In this document: one piece after another, positions 1 to 64,000 of the stretch | How the letters are laid out: each line of letters starts with the position of its first letter | Numbering within the stretch: position 1 is the first letter of the stretch | NCBI GenBank assembly: GCA_951812945.1 | Contig: CATOTB010000001.1 | Location: 488,198-552,197 of the forward strand | Length of the DNA: 64,000 nt | DNA from: Candidatus Dadabacteria bacterium | Lineage (GTDB): Bacteria; Desulfobacterota_D; UBA1144; Nemesobacterales; Nemesobacteraceae | Direction: 5' to 3' | Program-made: the position numbers and the translations under genes | The notes under the pieces: model-generated | Databases searched by the model: none | What the model was told of the DNA's origin: nothing | What the model saw: the letters and a program-made list of their open reading frames with translations, nothing else

Positions 1-1832
1 GGCCAGTGGTTGCAACTGTGCTGACCAATATCGCCGCGTTTACTCCCCTTCTTCTTGCCACGGGGCTGATCGGGCAGTTCCTTTCCATAATTCCCAAGGT
101 TGCGATCTTCGCTCTTTGCTTCTCCCTTTTCGAAGCCCTGGTGATCATGCCATCTCACTGCGCCAGATGGCTTCCGGCCAACGGCAGAACGAGACCTCCT
201 GGCGGAAACGCGGCGCTTCTGCGCGTAAGAGGCCTGTATTTGCGGGGACTTCTGTTTGCGCTTAGAAACCGCTATGCGGTAATAGGATGTTTCACGGTTA
301 TTTTTGCCGTTTCGGTCTTTATCTTTGTCCGAATTCCCAACGTGATGTTCTACCTTCATGATATCGAGGAGGTAATGGTGAGGGTTGAGAATCCCCCCTC
401 ATCCAGCCTGGAGAATACAGCTGCTTCCGTAGCCCAGGTGGAGGAAGCGGTGCGTCACAGTGTTCCCCCTCATGTTCTGAGGAACACTTTATCCATGGTT
501 GGCATCGATATGTCTGATCCTGACACTCTGTTTTCCACGGGAGACCACCTGGCCACGGTTCTGGTTGAATACGAGGATTACTCTGCCAGGAAAGAAAACG
601 CGGTCGAACTCTCTGAGATTGCGGAAAACAGAGCAAGGGAAACGGTTACGGGAGCTAAACAGGTTGATTTCCTCAAGACGACGGGTCCTCCTACCGGGAA
701 AGCGGTGGACGTCAAAATAATCGGAGATGACATACCGGTGCTGATGGAAATAGCTTCACGGGTCCGGGAGTTTTTGAGTAGTCAGCCGGGGGTGAGTGCT
801 GCGACTAGTAATCTTGTTTACGGAAAGCCCGAGGCGAGAGTTGAGATAGACGAAAGAAAAGCCGGGGTGTTCGGTATTGACAAGTGGAGTGTGTCGCGGG
901 AAATCAAGGCTCTTGGAGACGGTCTCACCGTTGCGAAGACCAGAGTGGGCGAGGAAGAGGCCGAGATAAATCTGCGATACGGAAGGGGGGATTCCAGTGT
1001 TTTCTCGGTGAAATCGCACCAGATCCCGACTCCTCTCGGGGAGCGGGTTCCTATCGGCACTGTGGCGGAGATAACAGACTCCAAGACACCGCTTGAGATA
1101 AGAAGGGAGAAACTTCGAAGAACAGTCACCGTAACAGCCGAAGTCGATACTCACACGACCACTTCAAGAGAGGTAAACGCAAATCTTTCGCGTCACCTCG
1201 GCAGTCTTCTAGAGAGCTACCCGGGCTACTCGTTTCGGTTCGCGGGGGAGGAGGAGCAATATACTCAGGCTATAAGCGACATAAAAAAGGCGTCGCTTTT
1301 GGCTTTACTTCTTATTTATCTCATTCTCGCAAGCATACTGCGCTCCGTCTTTCAGCCCTTTATAATAATGAGTGTGCTGCCTTTTTGTGTTACGGGAGTA
1401 ATCATAGCGATTCTGCTGCGCGGCGAACCCATGACGCTTCCCGCCATAATAGGAATGGTTGCGCTTCTGGGAATAGTGGTGAACGACAGTTTGCTGCTGC
1501 TGAATTTTATCAACCGGAGGGCGAAAAAGATGCCGAGCAAGGTAGTAGCGGTAGTATTTTCCGCCAGGTATCGTTTCCGCCCGATTGTTCTCACCACGCT
1601 TACGACTTTCTCGGGGCTTTTCTCCCTGATGTTCGCCTACAAGGGCCAGGCAGGCATTCTCGCTCCGATGGCGGCTTCCCTGGGATTCGGACTTGTTTTT
1701 TCGACCTTCGTCATACTTTACCTCGTACCCTGTCTTTATCTGGTTCTTGACGATGTTGCCAAGCGGTTTCGATATTTCACCCATCTGAGAACATTGGGAC
1801 CGGGAGGAAGAGACTCCCTGCAGGTTAGTTAA
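1..1832 (+). CDS. RND/HAE1-family efflux transporter permease (AcrB-like), C-terminal ~610 aa; 5' end lies outside window
   Basis: ORF open to the window edge; many hydrophobic TM segments and an AcrB-like C-terminal half. Confidence 0.8.
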   Translation, partial: PVVATVLTNIAAFTPLLLATGLIGQFLSIIPKVAIFALCFSLFEALVIMPSHCARWLPANGRTRPPGGNAALLRVRGLYLRGLLFALRNRYAVIGCFTVIFAVSVFIFVRIPNVMFYLHDIEEVMVRVENPPSSSLENTAASVAQVEEAVRHSVPPHVLRNTLSMVGIDMSDPDTLFSTGDHLATVLVEYEDYSARKENAVELSEIAENRARETVTGAKQVDFLKTTGPPTGKAVDVKIIGDDIPVLMEIASRVREFLSSQPGVSAATSNLVYGKPEARVEIDERKAGVFGIDKWSVSREIKALGDGLTVAKTRVGEEEAEINLRYGRGDSSVFSVKSHQIPTPLGERVPIGTVAEITDSKTPLEIRREKLRRTVTVTAEVDTHTTTSREVNANLSRHLGSLLESYPGYSFRFAGEEEQYTQAISDIKKASLLALLLIYLILASILRSVFQPFIIMSVLPFCVTGVIIAILLRGEPMTLPAIIGMVALLGIVVNDSLLLLNFINRRAKKMPSKVVAVVFSARYRFRPIVLTTLTTFSGLFSLMFAYKGQAGILAPMAASLGFGLVFSTFVILYLVPCLYLVLDDVAKRFRYFTHLRTLGPGGRDSLQVS

Positions 1833-2001
1833 TGACTGATTACCCGGTACAATTACAGGAAGAGTTTCCAGAGGCTTAGCAACTGGAAATCGGGTGGGAA
1901 AAGGTTGATCAGGAACCGTTATGCCTGATATTAGTGCGGCCGTTAGGGTGGTTCCGTCGCAGCGACGAAATACCGTGTTTCTTCTCAAATCGATTTTTCT
2001 A

Positions 2002-2028
2002 TTGACTAACAGCGGGCAAGTGTATAGT
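2002..2028 (+). promoter_or_regulatory. putative sigma70-type promoter (TTGACT-N15-TATAGT) upstream of gap
   Basis: hexamers read directly; spacer is only 15 nt, so weak. Confidence 0.25.
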
Positions 2029-2066
2029 TTTTGCGAAGTTCAAAGTCAAGTTTCGGAGGTTTTGCG

Positions 2067-3074
2067 ATGTCCATCAGGGTTGGAATAAACGGGTTTGGAA
2101 GAATAGGAAGACACGTACTCAGAATCGGTCTTGACAGAGAAGACCTTGAGTTCGTGGGCATAAACGATATTACAGACACCGAGACCCTAGCTCATCTTTT
2201 CAAGTATGATTCGGTGTTTGGTCGTTACCCGGGAGATGTCGAATACGACGGCGGGGGAATAACCGTAGATGGAAAATTCATAAAGGTGTTTTCTGAGAGA
2301 AACCCTGCAAATATTCCCTGGGCCGACACGGGGGCGCAGGTTGTGGCGGAAGCAAGCGGCATTTTCAGAACCCGCGAGGCCGCGGCGGCGCATATGGGCG
2401 ATACCGTTAAGAAGGTCATAATTACCGCGCCCGCAAGCGGCAAGGTGGATTTCACCACGGTAATGGGCATAAACGATCATGACTACGAGCCAGGAAGCCA
2501 CGACGTGATTTCAAATGCGTCCTGTACGACCAACTGCTTTGGCATGCTGGTCAAGGTTCTTCACGAGAATTTCGCGATCAGGCGGGGAGAGATGACCACG
2601 ATACATTCCTACACGAACGATCAGAGAATACTTGACACTCCCCACAAGGATAAACGAAGGGCAAGAGCGGCCGCACTTTCCATTATCCCCACCAGCACGG
2701 GGGCGGCAAATGCCATACAGATCGTCTTTCCAGAACTCAAGGGGAAACTCTCTGCGGTCGCGGTAAGAGTTCCTACACCCAACGTATCGCTTGTGGATTT
2801 CACCTGCGAAGTGGAAAAAGGGACTTCTACGGAAGAAGTAAACGCTAAATTCAAGGAAGCGGCAGAGGGAAATCTCGGTGGCTACCTCGCTTATGTCGAG
2901 GACGAGATCGTTTCTTCCGATCTTGTGGGAGATACTCATTCCTGCTCTTTTGACTCCATGCTGACTTCGGTGGTGGAGGATAGCCTGGTCAAGGTCGTCG
3001 CCTGGTATGACAACGAGTACGGATACACTTCCAGGGTAGTTGATCTTATAGAACTTGTCGGGAGAGAGCTTTGA
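2067..3074 (+). CDS. gap: type I glyceraldehyde-3-phosphate dehydrogenase
   Basis: MSIRVGINGFGRIGR NAD-binding N-terminus and SNASCTTNC active-site motif; GGAGG RBS before ATG 2067 (track ORF starts further upstream at 2031). Confidence 0.92.
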   Translation: MSIRVGINGFGRIGRHVLRIGLDREDLEFVGINDITDTETLAHLFKYDSVFGRYPGDVEYDGGGITVDGKFIKVFSERNPANIPWADTGAQVVAEASGIFRTREAAAAHMGDTVKKVIITAPASGKVDFTTVMGINDHDYEPGSHDVISNASCTTNCFGMLVKVLHENFAIRRGEMTTIHSYTNDQRILDTPHKDKRRARAAALSIIPTSTGAANAIQIVFPELKGKLSAVAVRVPTPNVSLVDFTCEVEKGTSTEEVNAKFKEAAEGNLGGYLAYVEDEIVSSDLVGDTHSCSFDSMLTSVVEDSLVKVVAWYDNEYGYTSRVVDLIELVGREL

Positions 3075-4267
3075 AAAAAAAGCTTCTTGTAACTGATCTC
3101 CCGGGCTCGCAGTACGAAGGGAAAAGAGTCTTCGTAAGGGTTGATTTCAACGTTCCCGTAAACGGCGGGGAAATAACTGAAGATTACAGAATAAGGCGTA
3201 CTATTCCCACAATTGATTACCTTACAAGATGCGGGGCTAGGGTAATACTCGCTTCCCATATGGGAAGACCTAAGGGACGCAGGATAGAGCATCTTTCCAT
3301 GGCTCCTGTGGCTGCCAGGCTCAACGAGTTTCTGGGAACCAAGATTCATTTCCCGGGTGCTGTTGTAGGCAGGAAAGTCGAGAACACCTCAAAAAGACTC
3401 AAAAACGGCGAGGTAATGCTCCTTGAAAACCTAAGGTACCACAACGAGGAACAGGAAAATGATGCGGATTTCTCGAAAAAACTCGCATCTTTAGCCGATA
3501 TCTACGTGAACGAGGCTTTTGGCACCTCGCACAGGGCCCACGCTTCCACTTATGGAATGACTGCTCACTTCGATAAAAAACTCGCGGGCCTCATGGTGGG
3601 AAACGAAATGAAGTTTCTCAGTCGTCTGATAAGAAGACCCAAGAAACCCTATGTGGTCATTGTCGGGGGAATGAAGATAAAGGACAAAATAGGAGCTCTC
3701 AAGAACATAATCAAGAAGGCGGACAAAGTTCTTATAGGCGGCGGGGTGGCCTATACTTTCTTGGCGGCATGCGGGATGAGTGTCGGGAAATGTTCTGTGG
3801 AAAACGAGATGCTTTACTGGGCCCGGGACGCTCTTAACACCTACAAGGAGAAGATTCTTCTGCCCGTTGACCACGTGATGGCCGAGGCTGCCGGGGGCAA
3901 GAAAACACTTGCGGTTACGAGTTCAGAGATTCTCGATGACATGACGGCTTTTGACATAGGACCGAAGACGGTGGAGAAATTCACCTCTCATATAAAGGGA
4001 GAGGGTACAGTCTTCTGGAACGGTCCCATGGGATTTTTCGAGTTGGACGATTTCTCAAACGGCACAAGCGCTATCGCCAGATCGTTCGCACTTGCCACGT
4101 GGAGGGGAGCCATCACGGTTCTCGGAGGAGGGGACAGCGTGGCAGCGCTTAAAAAGTCCGGGGTCAAGTTTTCTGAAGCAACCCACGTTTCGACCGGGGG
4201 CGGTGCCTGTTTCGAGTTCCTCGGAGGATCCGACCTCCCGGGAATATCAATTCTCAGTGACAGCTAA
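3071..4267 (+). CDS. pgk: phosphoglycerate kinase
   Basis: PGK N-terminal motif RVDFNVP; TTG start overlaps the gap stop (TTGA). Confidence 0.92.
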
Positions 4268-4321
4268 GGTCTGATCAGGTATCTATTTCCGTAGAATCTG
4301 AAATTTTTCAGGGGTGAACTC

Positions 4322-5395
4322 ATGGCTATAAAGGAACTTAAGGGAATTGATAAGGTACAGGCGTTGTTGGGAGAGGATTCGGAATACCTGCTCGGCCACA
4401 AGTGTGCGACTATAAGCAAAAAAAGCCTTTATCTTCCAAGCCCGGATTACGTAGACGAGGTCTTCGTCCAGAACGACCGCTCGCCCGCGGTGATAAGAAA
4501 CCTGCAGACCATCCTTAACCACGGTCGTCTCGGGGGGACGGGATACGTATCCATCCTGCCGGTCGACCAAGGGATTGAGCATTCGGCTGGAGCCTCTTTT
4601 GCGGTGAATCCGCTCTATTTCGATCCTGAGAACATAGTTAAGCTTGCCATTGAGGGAGGGTGTAACGCCGTGGCCTCGACCGTGGGAGCGCTGGGTTCGG
4701 TTTCAAGAAAATACGCGCACAAAATCCCTTTCATAGCAAAAATCAACCACAATGAGCTGTTAAGCTATCCTAATACTTTCGATCAGATTCTTTTCGGGAA
4801 CGTAGACCAGGCTTTTCAGATGGGAGCAGTGGCAGTCGGGGCGACGATATATTTCGGCTCCGAGGAAAGTTCCCGCCAGATCGAGGAAATATCCGAGGTT
4901 TTCAGCCACGCCCATTCCCTGGGACTCGCGACCATACTCTGGGCTTATCTGAGGAACCCGGCTTTCAAGCAGGATGAGGCTGATTATCATGTGTCCGCTG
5001 ATCTCACGGGGCAGGCGAACCATCTCTCGGTAAGTGTAGGAGCCGATATAGTCAAGCAGAAGCTTCCGGAAAACAACGGCGGTTTCACGGCCCTCTCCTT
5101 CGGAAAGACCCACGAGCGCGTTTATTCGAAACTGACTTCCGATCACCCCATAGACCTTACCCGCTACCAGCTTGCCAACTGCTATATGGGAAGGATAGGG
5201 CTTATAAATTCTGGGGGTGCCTCAGGCTCGGACGATCTTGGAGACGCGGTGAGAACTGCCATTATAAACAAAAGGGCCGGAGGGATGGGGCTCATAAGCG
5301 GGAGAAAGTCTTTCCAGAAACCAATGAAGGAAGGCGTTGCGCTTCTGAAAAGCATTCAGAATATCTATCTGGAGAAAGAAATCACGATTGCCTGA
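4322..5395 (+). CDS. fbaB: class I fructose-bisphosphate aldolase (FbaB/DhnA-type)
   Basis: about 357 aa and similar across its length to DhnA-type class I aldolases; AGGGGTG RBS. Confidence 0.75.
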
Positions 5396-5405
5396 GCGCC
5401 CGGGC

Positions 5406-6455
5406 TTACTTGAAGTGACCTATTACTTCCCCTGCGAGCGTGTCGAATGAGTACTCAAGATCGGGGCTGAAATCCCTGATTATGAAGTGAGTGACTCCGG
5501 CTTCTATGTATTCCTCGAACCTTTTTATTGCGTCGCCGGCCGTTCCGTAAATTACGAAATCAGACAATATCTCCCGGGTATAGTATGTTTCTCCCATCTG
5601 CCGGAATCTGGTTAGCATGTCCTGGTCGTTGGGCATTATGCTTGTGTAGGAAAGCCCCTTGTACTTGGGATCTATTTTTAGGTCATACCCGGCTTCCTCT
5701 ATGACGTCCGGCCAGATTATTGCGTGCTTTATTCTGTCCAAGGTCTCGTAGGCCGCGTCCCTGTCTCTGGCGATGGACACGAAAATGTATATGCACTTTT
5801 CAAAGTTCTCCGGGGCAACGGGATTCTTGCTCATGGCTTTCTCTACTTCGCCGAGCTTGCTCGAAAAAACCCATGTGGGCATTGCGTTTGTCACCCAGCC
5901 GTTTCCAAGCGCGCCGGCGACCCCTAGAGCTTTCGGTCCGGTTGCGGCTATGTATACCGGAACTTCTCCGTTAACCGGGCTTATCCTTACCTCGGCTTCA
6001 CTAAGAGAGTAGAATTCTCCCTGAAAAGTCACCGTTTCCCCCGCCCATAACTGTCTCATAAGCGGTACGGATTCCCGCAGACGCGCAAGAGGCTTGTTCC
6101 AGCTTATACCGTAGTAGTCAAGATTCATTTTTTCCCCATATCCAAGACAGCTGAACGCTCTCCCCCCTGAGAGGTTGTCTATGGTCGCGAGTCTGTGAGC
6201 GAACATTGCGGGATGTGATCTGTGAGGATCCCCTATGGCTCCGAGCCGGATTCTGTCCGTTTTTACTGCCGCGGCCGTGATTACTGACCACACTTCCGGA
6301 GTCAGTTTTTTCGCCATAAACAGTATGTGGTCAGGAAACCATACGGCGTCGAAGCCGGCTGCCTCGCAGTTGACGGCGAAATCCACAAGTTCCGTAACCG
6401 GCTTGCCCGGAAGGGGTGCGGTAAGCCCGAAGCTTATTTTTTCACCCATTTTCAC
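5406..6455 (-). CDS. LLM-class (luciferase-like) flavin/F420-dependent oxidoreductase
   Basis: luciferase-like monooxygenase family pattern over the full length; overlaps the fbp stop by 4 nt. Confidence 0.7.
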
Positions 6456-7471
6456 TCCTCCTCAGGTTCTTTGGTGTCTTTTAAGAAGTTGAGAAACTTG
6501 CTTACCATGTTGTAGGAACCGATATATATGGGGGCTCTCTGGTGAAGTTCCGTAGGCTGAATGTCAAGCGTTCTTTCCGTTCCGCTTGACGAGGCTCCTC
6601 CTGCCTGTTCCACGATGAAGGCCATCGGATTGCACTCGTAGAGAAGCCTGAGTTTTCCGTTCGGAGAATCTGTGGTCTTCGGATAAATGAATATTCCTCC
6701 CTTGAGGAGGTTTCTGTGAATATCGGCGACCATGGATCCGACGTACCTGAGCGAGAGATTGGAGCTGTTTTCTCCGTCCCTGCAGTAGTCGAGATACTCC
6801 TTTACCCTCTTGGGAAATTTGGAATAATTGTAGTAGTTAACCGAGAAGATATTGCCGTGGCTAGGAATCTTTATGTTTGGATGGGAGAGGCAGAATTCTC
6901 CTATTGACGGATCAAGCGTAAACCCGTTTACTCCGTGGCCGGTAGTGTATACGAGCATGGTTGAAGAACCGTATATTATGTATCCTGCGGCCGTCTGGGC
7001 CTTGCCCGGCTGCAGGAAATCCTCCATGAGGCAAGGGGAGAACATCTTCGAAGTTCTTCTGTATACGGAGAATATGGTCCCCACTGACACGTTTACGTCT
7101 ATATTGGAGGACCCGTCAAGAGGATCCATAGCTATGACGTATTTTGAGGTCTTCGATTTCTCGTCTGAAAAAGCTATGAAATCCTCGTTTTCCTCAGACG
7201 CCACTCCAGCGCATTCACCGCCATGTTCAAGTGCAGTCAGAAACCTTTCGTTCGCGTAGGAATCGAGCTTTCTTACCTCTTCTCCTTGGATGTTTACCTG
7301 GCCCGTTTTGCCCAGGATCTCAGCGACAAGACCGGCTTTGTTCACTTCCCTGTGAACTATTTTCGCCGCAAACCCTATGTCTCGAAGCAGCCTTGAGAGC
7401 TCCCCGGTGGAATAGGGAAATTCATACTGATTTCTTATAATAAATTCGTCAAGAGTAGTTATCGAAACCAT
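6452..7471 (-). CDS. fbp: class 1 fructose-1,6-bisphosphatase
   Basis: FBPase class I motifs ([17 protein letters not shown]). Confidence 0.88.
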
Positions 7472-7671
7472 GTTGCGAGTTGTTCTAGAGAACGGCCGTG
7501 GACAAAAATCCTTCCTTTAAAAGTTTAACTGAATCGGTGGAGTTAATTAAGGGAATATTGATTAATGATGATCGGGGGAAATCACTTCGGCCTGAGAAGT
7601 CCACAGGCTTGCGGGGTCCTTAGGTGGTGTCGCGAAGAAGACAGCTGTAAATATCAAGAGGTCATCCCACC

Positions 7672-8208
7672 TCATTCAAAGTCTTGCTCTCGTTTTCCTT
7701 CCCGCAGTTCCCGCAGTTTTTCCAGGCTTTCGTCAAGGTTATCCGGCGCCTGTTCCCTGATAATGTTATATCCGGTAACAATTTTGGGAGCCAGAACGGA
7801 ATTCTTGATGAAAGGAGCATCCTCATCAACAAACTGCTTGACCCCGGTTACCAGGAGGTAGCAGAGCAGCAGACCGATTATGAATCCCAGCGCCCCGCCG
7901 AGGAGGTGGTTAAACCATCCCATTTTAATTTTTTCCAGCAGGTCCGTCAGGAAATGCGAGAGATAGTGTATAAGCATGTATGCGAGACATGCTACGATCA
8001 GAAATCCCAGGATGTCCGCGATTTTCGGTTCGGCGATAATGTTTTTTTCAAGCAGAATAGTGCCCAGAGGCTCATAGAAAAAAAAGCCCAGCGCTACTCC
8101 CCCTATTATGGCGGTCAGGGAGAAAACCTGCTTTATAAGGCCTGATCTGAGTCCTGCCCCGAAACAGACCAAGATCATGAATAAGAGTAGGATATCGAAC
8201 AGGTTCAA
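7672..8208 (-). CDS. cvpA: CvpA family membrane protein
   Basis: polytopic N-terminus typical of CvpA, about 178 aa. Confidence 0.75.
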   Translation of the reverse strand: MNLFDILLLFMILVCFGAGLRSGLIKQVFSLTAIIGGVALGFFFYEPLGTILLEKNIIAEPKIADILGFLIVACLAYMLIHYLSHFLTDLLEKIKMGWFNHLLGGALGFIIGLLLCYLLVTGVKQFVDEDAPFIKNSVLAPKIVTGYNIIREQAPDNLDESLEKLRELREGKREQDFE

Positions 8209-8338
8209 ATCGGTTTACCGTTACACTCTTGCGGACTGTATTACGAAAAATTTCATTTAAAAAAGGAAACTTACATCAGGTTAGGGGCAGTGTCCAGTCT
8301 TTGACTTGTCGGGTTCGTTCATATAGTCTAACCGTCCG

Positions 8339-9322
8339 ATGGAGTTCTCGGACATACTTGAGATAATTCACCCCAGCCTTGCGGAAACGGAAAGGAAAAT
8401 CGATGAATCCATAAAATCCGACGTTCCGCTGGTTTATGAGATAGCCAGGTATCTGCTTGGTGGGGGAGGAAAGAGAATCAGGCCTTCTTTGGTTCTTCTC
8501 TCAAGTGCGGCCTGCGGGCTTACCGATGGGAAAAACCGGATTGCGGCCGCCGCGGGCATTGAACTTTTCCATGCCGGCACGCTTTTTCACGACGACGTGG
8601 TCGACCAGGCGGAATTCAGAAGGGGAAACGCCTCTTCCAATATGGTCTGGGGAAACAAGCCCACCGTGCTCGTAGGGGATTTTATGCTGGCGCGGGGTCT
8701 TGAACTTATATACAGCTGCGGCAGCCTTGAACTCCTGAGAGTCATTTCCAGAGCCTCATCGCGTCTTGCCGAGGGACATGTGCTCGAGATCATGAGCGAA
8801 AGAAAGATGATTGAAATTTCAGAGGATTTCTGTTTTTCCGTAATTGATCACAAAACGGCGGCGCTCATTGAATGCTCGACCGAGACCGGAGCGCTTTTAG
8901 CTAATAGTTCGAACGGAGCGGTTAAAGCCCTTTCGCACTACGGCCACAACATAGGAATAGCGTTTCAGCTTATAGACGATGCGCTTGATTACTGCTCCGA
9001 GGAAAACAAATTCGGAAAAAAGACCGGCCAAGACCTAGCTGAACGCAAGATGACCCTTCCGCTTTACTATTCCATTGAAAATTCCCCGAAAGATGTAAGA
9101 CGCAAAGTGATCGAAACGCTTGATAAGGAAGATGACCTCGATAGTTCTGAAATAGCGGAAATAACGGAAGTTGTAAGCCACTACCGGGGAGTGGATATTA
9201 CCAAGCAGCGGGCAAAAGAGTTTGTAGTCGAGGCCAAAAAATCTCTGGATGCGATAGCGAAGAGCGATTATAAAGAATCCCTCGATAACCTTGCCGATTA
9301 CGTGGCTGAGAGAAATTTCTGA
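8339..9322 (+). CDS. ispB: polyprenyl diphosphate synthase (IspB/octaprenyl-type)
   Basis: two Asp-rich motifs (FHDDVVD, IDDALD) of trans-prenyltransferases. Confidence 0.85.
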   Translation: MEFSDILEIIHPSLAETERKIDESIKSDVPLVYEIARYLLGGGGKRIRPSLVLLSSAACGLTDGKNRIAAAAGIELFHAGTLFHDDVVDQAEFRRGNASSNMVWGNKPTVLVGDFMLARGLELIYSCGSLELLRVISRASSRLAEGHVLEIMSERKMIEISEDFCFSVIDHKTAALIECSTETGALLANSSNGAVKALSHYGHNIGIAFQLIDDALDYCSEENKFGKKTGQDLAERKMTLPLYYSIENSPKDVRRKVIETLDKEDDLDSSEIAEITEVVSHYRGVDITKQRAKEFVVEAKKSLDAIAKSDYKESLDNLADYVAERNF

Positions 9323-9771
9323 TAGTAACGGTCAAGCGCAAGACCCATGACATAGGCGTCTCCCCTTCCCCTGCCGTAGTAGTTCTTGCGTGTTCTTATG
9401 ATTTCGAACCCGAGTTTTTTATAAAGCTCGATCGCCGGGGCATTTGTCGTTCTTACTTCGAGAATGACGGAGAGGGCTCCCATTTTTTCGTAAAAATTAA
9501 ACGTGTCAGAGAGCAGTTCAATCGCTACTCCCTTTCTTCTGTGGCAGCGTGACACGGCGATTTTAAACACGTGAATTTCGTCGTAAATAAGAGTGGATAT
9601 TGAATAGCCTGCGACCTCTTCGTCTCTTCCGTTTATAGCGATATTGCAGAAAAACCCCGGCTTTTTAATGTAATCTGCGAGTATCTGTTTCGGCCACGGG
9701 GTAATAAAGGAATCGTTTTCGATTTCCACGATCTGGTTTATGTGCTTCGGTGAAACGGATTTTATAATCAT
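9298..9771 (-). CDS. rimI: ribosomal-protein-alanine N-acetyltransferase (GNAT)
   Basis: GNAT motif RRKGVAIELL; about 157 aa, RimI-like. Confidence 0.75.
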   Translation of the reverse strand: MIIKSVSPKHINQIVEIENDSFITPWPKQILADYIKKPGFFCNIAINGRDEEVAGYSISTLIYDEIHVFKIAVSRCHRRKGVAIELLSDTFNFYEKMGALSVILEVRTTNAPAIELYKKLGFEIIRTRKNYYGRGRGDAYVMGLALDRYYQKFLSAT

Positions 9772-9785
9772 TCTTCTTGTGCCGG

Positions 9786-10793
9786 CTAAGGCAAGCGAAG
9801 TTTTTCAAAGTAAAGGTCTAGCAGATTCGCGGCTCCGGTATAGGGATCCGTTTTCCCTTCCATCACTTTTTTCTCCACTTCGCCGAGCGTTTTTTTGACC
9901 GAAACGTTTTCGTAAAAACTGTCCTCAAGATTCTGGATCAGTACCTCGTGCAGGCGGTATTTCGCCTGCTTTCTTCTTTTTTCCGCAAAGTATCCGTTTT
10001 CTCTGCAGAGTTTTTCATACTCCGTGACGCATTGCCAGATTTCCTTTATTCCGTAGCCCGTGACGGATGAGCAGGCGTGAGCCTTGGGAATCCATCCGGA
10101 TTCTGGCGGTCTGTGAAATCTCAGCGCCTCTTCCATCTCCTGTTTCATAAGCTCCGCTTTTTTCTTGTTTCTTCCATCCGCTTTGGTTATCAATACGGCG
10201 TCAGCGCGCTCGATTATTCCCTTTTTTATTCCCTGGATGTCATCTCCCGCCCCGGTAATCATGAGCAGCATGAAGAAATCGACCATTGAGTGGCAGGTAA
10301 TTTCGGACTGTCCAACTCCCACCGTCTCTATAAAGATCGTGTCGAATCCCGCCGCCTCGCAGAGAATCACGGCATCGCTTGTCTTTTTTGCAACTCCTCC
10401 CAGGGAACCGGCTGACGGGGAAGGCCTTATGTAGACGTTTTCGTGCCGGGAAAGTTCCTGCATTCTGAGCTTGTCGCCGAGAACGCTTCCTCCGGTTTCG
10501 CTGCTTGTGGGGTCAATTGCGAGCACCGCTATCTTTTTTCCGCGCTCGTGCGCCAGATAGAGACCCAGAGATTCTATGAAGCTGCTCTTTCCGACTCCCG
10601 GTATGCCCGTAATTCCTACTCTTATGGATTTTCCGGACCGTGGCAGACACCACGTGATTATTTCCCGCGCAAGCTTCTTGTGCTCAGGCAGGGTGCTCTC
10701 GGCGAGGGTTATCGCCCTGCTCAGAACGGGTATTTCTCCCTTGGCTATGCCCCGGCGGTAGGTTTCCGCTTCTGTCTTTCTGCGCGACGTCAT
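9786..10793 (-). CDS. meaB: methylmalonyl-CoA mutase-associated GTPase MeaB/ArgK
   Basis: P-loop GIPGVGKSS and MeaB family pattern; start overlaps the mutB stop. Confidence 0.88.
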
Positions 10794-12922
10794 GTTCGGG
10801 TTTGTATAAGTGACAGGAGTATAGCTTCAGCCGCTTCGGACAGCACGGTTCCCGGACCGAATATCTGCGAGACTCCGGCTTTCCGGAGGTAATCGTAATC
10901 GCGTTTGGGGATAACCCCTCCCGCCACTACCATTATATCGTTGGCTCCCATCTCATCGAGTTTTTTTATCAGTTCGGGGATAAGGGTCTTGTGACCGGCA
11001 GCCAGGCTTGATATTCCGACTACGTGGACATCGTTTTCAACCGCCTGTCTTGCCGCCTCTTCCGGGGTCTGAAAGAGCGGGCCTATGTCAACGTCGAAAC
11101 CAAGGTCGGCAAAGCCAGTCGCTATTATCTTCGCCCCGCGGTCATGGCCGTCCTGCCCCATTTTCGCGACCAGTATTCTGGGTCTTCTTCCTTCCAGTGT
11201 GGCGAAGCGGTCGGCAAGTTCTCTTGCCTTGGCGAATCCGGCATCCTTCGAGATTTCCGAGGAGTATACTCCCGAAATCGTGCGCCACCCGGGCTGATAT
11301 CTTCCCCATACCTCTTCACACGCGTCTGATATTTCTCCTAGGGTCGCGTTTTCCCTCGCGGCCTCAACGGCTAGGGAAAGAAGGTTCCCTTCCCCTGTCC
11401 TGGCACATTCGGTAATTTTCTCAAGAGCGCGCTCCACTGCCCTGGAATCCCTTTCTTTCCTGAGTTTTTTTAGTCTTCTGATCTGATTCTGCCTCACCTT
11501 GCGGTTATCCACCTCAAGTATATCGAATTCTTCCTCTGCATCCGAACTGTATCTGTTGACTCCTACTATCACGTCTTTTCCCGAGTCTATTCTGGCCTGT
11601 TTTCGGGCTGCGGCCTCCTCGATTCTCATTTTCGGTAGGCCGGTTTCTATAGCTTTAGACATTCCGCCCAGTTCTTCTATTTCCATTATAAGTTCCCACG
11701 CTTTTCTCGCCAGATTGTGGGTCAGATATTCAACGTAGTAGGACCCCGCCCAGGGATCAATCAACCTGCATATATCGGTTTCTTTCTGAAGATAGAGCTG
11801 GGTGTTTCTAGCTATCCTGGCGGAGAAATCGGTGGGAAGGGCGATGGCTTCGTCAAGAGCGTTTGTGTGAAGCGACTGGGTGCCGCCGAGCACAGCGCTT
11901 AGGGCTTCAACGCAGGTTCTTGTCACGTTGTTAAACGGATCCTGTTCCGTAAGACTCCATCCCGAAGTCTGGCAGTGGGTTCTGAGCATAAGCGACCCTG
12001 GGTTCTTGGGCTTAAACTGATTGACGATTTTGGCCCATAACATTCTCGCAGCTCTCATCTTTGCGATTTCCATGAAGTGATCCATGCCTATTCCCCAGAA
12101 AAAAGAAATTCTGGGGGCAAAATCGTCGATACTGAGTCCCGCCTCAACGCCCGCTCTCAAATACTCAAGGCCGTCTGCGAGCGTGTAGGCAAGCTCTATG
12201 TCCGACGTGGCACCTGCTTCCTCCATGTGGTAACCGCTTACGCTTATCGAATTGAACTTCGGCATGTTCTTCGACGTGTATTCGAAAATGTCCGAGACTA
12301 TCTTCATCGAGAATTCGGGCGGATAGATGTAGGTGTTTCTTACCATGAACTCCTTGAGTATGTCGTTTTGGATCGTGCCGCTCAGTTTTTCCGGGCTCAC
12401 TCCCTGTCGCTCCGCGACGACTATATAGAAAGCCATGATCGGCAGAACCGCGCCGTTCATGGTCATGGAAACCGAGATTTCGTCAAGAGGTATTCGATCG
12501 AGAAGAATTTCCATGTCCAGTATCGAGTCTATTGCCACACCCGCCTTCCCGACATCTCCCGAAACTCTGGGGTGATCCGAGTCATACCCCCTGTGAGTCG
12601 GAAGATCGAAAGCTATGGAGAGTCCCTTCTGGCCAGCGGCCAGGTTTCTCCTGTAAAACGCGTTTGATTCCTCCGCGGTGGAGAACCCCGCATACTGTCT
12701 GATGGTCCAAGGTCTTGTGGTATACATGGTCGGGTAGGGCCCGCGAAGATAGGGTGGAATTCCAGGGACAAATCCCAGATGCTCGGAGTCGCTGAGATCG
12801 TCGTGGACATAAACCGTTTTTATGTCTATTTCTTCCGGTGATTCCCGTATTATATCTCCGGTTGCCTTGGCATTACCGCTCGAACCGGCTCCAAGCTTTA
12901 TTTTCGAAAAATCGGGTCTCAT
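10790..12922 (-). CDS. mutB: methylmalonyl-CoA mutase large (alpha) subunit with C-terminal B12-binding domain
   Basis: 710 aa; MCM catalytic TIM-barrel motifs plus a C-terminal cobalamin-binding Rossmann segment (DxHDRG). Confidence 0.9.
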
Positions 12923-14892
12923 GGCTCGACCTCGTCTGAGAGAAGAGGTTCCTGGTATCTCTCGAGCATGTCGAGGACATCGGAACCCGCGTGGATGAAG
13001 TCATCCGCCCCCGCCTGCGCAAGCTTCTCCCGCGTGCTTTGTCCGCCACCTGAAACAACAGCTTTTATTTCCGCTTTTCCGCTTTTGATTCTTCTTATCG
13101 CTTCTTTCCCTAGCTGCTCGTAATCTTTGTCGGAACCGCAGATCACTACCGCGAGCGGACTCTCGCGCAGAGCCGCTGCAACTCCTTCATCAACTCCCGG
13201 ATTTTCGGCTCCGTCAATTACTGCGAACCCTCCGCATCCGAAAAAATTCATCGAAAAAACCGATCTTGCGACTGTCTGCGGAGAATCGCTCAGATGAAGC
13301 AGGAAAACTTTCGGTGCCTCGCTCGTTTTTTCCGCGTGTTTTTCGCTTAGAAGCCTTATTTTCTCAAAACCTTGAGCTGCTCTTGATTCCGCAAGGGGCG
13401 CTACTTTAGGGGCCGAGCCATTCATCTTTTCTTCTATGGGTGGGGCTTTCCGGATGTGCGCCGACATCTTTTCCAGCAGGTTGGGAAACTCGTTTGTTCC
13501 GATGAGCGTTTTTTTCCTGCGTGAAATGTCGAGGAGTGTTTTTTTTCTGCTGTCCTCAATCGTCTTCTGTATGAACCCGCTTTTCAGGCACTCAAAGTAG
13601 CCGCCTTTTTTTTCTATTTTCTGGAACAGTTCTAGGGATTTCTGCGAAATGGACTGCGTCAGTTTTTCTATGTGATAGGAACCGCCCCCGGGATCGATCA
13701 CCGCGTCGAGATGGGACTCATTTTTTATCAGAAGCTGGATGTTTCTCGCCACTCTTCTTGAAAGTTCATCGGGTTCGCTGTAGTGGGCGTCAAAGGGTTC
13801 CACGGTCAGAGAACTTGCCCCCCCGATTACCGACGCCATGGCTTCAAGCGCCGTCCGCAGTATGTTTACGTGTGAGTCGTAAATGGTTTTGTTGAAGGTC
13901 GTGGTGCGGCAATGAATTCTCATTTTTGTAGATTCGAGGGAATCGGGTGAGAACTGTTGCGCGATGTTTGCCCAGAGCGCTCTTGCGGCGCGGAGCTTGG
14001 CGATTTCCGCAAAGTAGCTTGAGCCGGTGGAAAAGGAAAAAGCGAGGTGGCGGCAGGCACGGTCTGCGTCAACGCCCTTTTGGCGGAGCATGACCAGATA
14101 TTCGGCCGCGGCTGCAATCGTGAAAGCGAGTTCCTGGGTTATCGTTGCCCCTGAACTTTTAAACGTTGAACTTTTTACCGAAAACGCCGCGTAACCGGGC
14201 GCGGCATCGGATAGATATCCAATGGTTTCCGCGATCTTCTCCAGATTCTTTTCAAGCGCCGTTACTGAAGACCCGCCCGCAAGCAGCTGGGAGAGGGGGT
14301 CGAAAAACACGGCGCCGTCAAGTTCTCGGGTATCGATTCCTTTCTTGCTGCAGGCGGAAATGAAAAGCACGGAGACTTTTTCCGGATCTGCTCTTAAGGC
14401 AAAATTGAGGCTGGTCTGCAATGGGTCTATATCTTTTACAAGAGCTTCGATGACCTCGGGTTTCATTTCTGTTTCCGGGATGAAGGTGATTGAATCCACT
14501 CCACCCTTGATTGCCGCAAGCGCGTCGCGCGTCGCATCTTTCGGAGCGATAAGCTTTATCTCTTCTGTAAGAATCCAGCTGTTGTTTTTTTTGCCGGTTC
14601 CCCGGACAAACGGAAATTCTCCCGGAAGAGGATTTTTCCCCGTGAAAAAATCTCTTGCTTCTTCTTCGGTGTAGAAGGGTTCAACCGCTATACCGTCTTC
14701 AGTGGTCCATATAAGATCTTCGTAGGACCCCGGCTTTGCGATCTTTTTTTCAACTTCTTTTTTCCAGCTTTCCTTCGATATGCTTGGAAAATCATCGAAA
14801 AGAAGAGTCTGTGCGTGTTTTTTTTCCGTCTTACTCATAAAATCTGCGTTTTTCCTCTCAATCTCTTGGGTGAATAAGTATATAAGTCCCAT
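12919..14892 (-). CDS. mutA: methylmalonyl-CoA mutase small (beta) subunit
   Basis: 657 aa MCM-like protein directly upstream of mutB with a 4-nt overlap. Confidence 0.8.
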
Positions 14893-15210
14893 CTGTTTCT
14901 GCCAACATACTGAAACTGTTTAAGTTTCAATTTTTCCCGTCTGTTATAGTTTAAAAGCTACTTTTGCCAAATTTAAAAGATGACTTTGCCCAAGTCTGCC
15001 CCTTCGTAATTCCCCGTTATTATTGAGCTTTTCCTCGGATATCCCGCTGACCAAGGCCAAAAATGGAAGTAGCGATTATATGGCGATTTTGGCTTTTTTA
15101 TAGCGCTTAAGATATCAAATTGCCCAAGAATCCGAAGAAAAAACCCGAAAAAAGACAGCAATATCAAGGCATTAAGCAAAAATAACACGAGCGCTATACA
15201 ATCGCTAGTT

Positions 15211-15352
15211 TTGTTTTGAAGGGACATTTTGAAGGGACAAGAAAAATAAGCGATATCAGGGAGGTATGAAGGGACAAGGGACAATGAAGGGACAACCGCT
15301 GTTTTTAGGTAATTTAAGCAGTTACTTAATTTTTTTGGGAAATTGTCCCTTT
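15211..15352 (+). repeat. array of GAAGGGACA(A) motifs (4 full + 1 partial direct, 1 inverted)
   Basis: direct copies at 15218, 15231, 15268, 15287 with a partial at 15277 and an inverted TTGTCCCTT at 15343. Confidence 0.7.
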
Positions 15353-15382
15353 AAGTTGACAGACTTTATTTAACGCAATTCG

Positions 15383-16684
15383 GTGTTATCCCGATTGCAA
15401 GAACGGGGCACCCTCCATTGCGTCCAGCGTCAAGACGATAAAATTGTCCTGTGGCGCGAGAAGCAGACGCGCCTGGCACAGAACAGGAGGCTCCGAGTCT
15501 CTGTGGATGCCGCCGCTATCATACTCTCGTCAGATAGCATAAAAGTCGGCGAGAGGATAAAAGTTTCCAATAACATTCTCGACAGTGAAACCGATTGGGA
15601 AGTCGCGAGGAAGGAGGAAACTTGCGACGTATTTATCCAACTCGAGCTCGTTCCTTTGCCCGACATTTATCTATCGGACCCCAGCGATCTTGACCGCCTG
15701 ACAGGAGAACTCAGTTATTTCCAGACACCTAGAAATCTCCACTTAAACGAGAGCTCCTTTAAGCCGCCTACTGACTTCTCTCAGACACATCTGGAACCAA
15801 TACGAAACCTGTTTGCGCAAACCAAGAGCGTCGGGTCGGGAGATGAAAGCGTCTTCGTCTGCGAATTAAGCTACGAGGTCCCTGCCGAAAATTACTCGGG
15901 AGCTCAAGTCTGGCTGGTTTTGGGGAACACCGGAACTCCTCAGCGAGTTACGGACGAAGGGCTGGTTGTTGACAGGCTCTCGACAACGTCACGAAAAGCT
16001 CGGTTCAACCTTCCTTTGGAGATCGCTTCCTATACGGTGGTCGTGTACTCAGTCTCGGAGAATAAGGAATTGCTCGGGTTTCCTGTTTCCTTTCTGGTAA
16101 ACACTACTCCGGTTGCAAGTGCCGGCACTGACAGGAGCGTAGGGGCTGGAGCATTCGTAATGCTAAATGGCTCAGGATCTCACGATCCGGATGGTGACAA
16201 TCTCACCTATTTCTGGGAACAGCTGTCGGGAGCGCCCGTATCGATCTCAAACCCGACCTCGGAGCGGGCCAGTTTTACGGCTCCTTCGACGAGCTCCAGC
16301 CACATCTTGGAATTTCAGCTGACGGTGAGTGATGGGACGACAAGTGCGACTGATTCCGTTGTGATCAATGTAGGGAGATATGTTCCGCCGCTTCCGCCCC
16401 AAGAACAGTGGGAACGACTTGGGGCCCCCACTGGGTTTCAGCGTTATTTTGAAGGGAGTCTGAATCAATCTCAGAGATACACCTGGAATCTTGTTCCTAA
16501 TGCTAGAGCTTACAGAATTAGCTACGTGCACGAAGGAAGCCGACGACAGAGCGACGTGGGAGAACCGCCTGCCGCCTTTCTTCAATCTGTACCATTCACA
16601 GGAGTGAGAATCCAGGCTCTCGCGAACGCTTCCTGGCTGCTAGGAACTATTCCATATCTTAATTCCGAGTGGACTTATTTGTGA
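15383..16684 (+). CDS. PKD-domain-containing hypothetical protein (GTG start, no signal peptide; possibly a gene fragment)
   Basis: PKD-like segment (AGAFVMLNGSGSHDPDGDNLTYFWEQLSGAP...FTAP...LTVSDG); start codon and N-terminus uncertain. Confidence 0.5.
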   Translation: MLSRLQERGTLHCVQRQDDKIVLWREKQTRLAQNRRLRVSVDAAAIILSSDSIKVGERIKVSNNILDSETDWEVARKEETCDVFIQLELVPLPDIYLSDPSDLDRLTGELSYFQTPRNLHLNESSFKPPTDFSQTHLEPIRNLFAQTKSVGSGDESVFVCELSYEVPAENYSGAQVWLVLGNTGTPQRVTDEGLVVDRLSTTSRKARFNLPLEIASYTVVVYSVSENKELLGFPVSFLVNTTPVASAGTDRSVGAGAFVMLNGSGSHDPDGDNLTYFWEQLSGAPVSISNPTSERASFTAPSTSSSHILEFQLTVSDGTTSATDSVVINVGRYVPPLPPQEQWERLGAPTGFQRYFEGSLNQSQRYTWNLVPNARAYRISYVHEGSRRQSDVGEPPAAFLQSVPFTGVRIQALANASWLLGTIPYLNSEWTYL

Positions 16685-16806
16685 GAACAAGACGTAGAAA
16701 AAGCGCTGTTGGGACGAAATGATCTCAAAGAATTTTCAGCATTAATCGGCTTTTTTAGTTAACATAACACCCCAGATTTTGTGAATTTCGTGGCAATTTC
16801 ATGTTA

Positions 16807-16814
16807 TAAATTTG
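16807..16814. repeat. 8-bp direct repeat TAAATTTG (putative target-site duplication, left)
   Basis: identical 8-mer immediately outside both terminal IRs. Confidence 0.5.
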
Positions 16815-16845
16815 GGGAATTATAAAGGAAAGTTGACAAAACTTC
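16815..16845. repeat. terminal inverted repeat (left) of the IS1595-family element
   Basis: 31/31 match to the reverse complement of 21812-21842. Confidence 0.7.
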
Positions 16846-16854
16846 GTAACTCAC

Positions 16855-17025
16855 TCATTTGACTTCAACAATTTTTGGGTTGCCTTTGCTGTCTTTTTGG
16901 AGGGAAAATCGGCGTTCTAAATCCTCTTTTTTCGGCTTCTTCGGACGCTCATGCTTTACCGGTCCCATGCCGAGCAATAGCTTGGCAGCCTCGTCTACCT
17001 GGTCCCATTCATCTTTCTTGCTCAT
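16855..17025 (-). CDS. small hydrophilic Lys-rich protein, 56 aa (below the ORF-track cutoff)
   Basis: hand translation MSKKDEWDQVDEAAKLLLGMGPVKHERPKKPKKEDLERRFSLQKDSKGNPKIVEVK; third in a co-oriented run of tiny ORFs. Confidence 0.35.
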   Translation of the reverse strand: MSKKDEWDQVDEAAKLLLGMGPVKHERPKKPKKEDLERRFSLQKDSKGNPKIVEVK

Positions 17026-17034
17026 TTGGTCTAC

Positions 17035-17283
17035 CTAAACTACATAAGACATTATGATTCCTGCGATAATCCCGCCCGTAAGGAGAATTAGGGGCCATGC
17101 TATTCCTATCGCAAGCACTGCGAGCATGTACAAAACGAAGCCCACGCCGAAGACTACCATGAGGGTTTGCTCAAAGCCTTTGTTTTCACCCCGCTGTTGG
17201 CGTTCCCAGTCCCTTCGCTTGGCGTTCCGCTTCAGGAGTTTCTGTCGCTTCTCATGCTCTTCCCATGTAAGTTTGCTTGCCAT
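17035..17283 (-). CDS. 82-aa small membrane protein (basic N-terminus, C-terminal TM hairpin)
   Basis: ORF with a Lys/Arg-rich N-terminal 40 aa followed by two hydrophobic helices. Confidence 0.45.
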   Translation of the reverse strand: MASKLTWEEHEKRQKLLKRNAKRRDWERQQRGENKGFEQTLMVVFGVGFVLYMLAVLAIGIAWPLILLTGGIIAGIIMSYVV

Positions 17284-17286
17284 CGT

Positions 17287-17505
17287 CTAAATTTCGACTA
17301 TTTCTTCCAAGCCCTCTCTGTGTGCCTTAATCTGGTCTTCAAACTCTTGGTTTGTAACTCTGTCCAGTATTTGCCCAATCTGAATCTGTCCTTTTGCCAG
17401 TCCTTTAATGCCAGACTCAATTCTGTCAAAGCGTTTGGTGAACTTCTCATCCAGTTCGTTTATTGCATCTAATACTTTTTTGTTATCGTCGTGAATGATT
17501 GACAT
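17287..17505 (-). CDS. 72-aa small acidic coiled-coil protein
   Basis: ORF; TATAAT box about 35 nt upstream on the minus strand; spaced 4 nt from the next ORF. Confidence 0.45.
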   Translation of the reverse strand: MSIIHDDNKKVLDAINELDEKFTKRFDRIESGIKGLAKGQIQIGQILDRVTNQEFEDQIKAHREGLEEIVEI

Positions 17506-17666
17506 GGTATTCTTGTCTCTGACACAGTTCTCTTATCTGTAATTATAGCCGGCAAAATTGGAACTGTCTGAGATTTGTTCCCCCTATTTTGGTTTTTCAG
17601 ATACGGAAACCATACCTGATTTTGCCGGCAAATTCAAGGTGTTAGAACCATCATTCTACTTCTACC

Positions 17667-18152
17667 TTACCGACTGCAAGTCCCACCTAAAAGGCTATCG
17701 TAGAACGAACTGCGACGGCAGGAAAGTTCAGGGTAGTCATCTGCACTGAAACCCTCGAAAGCTACCGTCCTTCCAGAAGCTAGCGACCAAGTGGCAAAGT
17801 AATTTCTAGACGGAAAGTCCATTGAGAGTCCGACGTATTCGTCTCCATACTGGTCTCGGTAGCCTGCTAGCATCCATGTTCCACTGGTTGTCCTGTCGTC
17901 AAAAAAATCCGTCAAGTAGGCGGCAACTGTACCGTCTTCGCAGAAAGCAAGGGCTTCATATACATCTTCGTCGTCACTACAGCTCCATATACCACTTCCC
18001 TGGATGAGAATCGCTGTGAGTTGAGCAATATCAGCGAGAGTCTCTTCACTCTCTCCTCCAGTTATTTCAGAAAATCCATCTGGAAGGTTATCTCCTCCCC
18101 CGCAACTGGTAACAAACACTAATACCAAGAAAAGAGACAAAATCGTCCTCAT
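17667..18152 (-). CDS. acidic Cys-containing lipoprotein, hypothetical
   Basis: lipoprotein signal LVFVTSC at the N-terminus. Confidence 0.6.
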   Translation of the reverse strand: MRTILSLFLVLVFVTSCGGGDNLPDGFSEITGGESEETLADIAQLTAILIQGSGIWSCSDDEDVYEALAFCEDGTVAAYLTDFFDDRTTSGTWMLAGYRDQYGDEYVGLSMDFPSRNYFATWSLASGRTVAFEGFSADDYPELSCRRSSFYDSLLGGTCSR

Positions 18153-18305
18153 AACATCCTCCTAAGTTTGGATTTGACCTCGGCAAAAAAGGGTGCCGGG
18201 CCTTGCTTACAACCAAAGAGACTTTGGACGTTCTGCTTATTTCCCAGACGGGTATTGTATTCACAGAGACCCGACAGGGCGGGTTCTCTTCAGTTGTAAG
18301 CAATT

Positions 18306-18334
18306 TTGACTATATCACAGAAGGGCGGTATAAT
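18306..18334 (+). promoter_or_regulatory. near-consensus sigma70 promoter TTGACT-N17-TATAAT driving the S1 protease gene
   Basis: hexamers and 17-nt spacer read directly. Confidence 0.5.
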
Positions 18335-18402
18335 CTATGAAAGTTTTAATCTTGTGAAACACCCCCTGCCGAGTACATTCTCCAAATTTGGCAAGTAAAA
18401 AA

Positions 18403-19212
18403 ATGAAAAGACATCTAATTATCGCAATTTTGGCAGTAATTCTTGTGGGAATTTATGCAGTGTTGCTACACGGAGAGACAAAGACACAAGCACGTGAAAT
18501 CCCAACCTCAAATATTCTGAACAGGATTCTCCCAATAAGAGTTGAGGTTAAAGAAGAATCTACTTTTAGAATTAACGAGGGAACAGTTTTCACAATAGAG
18601 GTGGATGGAAGACAATACTTGATAACTGCGAAGCATGTAACCAACCATCAAGCGGTGGAAGTGATAGAGATTTGGAGAAATGGTGGATGGACAGCAGTAA
18701 AGGTAAAAACCGTAGGAGTAGGGAAAGGAAATGAGGACATTATTGTATTAGCCGCAGATGAGAGACTAACTACCACCTTTGAAATAGAAATAGGGAGTGG
18801 CGGGATAGTATTAGGTCAAAATGTAAAATTCTTGGGATTCCCTCTCGATATTGAAGTATATATGACCCAAGCTAAGGAATGGAGAGTGCCTGTCGTAAAA
18901 GGCGGTATCCTTACCACAATTGAATCTGAGAAAGGCTCGTCCTGGTTGCTGGTAGACGGGCATGGCAACAAAGGATTTAGCGGAGGACCTGTAATATTCA
19001 AGCCACGTGAAGAAAACACTAAAACATGGAGGATTGCTGGAGTAATAAGCAGGTTTGAACCAGAAATCTTGTCTGTGATAGATAGCACAGGGAGAAAGAT
19101 AGAAGGCTTAGGGGTTGTAGGAAACTCCGGCATTATGGTGGCAACAGGAATTGAAGCAGCTTTGAAGCTAATTAAAGCAAACCCCATAGGATATCTCGTT
19201 AAAGAAAAGTGA
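18403..19212 (+). CDS. membrane-anchored trypsin-like (S1/chymotrypsin-fold) serine peptidase
   Basis: N-terminal TM anchor; catalytic His context TAKHV and Ser motif GFSGGPV; the track ORF begins at an upstream TTG (18388) and ATG 18403 is more likely. Confidence 0.7.
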   Translation: MKRHLIIAILAVILVGIYAVLLHGETKTQAREIPTSNILNRILPIRVEVKEESTFRINEGTVFTIEVDGRQYLITAKHVTNHQAVEVIEIWRNGGWTAVKVKTVGVGKGNEDIIVLAADERLTTTFEIEIGSGGIVLGQNVKFLGFPLDIEVYMTQAKEWRVPVVKGGILTTIESEKGSSWLLVDGHGNKGFSGGPVIFKPREENTKTWRIAGVISRFEPEILSVIDSTGRKIEGLGVVGNSGIMVATGIEAALKLIKANPIGYLVKEK

Positions 19213-19250
19213 ACGAAAGCCTAACTTACTAATATGACTAAACAATCTAC

Positions 19251-19258
19251 CCCCCCCC
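19251..19258 (+). repeat. homopolymeric C tract (C8 by the coordinate grid) in the 5' region of the methyltransferase gene
   Basis: read directly; lies between an upstream ATG (19235) and the conserved MTase N-terminal region. Confidence 0.6.
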
Positions 19259-19310
19259 TAAATCTAACTGGAAAGACAAGACAGTTTTTACGGGAGACAA
19301 TCTCCCCATA

Positions 19311-20480
19311 ATGCGCAGGATGAATTCCGACTGCGTAGACCTGATTTACTTAGACCCCCCTTTCAACAGCAAAACAAACTATGCTGCACCTATTGGTAGT
19401 CATGCGGCCGGTGCCGAGTTTAAGGATACTTGGACTCTCTATGACATAGATATTGTCTGGCTTGATTTACTTGAAGCCAAGCATCCAGCACTCAATCGAG
19501 TTATTCACGCTACTTTGACCAAGAGTGATAAATCTTATCTGATTTACATGGCGATTAGGTTGCTGGAAATGAGGCGGATACTGAAACCGGCCGGAGGCAT
19601 TTATCTTCACTGTGACCCAACAATGAGTCACTATTTGAAGCTGGTAATGGATGCTATATTCGGAAGAGAGAATTTTAGAAATGAAATTATTTGGGCTTAC
19701 ACGGGGCCAGGGTCTCCCAATATGAGGCAGTTTAACCGCAAGCACGATGTGATCTTCTGGTACTCAAACGGTGAAGACTGGACATTTAATGGGGATGCTG
19801 TTCGAGTATTGCATAAAAAACCTATTGGGGCTGGAGGCACATCTACAAAATGGCTGAAAGAGAAAGAAGATTTGGCGGAAAAATACAAAGGCGGGAAGAT
19901 TCCCGAGACATGGTGGACGAGGTTTTCTCCTGTCGGAAGGATTAAGGGAGAACGCACTGGTTATCCCACACAGAAACCGAGAAAGTTGTTAAAGCGAATA
20001 ATTGAAGCTAGTAGTCCAAGAGGGGGCATTGTATTTGACCCATTCTGTGGTTGTGCTACGACCTGCATAGCCGCAGAGGAATTAAACCGGCAATGGATAG
20101 GAATTGATATCTCGCCCAAAGCGGCGGAACTTGTACAAACCAGAATACTGAATGAACTAGGTTTTGCTGGACGTGAACATCAGATAATTCACCGCCAGGA
20201 CATTCCACAGAGAACAGATTTAGGAGAGATTCCAAAGTACAACTGTAAGGAGAACAAGAACAGATTGTATGGAGAGCAAGGTGGGCATTGCAACGGATGC
20301 AGAGAACACTTCCAAATGCGTCATTTAGAAGTGGACCACATCATTGCTCGCTCACAGGGTGGCACAGACCACATTGAGAATTTGCAAATGCTCTGTGGAA
20401 ACTGCAATCAGATTAAAGGCAATCGTGGACACGAGTACCTGTTGGCAAGAATGGAAGGGAGAAAAGTACCCTACGCATGA
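19311..20480 (+). CDS. beta-class DNA methyltransferase (DPPF motif IV preceding FDPFCG motif I) fused to a C-terminal HNH endonuclease domain
   Basis: DLIYLDPPF, FDPFCGCATT, then HLEVDHIIARSQGGTDHIENLQMLCGNCN; the conserved N-terminal region extends upstream of ATG 19311 and is frame-linked to ATG 19235 only if the C tract changes length. Confidence 0.85.
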   Translation: MRRMNSDCVDLIYLDPPFNSKTNYAAPIGSHAAGAEFKDTWTLYDIDIVWLDLLEAKHPALNRVIHATLTKSDKSYLIYMAIRLLEMRRILKPAGGIYLHCDPTMSHYLKLVMDAIFGRENFRNEIIWAYTGPGSPNMRQFNRKHDVIFWYSNGEDWTFNGDAVRVLHKKPIGAGGTSTKWLKEKEDLAEKYKGGKIPETWWTRFSPVGRIKGERTGYPTQKPRKLLKRIIEASSPRGGIVFDPFCGCATTCIAAEELNRQWIGIDISPKAAELVQTRILNELGFAGREHQIIHRQDIPQRTDLGEIPKYNCKENKNRLYGEQGGHCNGCREHFQMRHLEVDHIIARSQGGTDHIENLQMLCGNCNQIKGNRGHEYLLARMEGRKVPYA

Positions 20481-20492
20481 CCAAACTACGAA

Positions 20493-20741
20493 TCAGTAAA
20501 AAAACTTTGCAGTTAAAATTCCAGAAATTACACCGATAGCTATAGCTGGCCATTTATCAAGAAAATAAGCTTTTAGACTGGGATATGCAGATGCCCTTTT
20601 TTCTAACCACCAAATTATAATCCAAACTATGCCAACGATACCAAGAACTTCCCGTGCCTCGATACTTGAAAAAACTTTTGAAAGGAGATACGCCGCTGCG
20701 AAAGAAACTAGGAACTGCCTGAATGTAGGGAGATGATTCAT
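20493..20741 (-). CDS. 82-aa small membrane protein, hypothetical
   Basis: ORF with 2-3 hydrophobic helices. Confidence 0.35.
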   Translation of the reverse strand: MNHLPTFRQFLVSFAAAYLLSKVFSSIEAREVLGIVGIVWIIIWWLEKRASAYPSLKAYFLDKWPAIAIGVISGILTAKFFY

Positions 20742-20764
20742 TTTCTGTTCACAAAAGCGGAGGT

Positions 20765-21697
20765 CTAAGAAGTCAGTTTTTCAAAGGTAATGGTCTTGCC
20801 CACCATAGCACCGAACAGGGCGTTCAGTCTATCTTCTGTATCAACCTTGCAACTTCCTTCGCTCAAACGAAAAGCGAACTCGTTGATATAGGCACGCATG
20901 TGCTTCTTACTCCAGTTGTGGTAAACGCCGTTGTATCCACGCTTCATGACCGCCCATACGCTTTCAATCCCGTTGGTAGAAGCCATGCCATTTACGAATT
21001 CTTTCGCTGAATGATTGACTGTTCCGTGTTCAAAATCCTTCCCGAGTAATCCGCTATAGCCTTTATGTTCATCCGTAAACACGATGGAACCCTTAACGAC
21101 ATTTTCGCTTATCTCTCTTTCGAGGGTTTCCGCGTCCCGTCTTTCAATAGGAATTGCCTTAGTCTTGCCGCCACGTTCTCTCATGCCGAGTACGCAGGTC
21201 TTTCCAACAGGTCCACGTCCGGCGTGAAGCTTCTTGGATTCGTGTTTGTTTTTTTCGAGACCTCCCAGAAAAGTTTCGTCTATTTCCACAACTCCCTTCA
21301 AGGCTTCCATATCGCTTCCGCAGGCAAGACGCAGACGGTGAAGCATGTACCAAGCAGTGGGTTGGGAAACAGCCAGTTCCTTGCTTAGCTGGAGACTGCT
21401 TATGCCCTTTCTGGCTGTCATTAGCAGATAAGCGGCGAATATCCACTTGCGAAGGTCAATCTTTCCATACTCAAGCGGAGTTCCGGTGCGAGCGGTGAAA
21501 TACTTGCGACAATTCCCGCACCAGTAACGTCCAGGGTGTTTGAATTGAGGGGTGATCTTCTCGGTGCTACCGCACCTTGTGCAGTGCCTCTTGTTACCCC
21601 ATCTCTGATTCTCAAGATACTTGATAGCATCTTCCTCAGTAGGATATTTCTGCATCAACTCGAACAAGCTGATTATCTTTGCATGTTTCTTTTTCAT
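20765..21697 (-). CDS. IS1595-family (ISXO2-like) transposase with N-terminal zinc ribbon
   Basis: CxxC...CxxC zinc ribbon (HCTRCGST...WCGNCRKYF) followed by a DDE ISXO2-like domain; 310 aa. Confidence 0.85.
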   Translation of the reverse strand: MKKKHAKIISLFELMQKYPTEEDAIKYLENQRWGNKRHCTRCGSTEKITPQFKHPGRYWCGNCRKYFTARTGTPLEYGKIDLRKWIFAAYLLMTARKGISSLQLSKELAVSQPTAWYMLHRLRLACGSDMEALKGVVEIDETFLGGLEKNKHESKKLHAGRGPVGKTCVLGMRERGGKTKAIPIERRDAETLEREISENVVKGSIVFTDEHKGYSGLLGKDFEHGTVNHSAKEFVNGMASTNGIESVWAVMKRGYNGVYHNWSKKHMRAYINEFAFRLSEGSCKVDTEDRLNALFGAMVGKTITFEKLTS

Positions 21698-21811
21698 GAT
21701 GGTATAAGATACCTGAAAAAGAAGGGTTTGTCAACTCTTGTTCCTGTTTTTTAGGAGAGTTCTCAGTGACTTAGATATTTCTTGATTCTAGCTTCGGAAA
21801 TGGGTTCAATA

Positions 21812-21842
21812 GAAGTTTTGTCAACTTTCCTTTATAATTCCC
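21812..21842. repeat. terminal inverted repeat (right) of the IS1595-family element
   Basis: exact reverse complement of 16815-16845. Confidence 0.7.
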
Positions 21843-21850
21843 TAAATTTG
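21843..21850. repeat. 8-bp direct repeat TAAATTTG (putative target-site duplication, right)
   Basis: identical to 16807-16814. Confidence 0.5.
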
Positions 21851-21868
21851 GCAAGATCATTTTACCCG

Positions 21869-22054
21869 TTATACTTGGCGATCCGAACTTCGCTCGTACC
21901 GCGCTGCCCCAACCATCTCATCTGCTTCAGAGTCAAGGACCTTGTTCAATACTTCCTCTACCGTATCGGTGACTATGGAGCTTAGGTGACCCCTAAGCTC
22001 CTCGTGGTTAATCTGAATTACCTTTTTGGGGCTCTTCGCTGTATAATCTCTCAT
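21869..22054 (-). pseudogene. N-terminal 61-codon fragment of an IS256-family transposase
   Basis: LNKVLDSEADEMVGAARYERSSDRQ matches the conserved IS256/mutator-type N-terminal region; reading frame decays after the stop. Confidence 0.55.
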
Positions 22055-22077
22055 GGCGGTGTTTCCTCCATGTTAAA

Positions 22078-22109
22078 TAAATTTAGGTAATTACCCCTAT
22101 AACTAGCCA
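22078..22109. repeat. 32-bp perfect inverted repeat, copy A (23 bp upstream of the IS256-like transposase fragment)
   Basis: TAAATTTAGGTAATTACCCCTATAACTAGCCA is the exact reverse complement of 22505-22536. Confidence 0.7.
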
Positions 22110-22444
22110 AAAGTAAAATGAGGGAGCGGTTGCTGGAGGACGGCACTGTCCTTGGTGTTTTTTGTATAATATTCGAGTGTTTTTGGATCTAATAGGGGGG
22201 GTGTATAGACTTAAGTTTACAAGTCCTCCAAACCCTGTATCGCTTCCTCGAACCCGCGGTGTAGTGCTTTAAATTCCAAGAGCCATCTTACCCCGGCGAC
22301 ATTTTTGCTTCTCGTGGAAGCAGGTAATTCATCGGACTGAATTCATGTTGGGGAGGTTTGAGAGTTCCATTTACTCGAGTGGAGCAGGGGAGGCTTATTA
22401 GGACCAACCGTTCTGTATCATCCTGAAATAACTTAGTATTTACC

Positions 22445-22474
22445 TTGACAAACAGTTAGACAGAAATATAGAAT
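22445..22474 (+). promoter_or_regulatory. putative promoter TTGACA-N18-TAGAAT inside the IR-bounded 395-bp segment, facing the 22571 ORF
   Basis: hexamers read directly. Confidence 0.3.
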
Positions 22475-22504
22475 TACCGTTAAGTACTATTATGATGGAG
22501 CAAG

Positions 22505-22536
22505 TGGCTAGTTATAGGGGTAATTACCTAAATTTA
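22505..22536. repeat. 32-bp perfect inverted repeat, copy B
   Basis: exact reverse complement of 22078-22109. Confidence 0.7.
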
Positions 22537-22570
22537 AGAGCACTATTTATCTAACCGGATTCATGAAGAA

Positions 22571-24004
22571 ATGCCGCCTCTTTTTTTAATTTGCGAAAAA
22601 TTTAAAGCGTTATCGATGTTGGGGGATAGAAACATAAGACTGTCGTTTGCTGCGCGATACTTACTAGCTACCTTTTTTTTGACTTCTTTACCGTATATTT
22701 CCATCGGTCAATCTACAAATGAGCTTGTGGGAAACTTGGGCTCCGCTCTTACGGTCGGACAGATAATAAATCAGGCGTCCGATGCGGCAGATGATTTGGT
22801 TACGGAGGGGTTTGATCGTTTTGATAGTTCGGTCTTGCTGGCAGCGACTGAAGCGAGAGCCACTGTAAATCAAGTGTCACTTCAACTCGCCGACTCAATC
22901 AATCTTTCGGTAGAGCAATTGGACTCGCAACAACGCAGAGTTATCTCAGATCTAGAGTCTTTGACGACGACAATTACCGAGGCAATAGCAAAAGACGTTG
23001 CGGACATAGTTACGCCTATTCAGGGTGACATCCGGTTACTATTATCTCGAAATCCTGGCTTCATACGTATTTCAGGAGGATTTGCCACACGACAAGATAA
23101 GTATCTTGAGTTCCAACTCAAAGGCACCGCTCTGTCTCAAGCGGACATTGATAACTTCCAAGTTAATTCTGTAGAGTCCAAACCGAATGTTGTTTCTAGC
23201 GATGACACGCACGTTAAGATACGCATCCCCCTTGATGAGCCACCAATCGCTGATCTTTTAGGCTCTGGCGACAGCTTCGATGAACTGATCGAGATTCCGA
23301 TAAGCTTCGTTTTGAAGGAATGTGGTTTGCTCGGTATGTTTTGTAATTATGATCGGAAATTTTCGCTACTTGGCTATGTATTTCCGGAAAACGTTGGAAC
23401 TGTAAAAGCTGTATTTGACGGATGGATCTCGACGGAAGAGCGGATGCAACGTAAGCTAGAGTTTATAAGCGATAAGGTGAGAACGAGGGTGCGTCTTCTT
23501 CCTCCTGAAGTTCGAGCTGGGGATCGGCGGGACATATGGTCCATGACTCCTCACGATGGGTGGAGAATTGATACCCGGTCGGCCGATTTCGATTTCGTTA
23601 AATTATATGGAGGATGCAGCAATTCGCGATGTTCCGCATCATGGGAAGAAAAAACAGAACACATACTCCGAGTTAAAGCAAGGACCTCGTCTGATAGGAG
23701 GGTCGGCGTAACCTGTAAGACATCGACAACCATTAAGTTTTCGCAATGGCGCACCAATACCAATCGCCATACCCATGAGACGGATGCCGTTGAGATTGTA
23801 GTCGATGGAACTACGCATCTTCCTTTGGATAAAACCATAGGTCTAACTAACGCGCGCCTTTCTCATCTAGTGATCCAATCGCCGTTGTTTCGACGAGGAG
23901 AGGAGAGGATACTCCGAGATGGCCAAAAAATTGGTGGACTGCGAGTAGAATACGACACTGCAACTCAAACCGTCTTTCTTCACAGCTCTATGAACATGAA
24001 CTAA
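22571..24004 (+). CDS. hypothetical 477-aa protein with N-terminal membrane anchor
   Basis: long ORF with no family I recognise; hydrophobic segment near the N-terminus. Confidence 0.45.
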   Translation: MPPLFLICEKFKALSMLGDRNIRLSFAARYLLATFFLTSLPYISIGQSTNELVGNLGSALTVGQIINQASDAADDLVTEGFDRFDSSVLLAATEARATVNQVSLQLADSINLSVEQLDSQQRRVISDLESLTTTITEAIAKDVADIVTPIQGDIRLLLSRNPGFIRISGGFATRQDKYLEFQLKGTALSQADIDNFQVNSVESKPNVVSSDDTHVKIRIPLDEPPIADLLGSGDSFDELIEIPISFVLKECGLLGMFCNYDRKFSLLGYVFPENVGTVKAVFDGWISTEERMQRKLEFISDKVRTRVRLLPPEVRAGDRRDIWSMTPHDGWRIDTRSADFDFVKLYGGCSNSRCSASWEEKTEHILRVKARTSSDRRVGVTCKTSTTIKFSQWRTNTNRHTHETDAVEIVVDGTTHLPLDKTIGLTNARLSHLVIQSPLFRRGEERILRDGQKIGGLRVEYDTATQTVFLHSSMNMN

Positions 24005-24100
24005 TGCGGTTTTATCGAACAGATCCTCTATATCTGTTGTCACAGAAGGGGTCCGGTCGGGGAATTGTTATTTGTTTTTTTCGACTTTAATATTAAGAAG

Positions 24101-24775
24101 GTGTCTGGAAAAGCGGTTGTCATGGTTTCGGGAGGCGTGGACAGCTCGACTCTCTGCTACAAGGCGGTACGGGAAGGTTACGAAGTCTTTCCTCTTACCT
24201 TTATATACGGACAGAAGCACGAGAAGGAGATCCGCTCCTCAGAGAATATATGCCGTCATCTGGGACTTGCCCCCAACATAATCGACCTTTCCTCAATAAG
24301 GACTCTTTTCGGCGCCTGCGCGCTTACCGATCGGGAAGTCGAGATTCCGAGAGTCTCCGCGACGGCGCGCAATTACGATACTCTTTCCGCCACAGTCGTT
24401 CCGAACCGAAACGCCATTTTCCTTTCTCTGGCGGTTGCCTATTCGCAGGGTATCGGTTGCGATACGGTGTTCTACGGCGCGCATCATTCCGACAAGGGAG
24501 TATATCCTGACTGCCGCATGGAGTTTGTTTCCGCTTTCGAGGAGGCTGAGAAACTTGCGACTGGTAACGAACGATTAACGATAGTTGCTCCATTTGTGGA
24601 TCTGGACAAATCAGGCATAGTCAGACTCGGTTCACGTCTCGGGGTTCCTTTCAAGGACACGTGGTCATGCTACGTGGGCTCCCGGATGCACTGCGGCACC
24701 TGCAGTTCCTGCAGAGAAAGAAAAAGGGCTTTTATCGAGGCGGACATAACCGACCCGACCGAATACGAGGCGTAA
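24101..24775 (+). CDS. queC: 7-cyano-7-deazaguanine synthase
   Basis: PP-loop SGGVDSS and C-terminal Zn motif CGTCSSCRER; the track ORF starts at TTG 24065, and GTG 24101 or ATG 24122 is more likely. Confidence 0.85.
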   Translation: MSGKAVVMVSGGVDSSTLCYKAVREGYEVFPLTFIYGQKHEKEIRSSENICRHLGLAPNIIDLSSIRTLFGACALTDREVEIPRVSATARNYDTLSATVVPNRNAIFLSLAVAYSQGIGCDTVFYGAHHSDKGVYPDCRMEFVSAFEEAEKLATGNERLTIVAPFVDLDKSGIVRLGSRLGVPFKDTWSCYVGSRMHCGTCSSCRERKRAFIEADITDPTEYEA

Positions 24776-24780
24776 TTGCG

Positions 24781-25422
24781 GTGAAGGTAAACGAGATCTT
24801 TTTTTCAATACAGGGTGAAGGGATCCATATCGGGCTGCCGACAGTTTTTCTCAGGCTCTTTGCCTGCGATCTCAGATGCAGTTGGTGCGATACCATGTAC
24901 GCCGTGGAGGGAACCGACTTTCGGGAAATGGGAACCAGTGAAGTGCTGAGCCAGATTCTTAAATACAGCTGCTCCCGGGTCTGCATAACCGGAGGGGAAC
25001 CGCTTATCCAGCGGGAAGCCGTGGAGGAGGTGACGGAGTTTCTGCTTGATAGGGATTTTGTGGTCGTGCTTGAAACAAGCGGGAACAAGAAACCTCCCCG
25101 GATTTTCTCCCATCCCAATTCGGTTGTGAGCATGGACTGCAAGTGCCCCGGTTCGGGCATGGCCTCCAGAATGGATTTTTCCCTCTATGATGCCTTGGAG
25201 GAGAAGGACCAGCTTAAGTTCGTAATAGCCGACGATGCGGATTACGAATACGCAAGGGATATTATAGGGGAGCGTTGCGTCAGAGCTTCAATCATATTCC
25301 AGCCCGTTTACGGCACAAAAGCGGACTGGATAGCGGAGAGAATTCTCCGCGACGGCATGGAAGACATAAGAGTGCTTCCGCAGCTTCACAAAATATTCTG
25401 GGGAGAAAAAAGAGGAGTCTGA
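24781..25422 (+). CDS. queE: 7-carboxy-7-deazaguanine synthase (radical SAM)
   Basis: VNEIFFSIQGEG and the CxxxC-containing radical-SAM motif CDLRCSWCDT; GTG start at 24781 (the track ORF at 24661 overlaps queC). Confidence 0.82.
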   Translation: MKVNEIFFSIQGEGIHIGLPTVFLRLFACDLRCSWCDTMYAVEGTDFREMGTSEVLSQILKYSCSRVCITGGEPLIQREAVEEVTEFLLDRDFVVVLETSGNKKPPRIFSHPNSVVSMDCKCPGSGMASRMDFSLYDALEEKDQLKFVIADDADYEYARDIIGERCVRASIIFQPVYGTKADWIAERILRDGMEDIRVLPQLHKIFWGEKRGV

Positions 25423-25437
25423 GACCTCTTGCCTCTT

Positions 25438-26793
25438 TCATCGTTTTAAAACTTTGCTTAGGAAACTTGTTGAGAGCAAAGCAAATGTTATTAAGAACAG
25501 ATTGAGCAAGGTGCTTTGAGAAGTATTGTTGATTGACGCTATAGCGCACCCACCATCATTCTCTTCTTCCATATCTAGATAAATTCCAGAACCAACAAGA
25601 AAGAAAGACGGTGTCGGACGGCGACCCCCAGTCGTATCCACTACTTGAATATAGCTTTCCTTAACCGATCTGCCCGGAACTACGCTTCTTTCGAGATAAT
25701 CACTGACTTCATCACCATCAATTCCAGGGTGATCCCAATGATATTTAACAAAACCGCTATTTCCATCTGCTAAATCTGCTAAATCGCCACTTCCTTTTGT
25801 CACCACCTTTTGAAAAGCAACAAGGATGTTTGATTCAATATCTCCTTCATCGTTATATGGGATTGGCATTGGGTCTTCCAGTGAAACGCTTAATCCATGA
25901 AGGTCAAAGTCTAATCCATTTAGAAATGCCACTCCGCTTGTCGGGTCCATAATGAAAGGATATATTGTGCCGTATTTAAAATCCCCCGAAGCAAAGCAGG
26001 AGACTGTTTCACCAATTCGCACAAGGATTTCTTGCTGCCCTTCCGGAGTATTGGGGTCAAAGCCGTCTCTTCTTATTTCGCCAATCGTAGCAACTGCCAA
26101 TTCCAGTGTCTTGTTGATAATGTTTTTCACATAGCTTTGAAGCAACTCTCTTTTCTTCTCTGGATTTGTCTCGTCTTCAACCTGCTTGGCGGTAGTGTCG
26201 AGTCTAAAATTGGAGCAGTCAGGTGATTGTACGAAAGAAGCGTCAGGCTCATGATGAAAACCTACTATGCTGGTTATAAACCCAATAGTTGTTATGTTCT
26301 GTTTGATCGCGCATGCTGTTCTTTCTTGGCCGCCCTCACTATACCTTACGCAAACTGGATCGGCGCTTTCTTGAAATTCAGGAACATTATCAAATAAATC
26401 GTTTAGCGGATTTTCAGCGGAAAGATTGAATTTATCACCAAACGATTCTGGATATCGACCATGATTTAATATTGTCTTTCTCGAACTGACAACGGTTATA
26501 GAGTAAATATTGTTGTGATTAAAAACTCCAGGTTTTCTTGTTGTTCGTGCGAAGATTGTGCGCTCTTTTCCCTTTGCGTGCGATGTTTCAAGGGACTCGT
26601 CCTTATAAATTTTATCAATATGCGTGGCTCTATGGAGAAGAAGCTTTTTTATCTTCGCCACATCATTGGCATCGGCAACATCTTCTGCAGTTATATCAAG
26701 GTTTGCTGAATGACTATAATGTTTATACTGATGAGCGGACGCATTGATGGTAAGTGCAAAAAGCAGAACTAAAAATATTCCATATGATTTCAT
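25438..26793 (-). CDS. secreted hypothetical protein with signal peptide and a C-terminal hydrophobic anchor plus basic tail
   Basis: N-terminal signal FLVLLFALTINASA; C-terminal LLNLFLITFALLSTSFLSKVLKR. Confidence 0.45.
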   Translation of the reverse strand: MKSYGIFLVLLFALTINASAHQYKHYSHSANLDITAEDVADANDVAKIKKLLLHRATHIDKIYKDESLETSHAKGKERTIFARTTRKPGVFNHNNIYSITVVSSRKTILNHGRYPESFGDKFNLSAENPLNDLFDNVPEFQESADPVCVRYSEGGQERTACAIKQNITTIGFITSIVGFHHEPDASFVQSPDCSNFRLDTTAKQVEDETNPEKKRELLQSYVKNIINKTLELAVATIGEIRRDGFDPNTPEGQQEILVRIGETVSCFASGDFKYGTIYPFIMDPTSGVAFLNGLDFDLHGLSVSLEDPMPIPYNDEGDIESNILVAFQKVVTKGSGDLADLADGNSGFVKYHWDHPGIDGDEVSDYLERSVVPGRSVKESYIQVVDTTGGRRPTPSFFLVGSGIYLDMEEENDGGCAIASINNTSQSTLLNLFLITFALLSTSFLSKVLKR

Positions 26794-27124
26794 GTGCGAT
26801 TCTCTCCTCTTAGGCTTCCCTTATACTTATGGAGAATTACCCCCTTAAGTCACGACAGGTTATCGGCGTTAACCGAACACCATGGACTGTAAAAGTACAA
26901 TACAACTGCGAAGCAGCTGTCTCAGAAAGACATCCTCAACATTTAAGACACCTTCGCGTAATTGAAACCGCTTTCTAACAGGTCGCCCATTGATAACAAC
27001 CGGTCAGTATAGTCTCAATTATACTTTCCCCATACTCCCAAGATCAACTGGAATTTTACAATCCTACCAAACTTTAATGTTTTTGTTGCTATTATGTTAG
27101 AATTCAGGGTATAAAGAATAGGCC

Positions 27125-28021
27125 ATGCAGGCGGGGCAAGAGCCGAGGAGAGAAACGATGGAAAAGCATGTTGAAGATTACAATTATGAGCCTTTTGCCG
27201 ATACCGAAGAGTATAGAAAGGTAAACGGCGATATAACGAGAAACTGGGTCCAGATAATGGTTGACAGAGGGGTTGAGAGTCTTGACAGGTTTCTTGACAT
27301 CGCTACCGGAGCGGGCACGATGGCGCAGCTTTTTTTCGATATGCTTCCTTCGAACCTCAAAGAGTCAGCAGTGTTCTGCCTTGACCAATCGGCCGGCGCT
27401 CTTAAGCTTGCCAAAAGCAGACTTGAAAAAGAGATTGATAAGCTGACTCTTATCAATTCGTCCATACAGGAACTTGATTTGCCTGCGAAAAGTCTCGACG
27501 TGGCTATATGGGGTAACGGTATCCACTACCTTGACGAAGAGGAACAGATTAAAAGCCTTAAGGCGATCAAGAAAGCGCTTAAGCCCGGGGGATGGTTCTT
27601 TTTCAACACAGCTTTTTACGAAGAGGCAAGACCCGCGGAGACCATACCTTTCTACAGGACCCAGGTAAGAAACGCCGTCCAGTTTCTCAAGAAAGAGGGG
27701 ATAAAGAGAGTAAAAGTCGAAAGAAAAGCCGAAGCCGCAAAGTTTCACCCGCGTTCCTACTACGAAGAACTCGTGAGCAATGTCGGATTTGATCTTGTCG
27801 ATGCCCAGGAGTTCGCCGCCGACCTTACGAAAGAAGCGTGGGAGTATATAAGCTCTTTCCAGCAGTATGCCTCCGGGGCCCTTCACGGCTATCCGGATGA
27901 GGCCGCTTCCGATGCTATGAAAAACGCGGTTGAGCCAGCCATCCTTCTCCACGGCGAAATAAATGAAGACGGCAACCATTTTGTTACCAGAAAATGGCTC
28001 TCGATAAGTGCGCGGGCGTAA
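27125..28021 (+). CDS. class I SAM-dependent methyltransferase
   Basis: SAM-binding motif I LDIATGAGT and a Rossmann-like pattern; start may be ATG 27158. Confidence 0.65.
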   Translation: MQAGQEPRRETMEKHVEDYNYEPFADTEEYRKVNGDITRNWVQIMVDRGVESLDRFLDIATGAGTMAQLFFDMLPSNLKESAVFCLDQSAGALKLAKSRLEKEIDKLTLINSSIQELDLPAKSLDVAIWGNGIHYLDEEEQIKSLKAIKKALKPGGWFFFNTAFYEEARPAETIPFYRTQVRNAVQFLKKEGIKRVKVERKAEAAKFHPRSYYEELVSNVGFDLVDAQEFAADLTKEAWEYISSFQQYASGALHGYPDEAASDAMKNAVEPAILLHGEINEDGNHFVTRKWLSISARA

Positions 28022-28039
28022 TTTTCCGCCGCAGGGATG

Positions 28040-28360
28040 TTATTCGGCCGGTACGCTGTTTTTCCTGAGAAAATCAAATGTGTAGAATCCGGTTTCGCAC
28101 CAGTTCTCGCCTACAAACCTTATAGCGTAATTCCCGACGTACTCTATCCTCTCCGGCGCCATGCCGCTTTTTCCGAGAGGAATCCGTTTTTTAAACGGAA
28201 GTTTCCCAGTCCTGCTTTTTTTTCTGAGCCTTCTGCAGGTGGCGCAGGGGCAGATTTCCCTGAGTTCTTCATAAAAGAATATGCTCTCTTCCCCGTCATC
28301 CCAGATGACCTGAAGAGCTTTTTCGGTAAATTCGTTTATTTCCTTAGGTTTTACGCTCAC
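28040..28360 (-). CDS. DUF971 family protein
   Basis: LRxxCPCAxC motif (LREICPCATC) characteristic of DUF971. Confidence 0.55.
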   Translation of the reverse strand: MSVKPKEINEFTEKALQVIWDDGEESIFFYEELREICPCATCRRLRKKSRTGKLPFKKRIPLGKSGMAPERIEYVGNYAIRFVGENWCETGFYTFDFLRKNSVPAE

Positions 28361-28447
28361 AAATGATATTCTACCTGTCCGCTGAACAGCAATCGATCTG
28401 AACAGATTTCATTGTGCTGACGCAAGCGGTTATAATCAAAACCTGAA

Positions 28448-29212
28448 ATGAGCGAGCAGGAACAGGACGCGCTCTCGGCGACAGTAAATTGGGTCCGGGA
28501 GGCCTCCCAGATAGTTTTTCTTACGGGAGTCGAGCTCTCCCTTGAGGTCGGGTTGCCGGACGTTTCAGATCTGAGCTTTAATCCGGACATAGGAAAATTT
28601 AAGAATCGCCCGGAGGTAAGAAGGGAGTACTGGGAAAAAATAAAGGACTTCTATCCCAGAATCTCCGAGGCACGACCCTCTCCGGCACACGAAGCGATCT
28701 ACGAGATGGAGTTTCTCTGCAACGTTGACTGCGTTCTGACCCAGGCGGCCGACGGTCTGCACAACAAAACCGGCAGCGAGAAGATAATAGAGATATACTC
28801 GACGATAAACTGGGTCCACTGCCACGAATGCGGAAACGATTACCGCACCGACGGGATTCTGCTTTCCCTTGAAGACAGCAAAACCGGCATTCCTAAATGC
28901 AAGGAATGTCAAAGCGACCAGATGAAGCCTCCGCTTTCTTTTCCGGGCCAGCCGCTTCCTCACTGGGAAATAAGAGAATCCTGGATGAGACTTCAGCACT
29001 GCGATCTTTTCATAGTCGTCGGAGCGAACCTGGAAATCGAACCCGTGGCGTCTTTCCCCTTTCAGGTTATGAACAAGGGAAACAAGGTCGTTATTATCGG
29101 AGAGAGAAAAACCCCGGCTGACGATTACGTAAGTGCCGTCATATACGGAAACCCAAGCCAAGTCATGCCTTACATAGTCGATAAGCTCAAAGAAACGCAA
29201 ACGATTTCCTGA
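28448..29212 (+). CDS. Sir2-family (sirtuin-like) protein with degenerate NAD-binding and catalytic motifs
   Basis: Zn-ribbon CHECG...CKEC, TQAADGLH and VVGANLEIEP resemble sirtuins, but GAGIS is replaced by GVELS and the HG catalytic dipeptide is absent. Confidence 0.55.
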   Translation: MSEQEQDALSATVNWVREASQIVFLTGVELSLEVGLPDVSDLSFNPDIGKFKNRPEVRREYWEKIKDFYPRISEARPSPAHEAIYEMEFLCNVDCVLTQAADGLHNKTGSEKIIEIYSTINWVHCHECGNDYRTDGILLSLEDSKTGIPKCKECQSDQMKPPLSFPGQPLPHWEIRESWMRLQHCDLFIVVGANLEIEPVASFPFQVMNKGNKVVIIGERKTPADDYVSAVIYGNPSQVMPYIVDKLKETQTIS

Positions 29213-29249
29213 ACCGCGGGGACCATGGGAAGGGAGCCAGAGAGCAGGT

Positions 29250-30743
29250 TTGTCTGTCGAGATAAAAATGGATGATAAAAGCGTCGCCCAGGAGATGGAA
29301 AGTTACGTTTCTAATCTCGACAGCGACATCTATACAATAAGCAATATTCCCGAGGAAGTTGTCGCCGTCATCTTCGCCTATGTAAGCAGAAGTCCTAAAA
29401 GCTTCAGGGAAAACATAGACACCGTAATAAGGGAGCAGGAGATGGGGAGGGACAGGGCGGAGAAGTTCCATGAGAAGTGGGTTCTTAACTACGGTCACGC
29501 TTCTGTTGCGGAGCACGCAACCGTGCACATGGGCGTTGAGAGGGTTTCAAGGCTTTTCTCATCCCTGCTTGAATGCGCGAATGAATTTCTCTCGTTCACT
29601 GAATATTCCCAGAGATACCAGAGACCGCGCAAAGGTGACAACTACATCCCGGAGGAGCTTGACTCACACCCGGTTCTTAAAAAGGAGTTCGAAGAGCTTT
29701 GCGATTTTCAGTACGACGTTTATTCAAGGCTTAACACAGAGCTTTTCGATTTCCTGAAAACAAAATTCCCCGTTCCCGAAGGCAAGCAGGAAAAGGCCCA
29801 CTTCAGGGCGCTTGAGAAAATAGCGTTTGAGGATGCCAGGTATGCCCTTAACCTCTCCACACTTACGAATCTCGGCATGACGGCAAACGCAAGAGCCATA
29901 GAGCAGACCATCTCTGCGCTTCTCTCAAGCCGCTATCTCGAGGCGAGAAAAAGGGCCGAGGAGATGAAAAGCGAGGTCAGGTTCTCTGTTCCAACGCTTG
30001 TAAAGTATGCTGACGAAAATCCCTACATAGTCAAAACGCGCGAGGCGCTTGCGGAATTCTCGCGTGATCTTGAAGACACCGGAAAAACCAAACCCGAAAA
30101 CGGCTCTTCCGTTGCTCTTTTTGACTACACTGGACGGGGAAGAGAAAATCCCCAGGCCGAGGCTCTAAGAGAGATCGCAAGAGGGCTTCTTTTCGAATTC
30201 TCTGGGCTTTCAGTCGGTGACATAGAGAGACATCTTTCCCAAAACACCCCGGAGCTTGAGAAAATTTTCTCAATCGCCGTCGAGGCACTTGGAAAGCACG
30301 ATAACCCGGCCGGGATATTCAGATCGGTTAATTACAATGCGGAGTTTGTCCTGAGCGAGGCGGCGTGGCATCAGCTGCTAAGGCACAGGAAAGTCAGCTG
30401 GACCGCGAAGGAACCTTCTGTTGAGGATGGCGTAACGGTTCCTCCTCACGTTACGGAATCGGGGACAGAGGAACTCCTGCTCGATGCCGTCGGACGAAGT
30501 GAGCATCTCTACGAAAAGCTCATCGACGCCGGTTCTCGCGATGTGGCGAGCTACGTTGTCACAAACGCTCATAACAGGAGGGTTTTGGGCAGCTTCGATC
30601 TCTGGGAACTATACCACCTGACGAACCTGCGGATGTCGGAGGGGGCGCAGTGGGATATACAGAAAGTCGTTGGGCAGCTTGCGCAGGAAATTGGCAAAGT
30701 GCATCCGGTCTTTGTCCGTTCCGCTTTGAAAAGGGTTGCTTAA
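29250..30743 (+). CDS. tandem-domain ThyX-like protein (FAD-dependent thymidylate synthase family)
   Basis: first half has ThyX-like GHASVAEHAT...SQRY; second half has an RHR-containing motif (LLRHRKVSWTAKEPS); 497 aa, twice typical ThyX length; TTG/ATG start ambiguous. Confidence 0.55.
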   Translation: MSVEIKMDDKSVAQEMESYVSNLDSDIYTISNIPEEVVAVIFAYVSRSPKSFRENIDTVIREQEMGRDRAEKFHEKWVLNYGHASVAEHATVHMGVERVSRLFSSLLECANEFLSFTEYSQRYQRPRKGDNYIPEELDSHPVLKKEFEELCDFQYDVYSRLNTELFDFLKTKFPVPEGKQEKAHFRALEKIAFEDARYALNLSTLTNLGMTANARAIEQTISALLSSRYLEARKRAEEMKSEVRFSVPTLVKYADENPYIVKTREALAEFSRDLEDTGKTKPENGSSVALFDYTGRGRENPQAEALREIARGLLFEFSGLSVGDIERHLSQNTPELEKIFSIAVEALGKHDNPAGIFRSVNYNAEFVLSEAAWHQLLRHRKVSWTAKEPSVEDGVTVPPHVTESGTEELLLDAVGRSEHLYEKLIDAGSRDVASYVVTNAHNRRVLGSFDLWELYHLTNLRMSEGAQWDIQKVVGQLAQEIGKVHPVFVRSALKRVA

Positions 30744-30761
30744 GAAAGAAAAAAGGATAGT

Positions 30762-30983
30762 TTGATGTCGCTTCAGCCTGTCAGAAGATGTGAAGAGTGT
30801 GGTTACGAAACCACGGCGAAAACGGATGTGTGCCTTTCCTGCGGAGAGAGTATGCGACGCAGGATGAAAGGTGGGATCAGAGGACTTCTTCGAAGCGTGA
30901 TACTCATAACGATTGCGATTTACATCCTTCTGTCCACGTTTAAGGTTTTCGGATTATCACTGGCGGTGGGGTGCTGTGGCTGA
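30762..30983 (+). CDS. small zinc-ribbon membrane protein
   Basis: CEECG...CLSCG followed by a TM helix. Confidence 0.4.
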   Translation: MMSLQPVRRCEECGYETTAKTDVCLSCGESMRRRMKGGIRGLLRSVILITIAIYILLSTFKVFGLSLAVGCCG

Positions 30984-31473
30984 TTCCAACCATGTCTCGA
31001 AGGTAAAAGAAGGAGCGGCCGCATGGAACAAGTGGCGGGAGGAAGAGCCCGATGTTATGCCGGATCTTGGCTGGGCGAATCTTAACGGGCTTAATCTTGA
31101 CGGTGCCGTGTTTGCGAAATCGGCTCTCAAGCTTGCCTTCTGCAAGGGGTCCAGTCTGGTGGGCGCAGATTTTTCCGAGGCGAACATGCGTGGAGTAAAC
31201 TTCGAAGGGTGCGATCTTCGCGGCGCGGTGTTCAGGGACGCTAATCTTGAAGGGGCCCACATGCTCGGTGCTGATCTTACGGGCGCCGATTTCACGGGAG
31301 CTAACCTCAAGCTTGCGAATCTCGACGGGGCGATTCTCAGGGATGCCGACCTTACGGGTGCGAAGAAATTGCGGGCTTCCCAGCTTTTCAGTGTCAGAGA
31401 TATTGAGAATCTTAAGGTTTCAGACAAAATCCTGGAGAAGGTAAAGGGCCAATCTCCGCATCTGTTTGAGTGA
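30978..31473 (+). CDS. pentapeptide-repeat protein
   Basis: tandem A(D/N)LxG pentapeptide units; probable GTG start at 30978 (the track ORF at 30913 overlaps the previous gene). Confidence 0.7.
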
Positions 31474-31510
31474 GACCTCCGCCACCTGACCGATTAATTT
31501 ACGTTTAAGA

Positions 31511-32662
31511 ATGAGCAGGAAAATCTACAGCGTATCGGAACTCAATTCCTCGATAAAACAAGCGATTGAGCTTGAGTTCGGCGGGGAGATAATATGGGTT
31601 GCGGGGGAGATCTCCGGTTTCAAGGGACATTACGCAAGCGGCCACTGGTATTTTTCCCTTAAGGATGAGCAGAGCCAGGTCTCCGCTGCCTGCTTCAGAA
31701 GGGATAACCAGCATATAAAATTCACGCCGGAGAATGGAATGGATGTCATATGCGGCGCGCGCGTTGGCGTTTACGAGAAAAACGGTGTTTACCAGCTTTA
31801 CGTAAGCACCATGGAGCCAAGAGGTATCGGCGCAGACGCGCTAGCGCTTGAAAAACTGAAGCAGAAGCTCTCAGAAGAAGGGCTTTTCGATATCTCGAAA
31901 AAACGCCCCCTCCCGTTTCTTTCCCGTAAAATAGGTGTGGTTACTTCCCCTTCAGGAGCTGCTGTAAGAGACGTAATAAAGGTCGTATACAGAAGGTCTC
32001 CCAACATTGAGGTGATTATTTCCCCTGCGAGCGTTCAGGGAGATGGTGCACCGGCTGAAATAGTCAGGGCCCTTGAGAGGCTCTACGCCATGGAAGATCT
32101 GGACCTTGTGATCGTAACCAGGGGAGGGGGGTCAAAAGAAGACTTAAAAGCTTTTAACGATGAAGGGGTCGCGAGAAAAATCGCCGCTTCCCCTTTTCCC
32201 GTGATCTCAGCCGTGGGCCACGAAGTGGACGTGACGATAGCCGATTTGGTATCCGACGTGAGGGCGGCTACTCCTTCAATGGCCGCCGAGCTTGCCGTAA
32301 GGGAAAAAAGAGAGATCCTAGAAGACCTCGCGCAGTTTCGCCGCCGCCTCGATTTCTCTCTCACAAGCCGTATTGACATGTTCTCCATGCAGCTTGACGG
32401 ACTCGCAAACAGCTTCAGACATCAGATGACATCGCGGATCGAGAATCTTGAACGGCGGATCGAGAATTACTCGGGAAAACTCACTTCTCTTAATCCCTTC
32501 GGTGTCCTGCAGAGGGGATACGCTATCGTATCAAAAGAAAAAAGCGGAGAGATAGTGCAGGATTCCCGGACCCTTGACCACAAAGAAAAACTCGTTTTAC
32601 GGCTTGGCAAAGGCAGGGCGTTTTGCAGCGTTGACGGTACTGAGAACGAACCGCAGGCCTGA
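31511..32662 (+). CDS. xseA: exodeoxyribonuclease VII large subunit
   Basis: XseA N-terminal OB-fold region and full-length pattern. Confidence 0.85.
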   Translation: MSRKIYSVSELNSSIKQAIELEFGGEIIWVAGEISGFKGHYASGHWYFSLKDEQSQVSAACFRRDNQHIKFTPENGMDVICGARVGVYEKNGVYQLYVSTMEPRGIGADALALEKLKQKLSEEGLFDISKKRPLPFLSRKIGVVTSPSGAAVRDVIKVVYRRSPNIEVIISPASVQGDGAPAEIVRALERLYAMEDLDLVIVTRGGGSKEDLKAFNDEGVARKIAASPFPVISAVGHEVDVTIADLVSDVRAATPSMAAELAVREKREILEDLAQFRRRLDFSLTSRIDMFSMQLDGLANSFRHQMTSRIENLERRIENYSGKLTSLNPFGVLQRGYAIVSKEKSGEIVQDSRTLDHKEKLVLRLGKGRAFCSVDGTENEPQA

Positions 32663-32665
32663 TCT

Positions 32666-33661
32666 TCAGGGGACGACCGAAAGACTTTTAAGCTCGACGA
32701 CGGATATGTTCTGCGCAAGCAAAAGGTCTCTTGTTCTCTCAGGCGGCGGGACATCCGTGAGTAGGAGCCTTAGTCTTCCCCCGAGGGCGTTTCTTAGGTT
32801 CTCGCCCGAGCCGTTTTCGCCTCCGAGCCTGTTAACGACATTTTCAATTTCCGCACCCGCAAGAAAAAGCATGACTGGCATTATCTCGGGGACATCCGCA
32901 AAAAAATCTTGAGTGTCCTCTGCTATGGCTCCCCTGGCCGCGGTCTGCAGGTTAAGCAGATTAGCGAATTTCGAAAAAGAACCGCTGCTGGGAAGGTAGG
33001 AAAACGTTTGGTCCTCGACAGAAACCGCCCCCAGTTCCTGTTCCGAGAGGCACAGGAGATCGAGTATGTCTCCATGGGAAAAGCTTCTGTTTTCAGCCAG
33101 TGCGCCCCCCGCATTGAATATTACAGCTGCGGAGTCCTTGTTTACCGAGCTTCCGAGTGCGTCTATTTCATCCTTAAGCTTTTTCCTGCTGAGAAAGCCG
33201 AACTTTACGACGTTTGAATAACTGACTGTTTTTTCCTCCACGGGGATTTTTTCGTTCACGCTGAGAAAGGCTTTTTCTATTTTCTCTCCGAGTATGGGGT
33301 CATCAGCGAGTTTCCGTGCGTCGTCTGTGCTTGCGGAAAGAAAAAAGCAATTTCCAGACGAGTTCTCAAGGACCGCTCTTGCTTCCTTTACGTTCCTTGC
33401 AGGCAGGGAGATTCCCCCTAGCGTAAATACCGCCAGTTCGAAAAAAAGACACGCCAGAGTGTTGGGTGAGAGAACGATTATCCTGCTTCCGGTGGAGAAT
33501 CCCGAATTCAGAAGAAAACAGGCTATGCTTTCGACTTCGGTCGCAAGGTCGGGCCAGGTGATCTGTTTCCAGCTCCACCCGTCTTTTTTCTGAAACAGCA
33601 GCCTTGAGCCGTTTTCCTTTGTTTTTTCCCTGAGGAAATTATGGAAGTTCCTTTCTTTCAT
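32666..33661 (-). CDS. AMP-dependent synthetase/ligase-like protein with degenerate core motifs
   Basis: N-terminal half resembles acyl-CoA synthetases, but the TSGTTGxPKG motif is not intact. Confidence 0.35.
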   Translation of the reverse strand: MKERNFHNFLREKTKENGSRLLFQKKDGWSWKQITWPDLATEVESIACFLLNSGFSTGSRIIVLSPNTLACLFFELAVFTLGGISLPARNVKEARAVLENSSGNCFFLSASTDDARKLADDPILGEKIEKAFLSVNEKIPVEEKTVSYSNVVKFGFLSRKKLKDEIDALGSSVNKDSAAVIFNAGGALAENRSFSHGDILDLLCLSEQELGAVSVEDQTFSYLPSSGSFSKFANLLNLQTAARGAIAEDTQDFFADVPEIMPVMLFLAGAEIENVVNRLGGENGSGENLRNALGGRLRLLLTDVPPPERTRDLLLAQNISVVELKSLSVVP

Positions 33662-33751
33662 ATTTCTTCTTCGAACCGCCTTTGCGGATTGTGATTCGGG
33701 TAAAATTAAAAACTATAATTTAACCGGTTTACGCGCTATGGTGACGAATTC

Positions 33752-35107
33752 ATGAAAAGGGAACTTGATTTTGAGAAGAAAAATTTCGCGGGGGCGCTTG
33801 AGATAGTAGGGATTCTTGTGGAAAAGGGACACAAAGCCTTTTTCGTGGGCGGCTGCGTGCGCGACGCACTGCTCGGCGTTGCGTGCAACGAAATTGATAT
33901 AGCCACAAGCGCGACTCCGGAGCAGGTGCAGCAGGCGTTTGCGAAGACCGTGGCCGTGGGGGAGAGCTTCGGCGTGGTGCTGGTGATAAAAGGAGACATG
34001 AAATTCGAGGTTGCCACTTTCAGGAGGGAATCAAAATACGGCGACGGAAGACACCCAGAAAGTGTCGATTACACCAAAAGCCCGGAAGAAGATGTCCGGA
34101 GAAGAGATTTTACGATAAATGGTATGCTCTACGATCCGGTTTCGGGGGAGCTTTACGATTATGTGGAAGGTCTTGCGGATCTTGAGCGTGGGCTCGTGAG
34201 GACCATAGGAGATCCCGAGACGAGGTTCGGCGAGGACAGGTTGAGAATGATGAGGGCGGTGCGATTCACGTCCTGTCTCGGTTTTGAGCTTGACGGGGCG
34301 GCGCTTTCGGCTATCCGCGATGCGGCTTCCGGGATATCCGTTGTAAGCGGGGAGAGGATACGCGAAGAGCTCATTAAGATACTCACCCGCCGGAATCCGG
34401 GGGACGGACTCAGGCTTCTTAGCTCCTGTGGCCTTCTTGAGCATTTTCTCCCGGAAGTCGAATGTATGCATGGAGTGCAGCAGCCTCCTCAGTTCCATCC
34501 CGAGGGCGATGTATTTCAGCACACCTGTCTTGTAATGGACATGCTCTATGGCAACACCGATGGTCGCTACTCAGATGAGCTTGCGGTTGCCGCGCTTCTC
34601 CATGACGTGGGTAAGCCGCCCACTTACAGCGAATCCGACAGGATAAGGTTCAACGGACACGACAGGGTGGGGGCCAGGATGTCGGAGGACATATGCAGGA
34701 GGCTCAGGTTCTCCAAAAAGCAGATAAAGAGAATTTCCGAGCTTATCCTGGAGCATCTTAAGTTCAAGGATGTTTTCAATATGAGAGAAAGCACCCTGAA
34801 GAAATTTCTTTCCCTTCCGTATTTTGAGGAGCATATGCAGATGCATCTTGCAGACTGCATGGCCAGTCATGGAAAAACCGATGCCTACGATTTCATCAGG
34901 GAAAAGATGGAAGAGTACGGACGGGAGGAAATAAAACCCATTCCGCTTCTCGGCGGACAGGATCTTATAGACCTTGGCTATTCTCCCGGCCCTGCTTTTT
35001 CGGAAATGCTGGGGCAGGTGGAAGAACTGCAGCTTGAGAACCGACTTTCCTCAAAGGAAGAAGCTATAGAATTTGTTTTGAAAAATTACACAGATAAGCG
35101 CGATTAG
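33752..35107 (+). CDS. cca: CCA-adding tRNA nucleotidyltransferase with C-terminal HD domain
   Basis: GGCVRDALLG...DIDIATSATPEQ head domain; HD motif LLHDVGK. Confidence 0.85.
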   Translation: MKRELDFEKKNFAGALEIVGILVEKGHKAFFVGGCVRDALLGVACNEIDIATSATPEQVQQAFAKTVAVGESFGVVLVIKGDMKFEVATFRRESKYGDGRHPESVDYTKSPEEDVRRRDFTINGMLYDPVSGELYDYVEGLADLERGLVRTIGDPETRFGEDRLRMMRAVRFTSCLGFELDGAALSAIRDAASGISVVSGERIREELIKILTRRNPGDGLRLLSSCGLLEHFLPEVECMHGVQQPPQFHPEGDVFQHTCLVMDMLYGNTDGRYSDELAVAALLHDVGKPPTYSESDRIRFNGHDRVGARMSEDICRRLRFSKKQIKRISELILEHLKFKDVFNMRESTLKKFLSLPYFEEHMQMHLADCMASHGKTDAYDFIREKMEEYGREEIKPIPLLGGQDLIDLGYSPGPAFSEMLGQVEELQLENRLSSKEEAIEFVLKNYTDKRD

Positions 35108-35218
35108 CGGCTATCGTTTGAATTTCGCTTAAAATCTGGGTTGTTTCTGTTGTTCATGCCGGATATTTCTGAAAAGCATGTTCCACTATTCCCTTATGCT
35201 CTGAAATTATCTAATGCT

Positions 35219-36439
35219 TTAACCCTCTTGAATCGCTGTGGAGTAGATGTCGATGTCTTTTGAGCTCATACCTAAGCGGCGCGCTGTGCCCAGCCAGTTT
35301 TTCAGGGGAGCCGATATTTCATCGATTATTGCCTCGGACTCTTTTTTCTTCAGGGCGAAAAACGGCGCTGCCTCGCGCGCCAGATTGAGGTCGGCTTCGG
35401 GTCCCTGCTCTGAAATCCAGGTTGCAAGTTCCCGGGCTTTTTCCACAAGTGGCACGGGATTCAGGTCGTAGGCGGGTGACAGGCGCCACCTGCCGTTGCC
35501 GTTGTAAAGAAATCCGTGATTACGGAGGTGATCGTCAAGATTACTGATAAGCACATTAAAGACGATCCGTCGCCAGAGTTCGTGCAGGTCTTCCGTCGGC
35601 GAGCTTGAATGCATGCGTATGATCTCCGCGATGTCGGTATAAGTTGCTTCATCTCCGTCGTTTAGTCCTAGAAGGCTCATGGCTGACAGAAACGGAATAC
35701 GCCGGTTGCCCGTTCGGTCGAAGCGCCGGATCAGTGCCACCGGTCGGCCGGCGACATCCACCAGTTCTGCATCGGCCACACTCAGTCCTGCCTCGCGTGC
35801 CAGAGTCATCGCCAGTACTTCCCCGTGCGGTATGCTTCGGTCGTCATCGGGTTTTGGAAACTTGGCGATTGCCAACGTGCCGTCTGTGTTCTCTACTGCG
35901 GATTTTGGACGCGCACCGCCAAGCGGTGAGCCCTCGTTCAAAAGCAGTTTAAGGTCTTCTGAAGTTTCGGTATTCGTCTGAACTGCATCAGCCGCGTTGA
36001 TAAGCGCTGGCAGTTGAATCAGGGGCGGTACGCGGGAACTGCCTATGTGATGATCAAAAGAGTTTTCGCCCTCGCGTCTGAAACGTAGCGCGCCGATGCG
36101 CGTGTGATCCGTGACCGCGAGCAAATAATCGAGTTCCGAAAGGGTTCGCTTCCCTCCGGCCTTGGCAAACGCCCGCTTGATAAGTTGTCGACCCCATCGG
36201 TCGGGTGCCGCATCGCGGAGGGCTCCCGGCAGCGCGGATTTATCTGAAGAGGTATAAAATGGTACTCCCTGCAGCGGCAAATTCTCCGGATCAATTGCAA
36301 AGGCATCGGTGTCACCGAGCCATTCAGCTGCATATTCGAACACAGAGCTTCGGCTGCGGTGCTTGTCGACATAGCGGAACCGTCCGACCATTCGGGTACC
36401 GCCTGGGCGGTCAATATGGATCTCAATTGCATTTTTCAT
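35219..36439 (-). CDS. hipA: HipA-family serine/threonine kinase toxin
   Basis: HipA N- and C-domains across the full length; GC-rich relative to surroundings. Confidence 0.8.
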   Translation of the reverse strand: MKNAIEIHIDRPGGTRMVGRFRYVDKHRSRSSVFEYAAEWLGDTDAFAIDPENLPLQGVPFYTSSDKSALPGALRDAAPDRWGRQLIKRAFAKAGGKRTLSELDYLLAVTDHTRIGALRFRREGENSFDHHIGSSRVPPLIQLPALINAADAVQTNTETSEDLKLLLNEGSPLGGARPKSAVENTDGTLAIAKFPKPDDDRSIPHGEVLAMTLAREAGLSVADAELVDVAGRPVALIRRFDRTGNRRIPFLSAMSLLGLNDGDEATYTDIAEIIRMHSSSPTEDLHELWRRIVFNVLISNLDDHLRNHGFLYNGNGRWRLSPAYDLNPVPLVEKARELATWISEQGPEADLNLAREAAPFFALKKKESEAIIDEISAPLKNWLGTARRLGMSSKDIDIYSTAIQEG

Positions 36440-36777
36440 CAGGGAATCCTTTTGCTTCTGCGTCTTCGGGACATGATTTTCTTAGGCAAACGGTCCTCGT
36501 CAAGATCGAGACCCAGAGCGTCATTGGTGCGGTCGGCGACTTGGACTAAACCTTCGGCAAGACCGAGGATAGCCAGAACCGTCGCGTATATTCCCATCGA
36601 GACCGTAGGGTCACCCTTTTCGACCTTGTAAAGAGTAGCGCGACTTATAAAGGCGCGTTCTGCCATTGAAACAGTTGAAATGCGACGCTTTTTGCGCGCA
36701 ATGGCTATATCCGCGCCGAGTTTGACTAAAGCTTGTCGAGCTGCCCGCGGAAGCGTTTGTGGTGCTTGTGATTTCAT
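36439..36777 (-). CDS. hipB: HipB-like XRE-family HTH antitoxin
   Basis: HTH_XRE (ISTVSMAERAFISRATLYKVEKG); 1-nt junction with hipA. Confidence 0.75.
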   Translation of the reverse strand: MKSQAPQTLPRAARQALVKLGADIAIARKKRRISTVSMAERAFISRATLYKVEKGDPTVSMGIYATVLAILGLAEGLVQVADRTNDALGLDLDEDRLPKKIMSRRRRSKRIP

Positions 36778-36778
36778 T

Positions 36779-36825
36779 GTCTTATATTATTACCAATTAA
36801 GCTTTGTTTGTCTATTATATAAGAC
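36779..36825. promoter_or_regulatory. 9-bp perfect inverted repeat GTCTTATAT-N29-ATATAAGAC upstream of hipB (candidate operator)
   Basis: palindrome arms read directly. Confidence 0.3.
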
Positions 36826-37004
36826 AATAAATTAAAAAGAGAGGTTATGAATACGCCGATAAGTCTGTGATTGGAGTCGGAAAGATTCTTTGGGAGATAC
36901 GTCTTACGGGTGGTCTACGCAAGAGGTGCGACTGGTACGTGAAGGAGGAATCCCCAAATAGCGGGTTTCCCCCGTGCTGTGCCGGGGACGCAACGGCAGG
37001 TAAT

Positions 37005-37047
37005 AAAAAACGGGGAACAACGTATCGTTGCGCTGTTCCCCGTTTTT
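37005..37047. terminator. bidirectional intrinsic terminator (9-bp GC-rich stem CGGGGAACA/TGTTCCCCG flanked by A6 and T5)
   Basis: hairpin plus U-tract on both strands, just downstream of atpE. Confidence 0.6.
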
Positions 37048-37059
37048 ATCGTGTACGCG

Positions 37060-37386
37060 TCAGATTTTTCCCTGGAGCAGAAACGCTATGAGCAGGGCGT
37101 AGATTACCAGAGACTCGATCAGGGCGAGACCGATAATCATTGGCGTCTGAATCTTCGCCGAAGCTCCGGGGTTTCTGGCTATGCCGTCAACAGCGGAAGC
37201 CGTGGCGAGCCCTTGGCCTACGCCCGCTACGCCTGCGGCTATGCCTATGCCTACTCCGGCACCGATGCCAAGTCCCATCTTCGCCAGTTCTCCTAAGCCC
37301 CCCTCAGTCGCGGCAAACGCATCGGGAACGAAAGCCCCAAACGAAGCCAGCACCGCCAGACCTATAAAAGAAAACAACCTTTTCAT
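37060..37386 (-). CDS. atpE: F0F1 ATP synthase subunit c with an N-terminal signal-like extension
   Basis: c-ring Gly-rich helix [13 protein letters not shown] and the conserved carboxylate helix; about 35-aa N-terminal extension. Confidence 0.88.
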
Positions 37387-37407
37387 TTCTTACCTCCTAG
37401 ATTTATG

Positions 37408-38097
37408 TCAGTGTTCATGCGCTTCGGCAAGCGCGATATATATGGTCGAAAGTATAGTGAATATAAAAGCCTGCAAAAAAGATACGAAAATACCTAGTCC
37501 CACGAAAGCCATGGGAATCAGTATATGTGTGAGGTTGGTAAACACCCCAAGCACCATGTGGTCGCCCGTTATGTTCATGAAAAGCCTGAGGGACAGCGAC
37601 AGTGGCCTTACGAGATGGCTTATTATCTCGATGATCAGCATAAGGGGCGCGAGGAAAATTACCGGGCCCAGAAAATGCTTGATGTAACCCAACCCGTGCT
37701 CCCTTATTCCGTAGTAGTTGTACATGACGAATATGAGAAGCGAGCACGCTACCGTGGTGTTAAGATTTCCGGTCGGCGGAAGAAAGCCCGGGACCATTCC
37801 CAGCAGGTTCGCAAACAGTATGAAGAAAAACGACCCGGCCAGAAGCGGGAAGTACTTCTTCGCCTTTTCTCGGGATCCGAAAACGTTTTCGATCGTGTTG
37901 AAAAGAAACTCAAGTCCCACAAGCTCGTAGAAAATGTTCATCGACGGCTTATCTTCGGGGATTACGGATTCTTCTTTCGAATAATGACTTTTTATCCTCA
38001 GGCCCGTAAAAAGTATGAACAGAAGTACGAGTACTCCGCCCAGAATATGGTCGTATTGTATGAGACCGGCCAGGGAAAACCAGCTGAAATGTTCCAT
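37408..38097 (-). CDS. atpB: F0F1 ATP synthase subunit a
   Basis: subunit-a pattern with a conserved Arg-containing helix (LSLSLRLF). Confidence 0.88.
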   Translation of the reverse strand: MEHFSWFSLAGLIQYDHILGGVLVLLFILFTGLRIKSHYSKEESVIPEDKPSMNIFYELVGLEFLFNTIENVFGSREKAKKYFPLLAGSFFFILFANLLGMVPGFLPPTGNLNTTVACSLLIFVMYNYYGIREHGLGYIKHFLGPVIFLAPLMLIIEIISHLVRPLSLSLRLFMNITGDHMVLGVFTNLTHILIPMAFVGLGIFVSFLQAFIFTILSTIYIALAEAHEH

Positions 38098-38099
38098 GT

Positions 38100-38441
38100 C
38101 TAGCCCTTCAAACCTTTACCTATTATTACTATCACCACGGAAGTTAAGCCTATCATTAAACCATATATATTTAGTTTTGCAAATATGAGCAAAACTGCTA
38201 TTATCGCAAGCAACGCGAGCATTTTCATAACCAGTATGAATATGGAAAATGCGAAGGAATACCTTCTTTCCGCGAGCGCTTTTACGACGAATTTTATAGC
38301 AACGTAATCCAGCAGAAAAAGCACTCCTGCGACCGCTATGGCCACCGCGATCTCTCTTTCCCCGATGGCGATGTTCACGGCGAAAAGAAGCGCCGTTACG
38401 GCCAAAGACAGTTTCTCAACTCCGAGACTAAGATTTTTCAT
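38100..38441 (-). CDS. atpI: ATP synthase protein I-like small membrane protein
   Basis: small polytopic protein immediately upstream of atpB. Confidence 0.55.
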   Translation of the reverse strand: MKNLSLGVEKLSLAVTALLFAVNIAIGEREIAVAIAVAGVLFLLDYVAIKFVVKALAERRYSFAFSIFILVMKMLALLAIIAVLLIFAKLNIYGLMIGLTSVVIVIIGKGLKG

Positions 38442-38658
38442 CGTTGCCGTTTTCTCTTTTCTGTCTGAGTTTCAGGGTCCGTAAAAGCAGGGTCAGCCCC
38501 GCTATCACTCCACACACAAGACCTAGCAGGGTAAAGAAAGGGAAAGCGGTGTCAAGTTTTCCGTCAATATAGCTGCCGAGGAAAAGCCCTGCTATGACGG
38601 AAAAAGCGAACTCAACTCCGATTACAATGAAAAAAACCCAGTTAGGATTTCCGATTTC
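38428..38658 (-). CDS. AtpZ/AtpR-like (ATPase_gene1 family) small membrane protein; no canonical start codon found in frame
   Basis: hand translation ...GNPNWVFFIVIGVEFAFSVIAGLFLGSYIDGKLDTAFPFFTLLGLVCGVIAGL...; stop at 38428-38430 overlaps the atpI start; the frame is open from the hemL stop, so the coding region is shorter than this span. Confidence 0.4.
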   Translation of the reverse strand, partial: EIGNPNWVFFIVIGVEFAFSVIAGLFLGSYIDGKLDTAFPFFTLLGLVCGVIAGLTLLLRTLKLRQKRENGNDEKS

Positions 38659-39970
38659 ACTCTCCCTGGGAAATTTCCCGAAGCGACGCGTGGATGGCTT
38701 GGAGCGTCTGGTCTATCTGTTTTTTCGTGTGCGCGGCCGAAACGAATACGCTTTCGAACTGAGACGGGGGAAACATGACTCCGTTTTGAAGAAGGTTTCT
38801 GAAGAACCTTGCGTATTTTTCCGTATCGCATCCAAGTGCCCCGGCGTAATCCGTGACCCTCTCTGCGGTGAAAAACACGGTGAACATTGAACCTACCGAG
38901 TTTACGGTGACGGCAATGCCGAGCTCGGCTACTATCTCCCGTATTCCGGATACCAAAATGTCGGTCAGGCTCTCCATCCGCCTGTAGGTTCTTGCGTTGA
39001 GCTCTTTTATGGTTGCAAGCCCCGCCGCCATGGCAAGTGGATTTCCCGAAAGGGTCCCCGCTTGGTACATGGGACCTTCAGGGGAAACCATCCCCATTAT
39101 TTCCCCGCTCGCTCCATACGCTCCCACCGGAAGCCCTCCTCCTATGATTTTCCCGAGGCAGGTTATGTCCGGGGTTACGCCGAACAGAGCTTGTGCGCCT
39201 CCCCTGGCGAGACGAAACCCTGTTATGACTTCGTCAAATATGAGAACTGCTCCGTGTTTTCTGCATGTCGACTGCAGTCGCTTGAGAAAGTTTTTCTCCG
39301 GGGTTACCACTCCCATGTTTCCCGCCACGGGTTCGATTATCACCCCGGCGATTTTCCGGGGGTACTTGGCGAAGAGCTTTTTGACGGAATCTATGTCGTT
39401 ATACCGAGCGAGAAGGGTTCTGTTCACAAACGATTTCGGAACCCCGGCGCTGCTGGGATTCCCGAAAGTCGTGGCTCCGGAACCGGATTTCACGAGCAGA
39501 AAATCCGAATGCCCGTGGTAGCATCCCTCGAATTTGACTATGTATTCTCTTCCGGTGATCGCTCTTGCGAGTCTTATGGCGCTCATCGTGGCCTCGGTCC
39601 CGGAGTTGGTCAGGCGAACCTTCTCAATCGAGGGAAAGCTTCTGGTTATCAGTGCGGCGAGGTCTGTTTCCAGCTCGCACGGGGCGCCGTAACTGGTTCC
39701 AAGCGGGAGCCTTTCCTCAACGGCGCTTACAACCGAAGGGTGTGAGTGGCCCAGGATCAGCGGACCCCATGAGGCCACGTAGTCGATGAACTTGTTGCCG
39801 TCCGCGTCATACACGTAAGAACCTTCGGCCCTTGATATGAAAAGCGGTGAGCCCCCCACGGCCGCAAAAGATCTCACGGGGCTGTTTACCCCGCCTACAA
39901 GAACGTTTTTCGCTCTGCGAAAAAGTTTCTCTGAATTGCTGGTATTCATAGAAAAATGGTTAGGCCTCAA
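38657..39970 (-). CDS. hemL: glutamate-1-semialdehyde 2,1-aminomutase
   Basis: class III aminotransferase pattern with N-terminal RSFAAVGG and a PLP-lysine region. Confidence 0.92.
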   Translation of the reverse strand: MRPNHFSMNTSNSEKLFRRAKNVLVGGVNSPVRSFAAVGGSPLFISRAEGSYVYDADGNKFIDYVASWGPLILGHSHPSVVSAVEERLPLGTSYGAPCELETDLAALITRSFPSIEKVRLTNSGTEATMSAIRLARAITGREYIVKFEGCYHGHSDFLLVKSGSGATTFGNPSSAGVPKSFVNRTLLARYNDIDSVKKLFAKYPRKIAGVIIEPVAGNMGVVTPEKNFLKRLQSTCRKHGAVLIFDEVITGFRLARGGAQALFGVTPDITCLGKIIGGGLPVGAYGASGEIMGMVSPEGPMYQAGTLSGNPLAMAAGLATIKELNARTYRRMESLTDILVSGIREIVAELGIAVTVNSVGSMFTVFFTAERVTDYAGALGCDTEKYARFFRNLLQNGVMFPPSQFESVFVSAAHTKKQIDQTLQAIHASLREISQGE

Positions 39971-39985
39971 CCACAGATGGAGCTT

Positions 39986-40801
39986 TTATTCTTCCGGTTC
40001 CGACAGGCTTTTCAGGTGTTTTTTCGCCTCGGCGGCTTCGGGTGACTCTGGGTATGCTTCAATCAGCGATTCGAAAAAAAGACTTGCTTCGTTCGGTTTT
40101 CCTATTTCCATAAGCGCAAGTCCCTGGTTGAGTTGGCAAAGCGGGATTTTGGGGCTGGCGGGCCAGGTTTCGATTATGTTCTGGTATTCGAGTATGGCCT
40201 CTTCGTAAAGCTTTTCTCTGAAGTAGGAATCTGCGATGAGAAACATTGCGTCTGAGGCTTCATCGCTTCTGGGAGCGTTGGCCAGGTGTTTTCTCAGCAG
40301 GGTTCTTGCGGCCTTCCAATTCCCGTCGGCAAACTCCTTTAGTCCCAGGTTGTAATTCTCCTTGGGGTTTTTCTCCGTGGGGGAGGATTTCATTTCGGTT
40401 TTCCCGCTCGGAGTCTGCGAAGCCTCGCCGGGAGCCGTGGCGGGCGGCGTCTTCGGTCCGGAAACCGCGTCTTCGGCTCCGGAGTCTGCGCTTATCGACA
40501 GCTTGTCTTCTATGCTTTTGAAGCGCTCCTCGATCCGCGCGTGCATTTCGCCTAATATCTGCTCAAGTTCCAGAAGCTTGTTTTCGAGTTCGAAAGTCTT
40601 TTCGTTAAGGTCCAGTATGTTGTCTTCTTTTTTGACTTCCGCCTTCAGCCAGTCGATATCCTTCTGAGTCTTTTTTAGGGTTGACTCGATTTCTCTTTGC
40701 CTGGAGTAAAGGAAATCCGTGTCACCTTCCGATGCTACACACCCGTACATGAACATGGAGCCGAATAACACTGCAGCGGCGGCCAGATATTTTTTTCTCA
40801 T
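39986..40801 (-). CDS. cpoB: Tol-Pal system protein CpoB/YbgF (coiled coil + TPR)
   Basis: signal peptide, coiled-coil, C-terminal TPR; ATG at 40801 overlaps the pal stop (ATGA); the track ORF is extended upstream. Confidence 0.7.
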   Translation of the reverse strand: MRKKYLAAAAVLFGSMFMYGCVASEGDTDFLYSRQREIESTLKKTQKDIDWLKAEVKKEDNILDLNEKTFELENKLLELEQILGEMHARIEERFKSIEDKLSISADSGAEDAVSGPKTPPATAPGEASQTPSGKTEMKSSPTEKNPKENYNLGLKEFADGNWKAARTLLRKHLANAPRSDEASDAMFLIADSYFREKLYEEAILEYQNIIETWPASPKIPLCQLNQGLALMEIGKPNEASLFFESLIEAYPESPEAAEAKKHLKSLSEPEE

Positions 40802-41568
40802 TGGTTTTCTGAAGAACCCTTGTCTGAGAGAGCCATGAAGTGTCCACGCCTGTTGCGGCTGTATGCCTCTTCCGACGTTCCCTCCTGCCATATTTCGGTT
40901 TCTCCCTTGCTGATGGAATGCAGCATTTCAGGGGACACCCCTTTTCCGATCATGTATTTTTTGACTTCATCCGCCCTTTTCTTTCCAAGGGAGAGGTTGT
41001 ATTCCTCGGTCCCGCGGATGTCGCAGAAACCGAAGACGAGAATGAATTTGATCTTGTCCCCGTTTTTTTCAAAGATGCTTATGTTGCGGTCGACTATCTC
41101 CATTGCCTCTTTCGATATCTCCGCGCTGTCGAATTCGAAAAAGACGTCCGAAGTGGGAAGGTTAATGAGATTTTCCTTGGAAAACGCATCGCTGAGCAGG
41201 GATTTCCGTATTTCCTGGGCCTCTTCGTCAAAACCCTCCATGAAGGTATCTTCCCTGGCGGCACCGATTGCCTGTGTGGCCTTTAGTTCCGCCTGAGAAA
41301 GAACCTTATCCGCTTCCTCAATCTCTCCCTCGCTTATAAGATTTTCCGCCAGGTCGAAAAGCTTTTGTGCCTCTTCATACTCCCAGGTGTTTTCGGCGCC
41401 CTCCGCGCGAGCCTCCTCAAGCTTTTGTGAAATCGCGAGAACCCTTTCCTGAATTTCTGCTGAAGGTTCCGCAGGCGGCGGAGGCGGAGTCTTCTTTGCG
41501 CACCCTGAAATGTGCAGAGCACCCACAATCAACAGGACAAAAGCGACCGCCGGAACTATTTTTTTCAT
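40798..41568 (-). CDS. pal: peptidoglycan-associated lipoprotein (OmpA-like)
   Basis: lipobox LHISGC; C-terminal OmpA-like domain (NLSLGKKRADEVKKYM). Confidence 0.8.
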   Translation of the reverse strand: MKKIVPAVAFVLLIVGALHISGCAKKTPPPPPAEPSAEIQERVLAISQKLEEARAEGAENTWEYEEAQKLFDLAENLISEGEIEEADKVLSQAELKATQAIGAAREDTFMEGFDEEAQEIRKSLLSDAFSKENLINLPTSDVFFEFDSAEISKEAMEIVDRNISIFEKNGDKIKFILVFGFCDIRGTEEYNLSLGKKRADEVKKYMIGKGVSPEMLHSISKGETEIWQEGTSEEAYSRNRRGHFMALSDKGSSENQ

Positions 41569-41710
41569 GTGTAGAGATTCAGTCTATTTTAAAAGGCGCC
41601 GATACGTTGCGGCAGGTAAACTTAAGGACGGGATTACTCTAGCACAAGGGCAATGTTTTTTCAATTCTCCCGAAACATTTTGTGCTCGGGATAAGAAAAG
41701 GAGTTTCTAA

Positions 41711-42286
41711 GTGAACGACGCGTCTTCGGTTTCCGGGATTTTCTGGAACGACTCCCCGGTGGTGATCATAACCAGCAGGCGGGAAGATGAGATAAACGGT
41801 CAGGTAGCCGTAACGCTTGTTACCTCTTCCATAGTCCATACCGTCCCCCGGCTCCTTGTCGGGATATGGAAAGGAAATCACACCCACGGATTCATAATGA
41901 AAAGCAGAAATCTTGTGGTTCACCTTCTCAGGAGAGACCAGATCGCCCTTGTGCGAAATTTCGGCTTTTATTCCGGCAGGGACAGAGAAAAGTTCCCCGG
42001 CATAGACCACTTTGAGGGTAAAAACGGCTGCCCGGTCCTAAGGGACGTGCATTCGTACGTCGAGTGTTCCGTGCTTAACGCCATGGACGGAGGGGACATG
42101 ACGGCTTTTCTTGTAAGCGCCGATTACGGGGAGATAGTGAGGGGAGGGGGGTGGATGACGCTTGCGGACTTCTACGCCTTGGCTCCCGAGGAATGGGTGA
42201 TGGAGTACGGACAGAAACTGATGGAGTCTGTTAGTTTCTCAATGCCGATAATCCATAAAATAAGCCACGAGCCGTTTGAGCCTTAA
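41711..42286 (+). CDS. flavin reductase-like (FMN-binding split-barrel) protein
   Basis: family pattern; GTG start with AAAAGGAG RBS. Confidence 0.65.
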   Translation: MNDASSVSGIFWNDSPVVIITSRREDEINGQVAVTLVTSSIVHTVPRLLVGIWKGNHTHGFIMKSRNLVVHLLRRDQIALVRNFGFYSGRDREKFPGIDHFEGKNGCPVLRDVHSYVECSVLNAMDGGDMTAFLVSADYGEIVRGGGWMTLADFYALAPEEWVMEYGQKLMESVSFSMPIIHKISHEPFEP

Positions 42287-42304
42287 GCGGCCGCTATTTT
42301 CCCT

Positions 42305-42703
42305 TCAGCGGATTATTATGGTCGCGGAGGCCGAATTTCTCTCCGCGTGTTTTCTGAGTCTGCCTCGAAGTTCTTTTTTGAACCAGTTCCTAGTGAAGGG
42401 AACAAGAAGGGAAAAGCCGAGAATATCCGTAAGCAGTCCCGGAGTGAGAAGCACCACACCTCCCACGAGTATTAAGAGACCGTTTATGAGGTTTTCCGTG
42501 GGCGCTCTTCCGTGGGCGAGTTCTGCCCTTATCGCGTTGACGGTTCGGGTTCCCTGGCTTCTTGCGAGCGCCGCTCCCAGCACTCCCGTTGTTATTACTA
42601 TAAGTATGGTCGGCCAGAGTCCTATCAGGTTTCCGAGCTTTATTAGCAGCGCAAGCTCGATGAGCGGAACCACGGTGAACAGAATTAACAGTCTTACAAA
42701 CAT
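42305..42703 (-). CDS. fxsA: FxsA family membrane protein
   Basis: FxsA-like N-terminal TM pair and conserved core. Confidence 0.7.
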   Translation of the reverse strand: MFVRLLILFTVVPLIELALLIKLGNLIGLWPTILIVITTGVLGAALARSQGTRTVNAIRAELAHGRAPTENLINGLLILVGGVVLLTPGLLTDILGFSLLVPFTRNWFKKELRGRLRKHAERNSASATIIIR

Positions 42704-42771
42704 TTGAAGTCGCCTCGGATAATCCCGGTTATCTGTACGGTATAATAATATATCCGGGGGGAAATGCCGAA

Positions 42772-43518
42772 TTGCCGATGGGAAAGCTGCTTTCGCGAAG
42801 AAGAATTCTCATATCTTTTCTCCTCATTCTGTGTCTGGGGGCGGGGGGATGCCGCCTCTTCAGATTCCTCGAGGTAAAGGGCCAGCTTGGGAACTTCAGC
42901 GAGAATTTCAGCGTGAGCGACCACGACGCCCTGAGACTCATCTTCAAAAACCCCGTCTTGCTCTCAGAAGACATGGAGTGGCTCATGGTCTACTCGCCGC
43001 CCGTAAAAAACCGTATTTCCGAGGAAGCGGAGCTTTGGACCTATCACCTGGTGAAGAGGTATCCGGGCAGAAAAAGCGAAAGCGGAAATTTTGACCTGCC
43101 TTTGGGAATGAAATTTTGTCGCGGAAAGCTCTGCGAGGTCGCTTTTCCCGACCGTTTTACCAAGTATATAAACAAGGAAGTTTTGGGGAAGGTGATGAGC
43201 TCGGTGGGCGGCGCCGAAGTGAAAAAGCTCGCAAAAACCAGCACAGCGGCCGTAAAATCCCTTGAACCCAAGGAAATCCCCAACTTCTCTGAAGTTATCG
43301 AGATCCTCGGCCGCCCGTACGCGAAGCTTAACGAGGACGGCGGCAGGGTCTTTGTCTACAAGTACAGGCTGCGGGAAAAGACCCCCGAGGGGAAATACAT
43401 CGTGTTCAGGCTTCTGCTGAGCTTTAACGAAAAAACGGACAAGTTAAAAAAGCTGGTGCTTCCTCTTAGAAGTGTGAAGCTTGCGATGAACTTCGAGCCG
43501 GACGTGGCGCGAAGATGA
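42772..43518 (+). CDS. hypothetical lipoprotein
   Basis: lipobox LGAGGC; 4-nt overlap with ispE. Confidence 0.5.
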   Translation: MPMGKLLSRRRILISFLLILCLGAGGCRLFRFLEVKGQLGNFSENFSVSDHDALRLIFKNPVLLSEDMEWLMVYSPPVKNRISEEAELWTYHLVKRYPGRKSESGNFDLPLGMKFCRGKLCEVAFPDRFTKYINKEVLGKVMSSVGGAEVKKLAKTSTAAVKSLEPKEIPNFSEVIEILGRPYAKLNEDGGRVFVYKYRLREKTPEGKYIVFRLLLSFNEKTDKLKKLVLPLRSVKLAMNFEPDVARR

Positions 43519-44381
43519 GTTTTGTCAAGCTTCTCTCCCCGGCGAAGGTAAACCTGTTTCTCAGGATTCTCAGAAAGCGCCCCGATGGATATCATGAGCT
43601 TCAGTCCATCCTGCAGCCCGTAAGCCTCTTTGACGAAATAAGCCTTTCGGTAGAATCGGGAGAGGGGGTAAGTCTTTCTCCTTCGGGAAGGGATATGCCT
43701 TCTGGAAAGGATAATCTTGCCGCGGCCGCCTGTCACCTTTATCTTGGGGCCGCCGCGATGCGAAAAAAGGTTTCGATAGGAATAAAAAAGGACATTCCCC
43801 TCGGTGCGGGACTCGGCGGAGGAAGCTCAAACGCCGCAGCTGTTCTCGTGGGCCTTAACAAGGTTCTTGGGAAATTTACCGACGGCCAACTGCTGCGGAT
43901 GGCCGCATCCCTCGGAGCCGACGTCCCGTTCTTTATAAGATGCACAGCTTCGTTTGTCGAGGGGGTGGGAGAGAGGGTGACCGTGCTTTCTGATTTTCCG
44001 CTCTTTCACTACGTTATCCTCTTCCCCCGTAAGAGCCTGTCGACCCGGGAAGTCTATACCAGGTGGGAGGAGCACCCAGACCGGCCGCCCGAAAGAGTCA
44101 ATCCCGCTTTTCTTGTGGAGCGGTTCCGCAGCGGCTTTCCTATTGAAAATGGCCTCGAGGAATCCGTTTTCGAGATTTCCCCCGATATTCTGTCCTTCAG
44201 AGAGATTTTCCGGTCGCTCGGAGCTCGCTCCGTGCTCGTGTCAGGAAGCGGATCATCGGTTTTTTCCGTTTTCCGCAAACAGGAGGAAGCCGAGGAAATC
44301 TACGAATACCTGAGAACCTCTGCCGAATTTGACGTTTTTTTGGCCCAGGGAATAAGTGGCTGGCATTTTCTTGCGGACTGA
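43515..44381 (+). CDS. ispE: 4-diphosphocytidyl-2-C-methyl-D-erythritol kinase
   Basis: GHMP kinase motif PLGAGLGGGSSNAAA and N-terminal KVNLFL. Confidence 0.88.
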   Translation: MSFVKLLSPAKVNLFLRILRKRPDGYHELQSILQPVSLFDEISLSVESGEGVSLSPSGRDMPSGKDNLAAAACHLYLGAAAMRKKVSIGIKKDIPLGAGLGGGSSNAAAVLVGLNKVLGKFTDGQLLRMAASLGADVPFFIRCTASFVEGVGERVTVLSDFPLFHYVILFPRKSLSTREVYTRWEEHPDRPPERVNPAFLVERFRSGFPIENGLEESVFEISPDILSFREIFRSLGARSVLVSGSGSSVFSVFRKQEEAEEIYEYLRTSAEFDVFLAQGISGWHFLAD

Positions 44382-44575
44382 ATCTTCTAAACTGACTTGC
44401 TCGTCGACAACCCGCGCTCCCGCTTTTGATGCTTTGTCGTTGTTAACCGTTTTATATTTTCCTGAAATGATTTAACTACCTGTTCTGCTTGCAAAAATAA
44501 GGCAGTGGGAGTAAAATGGCTAAGAGTAAGGAAAAACTGCCCGGAACCGGAAAGCTGTCCTGATTTAAAATAGTT

Positions 44576-45916
44576 TTGAAAATGAAAATAGCACGCTTGG
44601 GAAAACTGAGGAATCACCTTGGGGACAAGGGGAGTTATGTGATACGTATTGGAAAGGTGGTTACTAGAGCCTTGAATATATCGCGTGTTTTCATTGTGGC
44701 TGCAGGGCTTTTGCTGGGACTTCTGCTTATGGGAGGGCCTGCGGAGGTCAACACCCAGGAAACCAATGTCGAAGGTGACCTCAGGTTGGTGGACATGACT
44801 ACCGGTAATGTAGTGAGCCTTGTTATTGCTGTTGCGCCCTCGGGCAGGCTTGAAATGTTTGATGATGAAGATGGCGATGGTACCGGGGAATGGAAGGCAA
44901 TATGCGATGATTATCTGGGAGTGCTGGGAACACAAGAAAAAGGAAACCTTCGGGTAATCGGCAGGCAGGAGGCCGAGGTCGCATGCCGCCAGCTGGGCTA
45001 CTCGGGAGGTACCCCCATAACTGGGCTGACGTTGCCGGATGATATGGATTACCTGCTTGACAACCTTGAATGTGCGGGCTCTGAAGCAAGAATCTTCGGG
45101 GAGGGCAAATGCAGACACCAGCCGCGCGGAGAGCATGATTGCGAGAGCCAGAGAGCTTTTGGCGTCACATGTGAAGCTGCCACCTCAAATGACGATGCCG
45201 TAGGCAGGCTTGCAATCACGGGCGAAACTAAGGTGAGGCAGACACTTACCGCGGATCACACGGGTATTACCGACGAAGATGGCAAGCCGACTGAGGAGAC
45301 TTCTTTCAGCTATCAGTGGATCAGGGTTGATAATTACTGGAATGAAATCGAGATTCCCGGCGCGACGTCCTCCACCTATGTTCTTCAGGATGATGATGAG
45401 GAAAACTGGATCAAAGTGAAGCTTATCTTCACGGACGATGCTGGGAATGCGGAGGAGGTCTTCAGCTTTGAAGAGGGGCCTGTTTACACTGACAAGCCTG
45501 ACGGTTCCCTCCGGTTAAGGCCACTTAGGCTTAGTTATGATCTTGATGATGGTGCTACGCTCTCCGTGGACTCGGATCAATTCACTGGTATGGTCGAGAT
45601 ATTTGATGAGCCGGGCAGGAAATGGAAGGGAGTATGCGATGATGGGGCGGAGGATGAAAACCTGGGGTGGGGCACGGAAGAAGCGCAAGTAGCATGTCGC
45701 CAGCTGGGCTATTCGGGGGGAATTCCGATCACCGAGATAGATGGGACCACTTCTCCGCCGACCTATTTTCTGCTTGACGGGGTAGAATGCGACGGAACGG
45801 AGGAAAAGCTGCTTGATTGTGAACACGCGGAACGTGGAATTCACGATTGCACTTCACTGGAATATGCAGGTGTTTTTTGTGACGATCCGGATAGCAATGA
45901 CGACTCTTCAAGATAA
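44576..45916 (+). CDS. secreted/membrane-anchored protein with two SRCR (scavenger receptor cysteine-rich) domains
   Basis: two copies of the pattern GRLE(M/I)FD...W(K/G)..CDD.....EA.VACRQLGYSGG......ECxGxE..L..C.H...HDC; start codon ambiguous (internal TTG/GTG candidates precede a signal-like segment). Confidence 0.65.
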   Translation: MKMKIARLGKLRNHLGDKGSYVIRIGKVVTRALNISRVFIVAAGLLLGLLLMGGPAEVNTQETNVEGDLRLVDMTTGNVVSLVIAVAPSGRLEMFDDEDGDGTGEWKAICDDYLGVLGTQEKGNLRVIGRQEAEVACRQLGYSGGTPITGLTLPDDMDYLLDNLECAGSEARIFGEGKCRHQPRGEHDCESQRAFGVTCEAATSNDDAVGRLAITGETKVRQTLTADHTGITDEDGKPTEETSFSYQWIRVDNYWNEIEIPGATSSTYVLQDDDEENWIKVKLIFTDDAGNAEEVFSFEEGPVYTDKPDGSLRLRPLRLSYDLDDGATLSVDSDQFTGMVEIFDEPGRKWKGVCDDGAEDENLGWGTEEAQVACRQLGYSGGIPITEIDGTTSPPTYFLLDGVECDGTEEKLLDCEHAERGIHDCTSLEYAGVFCDDPDSNDDSSR

Positions 45917-46157
45917 CGGCGGAAGTCAACTAGAAAGCTTCCTGTGAGCCGGTTTCCAGCTTTTATTTTAATAATTTAGCCAGTTAAATCCCTCTACAGA
46001 ACTCAGGTATGTGGATGGCCCTCGCTTCTTCTGTGATAAGCTCGTCTCAGAAGCGGACTGCAGAAGCTGGGCAGCGTTTTAAATTGATTGATATCCACGG
46101 TTCTGGTTTTTGCTTTAACAGTTACGCGAATGTGGTAACATAAAACTTCTTTCCGAC

Positions 46158-46231
46158 TGGGGCGTCGTCTAAAGGCAGGACACCGGGTTTTGGTCCCGGT
46201 AGTGGGGGTTCGAGTCCTCCCGCCCCAGCCA
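46158..46231 (+). tRNA. tRNA-Gln (anticodon UUG), 3' CCA encoded
   Basis: hand-folded cloverleaf: 7-bp acceptor stem TGGGGCG/CGCCCCA, 5-bp anticodon stem CCGGG/CCCGG with loop TTTTGGT, T-loop GGTTCGAGTCC. Confidence 0.8.
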
Positions 46232-46252
46232 AAAAAGACGGTTCTAGCGCCC

Positions 46253-48379
46253 GTGCCAAAGAATTCTCTTAAAGGACTTAACTCTTCCCAGATAGATGCC
46301 GTGAGCCACGGAGAAGGTTCTCTGCTGGTGCTTGCGGGTCCAGGCTCGGGGAAAACCAGAGTCATAGCCCACCGAATCGCCTACCTGCTGAACGATCTTT
46401 CTGTTCCTCCCGGAAATATTCTGGCCGTTACTTTTACCAACAAGGCAGCCGCTGAGATGAAGAAAAGAGCGGGAGAACTGGCGGGCGATCGGACAAGCGG
46501 TATCTGGATCGGCACCTTCCACTCGATCTGTCTTCGAATTCTCAAAATAGAGGCGGATTTTCTTGAGGGCTACACGAAGGATTTTGTCGTCTACGACCAG
46601 AACGATCAGCTCGGTCTCATAAAAAGCTGCATGAAGGAACTTGACTACGGGGAGAGCCTTTTTTCGCCCAAGGGCGTGCTTTCCGAATTTGACGCCGTTG
46701 AGAACCGAGGAGAGGTGTTTTTCAAGGATGATTTTTACGGCCGCGCTCTTAGGGAACTTTATGATTTCTGCAAAAGCGAGCTCATAAAGCGAAACGCCAT
46801 GACTTTTAACGATCTGCTTCGCCTTGCGAATAAACTTCTTTCTGAAAACGAGGAAGTCCGCTCCCGCTACCAGGACAGGTTCTCTCACATACTTGTCGAC
46901 GAGTATCAGGACACGAACGTTGCTCAGTACAGCTTCGTAAAAACCCTCTCCCAGCGTCACCGAAGCCTTTTCGTGGTGGGCGATGACAGCCAGTCGATTT
47001 ACGGGTGGAGAGGGGCCGACATAAACAATATCTTGAACTTCGAGAGAGATTTTTCGGGGGCCAGGGTTGTTAAGCTTGAGCGCAACTATCGCTCGACGTC
47101 CACCATACTTGGCATAGCGAACTCGGTGGCAAGTAAAAACCTCGGTAGAAAGGAGAAAAATCTCTGGACCGAGAACTCAGAGGGAGAAAAAGCCGTGGTT
47201 TTCAGGGCTGGCGACAATGCGGATGAGGCGCGGTTTTTGGCGGAGCGGATTTCTCATCTGGTCGAGTCCGGGGGTTTTTCCTGGGGCGATGTGGGGGTTT
47301 TTTACAGGGCTAACTTTCAGTCAAGGGTAATTGAGGAGGGACTAAGAGCCGGGAGAATCCCCTACAGGATAGTATCGGGAGTCGGCTTTTATCAGAGGGC
47401 CGAAATAAAGGACATAGTTGCCTACCTGCGGCTGATTCAGAACTCGAGGGACGACGTAAGTTTTGAGAGAATAGTAAATGTTCCGCCGAGAAAAATAGGG
47501 GGAGCCACGCTTCAGAAATTGCGCGGAGTTTCGGAAGTGGGCGGATTCCCTCTTCTCGAAGCGATTGAATACTGCCAGGAGCAGAAGCTTCTCTCAAGCC
47601 GTGCGCTCGGCGCGCTCTCCCGGTTTCTTGACATCGTAAAGGAGCTTCGCTCGGCGGCGGAAAGCCAGCCTGCGGCTGGGGTTATCAAGAGGCTTGTTGA
47701 GCGCACCGGTTATCTGGATTACCTCGGGGAGGATCACCAAAGGGCGGAAAACGTGAAAGAACTCTTAAAAGCGGCTGAGGGCTTGGGGGATATGATCCTT
47801 TCTGATTTTCTCGACCTCGTGCTGCTCGCTACGGACGAGGACAGGGAGGACTCTGGAGAGGAAAAAGTTTCCCTGATGACAATTCACGCGGCCAAGGGGC
47901 TTGAGTTCCCCGTGGTGTTTGTGGTCGGGATAAACGAAGATTTGCTTCCCCACTATAGATCCGCAGGCACTCTTGAAGGACTTGAGGAAGAGAGAAGGCT
48001 TTTCTATGTAGCGATTACCCGCGCCAAGCGCCTGCTTTACCTCAGTTACGCTTCCCAAAAGACTGCTTCGAGTGGCGCATACAGTAGTGCTCGCGGGTCG
48101 GTTTTTCTGGATGACCTACCGCCGGAGCATGTAGTCTACGAATCCCGCAGGAAAGAAATTTCCGATAGGGGCTCCGACCGCTCTGCCGGTTCGTCCCCAC
48201 CCCCGCAAGAGTTTTGGGACGAAGGTAAAAGCTTAAAACCCGGCCAGAGGGTTACACACCACATCTTCGGTCCCGGGGTCATTAAACGGATTGAGGGTAA
48301 GGGAAATGAGGTAGTGGTCACGGTTGATTTTTTCGGCGCTGGCGTGAAAAAAATCGTTGCGAGTTATTTTACCGCCTAG
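46253..48379 (+). CDS. UvrD/PcrA/Rep-family ATP-dependent DNA helicase
   Basis: Walker A GPGSGKT, UvrD motifs throughout, C-terminal Tudor-like tail; start moved to GTG 46253 because the track ORF overlaps the tRNA. Confidence 0.88.
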   Translation: MPKNSLKGLNSSQIDAVSHGEGSLLVLAGPGSGKTRVIAHRIAYLLNDLSVPPGNILAVTFTNKAAAEMKKRAGELAGDRTSGIWIGTFHSICLRILKIEADFLEGYTKDFVVYDQNDQLGLIKSCMKELDYGESLFSPKGVLSEFDAVENRGEVFFKDDFYGRALRELYDFCKSELIKRNAMTFNDLLRLANKLLSENEEVRSRYQDRFSHILVDEYQDTNVAQYSFVKTLSQRHRSLFVVGDDSQSIYGWRGADINNILNFERDFSGARVVKLERNYRSTSTILGIANSVASKNLGRKEKNLWTENSEGEKAVVFRAGDNADEARFLAERISHLVESGGFSWGDVGVFYRANFQSRVIEEGLRAGRIPYRIVSGVGFYQRAEIKDIVAYLRLIQNSRDDVSFERIVNVPPRKIGGATLQKLRGVSEVGGFPLLEAIEYCQEQKLLSSRALGALSRFLDIVKELRSAAESQPAAGVIKRLVERTGYLDYLGEDHQRAENVKELLKAAEGLGDMILSDFLDLVLLATDEDREDSGEEKVSLMTIHAAKGLEFPVVFVVGINEDLLPHYRSAGTLEGLEEERRLFYVAITRAKRLLYLSYASQKTASSGAYSSARGSVFLDDLPPEHVVYESRRKEISDRGSDRSAGSSPPPQEFWDEGKSLKPGQRVTHHIFGPGVIKRIEGKGNEVVVTVDFFGAGVKKIVASYFTA

Positions 48380-49851
48380 GAGAGGCAGCTCACGACGAGG
48401 TTTTTGGCCCACTCGGGAGAATCCGCCGCGTAGCTCTCACACCCGGGCTGATCCGAGAAGGGATTCTCGAAGATCCTTCTTACTTTTTCTATCTCCGAAT
48501 AGTCTCCCTGTTCCAGAGCCTCCCTTATTGCGGTCTCCGTTATATGGTTTCTCAAGACGTACCTTGGATTGACGGAATCCATGCGCTTCTTTCTCTCGGG
48601 ATCAGGAAGCGAATTTTCCCTGAGTTCCCCGGCGTACTCACGGAACCACTGCTGCCATCGCTCTGAAGTTTCTGAGAGCTCCAAGAGCCACGGGTTTTCC
48701 CCGAAAGAACCGTCGCGCCTTACATCCGAGATGTTTCGAAGGAAGATATGGTAGTCTGTTTTGAATTCGGCGAGCACCCCTAGAGTCTTTTCGATGAACC
48801 GCAGGGATTCCTTTTTTTCCTTTTCAAAACCGAACTTGCGCAGCATGAGTTCTCTGTAGCTCTCGGAGAACGCCTTGTTGTAGGTCTCAATCGCGTTTAT
48901 GGCCTGTTCTTCGCCCGCAAGGCCGTCGAGGCATTTTGTGAATTTCTCAAGGTTCCACCGCGCGATTGCGGGCTGGTTTCCGTAGCTGTACCTGCCGAAA
49001 TGATCCGAGTGGTTTGAGACGTGATCCCTGTCGAACGTCTCGAGGAATCCGTACGGTCCGTAATCAATGGTAAGGCCCGTTACGGACATGTTGTCGGTGT
49101 TCATTACGCCGTGGGTGAAGCCGAAAGCCTGCCACTTTGCGATCGTGGAAGCCGTTTTTTCGGCCATTGCGGACAAAAAGAGCCCGTAGCCTTCCTCTGC
49201 TTGGCGGGGAATCTCGGGGTAATGGCGGGCGATTACGTAATCCGCAAGCGCCCGGACGTTTTCCGGTTCCCCCCGGTGATAAAAGCCTTCAAAAGAACCG
49301 AAACGCACGTGAGTTTCCGCGACCCGCAACATCATCGCGGCGGGTTCCCTGGTTTCCCTCTCGATTTTCTCCGTGCTTCCCACCACGCAGAGCGCCCTTG
49401 TGGACGGAATTCCCAGATGATGGAGAGCTTCGCTCCCGAGATACTCTCTTATGGAAGATCTGAGCGTTGCTCTTCCGTCAAAGCCTCTTGAAAATCTTGT
49501 GGTTCCGCACCCCTTGAGGTGAAGATCCCATCTGCGGTTGCGCTCGTCGATTATCTGCCCGAGCAGAAGCGCCCTTCCGTCTCCAAGGTGAGGGTTATAG
49601 ACCCCGAACTGCCACCCGGCGTAGTACATTGCGAGGGGGTCTGCGCCCGCAAGGGGTTTTTTTCCGCAGAGATACTCGGCCAGAAGGGGGTTTTGTTTTT
49701 CGCCGGAGTCTATGCCGAGTTCGTCGGCTAGGTTTTCATTGAACGCAACCACATGGGGGCTTTCAAAGGGGACAGGGTCTTTTTTCTGGTAGAACTCTGA
49801 CGGCAATTCCGCGTAAGCGTTTTCAAAGCGAAGGTTCGTTATTTTCCTCAT
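48376..49851 (-). CDS. selO: protein adenylyltransferase SelO (YdiU/UPF0061)
   Basis: full-length SelO family pattern, 491 aa. Confidence 0.82.
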   Translation of the reverse strand: MRKITNLRFENAYAELPSEFYQKKDPVPFESPHVVAFNENLADELGIDSGEKQNPLLAEYLCGKKPLAGADPLAMYYAGWQFGVYNPHLGDGRALLLGQIIDERNRRWDLHLKGCGTTRFSRGFDGRATLRSSIREYLGSEALHHLGIPSTRALCVVGSTEKIERETREPAAMMLRVAETHVRFGSFEGFYHRGEPENVRALADYVIARHYPEIPRQAEEGYGLFLSAMAEKTASTIAKWQAFGFTHGVMNTDNMSVTGLTIDYGPYGFLETFDRDHVSNHSDHFGRYSYGNQPAIARWNLEKFTKCLDGLAGEEQAINAIETYNKAFSESYRELMLRKFGFEKEKKESLRFIEKTLGVLAEFKTDYHIFLRNISDVRRDGSFGENPWLLELSETSERWQQWFREYAGELRENSLPDPERKKRMDSVNPRYVLRNHITETAIREALEQGDYSEIEKVRRIFENPFSDQPGCESYAADSPEWAKNLVVSCLS

Positions 49852-49978
49852 GTCGGGGCGTCTTCTGCCGCTTCGTTACCAAATTACGGAGGATTGAGGA
49901 ACTGGGGAAATCCTCGCACCCAGCCGTGGAATACCCGCCGGTCCCTGTAAATGAAGTATAATGTTTTCTGGAGAGAGT

Positions 49979-50263
49979 ATGAAATACAGAAAAAACAAGA
50001 TAAAAACCGAACATTCGATAATAAAGGGACTTCGCCGTTTTCTTGAAGATAATGTCTCGGGCCTTGACCACGTGACGGGAATTATTCCCGGGGAAATAAA
50101 GGTGGGTCGCGCCACGGGGGAGAATCTCGCGGTGAGCTACAAGTACAACACCCTAAGCGGGGCCAAGCTCATAGCGAGAAGCGGAACCTCGGTGCAGGAG
50201 GTATTCATTATCACTAAAAACCCCGAGGAACTGAAAACGGTTATAGAGCTTTCAGGCAAATGA
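49979..50263 (+). CDS. small hypothetical protein
   Basis: ORF with GGAGAG RBS before ATG 49979. Confidence 0.35.
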   Translation: MKYRKNKIKTEHSIIKGLRRFLEDNVSGLDHVTGIIPGEIKVGRATGENLAVSYKYNTLSGAKLIARSGTSVQEVFIITKNPEELKTVIELSGK

Positions 50264-53200
50264 GCTTTCCCTGAGGGTCACCGCTCCTTGACCGAGCAGA
50301 CCTTCAACGTTTTCTATAAGCTTATTCCCTAAGTCAACCTTGCAGTTTCCGACCCTCAAAACGGCCTCTGAGCGGTCGGTTTTAATGTTTATTATCACGG
50401 TTGAGTTTCCTGGGAACTTCTCAAGAATTTCTCTCAGGCTGAGTATGTTCTGCTCGCTTGCGGATTCACGCGCGATACTTATGCAGACGGCAGAGTTCGT
50501 TCTGGCTTCTTTTAGCGAAGAAATGTCGCTTGCGAGAAGACGCACCTTTTCATCCGAGACCTCCACCCTTCCTTTTACCACTACCGGCTCGACCTTCTGC
50601 TCCAGAAGCACTCGCGATCTCTGCAGGGCGTCATTAAAAACGATTGCTTCTGTGAACCCGTTTAGATCTTCGAGGGTCAGATAGCCGATAAAGCTGGTTC
50701 CTTTCCTGGTGTTTTTGATTTCGATCGATCTCACCACCCCGGCAATTCTCACCTCAGAACCGTCTTTTGCCTGCTTTATGGATTCGGTGTCGTGAAGAGG
50801 GCTGTATTTTTCAAGCTCCAAAGAGTATTTTTGAAGCGGGTGGGAGGATATGAAGAACCCGAGCACGTCAAGCTCGTTCTCAAGCCTGATGCGGTCGTCC
50901 CACGGTTCGCTTTCCTCAAGCGTCGGAGCGGACACGGAATTTGGGAGGTCAAACAGCATTCCCTGCCCGTTTGTCGGCGTGTGATGTTTTATGGAGTTAT
51001 ACTCGAGCAGAGACTCGCGGGAAGCAAACAACCGCGCCCTGCTCGGTTCGAGGGAATCGAAAGCGCCCCCCATCACCAGGCTTTCAAACGCCTTTTTGTT
51101 AAGATTTTTTGAATTCACTCTGGCGCAGAAGTCGGTAACGGATTCGAACACCCCGTCTTTTTCCCTGGTTCTGACTATTTCCTCTATCAGGCTGTTGCCG
51201 ACGTATTTGATCGCCGTGAACCCGAACAGTATTTTCCCTTCTGAAACCGTGAATCCCGAGCAGCTGCGGTTTATGTCCGGCTGCAGCACGTCGATTCCGA
51301 GCCTTCTGCACTCGGTTATGCCGGAGATTACCTTGTCCATGTTATGTGCCTCGACGGACATGAAGGCCGCCATGAATTCCGCCGGGTAGTGCGACTTGAG
51401 GTAGGCCGTCTGGTAGGTGATCATGGCGTAGGCGGCGCTGTGACTTTTGTTAAAGGAGTATTCGGCGAACTTTTCCATAGTGTCGAAAAGCTCGGCGGCT
51501 TTTTTGGGCTCGATGTCTTTTTTCTCCGCTCCCGTGAGAAACCTTTTGCGCTGGGCTCTCATTTCGCTTGATTTTTTCTTGCCCATTGCCCTCCGGAGAA
51601 GGTCCGCTTCCCCCATGGTGAAACCCGCAAGCTCGCTTGCCGTCTGCATTATCTGCTCCTGGTAAACGAAAAGGCCGTAGGTCTCCCCAAGTATTTCCCG
51701 AAGCGCCGGGTGCGGGAAATCTACCTTTCTCCCGTTTTTTCTCTTGGTGAACTCATCCACCATGCCGCTGTCGAGGGGACCGGGACGGTAAAGCGCCAGA
51801 GCGGCCGTTATATCTTCGAAGTCCGCGGGGCGGAGTTTCGCGAGAAGGTCTTTCATCCCCGCGGATTCAACCTGGAATATTCCCATAGTCGCGCCTTCGC
51901 TCAGCAGGCTGTAGACCTTCGGGTCGTCAAGGGAAATTCTGTCCAGGTCGAATTCTTTTTCGTTCTTTTTCTGGTTTTCCCGAACGTACTTCACCGCCTT
52001 GTCGAGAATGGTAAGGGTCTTTAGGCCCAGGAAATCGAATTTCACGTAACCCAATTTCTCTATGGAGCTCATGTCGAACTGGGTTACGACCTCGTTTTTA
52101 CTTCCCCTGTAAAGGGGTATGTAGTCGGCCAACGGTTCGTTCGATATCACTACGCCCGCGGCGTGAGTCGAGGAATGGCGCACCATGTTCTCAAGCGATC
52201 TCGCAAGTTCCACCACTTCGGCGAGCTGCTTGTTCTCGGAAATACGCTCCTTTATTTCTTTTACCTTGCTCACGGCCTCCTCTATGCTGAACACCTTTCC
52301 CCGGAAAGAGGGAATCATTTTCGAGAGGCGGTCGACTTCCGCATACGGAAGTCCCAGGACTCTTCCCACGTCCTTTATCACGGCTTTTGAGGACATGGTT
52401 CCGAAGGTTCCTATCTGCGCCACCTTTTCCGCACCGTATTTCTCCGTCACGTATCTTATAACTTCGTCCCGGTGCTCCCCGCAGAAATCAACGTCTATGT
52501 CGGGCATGCTTATCCTTTCCGGATTCAGGAACCTCTCGAAAATAAGGTTGTGTCTTATTGGATCAAGCGCCGTTATGCCGAGGGCGTATGCGACCAGGCT
52601 CCCGGCGGCGCTTCCCCGCCCCGGTCCCACGGGGATATCGTTTTTCCTGGCGTGGAATATAAAGTCGGAGACCACCAGGAAATACGCGGAAAACCCCATC
52701 TTGCAGATGGTGTCAAGTTCGGAGTTAAGACGCTCCCGGTAGGCCTTGTGGTCCTCTTCTGGTATTTCGTTTTCCCGGAGTATTCTCTCGAGATTTTTGC
52801 CCGAAATCTCCCGCATGAATTCGTCGAGAGATTTTCCCTTCGGAGGGACGTATTCGGGAAATCTGTACCCGTCGCTTTTGAATTCGAAGTCGCAGCGCTC
52901 AGAAATTCTCACCGCCTCTTCAAGGGCATCCTCAAAGCCCTCCATGTCACGGGCCATCTCATCCCTGGTCTTAACGAAGAAGTCGTCGCTTTGGAACCTC
53001 ATTCTTTTCTGATCCGCCACCATGCTCCCTGTCTGGATGCACAGAAGCGCGTCGTGCGACTTGTAATCCTCCCTGGTGAGAAAATGACAGTCGTTGGTAG
53101 CGGCGAGCTTTATGCCGAGGCGCTCACCGATCCTGCGAAGCCCCCTGTTGATCCTGCGCTGCTCCTCAAGGGCGATTGCCTGGACTTCAAGATAGTAGCG

Positions 53201-53701
53201 GTCCCCGAATATCTCCTTGTAGATCGACGCGATTTTTGTCTGTTCCTTTAAGTCTTTTTTGAAAATTGCCTGGGAAAGTTCGCTGCTCATGCACCCGGAG
53301 AGGACTATGAGTCCCTCGTTGTGCTCAGAGAGCATCTCGTGATCCACGCGCGGGCGGCGGTAAAATCCCTCGAAGTATCCCTTAGTTACGAGCCTTGAGA
53401 GATTCCTGTACCCCTGCTCGTTCATGCAGAGCACCGTGAGGTGATAATTCTTCCCGTCAGAGGGTTTCTCAAGCTTAAGAGTGGGGGTTACGTAGAGCTC
53501 GCATCCTATTATGGGCTTTACGCCTCGGGCCTTGGCTTTTTCGAAAAACTCATACGCGCCGAAGAGGTTTCCGTGGTCAGTACAGGCAACGGCGGGCATG
53601 GAGTGGCGCTCGGCTCTTTCGATCAGTTCGTCGAACTTTATCGAACCGTCAAGGAGCGAATACTGCGAGTGTAGATGTAGGTGAACGAAGGAGTCTGCCA
53701 T
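50252..53701 (-). CDS. dnaE: DNA polymerase III alpha subunit
   Basis: 1149 aa; N-terminal PHP domain (HLHLHSQYSLLDG), polymerase core, OB domain. Confidence 0.93.
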   Translation of the reverse strand: MADSFVHLHLHSQYSLLDGSIKFDELIERAERHSMPAVACTDHGNLFGAYEFFEKAKARGVKPIIGCELYVTPTLKLEKPSDGKNYHLTVLCMNEQGYRNLSRLVTKGYFEGFYRRPRVDHEMLSEHNEGLIVLSGCMSSELSQAIFKKDLKEQTKIASIYKEIFGDRYYLEVQAIALEEQRRINRGLRRIGERLGIKLAATNDCHFLTREDYKSHDALLCIQTGSMVADQKRMRFQSDDFFVKTRDEMARDMEGFEDALEEAVRISERCDFEFKSDGYRFPEYVPPKGKSLDEFMREISGKNLERILRENEIPEEDHKAYRERLNSELDTICKMGFSAYFLVVSDFIFHARKNDIPVGPGRGSAAGSLVAYALGITALDPIRHNLIFERFLNPERISMPDIDVDFCGEHRDEVIRYVTEKYGAEKVAQIGTFGTMSSKAVIKDVGRVLGLPYAEVDRLSKMIPSFRGKVFSIEEAVSKVKEIKERISENKQLAEVVELARSLENMVRHSSTHAAGVVISNEPLADYIPLYRGSKNEVVTQFDMSSIEKLGYVKFDFLGLKTLTILDKAVKYVRENQKKNEKEFDLDRISLDDPKVYSLLSEGATMGIFQVESAGMKDLLAKLRPADFEDITAALALYRPGPLDSGMVDEFTKRKNGRKVDFPHPALREILGETYGLFVYQEQIMQTASELAGFTMGEADLLRRAMGKKKSSEMRAQRKRFLTGAEKKDIEPKKAAELFDTMEKFAEYSFNKSHSAAYAMITYQTAYLKSHYPAEFMAAFMSVEAHNMDKVISGITECRRLGIDVLQPDINRSCSGFTVSEGKILFGFTAIKYVGNSLIEEIVRTREKDGVFESVTDFCARVNSKNLNKKAFESLVMGGAFDSLEPSRARLFASRESLLEYNSIKHHTPTNGQGMLFDLPNSVSAPTLEESEPWDDRIRLENELDVLGFFISSHPLQKYSLELEKYSPLHDTESIKQAKDGSEVRIAGVVRSIEIKNTRKGTSFIGYLTLEDLNGFTEAIVFNDALQRSRVLLEQKVEPVVVKGRVEVSDEKVRLLASDISSLKEARTNSAVCISIARESASEQNILSLREILEKFPGNSTVIINIKTDRSEAVLRVGNCKVDLGNKLIENVEGLLGQGAVTLRESSFA

Positions 53702-53836
53702 TGCGGGTTTACAACATTAAATTATACATTTTCCTTCGGTTTCATCCAGTGGTGGAAGAAAATGACAACCGGGCTTTAATCAAGTAAATTAGAGAGTCCG
53801 GTTACGGACAAAACGGGTGGTTAAATCTTTTACGTC

Positions 53837-55373
53837 ATGCACGAGGAAACGGAGTTCAAGCTCTCCCTTTCGCCCGCAGTGGCGAATCGGATTTTGCGTT
53901 ACAAGGGACTCAGGCCCCACCGCAAGGGCCGCCGTGTAAAGCACCGTTTAGTAAGCACCTACTTCGATACTCCCCGCCACGCGCTAAGAAAATCCGAGAT
54001 AGTGCTTAGGGTGCGCGATAACGGCAAGGGCAGGGAACAGACTGTAAAGGCGCCGTTCCAGGGTCCCGCGGGCCTTCAGAATTTCCGTGAATGGACCGTG
54101 GCGGTAAACGGTGACTGTCCGAATCTTTGTGCCGTGGACGACCCTGCGCTCGCGCGCAAGCTCTCCCGCGGGCGTTACGAAAAGCGCCTAAGCCCTCTGT
54201 TCACCACTGACTTTGAGCGCGAAGCAGTTCGCATAAGGGTCCGGGGCACCGAATTCGAGCTTGCGGTTGATCAAGGGATCATTCGCGCCGAAACGCGCGG
54301 GGGGGACAGTTGAGGAACCCATATGCGAAGCGGAATTCGAACTGCTCTCAGGGGACCCGGCGCGGATGTTCGATGTGGCTCTTGAACTCTGCGAGGCTTA
54401 TGACATACGCCTCGGCCACCTTACCAAGGCGCAAAGGGGCTACGCACTCACGAGACCGGCGCTCCGTCCCAGACCCTGCAAGGCCCCGAAGGTTGTGCTC
54501 ACGGAGGAGATGAGCGTAGGAAAGGCGTTTAACTTCATCATTGCCGGCGCGCTTGAGCACATGTTTGCAAACGAGACCCCGACCCTGGAGGGAAGGGCGG
54601 AGGGGGTCCACCAGACGAGGGTGGCCATGAGGCGCGTGCGCGCGGCGCTTCGGGCTTTCAAGAGAATACTTCCGTACGACAAGCGAAAGGCGTTTAACGG
54701 AGAGTTCCGCTGGTTCCAGCAACGACTGGCCCCGGCCCGCGACTGGCAGGTCTTTTTGAGCGAAACGCTTCCAAAGATAGCCGCTGCCGCTCCCGAGCAG
54801 GAAGAAGCGATAAAGCGCCTTCGGCGCATCGCGCGCGCCGAGCGCCGCCGCGCCGTGGGAGACGCTGCCGCTTACCTTGATAGCCGCCGCTACGCCCGGC
54901 TGCTTCTTCAGTTCGAGCGATGGATCGCGTCTGTGGAGAAGGAGGTCGGCTCAAAGACTTTCGACGAGCCCGTAAAGCCGTTTGCAAGAAGCGTCCTCAG
55001 GAGAACGTGGCGCTATTTCCTTGAGGATACGAGGCCTCTTTCACGCCTTCCTGACGAGGATCTTCACGAAATAAGAAAACGGGGGAAAAAGGCCCGCTAC
55101 GCAACGCAGTTTTTCAACTCGCTCTGGACCGGTTCCCGGGTTCCGCCCTTCATGAAGCTCATGGGACGCTTCCAGGACAGCCTTGGAAAGACAAATGACG
55201 CGATAGTGGCGCGGCACATCCTGGCGGCGGTTAAGCCGGGGAGGCTCGATCCCTCGGTAATCCATCTTGCGCAGGAGTGGTCCCAGGCCCGGGTGAGAAA
55301 ATGCCTTCGCACGGCGCAGCCGCAGTGGAGGCGCCTCGGGAGAGTTGCGCCGTTTTGGGAGGCGGCGGAGTGA
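53837..55373 (+). CDS. CYTH-CHAD domain protein interrupted by a frameshift in a G7 tract (two ORFs: 53837-54313 and 54261-55373)
   Basis: the CYTH domain continues across the frame change (…AVDQGIIRAETRGG | TVEEPICEAEFELLSGD…); CHAD domain in the second ORF. Confidence 0.6.
54299..54305 (+). repeat. homopolymeric G7 tract at the CYTH-CHAD frameshift site
   Basis: read directly. Confidence 0.7.
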
Positions 55374-55461
55374 GTCCCGCTTTTCACGTGGAGAAGAATT
55401 ATGTAAACTCACGGATTGTGGGTGTTAAGACGCTGTATGTTGTTTCCCCAGGAGGTTACAG

Positions 55462-57621
55462 ATGGCTTCTTCTATAACGGACATCTCGAGCAAGAGGGCC
55501 CCTGCCGGTTTTTCCAAAAAGGAAAAATATCTTAACAGGGAGCTTTCTTGGCTTGACTTTAACCTTAGGGTTCTTGAGACGGCGGCAGACAAGAAGGTTC
55601 CGCTTCTTGAGAGGGTGCGCTTTCTCTCCATCTCCGCTAGCAACCTCGATGAGTTCTACATGGTCAGGGTGGCGGGTCTTGCGGGACAGGTTATGGAGGG
55701 AGTTACAGATCGCAGCAAAGACGGCCTTACTGCGTCGCAGCAGCTTGAAGCGATAAGGGAGAAGGTGCACTTCCTGCTTGACAGCCAGTACGAGTGCGAA
55801 AAGGACTTGTTTTCCCTCTGCAAGAAGGCCAAGATCAAGATCGTAACTCCCGAGAAACTCGACCGCTCGGGCGCCAGATGGCTTTCCGAGTGGTTCTCTA
55901 AAAAGCTTTTTCCGGTGCTTACCCCGCTTGCCATAGACCCAGCGCATCCGTTTCCCTTCATACAGAGTGGGAGCCTTGTGTGCGCCGTGCAGCTGAGCCG
56001 CGCCGAGGACGGAAAGCGCATGAAGGGTCTCATAATTCTGCCTTCTCAGGTTGAGCGCTTCATAAGGGTTCCGGGAGGAAAAAAAACCCAATTTGTCCCG
56101 ATCGAGAAGGTCATCGAGCACAACATGAAATCCCTTTTCCCGGGTTTTGAAGTGGATGACAACGGGATCTTCCAGATCACCCGAGACAGCCTTCTTGAGA
56201 TAGACGAAGACGCGGAAGATCTGGTCGAGACGTTTGAAACTGCCCTTAAGCAGCAACGCAGGGGAGGGTCAGTGATCAGGGTTGACGTCAACGCGGACAT
56301 GCCGGATGCGATCGTCAACTTCATAATGGACAAGCTTGAGGCCAGTGACGCGCATTTTTTCAGAATCAAGGGGATGCTCGGGCTTGAAAGCGTGAAACAG
56401 ATAATACTCGATGAGCGAAGCGACCTTCTTTACAAGCGCATGAGTATCCGCTACCCCGAGCGGGTCAGAGAATTCGGAGGCGACGTGATAGCCGCCATAC
56501 GGCAGAAGGATTTCGTCGTTCACCATCCCTACGAGAGTTTCGACGTCGTCGTTGAGTTCCTCAAGCAGGCAGCCGAGGATCCGGCGGTCGTTGCGATCAA
56601 GCAGACGCTTTACCGCACCTCGGAAGACTCTCCGATAGTGAAAAGGCTCATAGAAGCTGCTGAGGCCGGAAAATCCGTAACTGCCATGGTGGAGCTCAAG
56701 GCCCGTTTCGATGAGGAGGCCAACATCCGCTGGGCGCAACGCCTCGAGGATGCGGGAGTCCAGGTTGTGTTCGGATTCATTGACCTTAAAACACACGCCA
56801 AGGTATCGCTGGTAGTGAGAAGGGAAGGTTCTGACATCCGTACCTACACCCACTATGGCACCGGCAACTATCACCCCGTAAACGCCAAGATATACACAGA
56901 CCTCAGCTACTTCACAGCCGACGAGGCGCTCGGCCGCGACGCCGCCAAGCTTTTTAACTACATGACCGGCTATGCCACTCCGAAGAAGATGGAGAGGATA
57001 TTTTTCTCTCCCGTCACGATGCGCCCGAAGGTGCTTGAGCTTATAAGGGACGAGATAGACCATGCGAAGGCCGGCCGCCCCGCGGTGATATGGGCCAAGA
57101 TGAATTCCCTTGTGGACAGCAAGATAATAGACGCGCTTTACGCGGCGAGTTGCGCGGGGGTAAGAATTGAGCTTTTCGTTCGGGGAATATGCTGCCTGAG
57201 GCCCGGGGTGCCGGGGCTCTCCGAGAATATCAGGGTAAAGAGCATTGTGGGGCGTTTCCTTGAGCACAGCAGGGTTATCTGCTTTGGCGCCGGGGAGGGG
57301 CTTCCTTCTAATGCCTGCAAGGTCCTCATCTCGTCTGCGGACTGGATGCCCCGTAATCTTGACCGCAGGGTGGAGTCGCTTGTTCCAATTGAAAACGCCA
57401 CGGTGAAAAAGCAGCTTGTCGAGCAGGTGATGGTTGCTAACCTAAATGATGTCGCGAACAGCTGGGAGATGCTCCCTGATGGTTCTTTCCGCAAGCTAAA
57501 AAGCGATTCGGACAGTTTTTCGGCTCATAAATACTTTATGACCAACCCCAGTCTTTCAGGAAGAGGCAAAGCGCTTGCCAAATCCCGGCCGCAAATGCCG
57601 GCTGAGTTTGTGCAGGAATAA
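55462..57621 (+). CDS. ppk: polyphosphate kinase 1
   Basis: 719 aa; PPK1 N, head and two PLD-like C-terminal domains. Confidence 0.93.
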   Translation: MASSITDISSKRAPAGFSKKEKYLNRELSWLDFNLRVLETAADKKVPLLERVRFLSISASNLDEFYMVRVAGLAGQVMEGVTDRSKDGLTASQQLEAIREKVHFLLDSQYECEKDLFSLCKKAKIKIVTPEKLDRSGARWLSEWFSKKLFPVLTPLAIDPAHPFPFIQSGSLVCAVQLSRAEDGKRMKGLIILPSQVERFIRVPGGKKTQFVPIEKVIEHNMKSLFPGFEVDDNGIFQITRDSLLEIDEDAEDLVETFETALKQQRRGGSVIRVDVNADMPDAIVNFIMDKLEASDAHFFRIKGMLGLESVKQIILDERSDLLYKRMSIRYPERVREFGGDVIAAIRQKDFVVHHPYESFDVVVEFLKQAAEDPAVVAIKQTLYRTSEDSPIVKRLIEAAEAGKSVTAMVELKARFDEEANIRWAQRLEDAGVQVVFGFIDLKTHAKVSLVVRREGSDIRTYTHYGTGNYHPVNAKIYTDLSYFTADEALGRDAAKLFNYMTGYATPKKMERIFFSPVTMRPKVLELIRDEIDHAKAGRPAVIWAKMNSLVDSKIIDALYAASCAGVRIELFVRGICCLRPGVPGLSENIRVKSIVGRFLEHSRVICFGAGEGLPSNACKVLISSADWMPRNLDRRVESLVPIENATVKKQLVEQVMVANLNDVANSWEMLPDGSFRKLKSDSDSFSAHKYFMTNPSLSGRGKALAKSRPQMPAEFVQE

Positions 57622-57625
57622 CTCT

Positions 57626-59154
57626 ATGACAGAAATTTCTTCCTCCGCCGCGCCCTTCGGCAAGGTCGGAACCGCGGCCGTAATAGACGTAGGATCAAAC
57701 TCCATACGTCTTGTGATCTACAAGGGCCCGAGGCGCGCCCCGCTTCCAATACTTGATGAGAAGGTTTCCTGCGGCTTGGGGCGCGGGATGGACTCTCGGG
57801 GCAGGATGTCTCCGCAGAGCATGGATCTCGCCCTGCGAACTGTAAGCCGCTTTGTCGATATCGCGCGCTCGATGAAGGTTTCCGGAATAAAGGCGGTTGC
57901 CACCGCCGCGGTGAGAAACGCCTCAAACGGCTCCGACTTCAAAGAGGCTGTTGAGCAGCAATGCGGGATTTCACTTCGGGTGCTCTCTGGCATGGACGAG
58001 GCAAGGCTTTCCGCGCTCGGTACTCTCTGCGCCATTCCTGACGCTGACGGCGTAATGGGGGATATAGGCGGCGGAAGCCTTGAGTTGGTAGAGATTTGCG
58101 AAGGGGAATTAGGAAACCACGCCACGTTACCGCTTGGCACGATCCCGCTTCTTGAAAGCGGCCTGAGTCCCGTAAAGGCCCGAAAGAAACTGATTGTCCC
58201 CCTCCTTGACGAGCTTTCCTGGCTTGAGAACGCGAAAAAGAAAACCTTCTACGCCGTCGGGGGTTCGTGGCGAGCTCTTGCTAAAAAACACATGGAATCT
58301 GAGGATTATCCGCTTCGCATAGTTCACGGCTACAGTCTTTCGAGATCCAAGGCGGTTGAGATGTCCGGGAGATAGCCGAGATGTCTTCGGGTTCGCTTCA
58401 GGATCTCTGGACCCTGGGGCGAAACAGGGTGGAGTCCGCTCCCTACGCCGCCACGCTTATGAAGAGTCTTCTGAAAAAAACGGGCGTTAACAACCTCATG
58501 TTTTGCACGTACGGGCTTCGGGAGGGATGTATATACGACGATCTTTCCCCGGAGCAGAGTTCTCTGGATCCGCTGGTTGTCATGTGCGAGGAAATCGCCC
58601 TTAAGATGGGAAGGTCCGTTGAGGACGGCAAGGCTTTCTGCAAGTGGATAGAGGCGGCAATTCCAGATAAATACGCCGGAGACTCGAGGCTTAGGCTCGC
58701 CGCATGCCATCTCTCGGACATAGGAATTTCCGAGCATCCGGAATACCGGGCGGAGCAGGTGTTTTTAAGGATACTGCGGATGCCGCTTGTGGGAATCACT
58801 CATCCGGAGAGGGTGAAGGTGGCTCTCTCGGTATCTTCAAGACACGCGGCAATAGGAAACCTGATTCGCCGCTGGGAAGTTTCCGGGTTTCTTTCCAATG
58901 ATGATGTGGAGGAAGCCAGGGTTACGGGGCTTGCTCTTCGTCTGGCTTACACGGTCTCGGGAGGGGTGGCGCGGATTCTTGAGAGTACCAGGCTTGAGAG
59001 AGCCGGGAAAAAGCTTGCTTTGCATATGCCTGGCCAGATTCCTCACCCGGAAACCGTCGGTCGCCGTCTGGGGGCCCTTGCAAAGGCCGTCGGATGCGAT
59101 TATGAGACGATTGCGCGGGATCAAGCTAATGAAACCGCTGGGTGGGGAACTTAG
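57626..59154 (+). CDS. ppx: Ppx/GppA-family exopolyphosphatase, split into two ORFs by a frameshift near 58345-58395 (57626-58375 and 58381-59154)
   Basis: N-terminal actin-like Ppx-GppA domain (VIDVGSNSIRLVIY) in ORF 1; the continuation (…GLREGCIYDDL) and HD-like region in ORF 2 are in another frame. Confidence 0.65.
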
Positions 59155-59203
59155 ATTCGTGTAGAATTCCCTCTGACTTTTAGCTGTTTGCTGGTCGGAT
59201 CTG

Positions 59204-60106
59204 ATGAATTTACTTGACGCAATAGACAACCTGAATATCTGGAAGCAAGGGGACAAAAGAGCTCCTCACAAGCCTCTACTTCTTCTATATGCGCTCGCTG
59301 AACAAGTCCGAAATCCAGACGCTAGGTTTGAGTTTTTTCGTATAGAAGAAAATATTGATCAGTTATTAAATGATTTTTACAAATCATTTCCCGGACGCAG
59401 ACACCATGTAAATGATCCTTTCTGGCGCCTTCGCGGGGATGGAATCTGGAAAGTAGAATCCGACGGAATAATAAGGGAAACCAGTTCAGGAGGTGCTTAT
59501 GTAAGCGATTTAAGGAAATACAATGCTACGGGTTCGTTTTCTAAAGGGGTTGTTCAAGAGATAAGAAATAATCCTGAAGTTGCTTTGCAGGCCGCACGGA
59601 AACTGCTTAATGAACATTTTCCCGAATCATTGCATCAAGATATACTGGAGACTGTAGGATTAGATTACAAGACAATTTCTGCTAAAGAATACATTTCTAA
59701 AAAAACTAAAAGAGACAGTACATTTCGGCAGAAGGTTCTTCACGCCTACGGTTACAGTTGTGCGGTGTGCGGGTTTAATCTGCGCATGAAAACTCTTCCT
59801 GTCGGACTGGAAGCGGCGCATATCAAGTGGCATCAGCATGGAGGACCAGATGCTGAAAACAACGGACTGGCACTATGCGCCACGCACCACAAGTTGCTTG
59901 ACTCGGGGGTGCTGGCACTCTCTGACAATTACCAAATCATTCTTTCAGAGTGGATATTTGATCCCGACCGAAAAAACAGTTTTATACGGGAGCATCATAA
60001 CCGTGAAATCAGATTGCCTAGGAACAGCAACCATTTGCCCAAAATGGATTATATCCGCTGGCACAGAAAAGAAGTGTTTAAAGAACCCGAACTAGTTTTG
60101 ATTTAG
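59204..60106 (+). CDS. McrA-like HNH endonuclease with an uncharacterised N-terminal domain (candidate modification-dependent restriction enzyme)
   Basis: C-terminal HNH: CAVCGF...LEAAHIKWHQHGGPDAENNGLALCATHHKLLDSG; N-terminal domain with KAPHKPLLLLYAL; AT-rich. Confidence 0.65.
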   Translation: MNLLDAIDNLNIWKQGDKRAPHKPLLLLYALAEQVRNPDARFEFFRIEENIDQLLNDFYKSFPGRRHHVNDPFWRLRGDGIWKVESDGIIRETSSGGAYVSDLRKYNATGSFSKGVVQEIRNNPEVALQAARKLLNEHFPESLHQDILETVGLDYKTISAKEYISKKTKRDSTFRQKVLHAYGYSCAVCGFNLRMKTLPVGLEAAHIKWHQHGGPDAENNGLALCATHHKLLDSGVLALSDNYQIILSEWIFDPDRKNSFIREHHNREIRLPRNSNHLPKMDYIRWHRKEVFKEPELVLI

Positions 60107-60539
60107 TAGTACTAAGTGAAATAAATTCTCAAATCTGATTGCGAGATGCGGCAATACGAAGAAAAAGCCTTTTTTGATTCTTGAGATACTGCCAAGATAA
60201 AGTGATAGCAACAATCTGTATGGAACTTTCAACGTCGCAACAATCTCTGGGCATGCCAAGTCTTAATCGTGCATGGTTGCTTGGAATCTTGGCCAACATC
60301 TCTTCATGAGATCGTTGCCGATGTACTGTGATAAAAGGAATTTGAATTGTTCGGTATGTACTTCTTTAAGCTTATTACCAAACGAATGATCAAGGCATGT
60401 GTAGGCAGTTCCTCAAAACACCGAAAAGAACTGACAAAGGAGATGCCGCTTGGAAACAAATGGGTGGTTTAGGGCGGCATTACAGTTGTTGCCACCATGC
60501 TGGAGAGAACCCTGACGAGGCAAACACAGGAGTATTGCG

Positions 60540-61586
60540 ATGAATCGAACGAAAGTATTTCTTGATTCCAACATCTTAATCCAAGCGGGGAAACCACCGG
60601 GTGGGCCGGTCCTCGAACGGTTGAAGCATTTGGTTAATGCCGGTCTTGTAACTGTGCTGACCACGGATCTGACCTGCCGGGAGGTTGCGAAGAAGCATAC
60701 TGAAAACGACTACAATGTCATAAAAGAAGTTGGACAACCTCATTTCCGCAATATAGTTAAGGACATACTGGGCACCAAGTTTCCCAAAATCACTAAAAGC
60801 AAACTGAAAACCAAACTTGCCAAGTCATACAGGCAATCCACCGAGGCTATGCTCACTGAGCTCAACTGCAGAATGCTGAAAATTGACGATATTAAACCTT
60901 CCAAAGTGTTATTTTCTTACACTAACGGAGAGGGGTTCTTTGCTGGAGAGGCAAAAAAGGAACAATTTCCCGACGCTTTTATCTTCGAGTGTCTCAAGGC
61001 CGAAGCGTCAGGGGAAGAATCGATTATAGTTGTCTCGAATGACCGTGATTTCAAAAAACCGGTCGAGGATGAGGCTCACATCTCGCTCGTGAAATCCTTG
61101 CCCGAACTCTTTGAAAGGATGGGTCTTAAAATTGACGCACCCGACATGGAGGGTTTCCTTGAGTGTCATGAGGGTAAGTTGTTTGAAGCGGTCAACGAAG
61201 AGTTGAATTGCTGGGGATTCGTTGGAGATGTTCCAGACTCCGAGATTGAAGAGACAACAGTAACTGATGTGAGAGTAATTAAACTCGCAAGTTTCGGGTC
61301 GACTGAGAAAAGAGGCTCAATTCTGATAGTCGGTCGTCTCCATGTGAGAGCGGAGATTTCATATGCCCATCCGGACTGGGATACCGCAATGTACAGCGAC
61401 GACGATATCCTTGTCTGGATTAATGATGAGCGCGTGAGTGGCGAGACTGAAGTCGGCTTCAATGTGGATGTGTCGATGTCGGTAGCGGTGGATAAAAACG
61501 ACAATCCCAAGAGCATTGAAGAACTGCGTTTCCTAAACGGCGACTTTCAGCATATCGAGCTCCACAGTGATCATTATCACGATTAG
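60540..61586 (+). CDS. PIN-like nuclease domain protein with C-terminal domain of unknown function
   Basis: PIN signature acidic residues (VFLDSNILI ... IVVSNDRDF); GGAG RBS. Confidence 0.55.
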   Translation: MNRTKVFLDSNILIQAGKPPGGPVLERLKHLVNAGLVTVLTTDLTCREVAKKHTENDYNVIKEVGQPHFRNIVKDILGTKFPKITKSKLKTKLAKSYRQSTEAMLTELNCRMLKIDDIKPSKVLFSYTNGEGFFAGEAKKEQFPDAFIFECLKAEASGEESIIVVSNDRDFKKPVEDEAHISLVKSLPELFERMGLKIDAPDMEGFLECHEGKLFEAVNEELNCWGFVGDVPDSEIEETTVTDVRVIKLASFGSTEKRGSILIVGRLHVRAEISYAHPDWDTAMYSDDDILVWINDERVSGETEVGFNVDVSMSVAVDKNDNPKSIEELRFLNGDFQHIELHSDHYHD

Positions 61587-61642
61587 CGGAAACGCAGTCT
61601 GGGAAAAACAATGTCTTGCGTCAATCAACATGACTCAAGTTT

Positions 61643-62293
61643 ATGAACAGGGTAAAATCCTCTGGATTCCAGGTTGAGGTATGGATTAACATGTTGCCCG
61701 ACTTTCCTAAGATAAAGAAAGACATCCATAAGAAATTGCTTATCCCATATGCCAAGCACAAGAGGGCATCACGTCTGGGGATTTTGAACCAAATGACCTT
61801 AATAAAAGTGCATGAAGGCAATAATAGTCGGATCCTCAGAAGCGACAAAACTCAAGATACGGCGAGACCGAATGATATTTCAGGAAGCTTTTCATATGAA
61901 CTTTCCGATATAAAAGATATGACGATAGAAGATGTTTTTAGGAATATAGACGATGCAACGGAAGAGCTTACTATTAAACTGATTGATCATGTCGTGAATA
62001 AAGTCGAAACCGTCTGCGAAGAAACGGGCAACGTACTAAATCTTAACAACAAGAAATTTACCGCCGTTCACTACCTTGAACTTCTTGAAAAACTTGAAAT
62101 AAGATTCGATTGTAACGGAGATCCGATTTTGCCGGATGCTCTTGTGGGTGCTTCACTTGATCCAAAGGCTATAAAAGAAGAGATGCAAAAAACACAAAAG
62201 GATGAAACGCTTCGAAAAAGATTTGCCGAAATCATAAGCAAGAAAAGAGAAGAGCATAATGCTAGAGAGGGTAATAGAGAACTGGTTAGATAA
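61643..62293 (+). CDS. hypothetical protein (probable start ATG 61691)
   Basis: ORF overlapping the downstream gene by 35 nt; no family I recognise. Confidence 0.4.
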   Translation: MNRVKSSGFQVEVWINMLPDFPKIKKDIHKKLLIPYAKHKRASRLGILNQMTLIKVHEGNNSRILRSDKTQDTARPNDISGSFSYELSDIKDMTIEDVFRNIDDATEELTIKLIDHVVNKVETVCEETGNVLNLNNKKFTAVHYLELLEKLEIRFDCNGDPILPDALVGASLDPKAIKEEMQKTQKDETLRKRFAEIISKKREEHNAREGNRELVR

Positions 62294-63926
62294 CGTGACG
62301 GAAAGATCGTTTGAGAACTCTTTTTGTCACATGCTTGCTTACCGAGGCTACACCGTTTTACACAAGACCAGGCATACCGGACTGGAAATGGGCAAGGATG
62401 TAATTGCCGTAGCGGAAGACGGCGTCCCTTGTGTTTTTCAGTTGAAAACCGCGGTGAACGGAACCATAAAACAGCGATACTGGACTGATAACATACAGAA
62501 TCAAGTTATTACGATGATCAATACCAAACCGATCCATCCAGCTTTGAAAGACTATAGCCACCACAGATCTTATTTTGTTACGAACGGAAAAATAGAAGAA
62601 GAGGTAACGCGGCAGATAGATGATTTAAACAGAAGGTTTGAAGCTCAGGGATGTGGACATAAAAAATTGGAAGTAATTGTCAAAGGTCAGTTGTCGGCAT
62701 GGGCAAAAGAACTGGAAACGGACTTGTGGCCGTCGGAACTGACAGACGTTCGGCTGCTTCTTGAACTCTTTCTTGAAGATGGAAAAGATGTTCTTGATAA
62801 AGCAAAGCTGTCCCGGCTTCTTGAGGCCTGCGTTAATTTTGAAAGCCATCCGAATAAAAAGGAGTCGAAAAGAGCAGTCTCGAGTTTAGCCCTCTTAAAC
62901 GCTGTTGCCGTAAGCAACTATTCGAACTCGAAGAACTACGTTGCCGAGATTGAAGCATGGGTGATCTACATGTCTTATTTATTTGCTTATGCTGAAAAAT
63001 GGAAAATTGGAAAGAAAATCTGGTCTGAAGAATTTAACATTGCGAAGAATTATATTGGTCAGCTTCTGGGAGAGCTTTATAAGGAAGTAAAATCCTCCAA
63101 ATTTTATATCGAGGGTGACCCAAGCACAGAACCATTTCTTATTTACCCTATACGGATTACATACTTGATTTCTCTTATGAGCATTTTCTCTTTATGGGCT
63201 GAATGTGAAAATTTTGACGACAATGAAGAAATAAATGAGTTCTGCAGGGAGTTCTGTTTAAAAAACAAAGACTATATGCTTTTGTGGGGAGAGGCCGCTG
63301 TACCTCAGTACTTATCATTCTACTGGTATTACAGCAAAATTGACGCAACCATCTCACCCTCTAATTTCTTATTAGGTGCTATTGGACAAATTATTGCGTT
63401 AAACAAGCCCAAGAACTTGCCAAAACAAGAAAATGTTTTCAGGGGAAACGAACACTTGTACCTTCCGCAAAACGATGGGATAGCGAACGCTTATTACAAT
63501 TCTAATGAATTATTGCCATATCTGCTCGGAATAAACGATGAACCGATTGAGGATCATTTTTTAGAACGCTCCCAAACTTTATGGGCTTTAATTGAGATTT
63601 ACGTCCGCTTGAATTTTCAAAGACCGGTATTCATGTTCTGGAAAGATGCAACATACATTAGCGAGGTTGAATTCAAGCCCAAATACAAATGGCATTTCTT
63701 TAGATGGAAAAATGATGAGGGAGAAGTGGTAGAAGAACAGAAAAATGGGCAAAAATGGCCTGAATTAAGAAAGCAAGTTCAAGAAATTGATTACAGGAAT
63801 ATTCCAGAAAAATTCAAGAAAGAACCTATATTGTTTTTGTTGTTTTTATGTGTATATCCCCATCGCATCTCTACTTCAATTGTGAAATGGCTTGATAGCG
63901 AAATCCGTGAACAAGAAACTGATTAG
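62259..63926 (+). CDS. protein with N-terminal Mrr-like PD-(D/E)xK nuclease domain and about 450-aa C-terminal region of unknown function
   Basis: FENSFCHMLAYRGYTVLHKTRHTGLEMGKDVIAVAEDGVPCVFQLK fits the Mrr_cat pattern (D...D/E-x-K as GKDVIA...FQLK); remainder has no family I recognise. Confidence 0.5.
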   Translation: MLERVIENWLDNVTERSFENSFCHMLAYRGYTVLHKTRHTGLEMGKDVIAVAEDGVPCVFQLKTAVNGTIKQRYWTDNIQNQVITMINTKPIHPALKDYSHHRSYFVTNGKIEEEVTRQIDDLNRRFEAQGCGHKKLEVIVKGQLSAWAKELETDLWPSELTDVRLLLELFLEDGKDVLDKAKLSRLLEACVNFESHPNKKESKRAVSSLALLNAVAVSNYSNSKNYVAEIEAWVIYMSYLFAYAEKWKIGKKIWSEEFNIAKNYIGQLLGELYKEVKSSKFYIEGDPSTEPFLIYPIRITYLISLMSIFSLWAECENFDDNEEINEFCREFCLKNKDYMLLWGEAAVPQYLSFYWYYSKIDATISPSNFLLGAIGQIIALNKPKNLPKQENVFRGNEHLYLPQNDGIANAYYNSNELLPYLLGINDEPIEDHFLERSQTLWALIEIYVRLNFQRPVFMFWKDATYISEVEFKPKYKWHFFRWKNDEGEVVEEQKNGQKWPELRKQVQEIDYRNIPEKFKKEPILFLLFLCVYPHRISTSIVKWLDSEIREQETD

Positions 63927-64000
63927 GGCGGACATTGCGGATATTTCAGAAGGTTATGGGGCAGAGCAATGCCAGTCAGATTTTCTCGTTGTATTTTCGT

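Follow-up and report, generated by a model that had tools for sequence, protein, structure and literature searches.

The locus analysed here lies in a 64-kb window (the whole stretch of DNA that was examined, 64,000 nucleotides) from a Candidatus Dadabacteria bacterium. On the plus strand, the features follow one another in this order: a PKD-domain gene, a repeat denoted B which is split by a 5-kb element, an IS256 copy which is split by a 443-bp element, and a gene encoding a 477-aa protein. The first-pass annotation had described the site as one of nested insertions, and this was borne out, with the 5-kb element residing in repeat B and the 443-bp element in IS256; its remark on a hotspot is fair. 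The features are listed below in window coordinates, and the L numbers designate the loci in other sequences with which they were compared.

16815-21842, minus strand: IS1595-family element with passenger genes, 5,028 bp (transposase domains, repeats, empty sites)
21843-21873, minus strand: end of the IR-bounded repeat B, TATAACGGGTAAAATGATCTTGCCAAAT (100% identical in L013 and L014, 91% in L012)
21876-22085, minus strand: IS256 remnant, proximal part, with the leader and the first ~60 transposase codons (96.2% to L007, also found in L008)
22078-22085, no strand: left TAAATTTA copy, 8-bp target-site duplication (flank overlap in L007, 9970-9977)
22086-22528, plus strand: probable non-autonomous IS1595-family element, MITE-like, 443 bp (absent from L007 and L008; termini match the IS of OZ252213)
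22086-22109, plus strand: left terminal inverted repeat GGTAATTACCCCTATAACTAGCCA, 24 bp (perfect against 22505-22528)
22445-22474, plus strand: sigma-70-like promoter match TTGACA-N18-TAGAAT (11/12 positions)
22505-22528, minus strand: right terminal inverted repeat, 24 bp (perfect against 22086-22109)
22529-22536, no strand: right TAAATTTA copy, 8-bp target-site duplication (blastn comparison with L007)
22529-22615, minus strand: IS256 remnant, distal part, the left end with the IS256 terminal repeat (93% to L007 9977-9891)
22616-24004, plus strand: gene of unknown function, 462-477 aa, with a signal-peptide-like N-terminus, adjoining the IS256 left end

The 5-kb element encodes a transposase (20765..21697, minus strand) with matches to PF12762 (4.5e-41), PF12760 and NF033547 (2.9e-56). 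Its apparent 38-nt 'inverted repeat' is in fact composed of perfect terminal repeats of 31 bp (GGGAATTATAAAGG...) and a duplication, TAAATTTG, which is a nearly palindromic 8-bp direct repeat found at 16807-16814 and 21843-21850. In three related contigs (L012, L013 and L014) only a single TAAATTTG is present, which makes them empty sites for the 5-kb element, and repeat B there runs straight on into the sequence of window positions 16741-16815. The 5-kb element is thus inserted into repeat B at TAAATTTG. Its passengers include an N6/N4 DNA methyltransferase fused to an HNH nuclease (19311-20480), a trypsin-like peptidase (18388-19212) and several small ORFs without a family. Repeat B itself (~16705-16814 and 21843-21873 in the window; 2411-2611 in L012; 3950-4206 in L013) occurs in several copies and orientations in the related contigs, and both L013 and L014 terminate within it.

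To the right of repeat B lies a 61-codon ORF (22054..21869, minus strand) containing ...EADEMVGAARYERS..., in which the IS256-type N-terminus noted previously is indeed present. Its match to the Pfam family Transposase_mut (PF00872) is below the threshold (E=6.6e-4, 19.1 bits against a cut-off of 21, covering profile positions 12-58 of 379), and a protein search with the 61-aa sequence returned short relatives only (P0001-P0008). The closest of these, P0007 (98% identity), led to a pair of loci from other assemblies that each hold an IS256 copy: L007, which is a contig of 1.68 Mb, and L008. Positions 21876-22085 of the window are 96.2% identical to L007 10179-9970 over 210 nt (blastn), and the 353-aa ORF of L007 matches PF00872 with E=6.6e-96 and 321.9 bits. 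Despite its own sub-threshold score, the ORF can therefore be assigned to the IS256 family through its 96% DNA identity to a copy with a strong PF00872 match, and on this sequence comparison we regard the ORF and its flanks as an IS256-family remnant. The ORF had been said to decay after its N-terminus; instead, the IS256 similarity stops abruptly at 21873-21876, where repeat B begins, the adjoining 23-31 bp (TATAACGGGTAAAATGATCTTGCCAAAT...) being one end of that repeat. The IS256 copy is a dead remnant, cut off after about codon 60. The distance between the end of the ORF and the junction with the 5-kb element, given previously as 20-25 bp, depends on the boundary chosen, being 19 bp to the extended repeat (21849) and 26 bp to the true terminus (21842).

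Repeat B, in which 21843-21850 constitute the TAAATTTG duplicate belonging to the 5-kb element, directly adjoins the truncated IS256, which suggests that the truncation came about by insertion of repeat B, followed by recombination or deletion. No continuation of IS256 was found left of 16807, past the 5-kb element, where repeat B and the 3' flank of the PKD-domain gene are located. All eight database relatives of the IS256 N-terminus (P0001-P0008) are short ORFs of 42-104 aa, and L007 (10001-11200) and L008 have in common an in-frame TAA at codon 43. The sampled members of this IS256 lineage all look pseudogenised, judging from their reading frames.

The two inverted arms at 22078-22109 and 22505-22536 were found as originally described: 32 nt each, 100% complementary, with 395 nt between them, and with the spacing of 23 bp from the ATG of the 61-codon ORF to the first arm. 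The window contains no further copy of the 32-nt arm at <=3 mismatches, and the same search gave 0 in 100 shuffles. In each arm, the palindrome TAAATTTA precedes GGTAATTACCCC..., which is the layout of the repeat of the 5-kb element. Since that repeat combines a terminal repeat with an 8-bp duplication, the common layout suggested an IS1595-type rather than an IS256-type origin for the 32-bp repeat. Its 32 bp are made up of a 24-bp terminal inverted repeat and an 8-bp palindromic target-site duplication, and because the target TAAATTTA is palindromic, the apparent inverted repeat is lengthened from 24 to 32 bp. A general caution follows for other loci: palindromic target duplications inflate apparent inverted repeats.

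The IS256 copies L007 and L008 provide the sites without the insert. They contain the window's flanks around one TAAATTTA, reading ...GATAAATAGTGCTCT TAAATTTA TTTAACATGGAGGAAACACCGCC ATG, with TTTAACATGGAGGAAACACCGCC followed by ATGAGAGATTAT..., and the 443-bp insert is absent. In the window, the 443-bp insert separates the proximal and distal parts of the IS256 remnant. The distal part (22529-22615) is 93.1% identical to L007 9977-9891 (blastn), and the two blastn segments shared by the window and L007 overlap by exactly 8 bp, L007 9970-9977, which is TAAATTTA. These single-TAAATTTA flanks show that the 443-bp segment is an insertion, and the comparison of sequences gives the classical empty-site proof that the segment was inserted and 8 bp of target duplicated. 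The outer limit of the IS256 DNA was given by L012, an IS256-free relative, whose alignment to the window begins exactly at 22616. Thus the left terminus of IS256 is at 22615, beyond the 443-bp insert.

To find other occurrences of the termini, the terminal 20-mer was scanned against 185,579 species-representative genomes. Four loci were obtained (L001-L004). Three of them are real, all in MAGs of Ca. Dadabacteria or Thermodesulfobacteriota: L002 in a Ca. Dadabacteria MAG, and L003 and L004 in the Thermodesulfobacteriota MAG chromosome OZ252213. The repeat, for which recurrence elsewhere had been proposed as a check, therefore does occur in other places. The remaining hit, L001, is a chance match inside a Bacteroidota coding sequence. 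A metagenome scan with the same 20-mer gave two matches, L005 and L006, both by chance and both rejected as element copies; one of them lies in eukaryote-like DNA, the other within a coding sequence. No complete copy of the 443-bp element was present in either the species-representative or the metagenome scan.

The copy L003 of OZ252213, retrieved with more flank as L009, is a complete element of 2,660 bp with the ends GGCAATTACCCCTATAACTAGCCAAAAG and GGTAATTACCCCTATAACTAGCCAAAAC, which form a 27-bp repeat with 1 mismatch; the 8-bp duplication AAAAAATA lies on either side of the element. Its transposase, 315 aa long, matches PF12762 (E=1.2e-40) and PF12760, the IS1595 DDE and zinc-ribbon domains. 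The 24-bp terminal repeat from the window matches this element at 24/24 positions at one end and 23/24 at the other; the likeness of the two elements reaches 27-28 nt at their left ends, and the left terminal repeat GGTAATTACCCCTATAACTAGCCA is identical to ends in L003/L009 and in L004. The window is syntenic with the OZ252213 chromosome at ~80-86% DNA identity, and its positions 48481-48488 are the uninterrupted target, or empty site, of the OZ252213 element. The IS of OZ252213 sits in the 3' part of a gene for SelO, a protein adenylyltransferase (L009 1-1325); the SelO gene containing this empty site is intact in the window (48376-49851, minus strand).

Transposases 79-82% identical to that of OZ252213 led to two further elements, L010 (2,841 bp) and L011 (2,838 bp). 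Both have GGGAATTATCCCTTTAATTAGCCA at their ends, are flanked by 8-bp AT-rich duplications and carry a DNA methyltransferase gene as passenger. The two copies of the duplication flanking L010 differ at one base. Ends of the form GGnAATTA... and 8-bp AT-rich duplications are common to L010, L011, the outer element of L004 and the 5-kb element of the window, and an alignment of 15 ends gave the common pattern GGnAATTA...TAA.T...A. The 8-bp duplication, which had been recommended as something to look for in other copies, is thus a regular companion of the related elements, that of OZ252213 included. As a group, the full-length relatives (L009, L010, L011, the L004 outer element and the 5-kb element) measure 2.7-5 kb and carry passenger genes besides their 8-bp AT-rich duplications. 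The ISNwi1 subgroup of the IS1595 family in ISfinder has ends of the type 'ggnnatTAT' and an 8-bp DR. To judge by the ends GGTAATTAC / GGGAATTAT, which fit this consensus, and by the passenger genes of the full-length relatives, the elements described here presumably belong to that subgroup.

The 443-bp element has a G+C content of 42.9%, compared to 49.6% for the window, and its longest ORF is 39 aa; it is non-coding, which distinguishes it from the passenger-carrying IS1595-family insertion sequences. Its interior gave no significant tblastn match to the transposases and passenger proteins of the full-length relatives, and blastn detected no similarity to the DNA of the full-length elements past the ends. 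A distant blastn search of a plasmid collection with the 443-bp element gave no match. An Rfam scan by E-value over 21800-22700 returned no family, and the scan of the whole window at gathering thresholds returned only a tRNA at 46158. The element shows no sign of being a structured RNA: its single-strand fold pairs through the terminal repeats only and is otherwise unremarkable (z = -2.25).

One complete copy of the 443-bp element is present in the 64-kb window. The right end of L002 has the subterminal sequence CTTGCT.CAT..., like that of the 443-bp element and absent from the ends of the full-length IS; the 16 subterminal nt at the right end of the 443-bp element match L002 at 12/16. The interior of L002 resembles that of the 443-bp element weakly, with a local score of 54 against 31 ± 4.8 for shuffles, whose maximum was 50 (200 shuffles), and, by reference to a paralogous intergenic region, the remnant is bounded at about L002 position 2114. 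From these alignments, L002 probably contains part of a copy in decay, with subterminal and interior sequence in common, the interior likeness being weak. The presence of the short-form subterminal sequence in L002 suggests that the short form is found in more than one genome, so that it probably exists in at least one genome besides that of the window.

Taken together, these findings lead us to interpret positions 22086-22528 as a 443-bp non-autonomous, MITE-like transposable element of the IS1595 family lying in the leader of a dead IS256 copy, a reading to which we give a probability of roughly 0.92. The other readings of the repeat can be weighed against the same comparisons. The first-pass annotation had considered the first 32-bp repeat as the IS256 left end and the second as a back-to-back solo IS256 end, or else the pair as the termini of an IS256-derived MITE. 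A repeat 23 bp upstream of an IS256-type ATG is at roughly the place where an IS end could be expected. However, the near-intact copies L007 and L008 are without the repeat and run on with 79 shared IS256 bases, which in the window lie beyond the insert. The terminal repeats of L007, AATCTTCCGCAAATTAAAA / TTTAAATTTGCGAAAAATT, are imperfect, ~1.35 kb apart and unrelated to the 32-bp repeat, and the latter occurs as the termini of IS1595-family elements. An intact IS256 copy with ends unlike the repeat had itself been named as the outcome refuting an IS256 end, and this is the outcome that L007 presents. With the comparison to L007 and L008 and the terminus at 22615, the 32-bp repeat is refuted as an IS256 terminus, and we attach practically no weight to that reading. 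The suggestion of a MITE-like derivative was correct as to the kind of element but not as to its derivation from IS256, the termini being those of the IS1595 family.

Perfect inverted repeats around a segment of a few hundred bp, with a promoter-like site aimed at a putative secreted or surface gene, also recall the invertons of the fimS type or the Bacteroides type. Here an invertase would flip the 395-bp promoter-bearing segment and thereby switch the 477-aa gene on and off. This we consider very improbable, since the segment and one TAAATTTA are absent from the paralogous sites, as befits an insertion with target duplication but not a resident switch, and since, in other places, elements that encode a transposase are bounded by the same 24 bp. 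The arm length of 24-32 bp also fits IS ends. Moreover, no serine or tyrosine recombinase domain was detected in the ORFs scanned, which included every ORF of at least 150 aa in 10790-32662, and the transposase 20765..21697 was the only recombination enzyme among them. A different question is whether the element is a one-off defective derivative, that is, a full-length IS that lost its interior or captured unrelated DNA no later than the time of this insertion, present as a single copy and not as an amplified MITE. The occurrence of one complete copy in 64 kb, the lack of a complete copy in two public scans and an interior unrelated to the known full-length relatives are all in keeping with such an origin. 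By contrast, the target duplication and the empty site signify that the element either transposed as a 443-bp unit or arose by a deletion in place that spared both ends, and the partial copy L002 shares the MITE-type subterminal CTTGCT.CAT... that full-length IS ends lack. We therefore judge a one-off derivative unlikely, though it deserves to be taken seriously.

If the 443-bp segment is indeed a MITE-like IS1595-family element, family knowledge suggests how it came to its present place. A cognate DDE transposase of the OZ252213 type, recognising 24-27-bp ends, would have mobilised it in trans; a staggered 8-bp cut would have been made at the AT-rich palindrome TAAATTTA, and gap repair would then have duplicated the target. 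The landing site is given by the comparison with L007 as the IS256 leader, between the left terminal repeat (terminus 22615) and the transposase ATG (22054). No cognate transposase of the OZ252213 type was found in the window. The transposase of the 5-kb element is 41% identical to that of OZ252213, and the ends of the 5-kb element diverge from those of the 443-bp type after about 9 nt; cross-mobilisation of the 443-bp element by the 5-kb element's transposase is possible but unsupported. The insertion of the 5-kb element at TAAATTTG lies 236 bp from the 443-bp element. Two different IS1595-family elements have hit TAAATTTR targets 236 bp apart, which may reflect sequence-specific targeting; such targeting, if real, could be exploited.

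The outward-facing promoter reported previously is present as a sequence match. The TTGACA-N18-TAGAAT site points out of the right end of the 443-bp element toward the 477-aa ORF, and no terminator-like site was found between it and 22616. Counting both strands, the 64-kb window has only two sites with at least 11/12 positions matching. Of the composition-matched shuffles of the 443 bp, 1.4% contain an 11/12 site. A general promoter scan of the 1.1-kb region returned no more sites than were found in shuffles. Transcripts from this putative promoter could extend through the 87 bp of the IS256 end and enter the 477-aa gene. One may then imagine the element as a portable promoter: IS256 would have cut the 477-aa gene off from its upstream region, and the MITE in the leader would drive the gene via its outward site. 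This scenario appears to us rather improbable.

The 477-aa gene matches no Pfam or NCBIfam family. Look-ups by exact protein sequence with its product, from either of two starts, and with the transposase of the 5-kb element returned no record, so that the genome of the window is absent from the collection consulted. Its relative in L012 is 95.8% identical and aligned from 22616. The start codon of the 91%-identical homologue P0129 (L012 position 912, after GGGGGAT) corresponds to ATA in the window, at 22634-22636, and the only in-frame ATGs upstream are those at 22616, adjoining the IS256 terminus, and 22571, inside IS256 DNA. The left terminus of IS256 at 22615 lies 18 bp upstream of the ATG position used in L012. 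Judging from the sequence, translation initiation of the 477-aa gene may be impaired or relocated. The similarity of the gene to its relatives stops at window position 24028, and in each of four contexts (the window, L012, L013 and L014) it has different neighbours on both sides, indicating that it lies in a variable region rich in mobile elements.

The 443-bp element is ordinary mobile-DNA debris of a known kind, for IS1595-associated MITEs have been reported before. The ISHwa6-associated IS1595-family MITE of Haloquadratum walsbyi measures 165 bp, with a 25-bp IR and an 8-bp DR (PMC3852290, Table 4). The two are alike in being short and non-coding, with terminal repeats of ~24-25 bp of the IS1595-family type and an 8-bp target duplication. 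They differ in that the 443-bp element is larger, has been seen as one full copy, and resides in a Dadabacteria-like Thermodesulfobacteriota host rather than in a haloarchaeon, and their sequences are unrelated. With respect to the IS256 family (PF00872), the recipient DNA retains the leader, ~60 N-terminal codons and the left terminal repeat; the 32-bp repeat is no part of it, and the IS256 copy is a ~290-bp 5' fragment split by the insert. The resemblance to fimS-type and Bacteroides-type invertons ends with the promoter-like site between inverted repeats, the 443-bp segment being an insertion with target duplication and transposon-end repeats and with no recombinase domain in the ORFs scanned across 10790-32662.

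Two practical consequences can be named. The annotation of the locus is mended: the IS256 end is at 22615, the ATG at 22571 belongs to IS256 DNA, and what read as a '32-bp IR' is made up of a 24-bp repeat and a duplicated palindromic target. An IS1595-type family is also documented in Dadabacteria-like genomes, in full-length forms with passenger genes and in a miniature form.

Two minor observations concern further ends of this type. At 15338-15361 the window contains a solo IS1595-like end, GGAAATTGTCCCTTTAAGTTGACA, which agrees with the end of the L010 element at 19/24 positions. The PKD-domain ORF at 15383 follows 21 bp downstream, and the window yielded no partner for this end. In OZ252213, the locus L004 (463-4431, 487-1011) has a GGTAATTACC... 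end, and a membrane-protein-like ORF of 151 aa comes after it. This end is nested within another IS1595-like element, 24 bp in from that element's own end; the outer element has the duplication AACATATT. The inner segment has direct TAAATAAAAA repeats at its flanks and finishes ...ATAACTAGCCA, which is not an inverted end; such an arrangement may reflect an insertion that was one-ended or has been rearranged.

Follow-up and report, generated by a model that had tools for sequence, protein, structure and literature searches.

A private single-base frameshift in a YgiF-like CYTH-CHAD gene, and a second in ppx, within one polyphosphate operon of a sponge-associated Candidatus Dadabacteria bacterium

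The split CYTH-CHAD gene and its operon

The stretch of DNA analysed here (64,000 nucleotides, hereafter the window) carries dnaE on the minus strand, followed by CYTH-CHAD, ppk1 and ppx. CYTH-CHAD leads a conserved operon with ppk1 and ppx in this sponge-associated member of Candidatus Dadabacteria, and in the orthologous Dadabacteria loci examined with the flank present it is a single ORF of 507–511 aa followed by ppk1 and ppx. The features of the operon in the window are as follows.

53837–54313, plus strand: ORF1, 158 aa; the first 156 codons of CYTH-CHAD, then two out-of-frame codons and TGA
54299–54305, plus strand: G7 homopolymer, the frameshift site; G6 (GGG GGG, Gly-Gly) or G5 in the closest relatives
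54306–55373, plus strand: rest of the gene, in the +1 frame; last CYTH strands, linker and complete CHAD
54320–54323, plus strand: two private substitutions (54320 T>C, 54323 C>A), 15–18 nt past G7
55462–57621, plus strand: ppk1 (polyphosphate kinase 1), intact, 719 aa, between the two broken genes
57626–58375, plus strand: ppx/gppA N-terminal fragment, matching Ppx-GppA (PF02541) over 10–218 of 285 and ending at a premature TAG
58365–58366, plus strand: 1-bp deletion that splits ppx, CC in place of the CCC of all relatives
58381–59154, plus strand: ppx C-terminal fragment, 257 aa, matching Ppx_C (PF21697) over 1–181 of 187

At the frameshift site the window reads CGCGC-GGGGGGG-ACAG (in context, GAAACGCGC GGGGGGG ACAGTTGAGGAACC), and the TGA that closes ORF1 lies at 54311–54313, 8 nt past the tract. 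ORF2, in the +1 frame, is open over 54261–55373 and its translation includes ...GGTVEEPICEAEFELLSGD.... An earlier, sequence-only reading of this DNA had held that the CYTH domain is continuous only if the frame is changed within G7, that ORF1 ends 8 nt after the tract, and that ORF2 carries the remainder of the domain into CHAD. The stop position agrees, and Pfam searches bore out the other two claims: ORF1 matched CYTH (PF01928) over profile positions 2–132 of 179 (49.5 bits, E 5.8e-13), ORF2 matched CHAD (PF05235), a domain of two four-helix bundles, over 2–227 of 228 (190 bits against a cut-off of 25.6, E 5e-56), and deletion of one G in silico gave a 511-aa YgiF-like protein in which the CYTH match extended to 2–179 of 179 (65 bits), together with CHAD.

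The gene is YgiF-like, with a predicted CYTH triphosphate-tunnel phosphohydrolase fused to a CHAD polyphosphate-binding domain. The repaired protein aligned with E. coli YgiF (PDB 5a60) over the tunnel and linker (phmmer E 1.8e-23), and the CHAD part with structure 6qv5 (E 9e-30). YgiF is a CYTH/TTM tripolyphosphatase in which Glu-160 binds metal site 1 (PMC4641920), and CHAD is a polyphosphate-binding module that raises YgiF activity (bioRxiv 10.1101/567040). The ExExK motif is present in ORF1 (E4-T-E6-F-K8). The acidic strand that aligns with Glu-160, 'CEAEFEL', sits downstream of the frameshift, with YgiF 'PICELELELLSGD' opposite 'PICEAEFELLSGD' of the window, the latter past the shift. The predicted 158-aa product is an incomplete CYTH domain that lacks the last tunnel strands and the Glu-160 equivalent, and because that acidic strand is missing ORF1 would not be expected to make a working tunnel or CYTH enzyme. 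As encoded, the window does not place a complete CYTH tunnel in one polypeptide; only the removal of one G does so.

The same operon has a second private 1-bp lesion, in ppx, which the sequence-only reading did not report and which is new here. At this site contig L051 has GAGATGTCCCGGGAG and the window GAGATGTCCGGGAG. The N-terminal ppx fragment begins at TTG 57575 in the ORF listing, while ATG 57626 agrees with the start called in L003; together the two ppx ORFs correspond to one 530-aa gene in L001, and ppx in the relatives encodes 513–530 aa. The presence of this frameshift in the same operon changes the relative weight of the explanations considered below.

Just past ppx, at ~59.1–60.1 kb, synteny with most relatives stops. 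At 59204–61586 there follow genes for an HNH_2 endonuclease and a PIN_12-domain protein, possibly forming a variable defence islet; a related long-read contig (L085) has a ScoMcrA-like SBD-HNH_2 gene in the same place.

The rest of the window and the tract in relatives

A Pfam survey of ~55 window ORFs gave full-length matches throughout and no other split genes, the ~45 other Pfam-annotated ORFs appearing intact, and none of ~150 other homopolymers of at least 6 nt in the window, including coding C7 and A8/T8 runs, breaks an ORF. In total, ~57 kb of coding sequence contains two frameshifts, and a single three-gene operon holds the pair. With the first lesion taken as given, we estimate the chance that a second random lesion would fall in ppk or ppx at ~0.07, with a similar value when weighted by G/C runs. 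This argument from clustering is somewhat weakened because CYTH-CHAD (60.6%) and ppx (56.0%) rank first and second in GC content among the window genes. Two kinds of further split-gene candidate were set aside. A scan for ORFs that would merge after a ±1 change in a homopolymer of at least 5 nt gave 18 candidates, of which those checked were neighbouring genes, for example queC/queE and GNAT/meaB, and a short AMP-binding match at 32666–33661 was rejected since there is no room for the missing part.

The window contains two G7 runs, the other lying at 22195–22201 within an 870-nt gap without ORFs that follows an IS1595-family (ISXO2-like) transposase gene (20765–21697, minus strand). The longest G/C homopolymer of the window is a C9 tract at 19250–19258. 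A gene that begins 52 nt further downstream (19311–20480) encodes a DNA methyltransferase (N6_N4_Mtase) joined to an HNH nuclease, and the tract could act as a phase-variable promoter element of this restriction-modification-like gene. Elsewhere, the eukaryote-like scavenger-receptor cysteine-rich (SRCR) domain is matched twice in a protein of 446 aa (44576–45916), which would fit life as a sponge symbiont. At 35219–36777 (minus strand), the gene for a HipA-like kinase toxin beside an HTH (HipB-like) gene looks like a toxin-antitoxin pair, and an ORF of 497 aa that matches Thy1 (ThyX) twice (29250–30743) appears to be a tandem-duplicated flavin-dependent thymidylate synthase.

A homology search returned 345 relatives, the best of them intact 511-aa proteins at 97% identity; the matches that bear a name, and the loci on genomes, belong to Candidatus Dadabacteria MAGs. 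Among metagenome contigs, the closest derive from Mediterranean sponges of three species, Petrosia ficiformis (LXNJ), Sarcotragus foetidus (LXNI) and Aplysina aerophoba (MKWU) (PMC5099237). Eight near-conspecific contigs (L001–L004 and L048–L051; ~87–97% nucleotide identity, mosaic) carry G6, G5 or no tract, and the frame is kept in all eight.

L001, L002 and L048: CGC GGG GGG ACA, G6, in frame
L049: CAC GGG GGG ACA, G6, in frame
L003, L004 and L050: TCC GGG GGA CGC, G5, in frame
L051: CCC GAG GGA CGC, tractless, in frame

More widely, the longest G run at the site is 2–6 nt, with the frame kept, in 36 of 36 orthologous Dadabacteria loci, and reaches 7 in the window alone; the loop encoded there varies among orthologues (RGG, SGG, REG, PEG, RRG and others). 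The G7 string was absent from all 85 fetched loci, and exact-product look-ups (ORF1, ORF2 with two candidate starts, the ppx fragment, ppk, dnaE and selO) found no second copy of the allele. When the whole gene was aligned with L001–L004 (~96–97% nucleotide identity), the extra G was the sole indel across 1,536 nt. The comparison of G6 with G7 orthologues proposed in the sequence-only reading came out as it had predicted, with G6 in the closest relatives and the frame restored. Taken together, these data identify the locus, with high confidence, as one ordinary YgiF-like gene interrupted where a Gly-Gly codon pair has expanded, in the window alone, from G6 to G7.

Two further differences lie close to the tract. 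The changes at 54320 and 54323 are synonymous in the repaired frame, fall at positions invariant in the eight relatives, and are among 23 window-private substitutions in 5.3 kb; the pair could stem from a small, complex mutational event, from a short segment imported from an allele outside the sample, or from poor consensus quality at this spot. Along the polyphosphate operon (53842–59160, compared with L001, L003 and L048–L051) the nearest relative switches every few hundred bases, and the window ppx is 97–100% identical to the Aplysina contig L051 and 86–95% identical to L001, L003 and L048. Such a mosaic suggests either that sponge-associated strains recombine or that assembly has produced chimaeras. 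L048 and L050, which belong to one assembly, both begin at window position 53842.

Selection on the operon and lesions across Dadabacteria

Substitutions on the window's own branch were assigned by parsimony, comparing the window with L001 and L003, and gave the following values.

CYTH-CHAD: 6 nonsynonymous, 8 synonymous, dN/dS 0.24
selO: 1 nonsynonymous, 7 synonymous, dN/dS 0.04
dnaE: 2 nonsynonymous, 16 synonymous, dN/dS 0.04
ppk: 5 nonsynonymous, 26 synonymous, dN/dS 0.06
ppx: 17 nonsynonymous, 51 synonymous, dN/dS 0.11

The nonsynonymous excess of CYTH-CHAD over pooled selO, dnaE and ppk gives Fisher p = 0.025 on small counts, and the high dS of ppx (0.139) probably reflects mosaic ancestry. 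The private amino-acid changes in CYTH-CHAD (E229K, E348D and E434R) are all at variable positions. Neither CYTH-CHAD nor ppx contains further stops or indels, no private amino-acid change is at an invariant position, and ~357 and ~257 codons, respectively, are still open past the shifts, with dN/dS far below 1. By the dN/dS and private-substitution tests, the lesions are either very young or not real.

Frame-breaking lesions were also surveyed by tblastn of five genes, and later three more, against ~30 Dadabacteria loci.

dnaE: lesions in 0 of 27 loci
uvrD: lesions in 0 of 19 loci
DUF2103: lesions in 0 of 28 loci
CYTH-CHAD: lesions in four loci; the window, L022 (−2 bp, codon 24–25), L023 (+1 bp, same place) and L025 (+1 bp near the C-terminus)
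ppx: lesions in two loci; the window and L025 (−1 bp)
ppk: lesion in one locus; L016 (−4 bp in GGCCGGCCGGCC, a (GGCC)3 repeat, in an Illumina assembly)
selO: lesions in one or two loci; L021 (+19 bp) and L030 (divergent C-terminus, possibly no lesion)

Overall, seven lesions were found in ~157 kb of CYTH-CHAD, ppk and ppx versus none in ~150 kb of dnaE, uvrD and DUF2103, with G/C-run densities alike between the compared genes. We estimate a binomial probability of ~0.01 for this enrichment of the polyphosphate genes over housekeeping genes, or ~0.02 with the index lesion removed, both post hoc values from small counts. In L025 (OZ246948.1), CYTH-CHAD and ppx are damaged and ppk is intact, the same pairing as in the window. 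The distribution of lesions is the pattern expected of real mutations filtered by selection, and several of them, among them the −4 bp of L016, the −2 bp of L022 and the +19 bp in selO of L021, are not of platform-error types.

Some other truncations in the clade, seen in L085 and in proteins P0034 and P0121–P0132, look like sequencing noise. In L085 (ERZ25071132 ctg811267_45x_l), a long-read assembly of a related Dadabacterium, dnaE and CYTH-CHAD are both split, and one 90% cluster holds 11 CYTH-CHAD copies, each truncated elsewhere. The truncated homologues P0034 and P0048 were considered as recurrent natural truncations and rejected as random breaks in noisy long-read assemblies, in which dnaE is split too. 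All of these truncations (L085, P0034, P0048 and the 90% cluster) were left out of the biological lesion evidence, and they advise caution in treating truncated database entries as biology.

Explanations for the lesions and comparison with known systems

The sequence-only reading had left three options for the CYTH-CHAD frameshift. Two of these, sequencing error and recent pseudogenisation, stay live, while slippage-based switching is disfavoured by a tract that is unconserved and ranges from G2 to G6 in relatives. At about even confidence, we favour a real and very recent strain-specific inactivating mutation over a sequencing or assembly error. By strand slippage, the GGG GGG pair would have gained one G (G6 to G7), so that translation would halt 8 nt later and yield the 158-aa product; the CHAD part would then be made only via an internal start, for example ATG 54510. 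The frame is disrupted relative to intact orthologues, and CYTH-CHAD would on this evidence be a very young pseudogene. Because ppx has an independent 1-bp deletion while ppk1 is intact, a strain-specific erosion of the polyphosphate-turnover arm is suggested. A real lesion is favoured by clustering in one operon, by a spread of lesions among relatives that resembles the effect of selection, and by a mildly raised dN/dS. Against it stand the ±1 changes in G/C runs, which classically also mark a sequencing or consensus error, the lack of decay in either gene, the noisy assemblies in the clade and the failure of the look-ups to find a second assembly of the allele.

The same observations lend substance to a sequencing or assembly artefact, which is doubtful yet a serious possibility. 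According to this explanation the true genome has G6 and CCC with both genes intact, and the window carries consensus homopolymer miscalls arising, for example, from long reads, low coverage or a strain mix. Each lesion alters the length of a G/C run by a single base and is private to the window assembly among the relatives compared; the frames are fully open past the shifts and bear the selection signatures of functional genes. A recombinant, strain-mosaic population is hard for assemblers, noisy long-read assemblies of the clade truncate CYTH-CHAD at random and even dnaE, and the private substitutions 15–18 nt from the tract could mark a poor local consensus. However, miscalls would have had to split just two genes in the ~57 kb of coding sequence and place both in the same three-gene operon, and no other homopolymer of the window breaks an ORF. 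The lesions in relatives spare dnaE and uvrD, as real selected mutations would, and the C3 to C2 change in ppx has no long-homopolymer context.

If the frameshifts are real and their pairing is no coincidence, some sponge Dadabacteria strains may repeatedly lose the polyphosphate-degrading arm (YgiF-like CYTH-CHAD and Ppx) and keep Ppk1, giving polyphosphate-hoarding variants. This extension is based on the damage to CYTH-CHAD and ppx in the window and L025, and to CYTH-CHAD alone in L022 and L023, and we consider it unlikely.

Less probable still, and in our view very unlikely, is a tolerated fission, in which the frameshift is real, translation restarts within the gene, for example at ATG 54510 behind GGAGGAG, to give the C-terminal part as a separate polyphosphate-binding CHAD protein, and CYTH activity alone is lost. 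Stand-alone CHAD proteins are known, some of them in polyphosphate operons (bioRxiv 10.1101/567040; PDB 6qv5, 3e0s), and in the window an intact CHAD ORF matches the Pfam profile in full and has an in-frame ATG after GGAGGAG just ahead of the domain. However, this Shine-Dalgarno-like motif touches the ATG with zero spacer, and the lesioned relatives lose either domain without pattern. Another ATG, created by the private C>A at 54323, was rejected as a restart codon since it is in the wrong frame for CHAD.

Slippage or phase variation, whether by toggling between G6 and G7 or by RNA polymerase or ribosomes slipping on G7 to give full-length protein in a fraction of cases, is extremely unlikely. 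In its favour, close relatives differ in tract length (G5, G6 and G7), and from the sequence a tRNA-Gly on GGG could re-pair perfectly in the +1 frame on GGGGGGG; G runs are also hypermutable, and some homopolymer frameshifts of endosymbionts are partly rescued by transcriptional slippage. Yet the tract is missing or short (G2–G5) in most orthologues, with 36 of 36 loci in frame, and the G5/G6 difference consists of Gly-codon substitutions, not on/off switching. Contingency tracts are typically at least 8 nt long, and RNA polymerase slips on A/T runs of 8–9 nt or more, both longer than G7. The next 0-frame codon, GAC, is neither a stop nor rare, and there is no prfB-like arrangement; RNA structure in the 95 nt past the tract is not significant (z = −0.51), and the ppx lesion lies outside any slippery tract. 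The site is not a conserved one with a stop or hungry codon, as for a programmed +1 frameshift, and it lacks the long conserved tract with on/off variants of a phase-variable locus, only in-frame states being seen among the eight near-conspecific contigs. Because the tract is unconserved in relatives, we judge with high confidence, on sequence comparison, that it is neither a programmed frameshift site nor a dedicated phase-variation tract.

By itself, the CYTH-CHAD lesion is minor, being a routine single-base frameshift in a well-characterised family, and we advise that it and the split ppx be annotated as 'frameshifted; verify with reads'. Provided that the lesions are real, the strain would synthesise polyphosphate via intact Ppk1 without Ppx and the YgiF-like phosphatase. 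Recurring lesions in the polyphosphate operon of sponge Dadabacteria hint that polyphosphate turnover is dispensable or under diversifying pressure, and they bear on phosphorus sequestration in sponges, where Candidatus Dadabacteria are among the carriers of ppk1 (PMC13431277). Should repeated loss of the degrading arm be true, such variants could add to the polyphosphate accumulation reported in sponge holobionts.

Among characterised proteins, E. coli YgiF, a CYTH/TTM-CHAD inorganic triphosphatase and short-chain polyphosphatase (PDB 5A60, 5A61), has the same domain order, the CYTH tunnel followed by CHAD, and its ExExK motif and 'CE.E.EL' acidic strand are kept in the window gene. By contrast, YgiF has 433 aa and the repaired window protein 511 aa, the 'long' CHAD of the latter being closer to 6qv5; the window gene also lies directly upstream of ppk1-ppx, and its frame is broken between tunnel strands. 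The CHAD of ORF2 resembles (E 9e-30) stand-alone CHAD proteins (RcCHAD and CtCHAD; PDB 6QV5, 6QV7 and 3E0S; polyphosphate-granule proteins of Ralstonia eutropha), for which association with ppk/ppx operons has likewise been described (bioRxiv 10.1101/567040). Unlike them, the window CHAD is ancestrally fused to CYTH and would be separate only by accident of the frameshift.

The poly-G/C contingency loci of Campylobacter, Neisseria and Haemophilus also have a coding G tract whose length sets the frame, whereas the tract in the window is short (7), unconserved and free of on/off polymorphism among relatives. In young homopolymer-indel pseudogenes of host-associated bacteria, as in the assembled window, a single ±1 indel interrupts an otherwise intact and formerly selected gene, and private lesions likewise fall in accessory genes of related genomes while essential genes are spared.

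Follow-up and report, generated by a model that had tools for sequence, protein, structure and literature searches.

A ppx gene read in two frames through one missing C in the polyphosphate operon of a Candidatus Dadabacteria genome

Background

The closest described counterparts of the gene considered here encode the Ppx/GppA family phosphatases of other Candidatus Dadabacteria (P0001, P0002 and P0124), proteins of 509-513 aa that share 97-98% amino acid identity with the repaired protein of the present locus. The Ppx loci of Candidatus Dadabacteria MAGs have the same two Pfam domains, the same operon and the same 4-nt gap between ppk1 and ppx as the window, by which we mean the whole 64,000-nucleotide stretch of DNA that was analysed. 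More distant are the long Ppx/GppA enzymes with solved structures, 8GTY/8GTZ ('Ppx/GppA phosphatase') and 3HI0 ('putative exopolyphosphatase'), whose alignment to the repaired protein (residues 15-488, E = 3e-78) takes in its ASKHA core as well as its helical C-terminal domain; they are distant relatives of the window protein, itself a putative phosphatase. The PPX and GppA of E. coli (1U6Z, NF008108, NF008260) have the N-terminal ASKHA domain in common with it, with residues 18-155 aligning, and belong to a different subfamily, their profiles giving weak partial matches (41-51 bits vs. cutoffs of 624-864).

The split ppx gene

The genome is of the Candidatus Dadabacteria type, and its ppx gene closes a conserved operon in which it follows CYTH-CHAD and ppk1. 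It is written as two plus-strand ORFs that together make up one Ppx/GppA-family protein, as the earlier note on this DNA had recognized: a 5' fragment in frame 2 (57626-58375; 249 codons and a TAG at 58373-58375) and a 3' fragment in frame 1 (58360-59154), which is open from 58360 and has its first ATG at 58381 (58381-59154 if counted from there). Pfam PF02541 (Ppx-GppA) matches the 5' ORF with 115.6 bits over profile positions 10-218 of 285, and PF21697 (Ppx_C) matches the 3' ORF with 67.5 bits, both above the gathering cutoff of 27. The two domains do not share one uninterrupted frame; the frame changes at 58365-58366 and the TAG follows at 58373, so that the final two residues of the 5' fragment (G and R) are out-of-frame products of the deletion.

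The NCBIfam profile TIGR03706 is divided in the same way, its positions 2-237 falling on the 5' ORF and positions 249-299 on residues 5-55 of the 3' ORF, while on the repaired protein it gives an unbroken match over residues 17-307, the stretch to which the two-domain Aquifex enzyme 1T6C also aligns. By both comparisons the ASKHA domain does not end at the TAG, as had been supposed for the actin-like domain, and runs some 60 residues into the 3' ORF, which encodes the final ~55-60 residues of that domain together with the Ppx_C domain. The continuation is indeed in a different frame, but it does not restart at ATG 58381, which is an internal Met of the intact protein. The nucleotide/phosphate-binding loops of the catalytic domain, DxGSNS (D21, G23, S24, N25 and S26) and DxGGGS (D146, G148, G149, G150 and S151), are invariant in a 16-sequence alignment that includes the window. 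The split ppx is certainly one ordinary gene, with an ASKHA catalytic domain and a Ppx_C domain. As written, it should give an inactive 249-aa product, because the catalytic domain would be cut short and the C-terminal domain absent altogether.

A search with the joined protein returned over 60 clusters of Ppx/GppA proteins from Candidatus Dadabacteria, 498-530 aa long and up to 97% identical; the repaired protein itself (509 aa) is 97% identical to P0001 and 98.4% identical to P0124. The curated TIGR03706 ('exo_poly_only') cutoff of 307 bits is reached neither by the fragments (231.2 and 27.6 bits) nor by the repaired protein (276.7 bits). The product is a member of the Ppx/GppA family and a putative exopolyphosphatase, with polyphosphate, rather than pppGpp, as a possible substrate. 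The exact N-terminal fragment (P0135) is present in the public protein collection, as is the ppk1 product (P0137), both on the same 937,352-bp NCBI/ENA contig.

The missing base was placed by alignment to intact Ppx, one of the checks that the earlier note had proposed. DNA was fetched for 20 related loci (nine of them chromosome-scale MAG records with OY/OZ accessions), and 18 of these cover the lesion site. All 18 are contiguous there and the lesion is unique to the window, which has CC at 58365-58366 of the plus strand where relatives have CCC (CCCGGG to CCGGG), a loss of one C and a -1 change of frame. In the DNA alignment, CCC is found in 16 of the 18 (GATGTCCCGGGAG or GATGGCCCGGGAG, against GATGTCCGGGAG in the window), these same 16 reading GATG(T/G/A)CCCGGGAG at the site; the remaining two have a base substitution with the length unchanged. 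The 95 nt around the lesion are otherwise identical between the window and four relatives, and putting a C back at 58365-58366 gives an open frame of 509 codons. The relatives' proteins cross the junction unbroken, with ..SRSKAVEMSREIAEMSSGSL.. in the protein alignment and likewise ..AVEMSREIAEMSSGSL.. around ATG 58381. The remark that there is no homopolymer at the break holds insofar as the run is short, yet the lesion is a C3-to-C2 run change abutting GGG; since it is a change of run length, the further remark that slippage is less obvious here than for CYTH-CHAD is weakened. A scan of metagenome contigs that accepted both alleles gave only the intact one, twice, and no independent assembly of the same strain was found in the collections, where identity reaches at most 98.4% for ppx and 97.2% for ppk1.

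The substitutions in the gene bear on the age of the lesion. By the Nei-Gojobori method, dN/dS between the repaired ppx and its close relatives is 0.24-0.32, and that of an intact pair of relatives is 0.295; omega is about 0.06-0.14 for ppk1, CYTH-CHAD and dnaE. The ppx codon changes private to the window comprise 12 synonymous and 3 non-synonymous ones, and none of the latter falls after the break. An ageing pseudogene would carry more disabling lesions or a raised dN/dS, and this gene has a single lesion and an ordinary omega. The earlier suggestion of relaxed selection on polyphosphate turnover is unsupported in its long-standing form, omega being like that of the intact pair and ppk1 and CYTH-CHAD standing at about 0.1. 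Because the substitutions show no decay, the ppx lesion must have arisen very recently or else be an error of the consensus.

The operon and its neighbors

The ppk1 gene (55462-57621, plus strand) is intact, encodes 719 aa (TIGR03705, 908 bits; NF003919, 1134 bits) and has its stop 4 nt upstream of the ppx ATG; it is contiguous in all 19 of the loci surveyed for it. The CYTH-CHAD gene (53837-55373, plus strand), by contrast, is split by a +1 insertion, with the Pfam CYTH and CHAD domains on two ORFs in different frames (53837-54313 and 54261-55373, respectively). The window reads CGCGGGGGGGACAGTTGAGG where relatives are one base shorter. Under the simplest repair the extra base lies in a G7 run (54299-54305, plus strand) that was originally G6, and the removal of one G gives a CYTH-CHAD protein of 511 aa, the length of the relatives' single protein. 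The earlier description of two frameshifted genes in one polyphosphate cluster was therefore accurate, CYTH-CHAD and ppx each being read in two frames and ppk1 in one. Upstream of CYTH-CHAD, on the minus strand, lies dnaE.

Directly downstream of ppx is a variable island (59204-63926, plus strand) with an HNH_2 (McrA-like) nuclease, a PIN_12 protein and two ORFs that have no family match. Its content differs in each relative: methyltransferase, HipA, AbiEii and GmrSD genes in locus L001, Dnd-like, SNF2 and GmrSD genes in L019, and no island at all in L002, where ppx is followed straight away by an AMP-binding gene. Compared with locus L008, the stretch 47600-59170 is a mosaic, with identities of 94-96% at 48.1-49.6 kb, 83-90% over dnaE and CYTH-CHAD, and 92-99% over ppk1 and ppx, while dS falls from 0.55 in dnaE to 0.07 in ppx; the pattern is due either to recombination among lineages or to a consensus that is a chimera of strains.

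Frame problems across the window

Three frame problems were found in the 64 kb, all of them at G/C runs: C9 at 19250, G7 at 54299 and C2 at 58365. Two of the three are within the polyphosphate operon and the third is outside it. Some 45 other ORFs have full-length domain matches, among them all neighboring pairs on one strand in which a split might be concealed, and an assembly riddled with errors throughout is rejected on this ground. The other runs in the window comprise nine A8/T8 runs, one C7 and fifteen G/C 6-mers, and every ORF checked around these is intact. A systematic error at CCCGGG (for instance a methylation-linked one) was also considered and rejected, given that the window has CCCGGG at 22 other sites.

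The third problem concerns the region 19234-20480, where the C9 tract (19250-19258) lies five codons past ATG 19234 and shifts this start out of frame with an ORF for a DNA methyltransferase (N6_N4_Mtase)-HNH fusion, the conserved N-terminus of which can be read upstream of the first in-frame ATG. With a C10 or a C7 tract the start and the ORF would be joined in a single frame of 415 or 414 aa, respectively; the tract is either phase-variable or another homopolymer-length miscall.

Several further features of the window were recorded. A mobile-element patch at 20768-22550 contains an intact IS1595-family transposase and then an N-terminal transposase remnant (21869-22054, minus strand), which from our own reading of its translation we take to be IS256-like; inverted repeats of about 31 nt lie at ~22080-22110 and 22497-22530, with a non-coding G7 run at 22195. 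An ORF at 29250-30743 encodes a ThyX-type thymidylate synthase of 497 aa, about twice the usual length, with two Thy1 stretches, and a 446-aa protein encoded at 44576-45916 has eukaryote-like scavenger-receptor cysteine-rich (SRCR) domains of the SCRC type. The tRNA-Gln (ttg) gene at 46158-46231 overlaps the first possible start codon of a UvrD-like ORF, and the start of that helicase must therefore be further downstream.

Frameshifts in related loci

Of particular relevance is L019 (OZ246948.1), an independent chromosome-scale MAG with 85.6% nucleotide identity to the window. Its ppx (10001-11583) is split into 231 and 305 aa by the loss of a G in GAAAAAGAAG (position 10615), and its CYTH-CHAD gene (6208-7866) has one additional nucleotide 23 codons before the stop, while its ppk1 is intact; both lesion sites are unlike those of the window. 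The private changes in L019 ppx, 28 synonymous and 5 non-synonymous, show no decay. Downstream of that ppx no clear further frameshift was seen, an adjacent ParB_N / HTH_ParB pair being ambiguous. In L006 (JGIcombinedJ30088_10003909), the closest relative over ppk1-ppx (95% nucleotide identity), a T insertion at 2735-2745 splits ppx; the contig contains 20 single N calls, including 8 within ppx, which weakens it as a clean independent case. The only frameshift outside ppx and CYTH-CHAD among the conserved genes surveyed is in L011 (OZ220700.1), where it lies close to the 5' end (~13100-13250) of the AMP-binding (acyl-CoA synthetase-like) gene that is found downstream of ppx. No breaks were seen in dnaE, selO or ppk1 in any locus surveyed.

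In the loci that had not been chosen for intactness (L006-L020), ppx and CYTH-CHAD account for about 24% of the surveyed sequence and for three of the four frameshifts (rough binomial p ~0.045, a marginal value from a test framed after the pattern had been seen). Six other Dadabacteria-like Ppx fragments are present in the protein collection, and the four that were traced are all on long-read contigs labelled 2x-4x, with names of the type given by the metaMDBG assembler. These fragments were set aside as evidence of recurrence, being a biased sample that was chosen for being fragments and that lies on 2x-4x contigs.

Origin of the missing base

We lean slightly towards an uncorrected run-length miscall, or the calling of a minor variant, in a long-read metagenome consensus as the source of the missing C, and would give it about an even chance; a localised sequence-quality problem was also one of the two readings offered in the earlier note. 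A consensus miscall would have dropped one C from the CCC of ppx, after which the frame reads Gly-Arg-stop; the same type of error would explain the G7 run of CYTH-CHAD and the C9 tract at 19250. The miscall is favored because every lesion is a fresh single-base change at a run and because the third lesion lies outside the operon. The young look of the lesions also counts towards it, since errors always look young, whereas true pseudogenes are expected to be of varied age; the equally fresh ppx of L019 (28 to 5) and the sporadic frameshift of L011 were counted on the same side. Also counted for it were the 937-kb source contig, the nine chromosome-scale MAG records among the related loci, and the finding of all four traced Ppx fragments on 2x-4x long-read contigs. 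The polishing of metaMDBG is described as fixing mainly homopolymer errors ('mostly homopolymers') (PMC11392814). Other points weigh against a miscall. One in HiFi data would seldom be expected at a run of 3 bases; the rest of the window is clean, so that the assembly is not generally error-prone; and two of the three frame problems are in one operon, with the same two genes frameshifted in L019 and ppk1 intact there.

Alternatively, and with a probability that we put somewhat below even, the deletion is real, a very recent loss-of-function mutation that is fixed or at high frequency in the symbiont population. It may then belong to a recurrent loss of ppx and CYTH-CHAD, genes for the degradation of polyphosphate or otherwise associated with it, with the synthase gene ppk1 kept, favoring the hoarding of polyphosphate. 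Such a mutation would fit the cleanness of the remaining window, its longer homopolymers included, and the location of the lesions in two functionally linked genes. The independent occurrence of the same pair of frameshifts in L019, again next to an intact ppk1, is suggestive and not decisive, and L006 would add a third independent ppx frameshift, but with a consensus as poor as that noted above. The concentration of three of four frameshifts in ppx and CYTH-CHAD points the same way, with the reservation that the test was post hoc and its result marginal. In close comparisons (L001-L008) the omega of ppx is about twice that of its neighbors (0.295 vs. 0.15-0.18), and Candidatus Dadabacteria have been reported among the ppk1-carrying polyphosphate accumulators in sponges (PMC13431277). 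Against a real mutation, each lesion is a single-base one unaccompanied by secondary decay, and ppx is neither deleted nor eroded in any relative; the deletion allele is in none of the other assemblies scanned, and the third frame problem of the window is outside the polyphosphate cluster. The wider proposal that sponge-associated Dadabacteria repeatedly knock out ppx and CYTH-CHAD and keep ppk1 (here and in OZ246948.1), so becoming one-way polyphosphate accumulators, we consider unlikely.

Far less probable still is deliberate expression of the two ORFs, either through a programmed -1 frameshift that would give full-length Ppx or through a stop and restart that would give a split enzyme of two polypeptides. 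Programmed frameshifting is known in dnaX (-1 type) and prfB (+1 type), and such genes, like the window ppx, have two overlapping frames for one protein. ATG 58381 does have a Shine-Dalgarno-like GGGAG 9 nt upstream of it and the TAG 5 nt upstream. This is the sole support for the idea, and it is there by chance, GGGAG and ATG being ordinary in-frame codons (R-E-I-A-E-M) in every relative. Direct reading of the 16-nt overlap at 58360-58375 (GAG ATG TCC GGG AGA TAG) finds no X XXY YYZ heptamer, and the downstream 85 nt fold like their shuffles (-30.2 vs. a mean of -29.3 kcal/mol, z = -0.24). The shift is conserved in none of the 18 relatives at the site. As for a split enzyme, the break at residue 247 is inside ASKHA domain II (core 17-307) and not at a domain boundary, and the other split copies of ppx (L006 and L019) break elsewhere, with no recurrence of position. 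Unlike the genes of the dnaX and prfB type, then, the window ppx has neither a slippery site nor a stable stimulatory structure downstream nor a conserved shift; recoding is rejected on these grounds, and the split is certainly neither a recoding signal nor a split enzyme.

A 20-bp tandem duplication in place of the single-base loss has a negligible probability: GAGATGTC is present twice, 20 nt apart (at 58359.. and again at 58379), and removing 20 nt also reopens the frame, but all close relatives have both copies, in frame, so that the pair is ancestral, the only difference in length is one C, and the very residues that a duplication would have us delete occupy the 11 TIGR03706 positions that separate the fragments.

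Significance

A single-base frameshift in a well-known gene family is ordinary, of the kind that annotation pipelines flag as 'frameshifted'. The practical value of the present case is as a quality flag for the assembly, with its three G/C-run frame problems in 64 kb, and as a caution that polyphosphate metabolism should not be read from the source MAG before a check of the reads. Should the pair of lesions in ppx and CYTH-CHAD prove real in two lineages, they would provide a modest lead on phosphorus storage in sponge symbionts.

Comparison with known systems

The lesions of the window resemble the residual homopolymer-length errors of long-read metagenome assemblies in being single-base run-length changes at G/C runs; they differ in that the C3 run of ppx is short and the rest of the window clean. 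Set against the Ppx genes of other Candidatus Dadabacteria, the window copy is one C short and is consequently read in two frames.

Follow-up and report, generated by a model that had tools for sequence, protein, structure and literature searches.

A mobile two-gene cassette encoding a predicted PD-(D/E)xK endonuclease in a probable defence island of Candidatus Dadabacteria

The last two of four co-oriented genes in a low-GC island of Candidatus Dadabacteria, situated at the end of the 64,000-nucleotide stretch of DNA analysed here (the window), form a mobile and portable 2.28-kb cassette that is recognized by no domain or defence database searched, the latter being PADLOC-DB 2.0.0 of 2023, where neither gene matches a system protein family at E ≤ 1. 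Since genes 3 and 4 alone co-occur, and do so without exception, the uncharacterized element is a two-gene cassette and not a four-gene locus. With moderate confidence, which covers the whole explanation including the proposals made below for gene 1, gene 2 and the gene 3–4 pair, we read the region as a horizontally assembled defence island in which three independent modules have come to lie side by side by chance and genes 3 and 4 are the sole true unit. The families of genes 1 and 2 are already known, and what is new here is the pair as a candidate two-gene system. The undescribed genes 3 and 4 are conserved as an obligate pair in several bacterial phyla and on a contig that NCBI labels archaeal; they make a fair candidate for a new anti-phage system and, if active, would add a new nuclease-plus-partner immune module.

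Composition and borders of the island

The island (59161..64000) begins about 7 nt past the ppx stop codon and reaches the window edge; ppk and ppx form its flank, as stated in the preliminary description. These two genes are preceded by CYTH and CHAD genes. Its GC content is 41.9%, compared with 50.2% elsewhere in the window and 54–56% in ppk/ppx, and amounts to 42.6, 46.3, 38.5 and 39.4% in genes 1 to 4, respectively. The compositional drop is therefore real but smaller than the mid-30s first estimated, values of 37–38% being reached only in the island's last kilobase. The four co-oriented open reading frames were correctly described (59204–60106, 300 aa; 60540–61586, 348 aa; 61643/61691–62293, 216/200 aa; 62259–63926, 555 aa; all on the forward strand), as were the 35-nt overlap of genes 3 and 4 and the presence of three nuclease folds. 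No att-like or attC-like repeats were found flanking the island, and no tRNA nearby. An integron cassette array was considered and rejected: the spacers following the ORFs hold no attC-like imperfect inverted repeats, and the 3′ border of the gene 3–4 cassette lies just 7 nt past a stop codon.

Nucleotide homology to other contigs divides the island into blocks. In the metagenomic contig L039, 97% identity to the window starts only at 60513 and extends over genes 2 to 4, so that this contig lacks gene 1 and most of the 433-bp non-coding spacer that follows it (60107..60539). The spacer marks a module border, and within it we found no Rfam match, no terminator-like site and no convincing ORF. 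The gene 3–4 block, in turn, is bounded at 61653 and 63933 in L001, L035 and L036.

That the four genes constitute one new multi-nuclease defence system working as a unit is suggested by their shared orientation and close spacing, their common low GC, the lack of terminator-like sites between them and the joint occurrence of genes 2, 3 and 4 in L039. However, L039 lacks gene 1 and, because it is 97% identical to the window at the DNA level, represents the same recent arrangement rather than independent evidence; it is also the only one of 71 metagenomic gene 2 loci to carry genes 3–4, with neither adjoining gene 2 in the other 70. Conversely, tblastn searches of the 10-kb flanks of the pair in 29 genome loci revealed homologues of neither gene 1 nor gene 2, and, L039 apart, neither gene adjoins the pair in the other loci looked up. 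Each module furthermore has its own sharp homology border, and the gene 1 family has been shown to work as a single protein, all of which makes a single four-gene system extremely unlikely. The unnamed four-gene system initially proposed thus largely dissolves, with gene 1 assigned to a known solitary system, gene 2 to a solitary family, and only genes 3 and 4 co-occurring in other genomes; the accompanying claim of a horizontally acquired defence island is, by contrast, supported by the low GC, the mosaic borders with differing flanks and the known defence genes around homologues of gene 2 and of genes 3–4. The break-up illustrates how a neat run of co-oriented genes in a defence island can arise through accidents of insertion.

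The gene 1 and gene 2 modules

Judged by its full-length family match, gene 1 (59204..60106, forward strand, 300 aa) belongs to the SBD-HNH phosphorothioate-dependent restriction endonucleases of the EcoWI/SprMcrA type, which are already known as single-gene systems. The protein scores 322.6 bits against NCBIfam NF045808 (PT-DNA_restrict; cut-off 180), with residues 2–293 covering profile positions 2–284 of 284, and also matches the PADLOC HNH and mREase_IV models. It had been described as a McrA-type HNH enzyme with a novel N-terminal domain; the HNH assignment holds, and the N-terminal domain of this full-length NF045808 member is therefore not novel, corresponding instead to a ScoMcrA-type sulfur-binding domain (approximately residues 1–160; 59204..59683, forward strand). 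In a pairwise HMMER alignment, residues 20–154 align with residues 115–248 of ScoMcrA (PDB 5ZMM/5ZMO), and the sulfur-cavity residues H116-R117-P118 and P165 have their equivalents in H22-K23-P24 and P72; lysine is the common variant at ScoMcrA position 117 (PMC6224610). The HNH (beta-beta-alpha-Me) motif is intact (residues 186–239; 59759..59920, forward strand; Pfam HNH_2, 40.2 bits, cut-off 21) and aligns with the HNH of TagI (6GHS), showing conservation at AAH206, N219/N220 and H228/H229. Gene 1 thereby shares with EcoWI, SprMcrA and ScoMcrA the family model end to end, the H-K-P and P cavity residues and the HNH motif, and with EcoWI and SprMcrA also the two-domain SBD-HNH layout and the size (~300 aa, no SRA domain). 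It differs from ScoMcrA in that the column of the aromatic 'lid' residue Tyr164 holds Asp71, in a pairwise alignment where a one-residue shift is possible, and that Ala168 is replaced by Arg75. Because an aspartate occupies the lid position, phosphorothioate dependence is not certain. By analogy with EcoWI, SprMcrA and ScoMcrA, for which this mode of action has been demonstrated, the sulfur-binding domain should recognize phosphorothioate-modified foreign DNA and the HNH domain should cut near the modified site; EcoWI-type enzymes restrict dnd+ plasmids in vivo (PMC7461809).

Gene 2 (60540..61586, forward strand, 348 aa) is, at the sequence level, a solitary gene of the DUF4935/PIN_12 family and encodes a stand-alone predicted nuclease. 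The PIN-like N-terminus and unassigned C-terminus noted earlier are borne out: residues 6–171 cover the whole profile of Pfam PF16289 (positions 1–172 of 172; 100 bits, cut-off 32; PIN domain 60555–61052, forward strand), and the acidic C-terminal domain (61137–61583, forward strand; pI 4.4) has no fold assignment. The acidic active site, which in PIN nucleases binds metal, is intact: among 38 homologues, D9, E48, D145, D168 and D170 are invariant. At E < 1e-30 we recovered 80 cluster representatives, the full-length ones of ~325–360 aa aligning end to end and the rest being shorter fragments. No conserved neighbour of gene 2 was found in 21 loci, and no PADLOC-DB 2.0.0 (2023) family matches it at E ≤ 1. 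No structural difference separates gene 2 from the DUF4935/PIN_12 proteins of the VapC-like PIN group of Matelska et al. 2017: both have a length of ~350 aa, an N-terminal PIN domain in which the acidic residues are conserved, an alpha/beta C-terminal half that lacks an assignment, and a solitary gene organization, DUF4935 genes having been described as monocistronic (PMC5499597). Gene 2 homologues sit in defence-rich surroundings, among known defence genes, a context from which we infer that gene 2 is probably a one-gene defence or abortive-infection nuclease. To our knowledge, a link to defence islands is not part of the family's published description. Our data thus tie the long-uncharacterized DUF4935/PIN_12 family to such islands and suggest a possible single-gene defence nuclease.

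The gene 3–4 cassette and its proteins

The cassette (61653..63933, forward strand) has sharp borders and is mobile. Exactly over this span it shows 92% nucleotide identity to L001/L003, L035 and L036, whose flanks are unrelated, and its conserved 3′ border lies 7 nt past the gene 4 stop codon. Its putative leader (61652..61690, forward strand) is conserved in all four close copies, and the sequence upstream of it differs; it holds a −10-like hexamer (TAAAAT), the partial palindrome CCTCTGGATTCCAGGTTGAGG and a ribosome-binding site (GAGG). A promoter-like match spans 61630–61658, in a region where such matches are no more numerous than expected from shuffled sequence. Genes 3 and 4 co-occur in 100% of the loci examined and share a 35-nt dual-coding overlap (62259..62293, forward strand) that encodes the gene 3 C-terminus REGNRELVR, up to the stop codon, and the gene 4 N-terminus MLERVIENWLD. 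Each of the 33 independent loci examined (25–97% identity) has its gene 3 stop exactly 35 nt after the gene 4 start, which may be ATG, GTG or TTG at the same position; the exception is L028/L029, where a leucine codon occupies the aligned position and the sole listed start is found 60 nt upstream. This obligate pairing and fixed overlap fit translational coupling and a protein complex.

The pair occurs in Poribacteria, Thermodesulfobacteriota, Hydrogenedentota, Chloroflexi, Acidobacteriota and Proteobacteria, on one contig that NCBI labels Woesearchaeota archaeon and on one viral contig, and is particularly common in sponge-symbiont genomes such as those of Poribacteria; the cassette has kept its 35-nt dual-coding overlap unchanged across this range, archaeal-labelled contig included. 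Its mobile-element contexts comprise conjugative elements (L001, L035 and L032) and a prophage-like region (L034), and close copies in the former adjoin a SocA/Panacea antitoxin-domain module. No copy was found among 72,556 plasmids, no third conserved gene adjoins the pair and no methyltransferase forms part of the cassette. The 115 nearest neighbours in 30 loci include type ISP restriction-modification enzymes (9), CBASS cyclases and 2TM effectors (3 each), PtuA (3), SLFN_AlbA_2 (3 at the threshold used), Mrr_cat (2) and AbiEii-type ATPases (2), counts that are not independent because most loci are from Poribacteria, where the island seems vertically inherited. The functional case for genes 2, 3 and 4 as putative defence genes is one of guilt by association.

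Gene 4 (62259..63926, forward strand, 555 aa) is predicted to combine an N-terminal PD-(D/E)xK endonuclease (62259–62723) with a mostly helical C-terminal region of ~400 aa (62736–63923) that has no known reader domain. In the structural model, the N-terminal domain displays the PD-(D/E)xK core fold, with FokI, BspD6I, AspBHI and MspJI as its best structural matches. The catalytic signature D...(E/Q)-x-K is conserved: sets of 35 and of 15 sequences, with identities as low as 25%, show no substitution at E43, D47, Q61 or K63, and the motif E-x-G-K-D...Q-x-K is likewise invariant. The Mrr-like N-terminus proposed at the outset is thus upheld in fold and motif, but not by Pfam Mrr_cat (PF04471), against which the protein scores 14.5 bits (cut-off 21) and which matches just 5 of 35 family members at E ≤ 0.5. 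The helical region matches alpha-solenoid and designed-repeat proteins, with its last 215 residues poorly modelled. Unlike FokI, MspJI, AspBHI and Mrr-type enzymes, whose cleavage domain is C-terminal, gene 4 carries its nuclease at the N-terminus, followed by the ~400-aa helical sequence and accompanied by an obligatory small partner gene. We propose that it encodes a putative metal-dependent endonuclease that would act on DNA.

Gene 3 (61691..62293, forward strand) encodes a 200-aa partner protein with an invariant N-terminal MLPDFP. Of the two lengths given in the preliminary description, 200 aa is the correct one: the start lies at 61691 and not at the ATG at 61643, because all homologues begin with MLPDFP and the upstream ATG lies outside the conserved cassette. 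A basic N-terminal helix is followed by an acidic core and a conserved C-terminal helix, and no DNA-binding or antitoxin domain of HTH, RHH or AbrB type is recognizable. Structure prediction points to a novel, possibly HK97-like fold; none of 60 family members matches a capsid or encapsulin Pfam family among its top 25 families at E ≤ 1, and the window protein gives no capsid- or encapsulin-type match in PHROGs or PDB sequences. Over the same genomes gene 3 diverges faster than gene 4 (26–31% versus 41–46% identity), and partner or antitoxin-like components often do so.

Possible modes of action of the pair

In the mechanism we favour, double-strand cleavage by the FokI/MspJI-type domain of gene 4 would probably require two copies of it to come together, and both the helical C-terminal region of gene 4 and the co-translated gene 3 protein would restrain or direct the nuclease. 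An infection cue acting on gene 3 or on the helical region would then release the nuclease to cut DNA, so that the invader is restricted or the infection aborted. In this scheme we infer the DNA substrate, the trigger, the outcome and the part played by gene 3 as inhibitor or sensor. A more specific and quite improbable version casts gene 3 as a cut-down HK97-fold (capsid/encapsulin-like) protein recruited as an infection sensor, a decoy that would be captured or displaced by the phage head-assembly machinery (major capsid protein, scaffold, protease or portal) and would thereby unleash the gene 4 endonuclease; if true, a partner protein whose fold may stem from capsid proteins would represent a new type of infection sensing.

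The same architecture could describe a toxin-antitoxin (addiction) module in which gene 3 neutralizes gene 4 and the pair stabilizes ICEs, plasmids or islands rather than sensing phage. Consistent with such a role, the smaller, upstream gene runs into the larger nuclease gene by an invariant 35 nt and evolves faster, the palindrome in the conserved leader lies where a toxin-antitoxin operator would be expected, and the close copies in conjugative elements neighbour the SocA/Panacea module. However, gene 3 has no recognizable DNA-binding antitoxin domain, plasmid copies number zero in 72,556, and poribacterial copies reside on the chromosome, where they are stably inherited next to a type ISP enzyme, so that we judge addiction unlikely. 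This alternative overlaps with our preferred explanation, because toxin-antitoxin-like architecture and anti-phage function are not mutually exclusive: the small coupled upstream gene, the mobility, the defence-island setting and the faster-evolving partner all recall two-gene toxin-antitoxin-like abortive-infection modules, from which the pair differs in its large (200 aa) partner of novel, possibly HK97-like fold with no HTH/RHH-type domain, and classical toxins are far smaller than the gene 4 effector. Fairly improbable as well is a heteromeric restriction endonuclease of type IV/modification-dependent or type IIS-like character that attacks foreign DNA directly, with no trigger and no abortive infection, and in which gene 3 or the gene 4 helical domain reads the DNA or its modification. 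The enzymes that the nuclease domain matches best are indeed of the type IIS and modification-dependent classes, a nuclease made of one large and one small subunit has a precedent in BspD6I, and a cassette lacking a methyltransferase is as expected for type IV enzymes; yet none of the known DNA-reader domains (SRA, winged helix, SBD, etc.) was detected in either protein, the two families are acidic on the whole (median pI 5.6–5.8), and the helical region bears a closer resemblance to a scaffold for protein-protein contacts. A role outside defence, for instance as a DNA repair/recombination factor or an element transfer component, is highly unlikely given the patchy, not core-like distribution of the pair, its mobility and low GC, neighbourhoods full of restriction-modification, CBASS and Septu genes, and the failure to find a link to any particular transfer or repair gene.

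Lamassu LmuA-type effectors, mentioned here as a lead only, carry an N-terminal restriction-like nuclease and a helical domain; some of their subtypes also include a small accessory protein. The cassette differs from Lamassu in that no SMC-like ATPase (LmuB) is found in or near it and no PADLOC Lamassu model matches genes 3 or 4 at E ≤ 1, and resembles it in the nuclease head and helical body of gene 4 and in gene 3 as a small accessory protein.

Composition and layout of the island downstream of ppx

The sequence that follows the ppx gene carries four co-oriented open reading frames on the forward strand, placed as in the preliminary description: gene 1 (59204-60106, 300 aa), gene 2 (60540-61586, 348 aa), gene 3 (61643-62293, 216 aa as first called) and gene 4 (62259-63926, 555 aa), with the 35-nt overlap of genes 3 and 4 likewise confirmed. 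The homologues of gene 3 begin with the residues MLPDFP, which sets its true start at 61691. The composition does shift just past the ppx stop codon, although less steeply than the mid-30s GC percentage initially estimated by eye: positions 59161-64000 average 41.9% GC, compared with 50.2% in the remainder of the window and 54-56% in ppk and ppx. Among the four genes, gene 3 is lowest at 38.5% and gene 2 highest at 46.3%, and values of 37-38% are reached only in the island's last kilobase.

The native upstream flank is a CYTH-CHAD-ppk-ppx polyphosphate cluster (53837-59154), in which the CYTH and CHAD reading frames overlap and may encode a single CYTH-CHAD protein. The adjoining ppx is split over two reading frames in different phases, with the Ppx-GppA domain at 57575-58375, whose profile match breaks off at position 218 of 285, and the Ppx_C domain at 58381-59154; this suggests a frameshift next to the island, reflecting either a pseudogene or a sequencing error. 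At the island and module borders we detected neither att-like or attC-like repeats nor a tRNA close by, and integron cassettes, att sites and insertion sequence ends were therefore rejected as explanations of these borders. Within the island, promoter-like sites did not exceed the count in shuffled sequence, terminator-like sites were absent, the sole non-coding RNA match was a sub-threshold hit to a snoRNA model, and no convincing hydrophobic stretch indicative of a transmembrane helix was detected, the highest 19-residue Kyte-Doolittle mean being 1.7 in gene 4.

Genes 3 and 4 as a self-contained cassette

Nucleotide comparison reveals that the segment 61653-63933, extending from 38 nt before the gene 3 ATG through 7 nt past the gene 4 stop codon, shares 92% identity with three other contigs; the flanks of these contigs are related neither to those of the window nor, on the upstream side, to one another. 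A longer stretch covering genes 2 to 4 and beyond (60513-64000) is 97% identical to a metagenome contig, L039, in which an SNF2 helicase and a 566-aa protein of unknown function stand in place of gene 1 and most of the 433-bp spacer, and which also served as a guide to the probable sequence downstream of the window. The island had been proposed to encode one four-gene defence system, a model we reject based on tblastn searches over all fetched loci: no gene 1 or gene 2 homologue lies within 10 kb of the pair at any genome locus, and genes 3 and 4 accompany gene 2 at a single one of 71 loci, namely L039. Genes 1 and 2 thus represent separate, solitary systems that do not co-occur with the pair, the very outcome named beforehand as arguing against a single system, and only genes 3 and 4 recur elsewhere as a block. 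The pair itself stands alone as a unit, as all-against-all neighbour clustering identified no conserved third gene, and direct comparison of the reading frames abutting gene 3 in L033, L034 and the viral contig L110 revealed no gene in common.

Directly 5′ of gene 3, the conserved cassette leader (61652-61690) features a TAAAAT hexamer and a partial palindrome, CCTCTGGATTCCAGGTTGAGG, a possible promoter and operator travelling with the cassette. The leader's first 28 nt have a 71%-identical copy within gene 4 (63087-63114).

For gene 4, 423 homologues of roughly 530-560 aa were detectable, all annotated as hypothetical and devoid of Pfam domains. In each of 33 independent loci (28 full-length genome loci, those from contig look-ups, and the L039 metagenome and L110 viral contigs), a gene 3 homologue of 193-200 aa immediately precedes gene 4 and has its stop codon exactly 35 nt past the gene 4 start, from 97% down to about 25% identity. 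The hosts are in their majority Poribacteria, alongside Thermodesulfobacteriota, Hydrogenedentota, Chloroflexi, Acidobacteriota and Proteobacteria, and one contig is labelled as a Woesearchaeota archaeon by NCBI. A programmed frameshift yielding a fusion protein was judged unlikely: nearly all loci examined keep a gene 4 start codon (ATG, GTG or TTG) in that place, and no fusion-length protein is found among the homologues listed. The overlap most plausibly reflects translational coupling of two separate proteins, fixed by the dual coding of two conserved termini. Furthermore, MLPDFP (61691-61708, residues 1-6) is near-invariant across all phyla in a protein whose remainder is only about 25-30% identical, and this sequence conservation suggests that the free N-terminus of gene 3 is functional in itself.

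Neither protein has a match in Pfam, NCBIfam, PADLOC (2023), PHROGs or PDB sequences. For gene 4, AlphaFold gives a confident model over residues 1-155 (pLDDT about 90) and over a helical region at 180-340, and a poor one past residue 340. The N-terminal head adopts a PD-(D/E)xK fold with an invariant catalytic motif, so that the earlier assignment as an Mrr-like nuclease stands for fold and chemistry; it does not extend to Pfam family membership, as the Mrr_cat profile scores 14.5 bits and misses its cut-off. Beyond the head, structural matches are limited to generic helical-repeat structures, and no PDB sequence is matched. The gene 3 model is also confident (pLDDT 86.6). It begins with a long, basic helix; a short hairpin, a central helix of 34 residues and a small alpha/beta unit come next, and two helices form the C-terminus. 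A likeness to the HK97 capsid fold found no support at the sequence level, and the literature, searched for defence systems with capsid-fold components, yielded nothing relevant; a capsid-fold partner is possible and would be surprising if confirmed.

Neighbourhood, carriage and a proposed function of the pair

Across 115 nearest neighbours at 30 loci of the pair, we counted nine type ISP restriction-modification enzymes, three CBASS cyclases, every one with a 2TM/Cap15 effector, and three Septu PtuA proteins, in addition to Schlafen/AlbA_2, Mrr-type and AbiEii-type proteins. In Poribacteria, a type ISP gene of about 1,600 aa lies upstream of the pair on the same strand, separated by 28-105 nt in some loci (L012, L014, L019, L023, L024 and L030) and by 0.8-4.9 kb in others (L008, L013, L015 and L020), with genes inserted between them in some genomes. 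The enzyme does not look like a third subunit, because this recurrence is confined to Poribacteria and because it diverges in parallel with gene 4 (median identity 67% each), which points to an old, stable shared island or hotspot; a functional link may exist. As Poribacteria contribute most loci, this type ISP neighbourhood amounts to one old island counted many times.

The cassette is mobile. Close copies reside in conjugative elements; in the closest relatives, the cassette is adjoined on its 3′ side by a module of a 156-aa SocA/Panacea-domain gene and an overlapping 148-aa gene that looks like a toxin-antitoxin pair (L001 11803-12703; L035 12371-13271; L036 2866-3766) and is absent after the window's cassette. 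One further copy lies within a prophage-like region. No gene 4 homologue was found among 72,556 plasmids, and the pair occurs on one of 2.9 million viral contigs. The copies most closely related to that of the window belong to Thermodesulfobacteriota and Dadabacteria-type metagenome-assembled genomes, a hint both of where the window comes from and of exchange inside a single habitat.

We propose that genes 3 and 4 constitute a candidate nuclease-plus-partner defence module. Gene 4 would cleave DNA as a metal-dependent endonuclease; its FokI/MspJI-like head probably pairs up for double-strand cuts, and the co-translated gene 3 protein and the helical body of gene 4 would hold the nuclease inactive or direct it until an infection cue lifts the restraint and DNA is cut. 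The analysis establishes the nuclease fold with its invariant motif, the obligate pairing with its fixed overlap, the mobility of the cassette and its defence neighbourhoods; substrate, direction of regulation, trigger and outcome are all inferred here. Likeness to known systems is limited to the restriction-type nuclease head and a toxin-antitoxin-like gene layout. The layout would suit a pure addiction module, which we nonetheless regard as improbable; the head would suit a directly acting, modification-dependent heteromeric restriction enzyme, to which we assign a similarly small probability. A housekeeping role is unlikely for a mobile cassette with defence neighbourhoods. Candidate nuclease systems are common; the defence module proposed here stands out among them for its clear definition, its wide conservation and the ease with which it can be tested.

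Several additional observations concern the surroundings. The pair is concentrated in metagenome-assembled genomes of Poribacteria and one with a Dadabacteria label (genome loci L005-L024, P0125); Poribacteria and such lineages are known sponge symbionts. An SLFN_AlbA_2 gene, sometimes with HATPase_c_4, recurs in two phyla at a distance of 0-3 kb on the downstream side of the pair (L007, L010, L023/L002 and L039); in L039 it occupies 10480-11655 on the minus strand and, given the 97% identity, a copy is probably present shortly past the window edge as well. By the same comparison, GC content would be expected to climb back to about 54% some 2.5-3 kb beyond that edge. In L001, the conjugative element also encodes a 1,915-aa protein (14253-20000) that combines HTH_upst_double_PIN, PIN-TPR-GreABC and permuted GreAB-C domains; a gene for a HicB-like antitoxin comes after it.

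Genes 1 and 2 as members of separate families

Gene 1 is a new member of an already known family. Its N-terminal domain, initially considered novel, is a sulfur-binding domain, and the NCBIfam model NF045808 ('phosphorothioated DNA-binding restriction endonuclease') aligns with the protein from end to end at 322.6 bits (cut-off 180). Residues 20-154 align to the ScoMcrA sulfur-binding domain (PDB 5ZMM/5ZMO), with H22-K23-P24 and P72 corresponding to the sulfur-cavity residues H116-R117-P118 and P165, respectively, and lysine at the second cavity position is the usual variant among homologues (PMC6224610). The HNH half aligns with TagI and scores above the Pfam HNH_2 cut-off. Two-domain enzymes such as EcoWI, SprMcrA and their relatives are single proteins that cut phosphorothioate-modified DNA, and EcoWI blocks dnd+ plasmids in vivo (PMC7461809). 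Phosphorothioate dependence of gene 1 is accordingly likely but not certain, as the ScoMcrA Tyr164 'lid' position is replaced by Asp71.

Gene 2 belongs to a known but uncharacterised family, matching DUF4935/PIN_12 (PF16289) with 100 bits over the full profile; an exhaustive search retrieved 80 cluster representatives at E<1e-30, and full-length homologues of about 325-360 aa are alignable end to end. D9, E48, D145, D168 and D170 are invariant in 38 homologues. No relatives of the C-terminal half are known. Its domain (61137-61583, residues 200-348) has a strongly acidic composition (pI 4.4, net charge about -21; family medians pI 4.6 and about -29), which makes a nucleic-acid-mimicking or autoinhibitory role a possibility. 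A survey of PIN-like domains described DUF4935 proteins as about 350 aa long, of unknown function and usually monocistronic (PMC5499597). Indeed, at 21 loci with adequate flanks, neighbours were shared only between near-identical contigs, and homologues lie beside SIR2-pAgo, Thoeris ThsA/ThsB, Hhe, Mokosh, CBASS phospholipase effectors and several PADLOC candidate systems, so that gene 2 is a solitary resident of defence islands. One homologue was found among 2.9 million viral contigs. A PIN_12 gene is also carried by conjugative sphingomonad plasmids, Sphingobium plasmid pSH2 and its relatives (L037 4897-5871), directly 3′ of an annotated CBASS cGAMP-activated phospholipase gene; the genes listed in its vicinity include one for an AbiEii toxin and none for a cyclase.

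Follow-up and report, generated by a model that had tools for sequence, protein, structure and literature searches.

The window analysed here, a 64-kb stretch of DNA to which all positions refer, contains an intact open reading frame on the + strand (59204..60106), which runs from ATG to stop codon and encodes 300 amino acids; the ORF listing thus agrees with the earlier note. [quoted passage not shown] The SBD-HNH gene is the first gene of a variable island starting at the stop codon of ppx. The left boundary of this island (59000..59203) spans the 3′-terminal part of ppx and the adjoining intergenic spacer. It was recognized by a drop of the GC content from ~55% to ~43% and by comparison with L020, a near-identical relative: the two DNAs are 97-100% identical along ppx as far as ~58.9 kb, but only 64% at 59104-59203 and 55-73% over the SBD-HNH gene, whose product shares 53% protein identity with its L020 counterpart. 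The SBD-HNH gene was also considered as a stable recombination anchor, which was rejected since identity to L020 collapses before the gene start and is low across the gene. A promoter and terminator scan of the region 58900-60700 yielded no terminator and a single promoter-like site, which lies on the wrong strand; both counts are below the expectation from shuffled sequences.

The visible rest of the island (60540..63926, + strand) fills the position of the ssp genes in relatives. It consists of a gene for a PIN_12 protein (60540-61586; Pfam PIN_12, E 2.6e-28) and an overlapping two-gene module designated orf216/orf555 (61643-62293 and 62259-63926), for neither of which a Pfam family was found. 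Both the PIN_12 gene and the module were absent from all relatives' loci compared. A copy of the module with 90%/93% identity adjoins Tra genes in L022; the module is mobile, and the PIN_12 gene is unrelated. Two genes neighboring the SBD-HNH gene show apparent frameshifts, which are located in homopolymer runs and resemble assembly errors.

PT-sensing restriction enzymes form a known family, of which the protein is an ordinary member. In a profile scan, it matched NCBIfam NF045808 ("phosphorothioated DNA-binding restriction endonuclease") with 322.6 bits (E 1.8e-96), the curated cut-off being 180 bits, and the match extended over residues 2-293 of the protein and positions 2-284 of the 284-position profile, i.e., the full length. 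Enterobacterial homologues annotated with this family name are 37-38% identical over 97% of the length. The precomputed Pfam annotation of an identical protein (P0001) lists PF26340 (DNA-SBD_ScoMcrA) and HNH_2. In general, the fusion of a modification reader to HNH in a Type IV-like layout had been proposed correctly. The SBD family PF26340 was seen only in such precomputed annotations; our local Pfam-A scan (E<=1) reported HNH_2 and HNH only. The database contained 5509 homologues at E<=1e-3, and comparison with the closest orthologue (L001, 89% identical) gave a dN/dS of 0.076 at a dS of 0.68, with both domains constrained. The window and L001 alleles alike are therefore under strong purifying selection, and with this number of homologues and this dN/dS the observation of an HNH-encoding ORF lies far beyond chance.

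The SBD is based on a winged helix and comprises residues ~1-158 (59204..59677, + strand). Using phmmer, residues 20-154 were aligned with ScoMcrA (5ZMM/5ZMO), and a profile built from alignment A1 matched ScoMcrA (3.3e-18), the SprMcrA SBD (1.2e-8), and SBDHga (9.9e-6) in the PDB; thereby, three solved complexes of an SBD with PT-DNA (ScoMcrA, SprMcrA, Hga) were matched by sequence and profile searches. An AlphaFold model of the protein (pLDDT 86.6, pTM 0.83) was used for a Foldseek search, in which the best PDB match was again the ScoMcrA SBD with PT-DNA (5ZMO; probability 1.00, TMt 0.78), followed among SBD structures by SprMcrA (7CC9/7CCJ; TMt 0.71-0.72) and 8H0L (TMt 0.63). The earlier note had regarded the N-terminal 200 residues as "not an obvious SRA, EVE or SBD" and as perhaps a new specificity domain, for which it proposed structure prediction and structure search. 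Together with NF045808 and PF26340, the PDB and Foldseek matches identify the domain as the SBD of ScoMcrA-type enzymes, which was already known. The two peptides quoted for this part were found at residues 20-34 (APHKPLLLLYALAEQ) and 73-85 (FWRLRGDGIWKVE), except that one residue had been dropped, the true text being ...DKRAPHKP...

The residues forming the sulfur cavity are kept. In the motif R19-A-P-H22-K23-P-L25 (59258..59278, + strand), which was aligned to ScoMcrA 'ALHRPVLLL', H22 and K23 take the places of H116 and R117 of ScoMcrA, which line the sulfur cavity as its wall and form a salt bridge with the phosphorothioate; most homologues have Lys at the R117 position (PMC6224610). In the motif D71-P72-F73-W74-R75 (59414..59428, + strand), P72 is the equivalent of ScoMcrA P165, the floor of the cavity, and mutating H116, R117, or P165 abolishes PT binding in ScoMcrA (PMC6224610). 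No variation was seen at H22, K23, and P72 among 31 homologues and the full set of 20 compared alleles, nor in the entire P-F-W stretch (residues 72-74) of these alignments. The window protein also contains KPzzLL...PF..L..W, a motif described for the EcoWI family (Lutz et al. 2020, PMC7461809).

The surroundings of the cavity differ from ScoMcrA. The Y164 lid is replaced by D71 and A168 by R75, so that the aromatic lid and the small residue of the ScoMcrA cavity are absent. Position 71 varies among the alleles (D/E/Y/F/M), and Met is found at the Y164-equivalent position of an E. coli protein annotated as belonging to the family. Since Y164 and A168 are also poorly conserved and tied to sequence context (PMC6224610), their replacement is not a defining failure. 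The loop R91-E-T-S-S-G-G-A98 (59474..59497, + strand) was aligned to the S187-RGRR-191 (L4) loop, by which ScoMcrA reads the base context (PMC6224610, PMC10602919); it does not have the two base-reading arginines and is hypervariable among alleles. Because of D71, R75, and the missing arginines, the PT sequence context is not predictable, and judged from these residues the dependence on PT might be weak or lacking. A further step would be to regard the domain as a new reader of a modification other than PT, e.g., a methylated or hydroxymethylated base. Position 71 and the base-reading loop, both unlike ScoMcrA, and the local Pfam-A scan giving HNH domains only could be taken in this sense, but all sequence, profile, and fold searches led to the SBD family, the sulfur-cavity residues are invariant, and neither these searches nor the Pfam, NCBIfam, and PADLOC scans gave an SRA, EVE, or PUA-like match, which makes such a reader extremely unlikely.

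A flexible linker (residues ~159-172; 59678..59719, + strand) follows the SBD. It coincides with a gapped, variable stretch of alignment A1, and the pLDDT decreases to 54 at residues 161-170 of the AlphaFold model. In this enzyme family, the variable linker sets the cleavage distance (Lutz et al., PMC7461809). The remaining part (59720..60103, + strand) is an HNH (beta-beta-alpha-metal) domain that carries a zinc site of the form CxxC...CxxH and is extended at its C-terminus. The HNH pattern reported in the earlier note is present as C186-x-x-C189-G190, L202-E-A-A-H206, G213-G-P-D216, N220...L224-C225, and H228-H229-K-L231, and Pfam HNH_2 was assigned to residues 186-239 (E 3.1e-10). The catalytic and zinc residues C186, C189, H206, N220, C225, H228, H229, and D233 are invariant in the 31 homologues and 20 alleles. 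The description of this domain as 'E. coli McrA-type' was loosely right, although phmmer and Foldseek place it closer to TagI, VcaM4I, and ScoMcrA than to EcoKMcrA. TagI (6GHS) matched the HNH part with E 5.7e-8 (phmmer) and 3.9e-10 (profile), and TagI, VcaM4I, and EcoKMcrA were all matched there by Foldseek, with whole-protein TM values of 0.24-0.33. An EcoKMcrA-type 5mC-dependent enzyme was rejected since the N-terminal part is an SBD and 6GHC (E 5.8e-4, TM 0.24) was matched through the HNH part only. Likewise, an SRA-HNH or PUA-HNH enzyme such as TagI or VcaM4I was rejected, the matches to 6GHS and 6YEX being restricted to the HNH region.

We consider it probable that the protein is a modification-dependent (Type IV/Type IIM-like) nuclease of the ScoMcrA/SprMcrA/EcoWI family that cuts PT-DNA, encoded at a host locus without PT writers. 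Homology to the characterized enzymes suggests how PT binding and cleavage could proceed. The SBD would dock on DNA and take up the Rp sulfur of the PT linkage in a small hydrophobic cavity, with P72 as its floor and the methylene groups of H22 and K23 as its walls, while K23 would form a salt bridge to the phosphorothioate. The preferred sequence context would be set by the loop at residues ~91-98 and by position 71. The flexible linker would tether the zinc-stabilized HNH domain, which would cut some nucleotides away from the PT mark with H206 as general base and N220 and H229 as metal site. Judging from EcoWI, the active form is probably a dimer, and the target of the enzyme in vivo would be incoming PT-modified phage or plasmid DNA.

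The part of this explanation that concerns the host locus was analyzed by searching for PT writers. According to the window ORFs and tblastn, the SBD-HNH gene does not lie beside sspABCD or sspBCD plus an effector. With the Ssp proteins of relatives as tblastn queries, no Ssp homologue was detected in the whole 64-kb window; as DndC/D/E were not among these queries, a divergent dnd cluster would escape this search. PADLOC applied to the 42 other window ORFs gave no strong Dnd or Ssp match among the best 25 of 116 families listed; outside these 64 kb, the genome may contain dnd, ssp, or brxP genes. Also, no SspB homologue was found on a 937-kb contig that encodes an identical SBD-HNH protein. 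This absence carries little weight, because orf555 has no database match above 93% identity and the contig is thus possibly not the window's own. The closest allele (L001/L002) is likewise a solo gene, located between ppx and core genes with no ssp neighbor.

The unusual point of the SBD-HNH gene is the placement of its relatives. In related Dadabacteria-like genomes, divergent alleles stand at the head of three kinds of PT-writing Ssp cassettes, namely sspABCD (L008, L015/L016, L017), sspBCD-sspFGH (L020), and a variant cluster with SspA and SspE (L010, L011, L014, L018/L019). The PADLOC scores for these cassettes include SspA 1.6e-127, SspB 1.8e-109, SspD 1.7e-90, SspC E=0, SspF 5e-211, SspG 5e-131, and SspE 1.5e-229. 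In five further loci, only the first ~70 codons of sspA are left, directly after the SBD-HNH gene. Tandem SBD-HNH paralogues that differ in specificity-position residues occur in L010 and L018. Such clustering is not the norm of the family, since an Ssp-like neighbor of any sort was present in 7 of 80 metagenome loci of the wider SBD-HNH family and SBD-HNH genes lie near dnd clusters in <=3.6% of cases (Lutz et al., PMC7461809). Alleles heading PT-writing cassettes are awkward for a simple model in which the enzyme kills PT-DNA.

These loci might mean that the SBD-HNH protein works, or once worked, as a partner of Ssp-type PT systems and is not a stand-alone Type IV enzyme, the window copy being an orphan after ssp loss or replacement. 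As such a partner, it might cut only non-host PT patterns, e.g., double-stranded Dnd-type modification as opposed to the hemi CpsCA of the host, or self PT might serve it as a mark for licensing or sequestering. Its alleles head three kinds of cassette, but these already carry their own known or candidate effector, i.e., SspE, SspFGH, or a PbeA-like helicase with an HATPase_c_3 protein; a role as sole Ssp effector was rejected for the same reason. Ssp neighbors are enriched in the clade compared with the wider family, and the gene swaps along with the cassette, as seen from the nearly unchanged ppx and the divergent SBD-HNH protein of L020, yet defence genes gather in hotspots without functional coupling. 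The sspA remnants in the five loci fit a former partnership, whereas both the window allele and that of L001 lack ssp neighbors and are still under strong purifying selection. As precedents, wHTH(SBD)+SAD+HNH genes are known in Dnd loci of 698 taxa (PMC10853773) and a BREX-4 system that writes PT contains mcrA between its brxP and brxC genes (PMC12914056), but the SBD-HNH protein does not have an NTPase switch such as the one enabling SspE and DndI to leave self DNA intact. Weighing these points, we regard a working partnership as rather unlikely.

For the clade as a whole, we tentatively suggest, with considerable doubt, that the SBD-HNH gene is the conserved first gene of Ssp-type cassettes (sspABCD with the PbeA-like helicase, sspBCD-sspFGH, and the variant with SspA and SspE), i.e., a PT reader-nuclease inherited with PT writers, of which the window copy would be an orphan kept by selection. 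If this is true, the tandem paralogues in L010 and L018 would point to several PT contexts being read. The missing ssp genes in the window, the erosion of the locus in sister lineages as documented by the sspA remnants, and the apparent frameshifts in the two neighboring genes could alternatively indicate that the window gene is an inactive, decaying relic of a lost Ssp cassette. This is very unlikely, because the ORF is intact, every catalytic and binding residue is kept, the low dN/dS was obtained against another ssp-less orthologue, and the frameshifts in homopolymer runs look like assembly errors.

The main result of this analysis is a correction, as the supposed new reader domain turned out to be a known sulfur-binding domain. 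The family assignment alone matters little, since SBD-HNH enzymes have been characterized structurally and biochemically, thousands are known, and they are named automatically by NCBI annotation rules. The window allele with its Asp lid and distinct context loop could widen the toolbox for PT mapping (EcoWI-seq) if its context specificity differs. The occurrence of SBD-HNH genes at the head of Ssp cassettes bears on the coexistence of PT-dependent nucleases with PT writers, cases of which are listed as unresolved outliers in the literature. For this question, the Dadabacteria-like clade provides natural comparison sets with the solo gene, the gene plus remnant, and the gene plus three kinds of cassette.

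Among known systems, the probable PT-dependent nuclease of the window has the same two-domain layout and size (~290-300 aa) as the EcoWI-type enzymes EcoWI, Ksp11411I, Bsp305I, Mae9806I, and Sau43800I (PMC7461809), with which it shares the motif KPzzLL...PF..L..W and the CxxC/CxxH zinc and HNH residues. An E. coli protein annotated as NF045808 family, not necessarily EcoWI itself, is 37% identical to it over 293 aligned residues. The characterized enzymes are 27-31% identical to EcoWI and SprMcrA only 18.5%, and two of the nine enzymes tested had low activity (Lutz et al., PMC7461809). The window protein differs from the EcoWI type by Asp at the Y164-equivalent position, by its distinct context-reading loop, and by its host, an uncultured Dadabacteria-like lineage; linkage to ssp cassettes is found in the clade of the window gene and not in most EcoWI-family members. 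ScoMcrA of S. coelicolor (5ZMM/5ZMN/5ZMO) and SprMcrA (7CC9/7CCD/7CCJ) have the same SBD fold, the sulfur cavity, and an HNH domain, but only ~20-24% sequence identity in the SBD. ScoMcrA is 561 aa long with an extra SRA domain, whereas the window protein of 300 aa has no such domain and retains neither the S187-RGRR-191 loop, which reads GGCC in ScoMcrA, nor the Y164 lid. TagI (SRA-HNH, 6GHS), VcaM4I (6YEX), and EcoKMcrA (6GHC) share a related HNH_2-type nuclease and the same logic of reader plus HNH, but their readers recognize modified cytosines and their match to the window protein is confined to HNH. Finally, the PT-sensing nickases SspE and DndI (DUF262-DUF1524) also combine PT sensing with an HNH-type nuclease and are encoded beside PT writers like the relatives of the window gene, SspE being a separate gene in some cassettes that SBD-HNH alleles head. 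Their domains are unrelated to those of the window protein, with a ParB-like NTPase reader instead of an SBD, and they attack PT-free invaders, PT marking self.

The SBD-HNH gene (59204..60106, + strand) is an intact ATG-to-stop ORF of 300 aa, and the peptides quoted for it in the earlier note were found in it save for one omitted residue (correct text ...DKRAPHKPLLLLYALAEQ...). The whole protein matched the NCBIfam family NF045808 "phosphorothioated DNA-binding restriction endonuclease" with 322.6 bits and E 1.8e-96 (curated cut-off 180), the match spanning profile positions 2-284 of 284. For P0001, a database protein of identical sequence, precomputed Pfam assignments to PF13391 (HNH_2) and PF26340 (DNA-SBD_ScoMcrA) are available. 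By plain phmmer against PDB sequences, residues 20-154 aligned with the sulfur-binding domain (SBD) of ScoMcrA (5ZMM, 5ZMO, 5ZMN) and residues 168-246 with the TagI HNH domain. A profile from A1, an alignment of 31 homologues, improved the ScoMcrA E-value to 3.3e-18 and also found the SprMcrA SBD (7CC9, 7CCD, 7CCJ; ~1e-8) and SBDHga (8H0L; 1e-5). The AlphaFold2 model on A1 was confident (mean pLDDT 86.6, pTM 0.83), with the sole weak stretch between the domains at ~161-170. Its top Foldseek match in the PDB was the ScoMcrA SBD 5ZMO (probability 1.00, target-normalised TM 0.78), followed by SprMcrA SBD complexes (TM 0.68-0.72); for the C-terminal half, TagI and VcaM4I were matched, and EcoKMcrA more weakly.

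The N-terminal region is thus a known SBD and not an unknown domain. The earlier note could name no reader domain for it, seeing no obvious SBD, and had named a fold search as a check, which returned the ScoMcrA SBD instead of a new fold; its architecture of a modification reader joined to an HNH nuclease was correct, whereas the term "unrecognised" was wrong. Given the agreement of family, profile and fold matches, a new reader specificity is highly improbable. The HNH pattern that had been described is borne out, with C186xxC189G, L202EAAH206, G213GPD216, N220...LC225 and H228H229 all present and Pfam HNH_2 on residues 186-239 (E 3.1e-10).

In ScoMcrA, the cavity holding the sulfur of the Rp-phosphorothioate has P165 as floor and H116, R117, Y164, and A168 as walls, R117 also forming a salt bridge (PMC6224610). 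In the alignment, H116, R117, P165, Y164, and A168 correspond to H22, K23, P72, D71, and R75 of the window protein. The Asp at the lid position is not disqualifying, because an annotated E. coli family member has Met there. H22, K23, P24, P72, F73, W74, and W82 are invariant in A1 and also unchanged in 20 of 20 alleles compared, as are C186, C189, H206, N220, C225, H228, H229, and D233. The protein also contains KPzzLL...PF..L..W followed by a CxxC/CxxH zinc site and HNH, the conserved motif of characterised EcoWI-type enzymes (PMC7461809). The base-reading loop S187-RGRR-191 of ScoMcrA, in contrast, has its counterpart in RETSSGGA, without the ScoMcrA arginines, and this position is hypervariable among the 20 alleles; therefore, the preferred sequence context is not inferable. 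Judged by these features, the window protein is most likely a phosphorothioate (PT)-recognising, modification-dependent HNH endonuclease. The SBD would take up the Rp sulfur via P72, H22, and K23, choice of the sequence context would fall to the variable loop and residue 71, and the linker would place the zinc-stabilised HNH for cutting nearby, the enzyme restricting incoming PT-modified DNA.

By its sequence, the protein belongs to the already known SBD-HNH family, since it has the same architecture, shares 37-38% identity over 97% of its length with enterobacterial proteins annotated "phosphorothioated DNA-binding restriction endonuclease", and has 5509 homologues at E<=1e-3 in a large protein database. 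About 1700 dereplicated SBD homologues have been described, of which >80% consist of an SBD and a single HNH, and eight characterised PT-dependent enzymes belong to this clade (PMC10602919). EcoWI, Ksp11411I, Bsp305I, Mae9806I, and Sau43800I are SBD-HNH enzymes cutting beside GpsAAC/GpsTTC, sharing just 27-31% identity with EcoWI (PMC7461809). Among named relatives, the closest, at 89% identity, bears the name "restriction endonuclease" and comes from a Candidatus Dadabacteria MAG; other close loci carry the label of Thermodesulfobacteriota MAGs. An annotated homologue was also seen inside a defence island of the E. coli plasmid NZ_AP023207.1 (L003, 63153-64028; L-numbers denote loci from other genomes or contigs), with an integrase, a 5′-nucleotidase, the sirtuin Dsr1, and a Type I specificity (S) subunit as neighbours. 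Relatives, 35-39% identical where full length, occur on 22 predicted viral or proviral contigs of IMG/VR (L103-L124) and may be host genes flanking prophages instead of phage genes, because many lie at the extreme contig edge.

Upstream of the gene lie dnaE, a CYTH-CHAD gene, ppk, and ppx. In the window, ppx (57575-59154) and CYTH-CHAD (53837-55373) each occupy two ORFs that are out of frame with one another, while in relatives each is a single gene (513 aa and 511 aa, respectively); the frameshifts lie in homopolymers (a C-run near 58372; G7 near 54300, G5 in L001) and look like long-read assembly errors, not pseudogenes. Downstream, a gene (60540-61586) for a 348-aa protein whose N-terminus is a PIN_12 domain (E 2.6e-28) and whose C-terminal half is uncharacterised starts 433 bp 3′ of SBD-HNH and is missing from every related locus. 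It is followed by a conserved module of two overlapping genes, orf216 (61643-62293) and orf555 (62259-63926), which gave no match in Pfam, PADLOC or PDB. orf555 has 423 homologues of ~535-545 aa in several phyla, and its N-terminus looks like a putative PD-(D/E)xK nuclease motif. A copy of the module at 90%/93% identity in L022 (9433-11668) adjoins TraE/TraK/TraL/TraG genes, a SocA_Panacea gene, and a DDE transposase, so the module is mobile cargo, its role possibly defensive. Elsewhere in the window, a 389-aa protein encoded at 19311-20480 joins an N6/N4 DNA methyltransferase domain (E 1.2e-47) to a C-terminal HNH nuclease (E 1.4e-13); its gene lies beside an IS1595-family transposase (20765-21697) in a low-GC stretch (42-46%). 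In the low-GC region, ORFs for QueC (E 9e-67) and a radical-SAM protein overlap (24065-25422) and adjoin unannotated 477-aa and 451-aa ORFs; they may act in tRNA queuosine synthesis or in 7-deazaguanine modification of DNA.

The upstream order dnaE/CYTH-CHAD/ppk/ppx is kept before SBD-HNH in most related genomes found, the exceptions (L010, L011, L017, L018/L019) being without CYTH-CHAD or ppk/ppx or having extra DNA before SBD-HNH. Compared with L020, the window DNA is 97-100% identical in ppx up to ~58.9 kb, 64% just 5′ of the SBD-HNH start, and 55-73% over the gene, and genomes with Ppk 95-96% identical to that of the window have SBD-HNH alleles just 89%, 65%, and 53% identical. This collapse together with the allele divergence places the left edge of the island at the ppx end, in agreement with the drop in GC content from ~55% to ~43% at this position (42.7% in the gene, 55.0% in the 4 kb upstream).

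Downstream content differs strikingly among related genomes. L001/L002 (89% allele) have no island, core genes (AMP-binding enzyme, tatC) following directly. L004-L007 and L013 (80-82% alleles) have a sspA remnant directly 3′ (~10950-11170), comprising the initial 69-73 codons only and 62-71% identical to the intact L015 gene, which is the scar of a deleted Ssp cassette (Ssp and Dnd being PT-writing defence systems); in L013 it is followed by toxin-antitoxin-like and abortive-infection genes (HipA, DUF6088, AbiEii). In L015/L016, L008, and L017 (74%, 65%, and 63% alleles), a full sspABCD begins 23-60 bp past the SBD-HNH stop (PADLOC: SspA 1.6e-127, SspB 1.8e-109, SspD 1.7e-90, SspC matched too), with a PbeA-like helicase and a HATPase_c_3 protein thereafter in L015 and L017. 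L020 (53% allele) carries sspBCD-sspFGH (SspC E=0, SspF 5e-211, SspG 5e-131), and L009 has sspC and sspD on the opposite strand ~7 kb from SBD-HNH. L010, L011, L014, and L018/L019 (55-67% alleles) share a variant cluster (L014 10962-18867; L018 11908-20395). Its products are PDC-M33A according to PADLOC (a HATPase_c_3 protein), a PDC-M33B-like protein, one or two proteins without assignment, a divergent 423-aa SspD-like protein (weak SspD/BrxP match), and SspA/DndA (5e-139); next come a bona fide SspE in L018/L019 (1.5e-229) and, in L011 and L014, a GmrSD_N protein of lesser length. Neither SspB nor SspC was recognisable in the cluster of L010, L011, L014, and L018, which may represent an Ssp phosphorothioation variant not described so far. 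Before it, two tandem SBD-HNH paralogues are found in L010 (9045-10891) and L018/L019 (10001-11850); they are ~59% identical to one another and differ in the lid residue (Tyr vs Asp) and in the loop that reads sequence context, suggestive of two adjacent PT-context specificities. SBD-HNH belongs to a variable cassette, and every kind of Ssp cassette brings its own allele.

SBD-HNH as a true Ssp partner that is orphaned in the window would agree with relatives' alleles heading sspABCD, sspBCD-sspFGH, and variant clusters. In the 64-kb window, tblastn with SspA-G proteins from relatives detected no Ssp homologue, and the PADLOC matches listed for 42 other window ORFs included no strong Dnd/Ssp match. 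A relative's SspB gave no match on the 937,352-bp contig recorded for the identical SBD-HNH, a contig which may not be the window's own, as the best database match of orf555 is only 93% identical. Against the L001 orthologue, dN/dS was 0.076 at dS 0.68, with constraint on both domains (SBD 0.096, HNH 0.049); with the ORF intact, a decaying relic is very improbable. A scan for promoter-like and terminator-like sites at the gene found none, which has little weight in this lineage. The solo gene in L001 and strong purifying selection in two ssp-less genomes make the orphaned partner unlikely and argue for an ssp-independent function, which fits Type IV logic. For the coexistence of such an endonuclease with PT writers in relatives, SspABCD marks single-strand CpsCA, while some SBD-HNH enzymes, e.g., Bsp305I, cut fully (double-strand) modified sites only and context-specifically (PMC7461809); this difference could explain it in line with published biochemistry.

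In the wider family, SBD-HNH/Ssp adjacency is uncommon: of 80 metagenome loci whose alleles share 34-45% identity with the query, only 7 had any Ssp-like neighbour, immediate in ~5 of the 7, and a 43% allele in a 5-Mb genome adjoins a TIR gene instead. The remaining interest in the window gene lies mainly in the clade-specific linkage with Ssp cassettes. In the survey of Lutz et al., predicted PT-dependent enzymes lay close to dnd clusters in 3.6% at most, and 64 cases stayed unresolved (PMC7461809). Two kinds of precedent for co-located readers and writers have been published: SBD(wHTH)+SAD+HNH proteins inside Dnd loci of 698 taxa were proposed as alternative restriction components (PMC10853773), and in a PT-writing BREX type 4 system mcrA lies between brxP and brxC and is dispensable for PT synthesis (PMC12914056).
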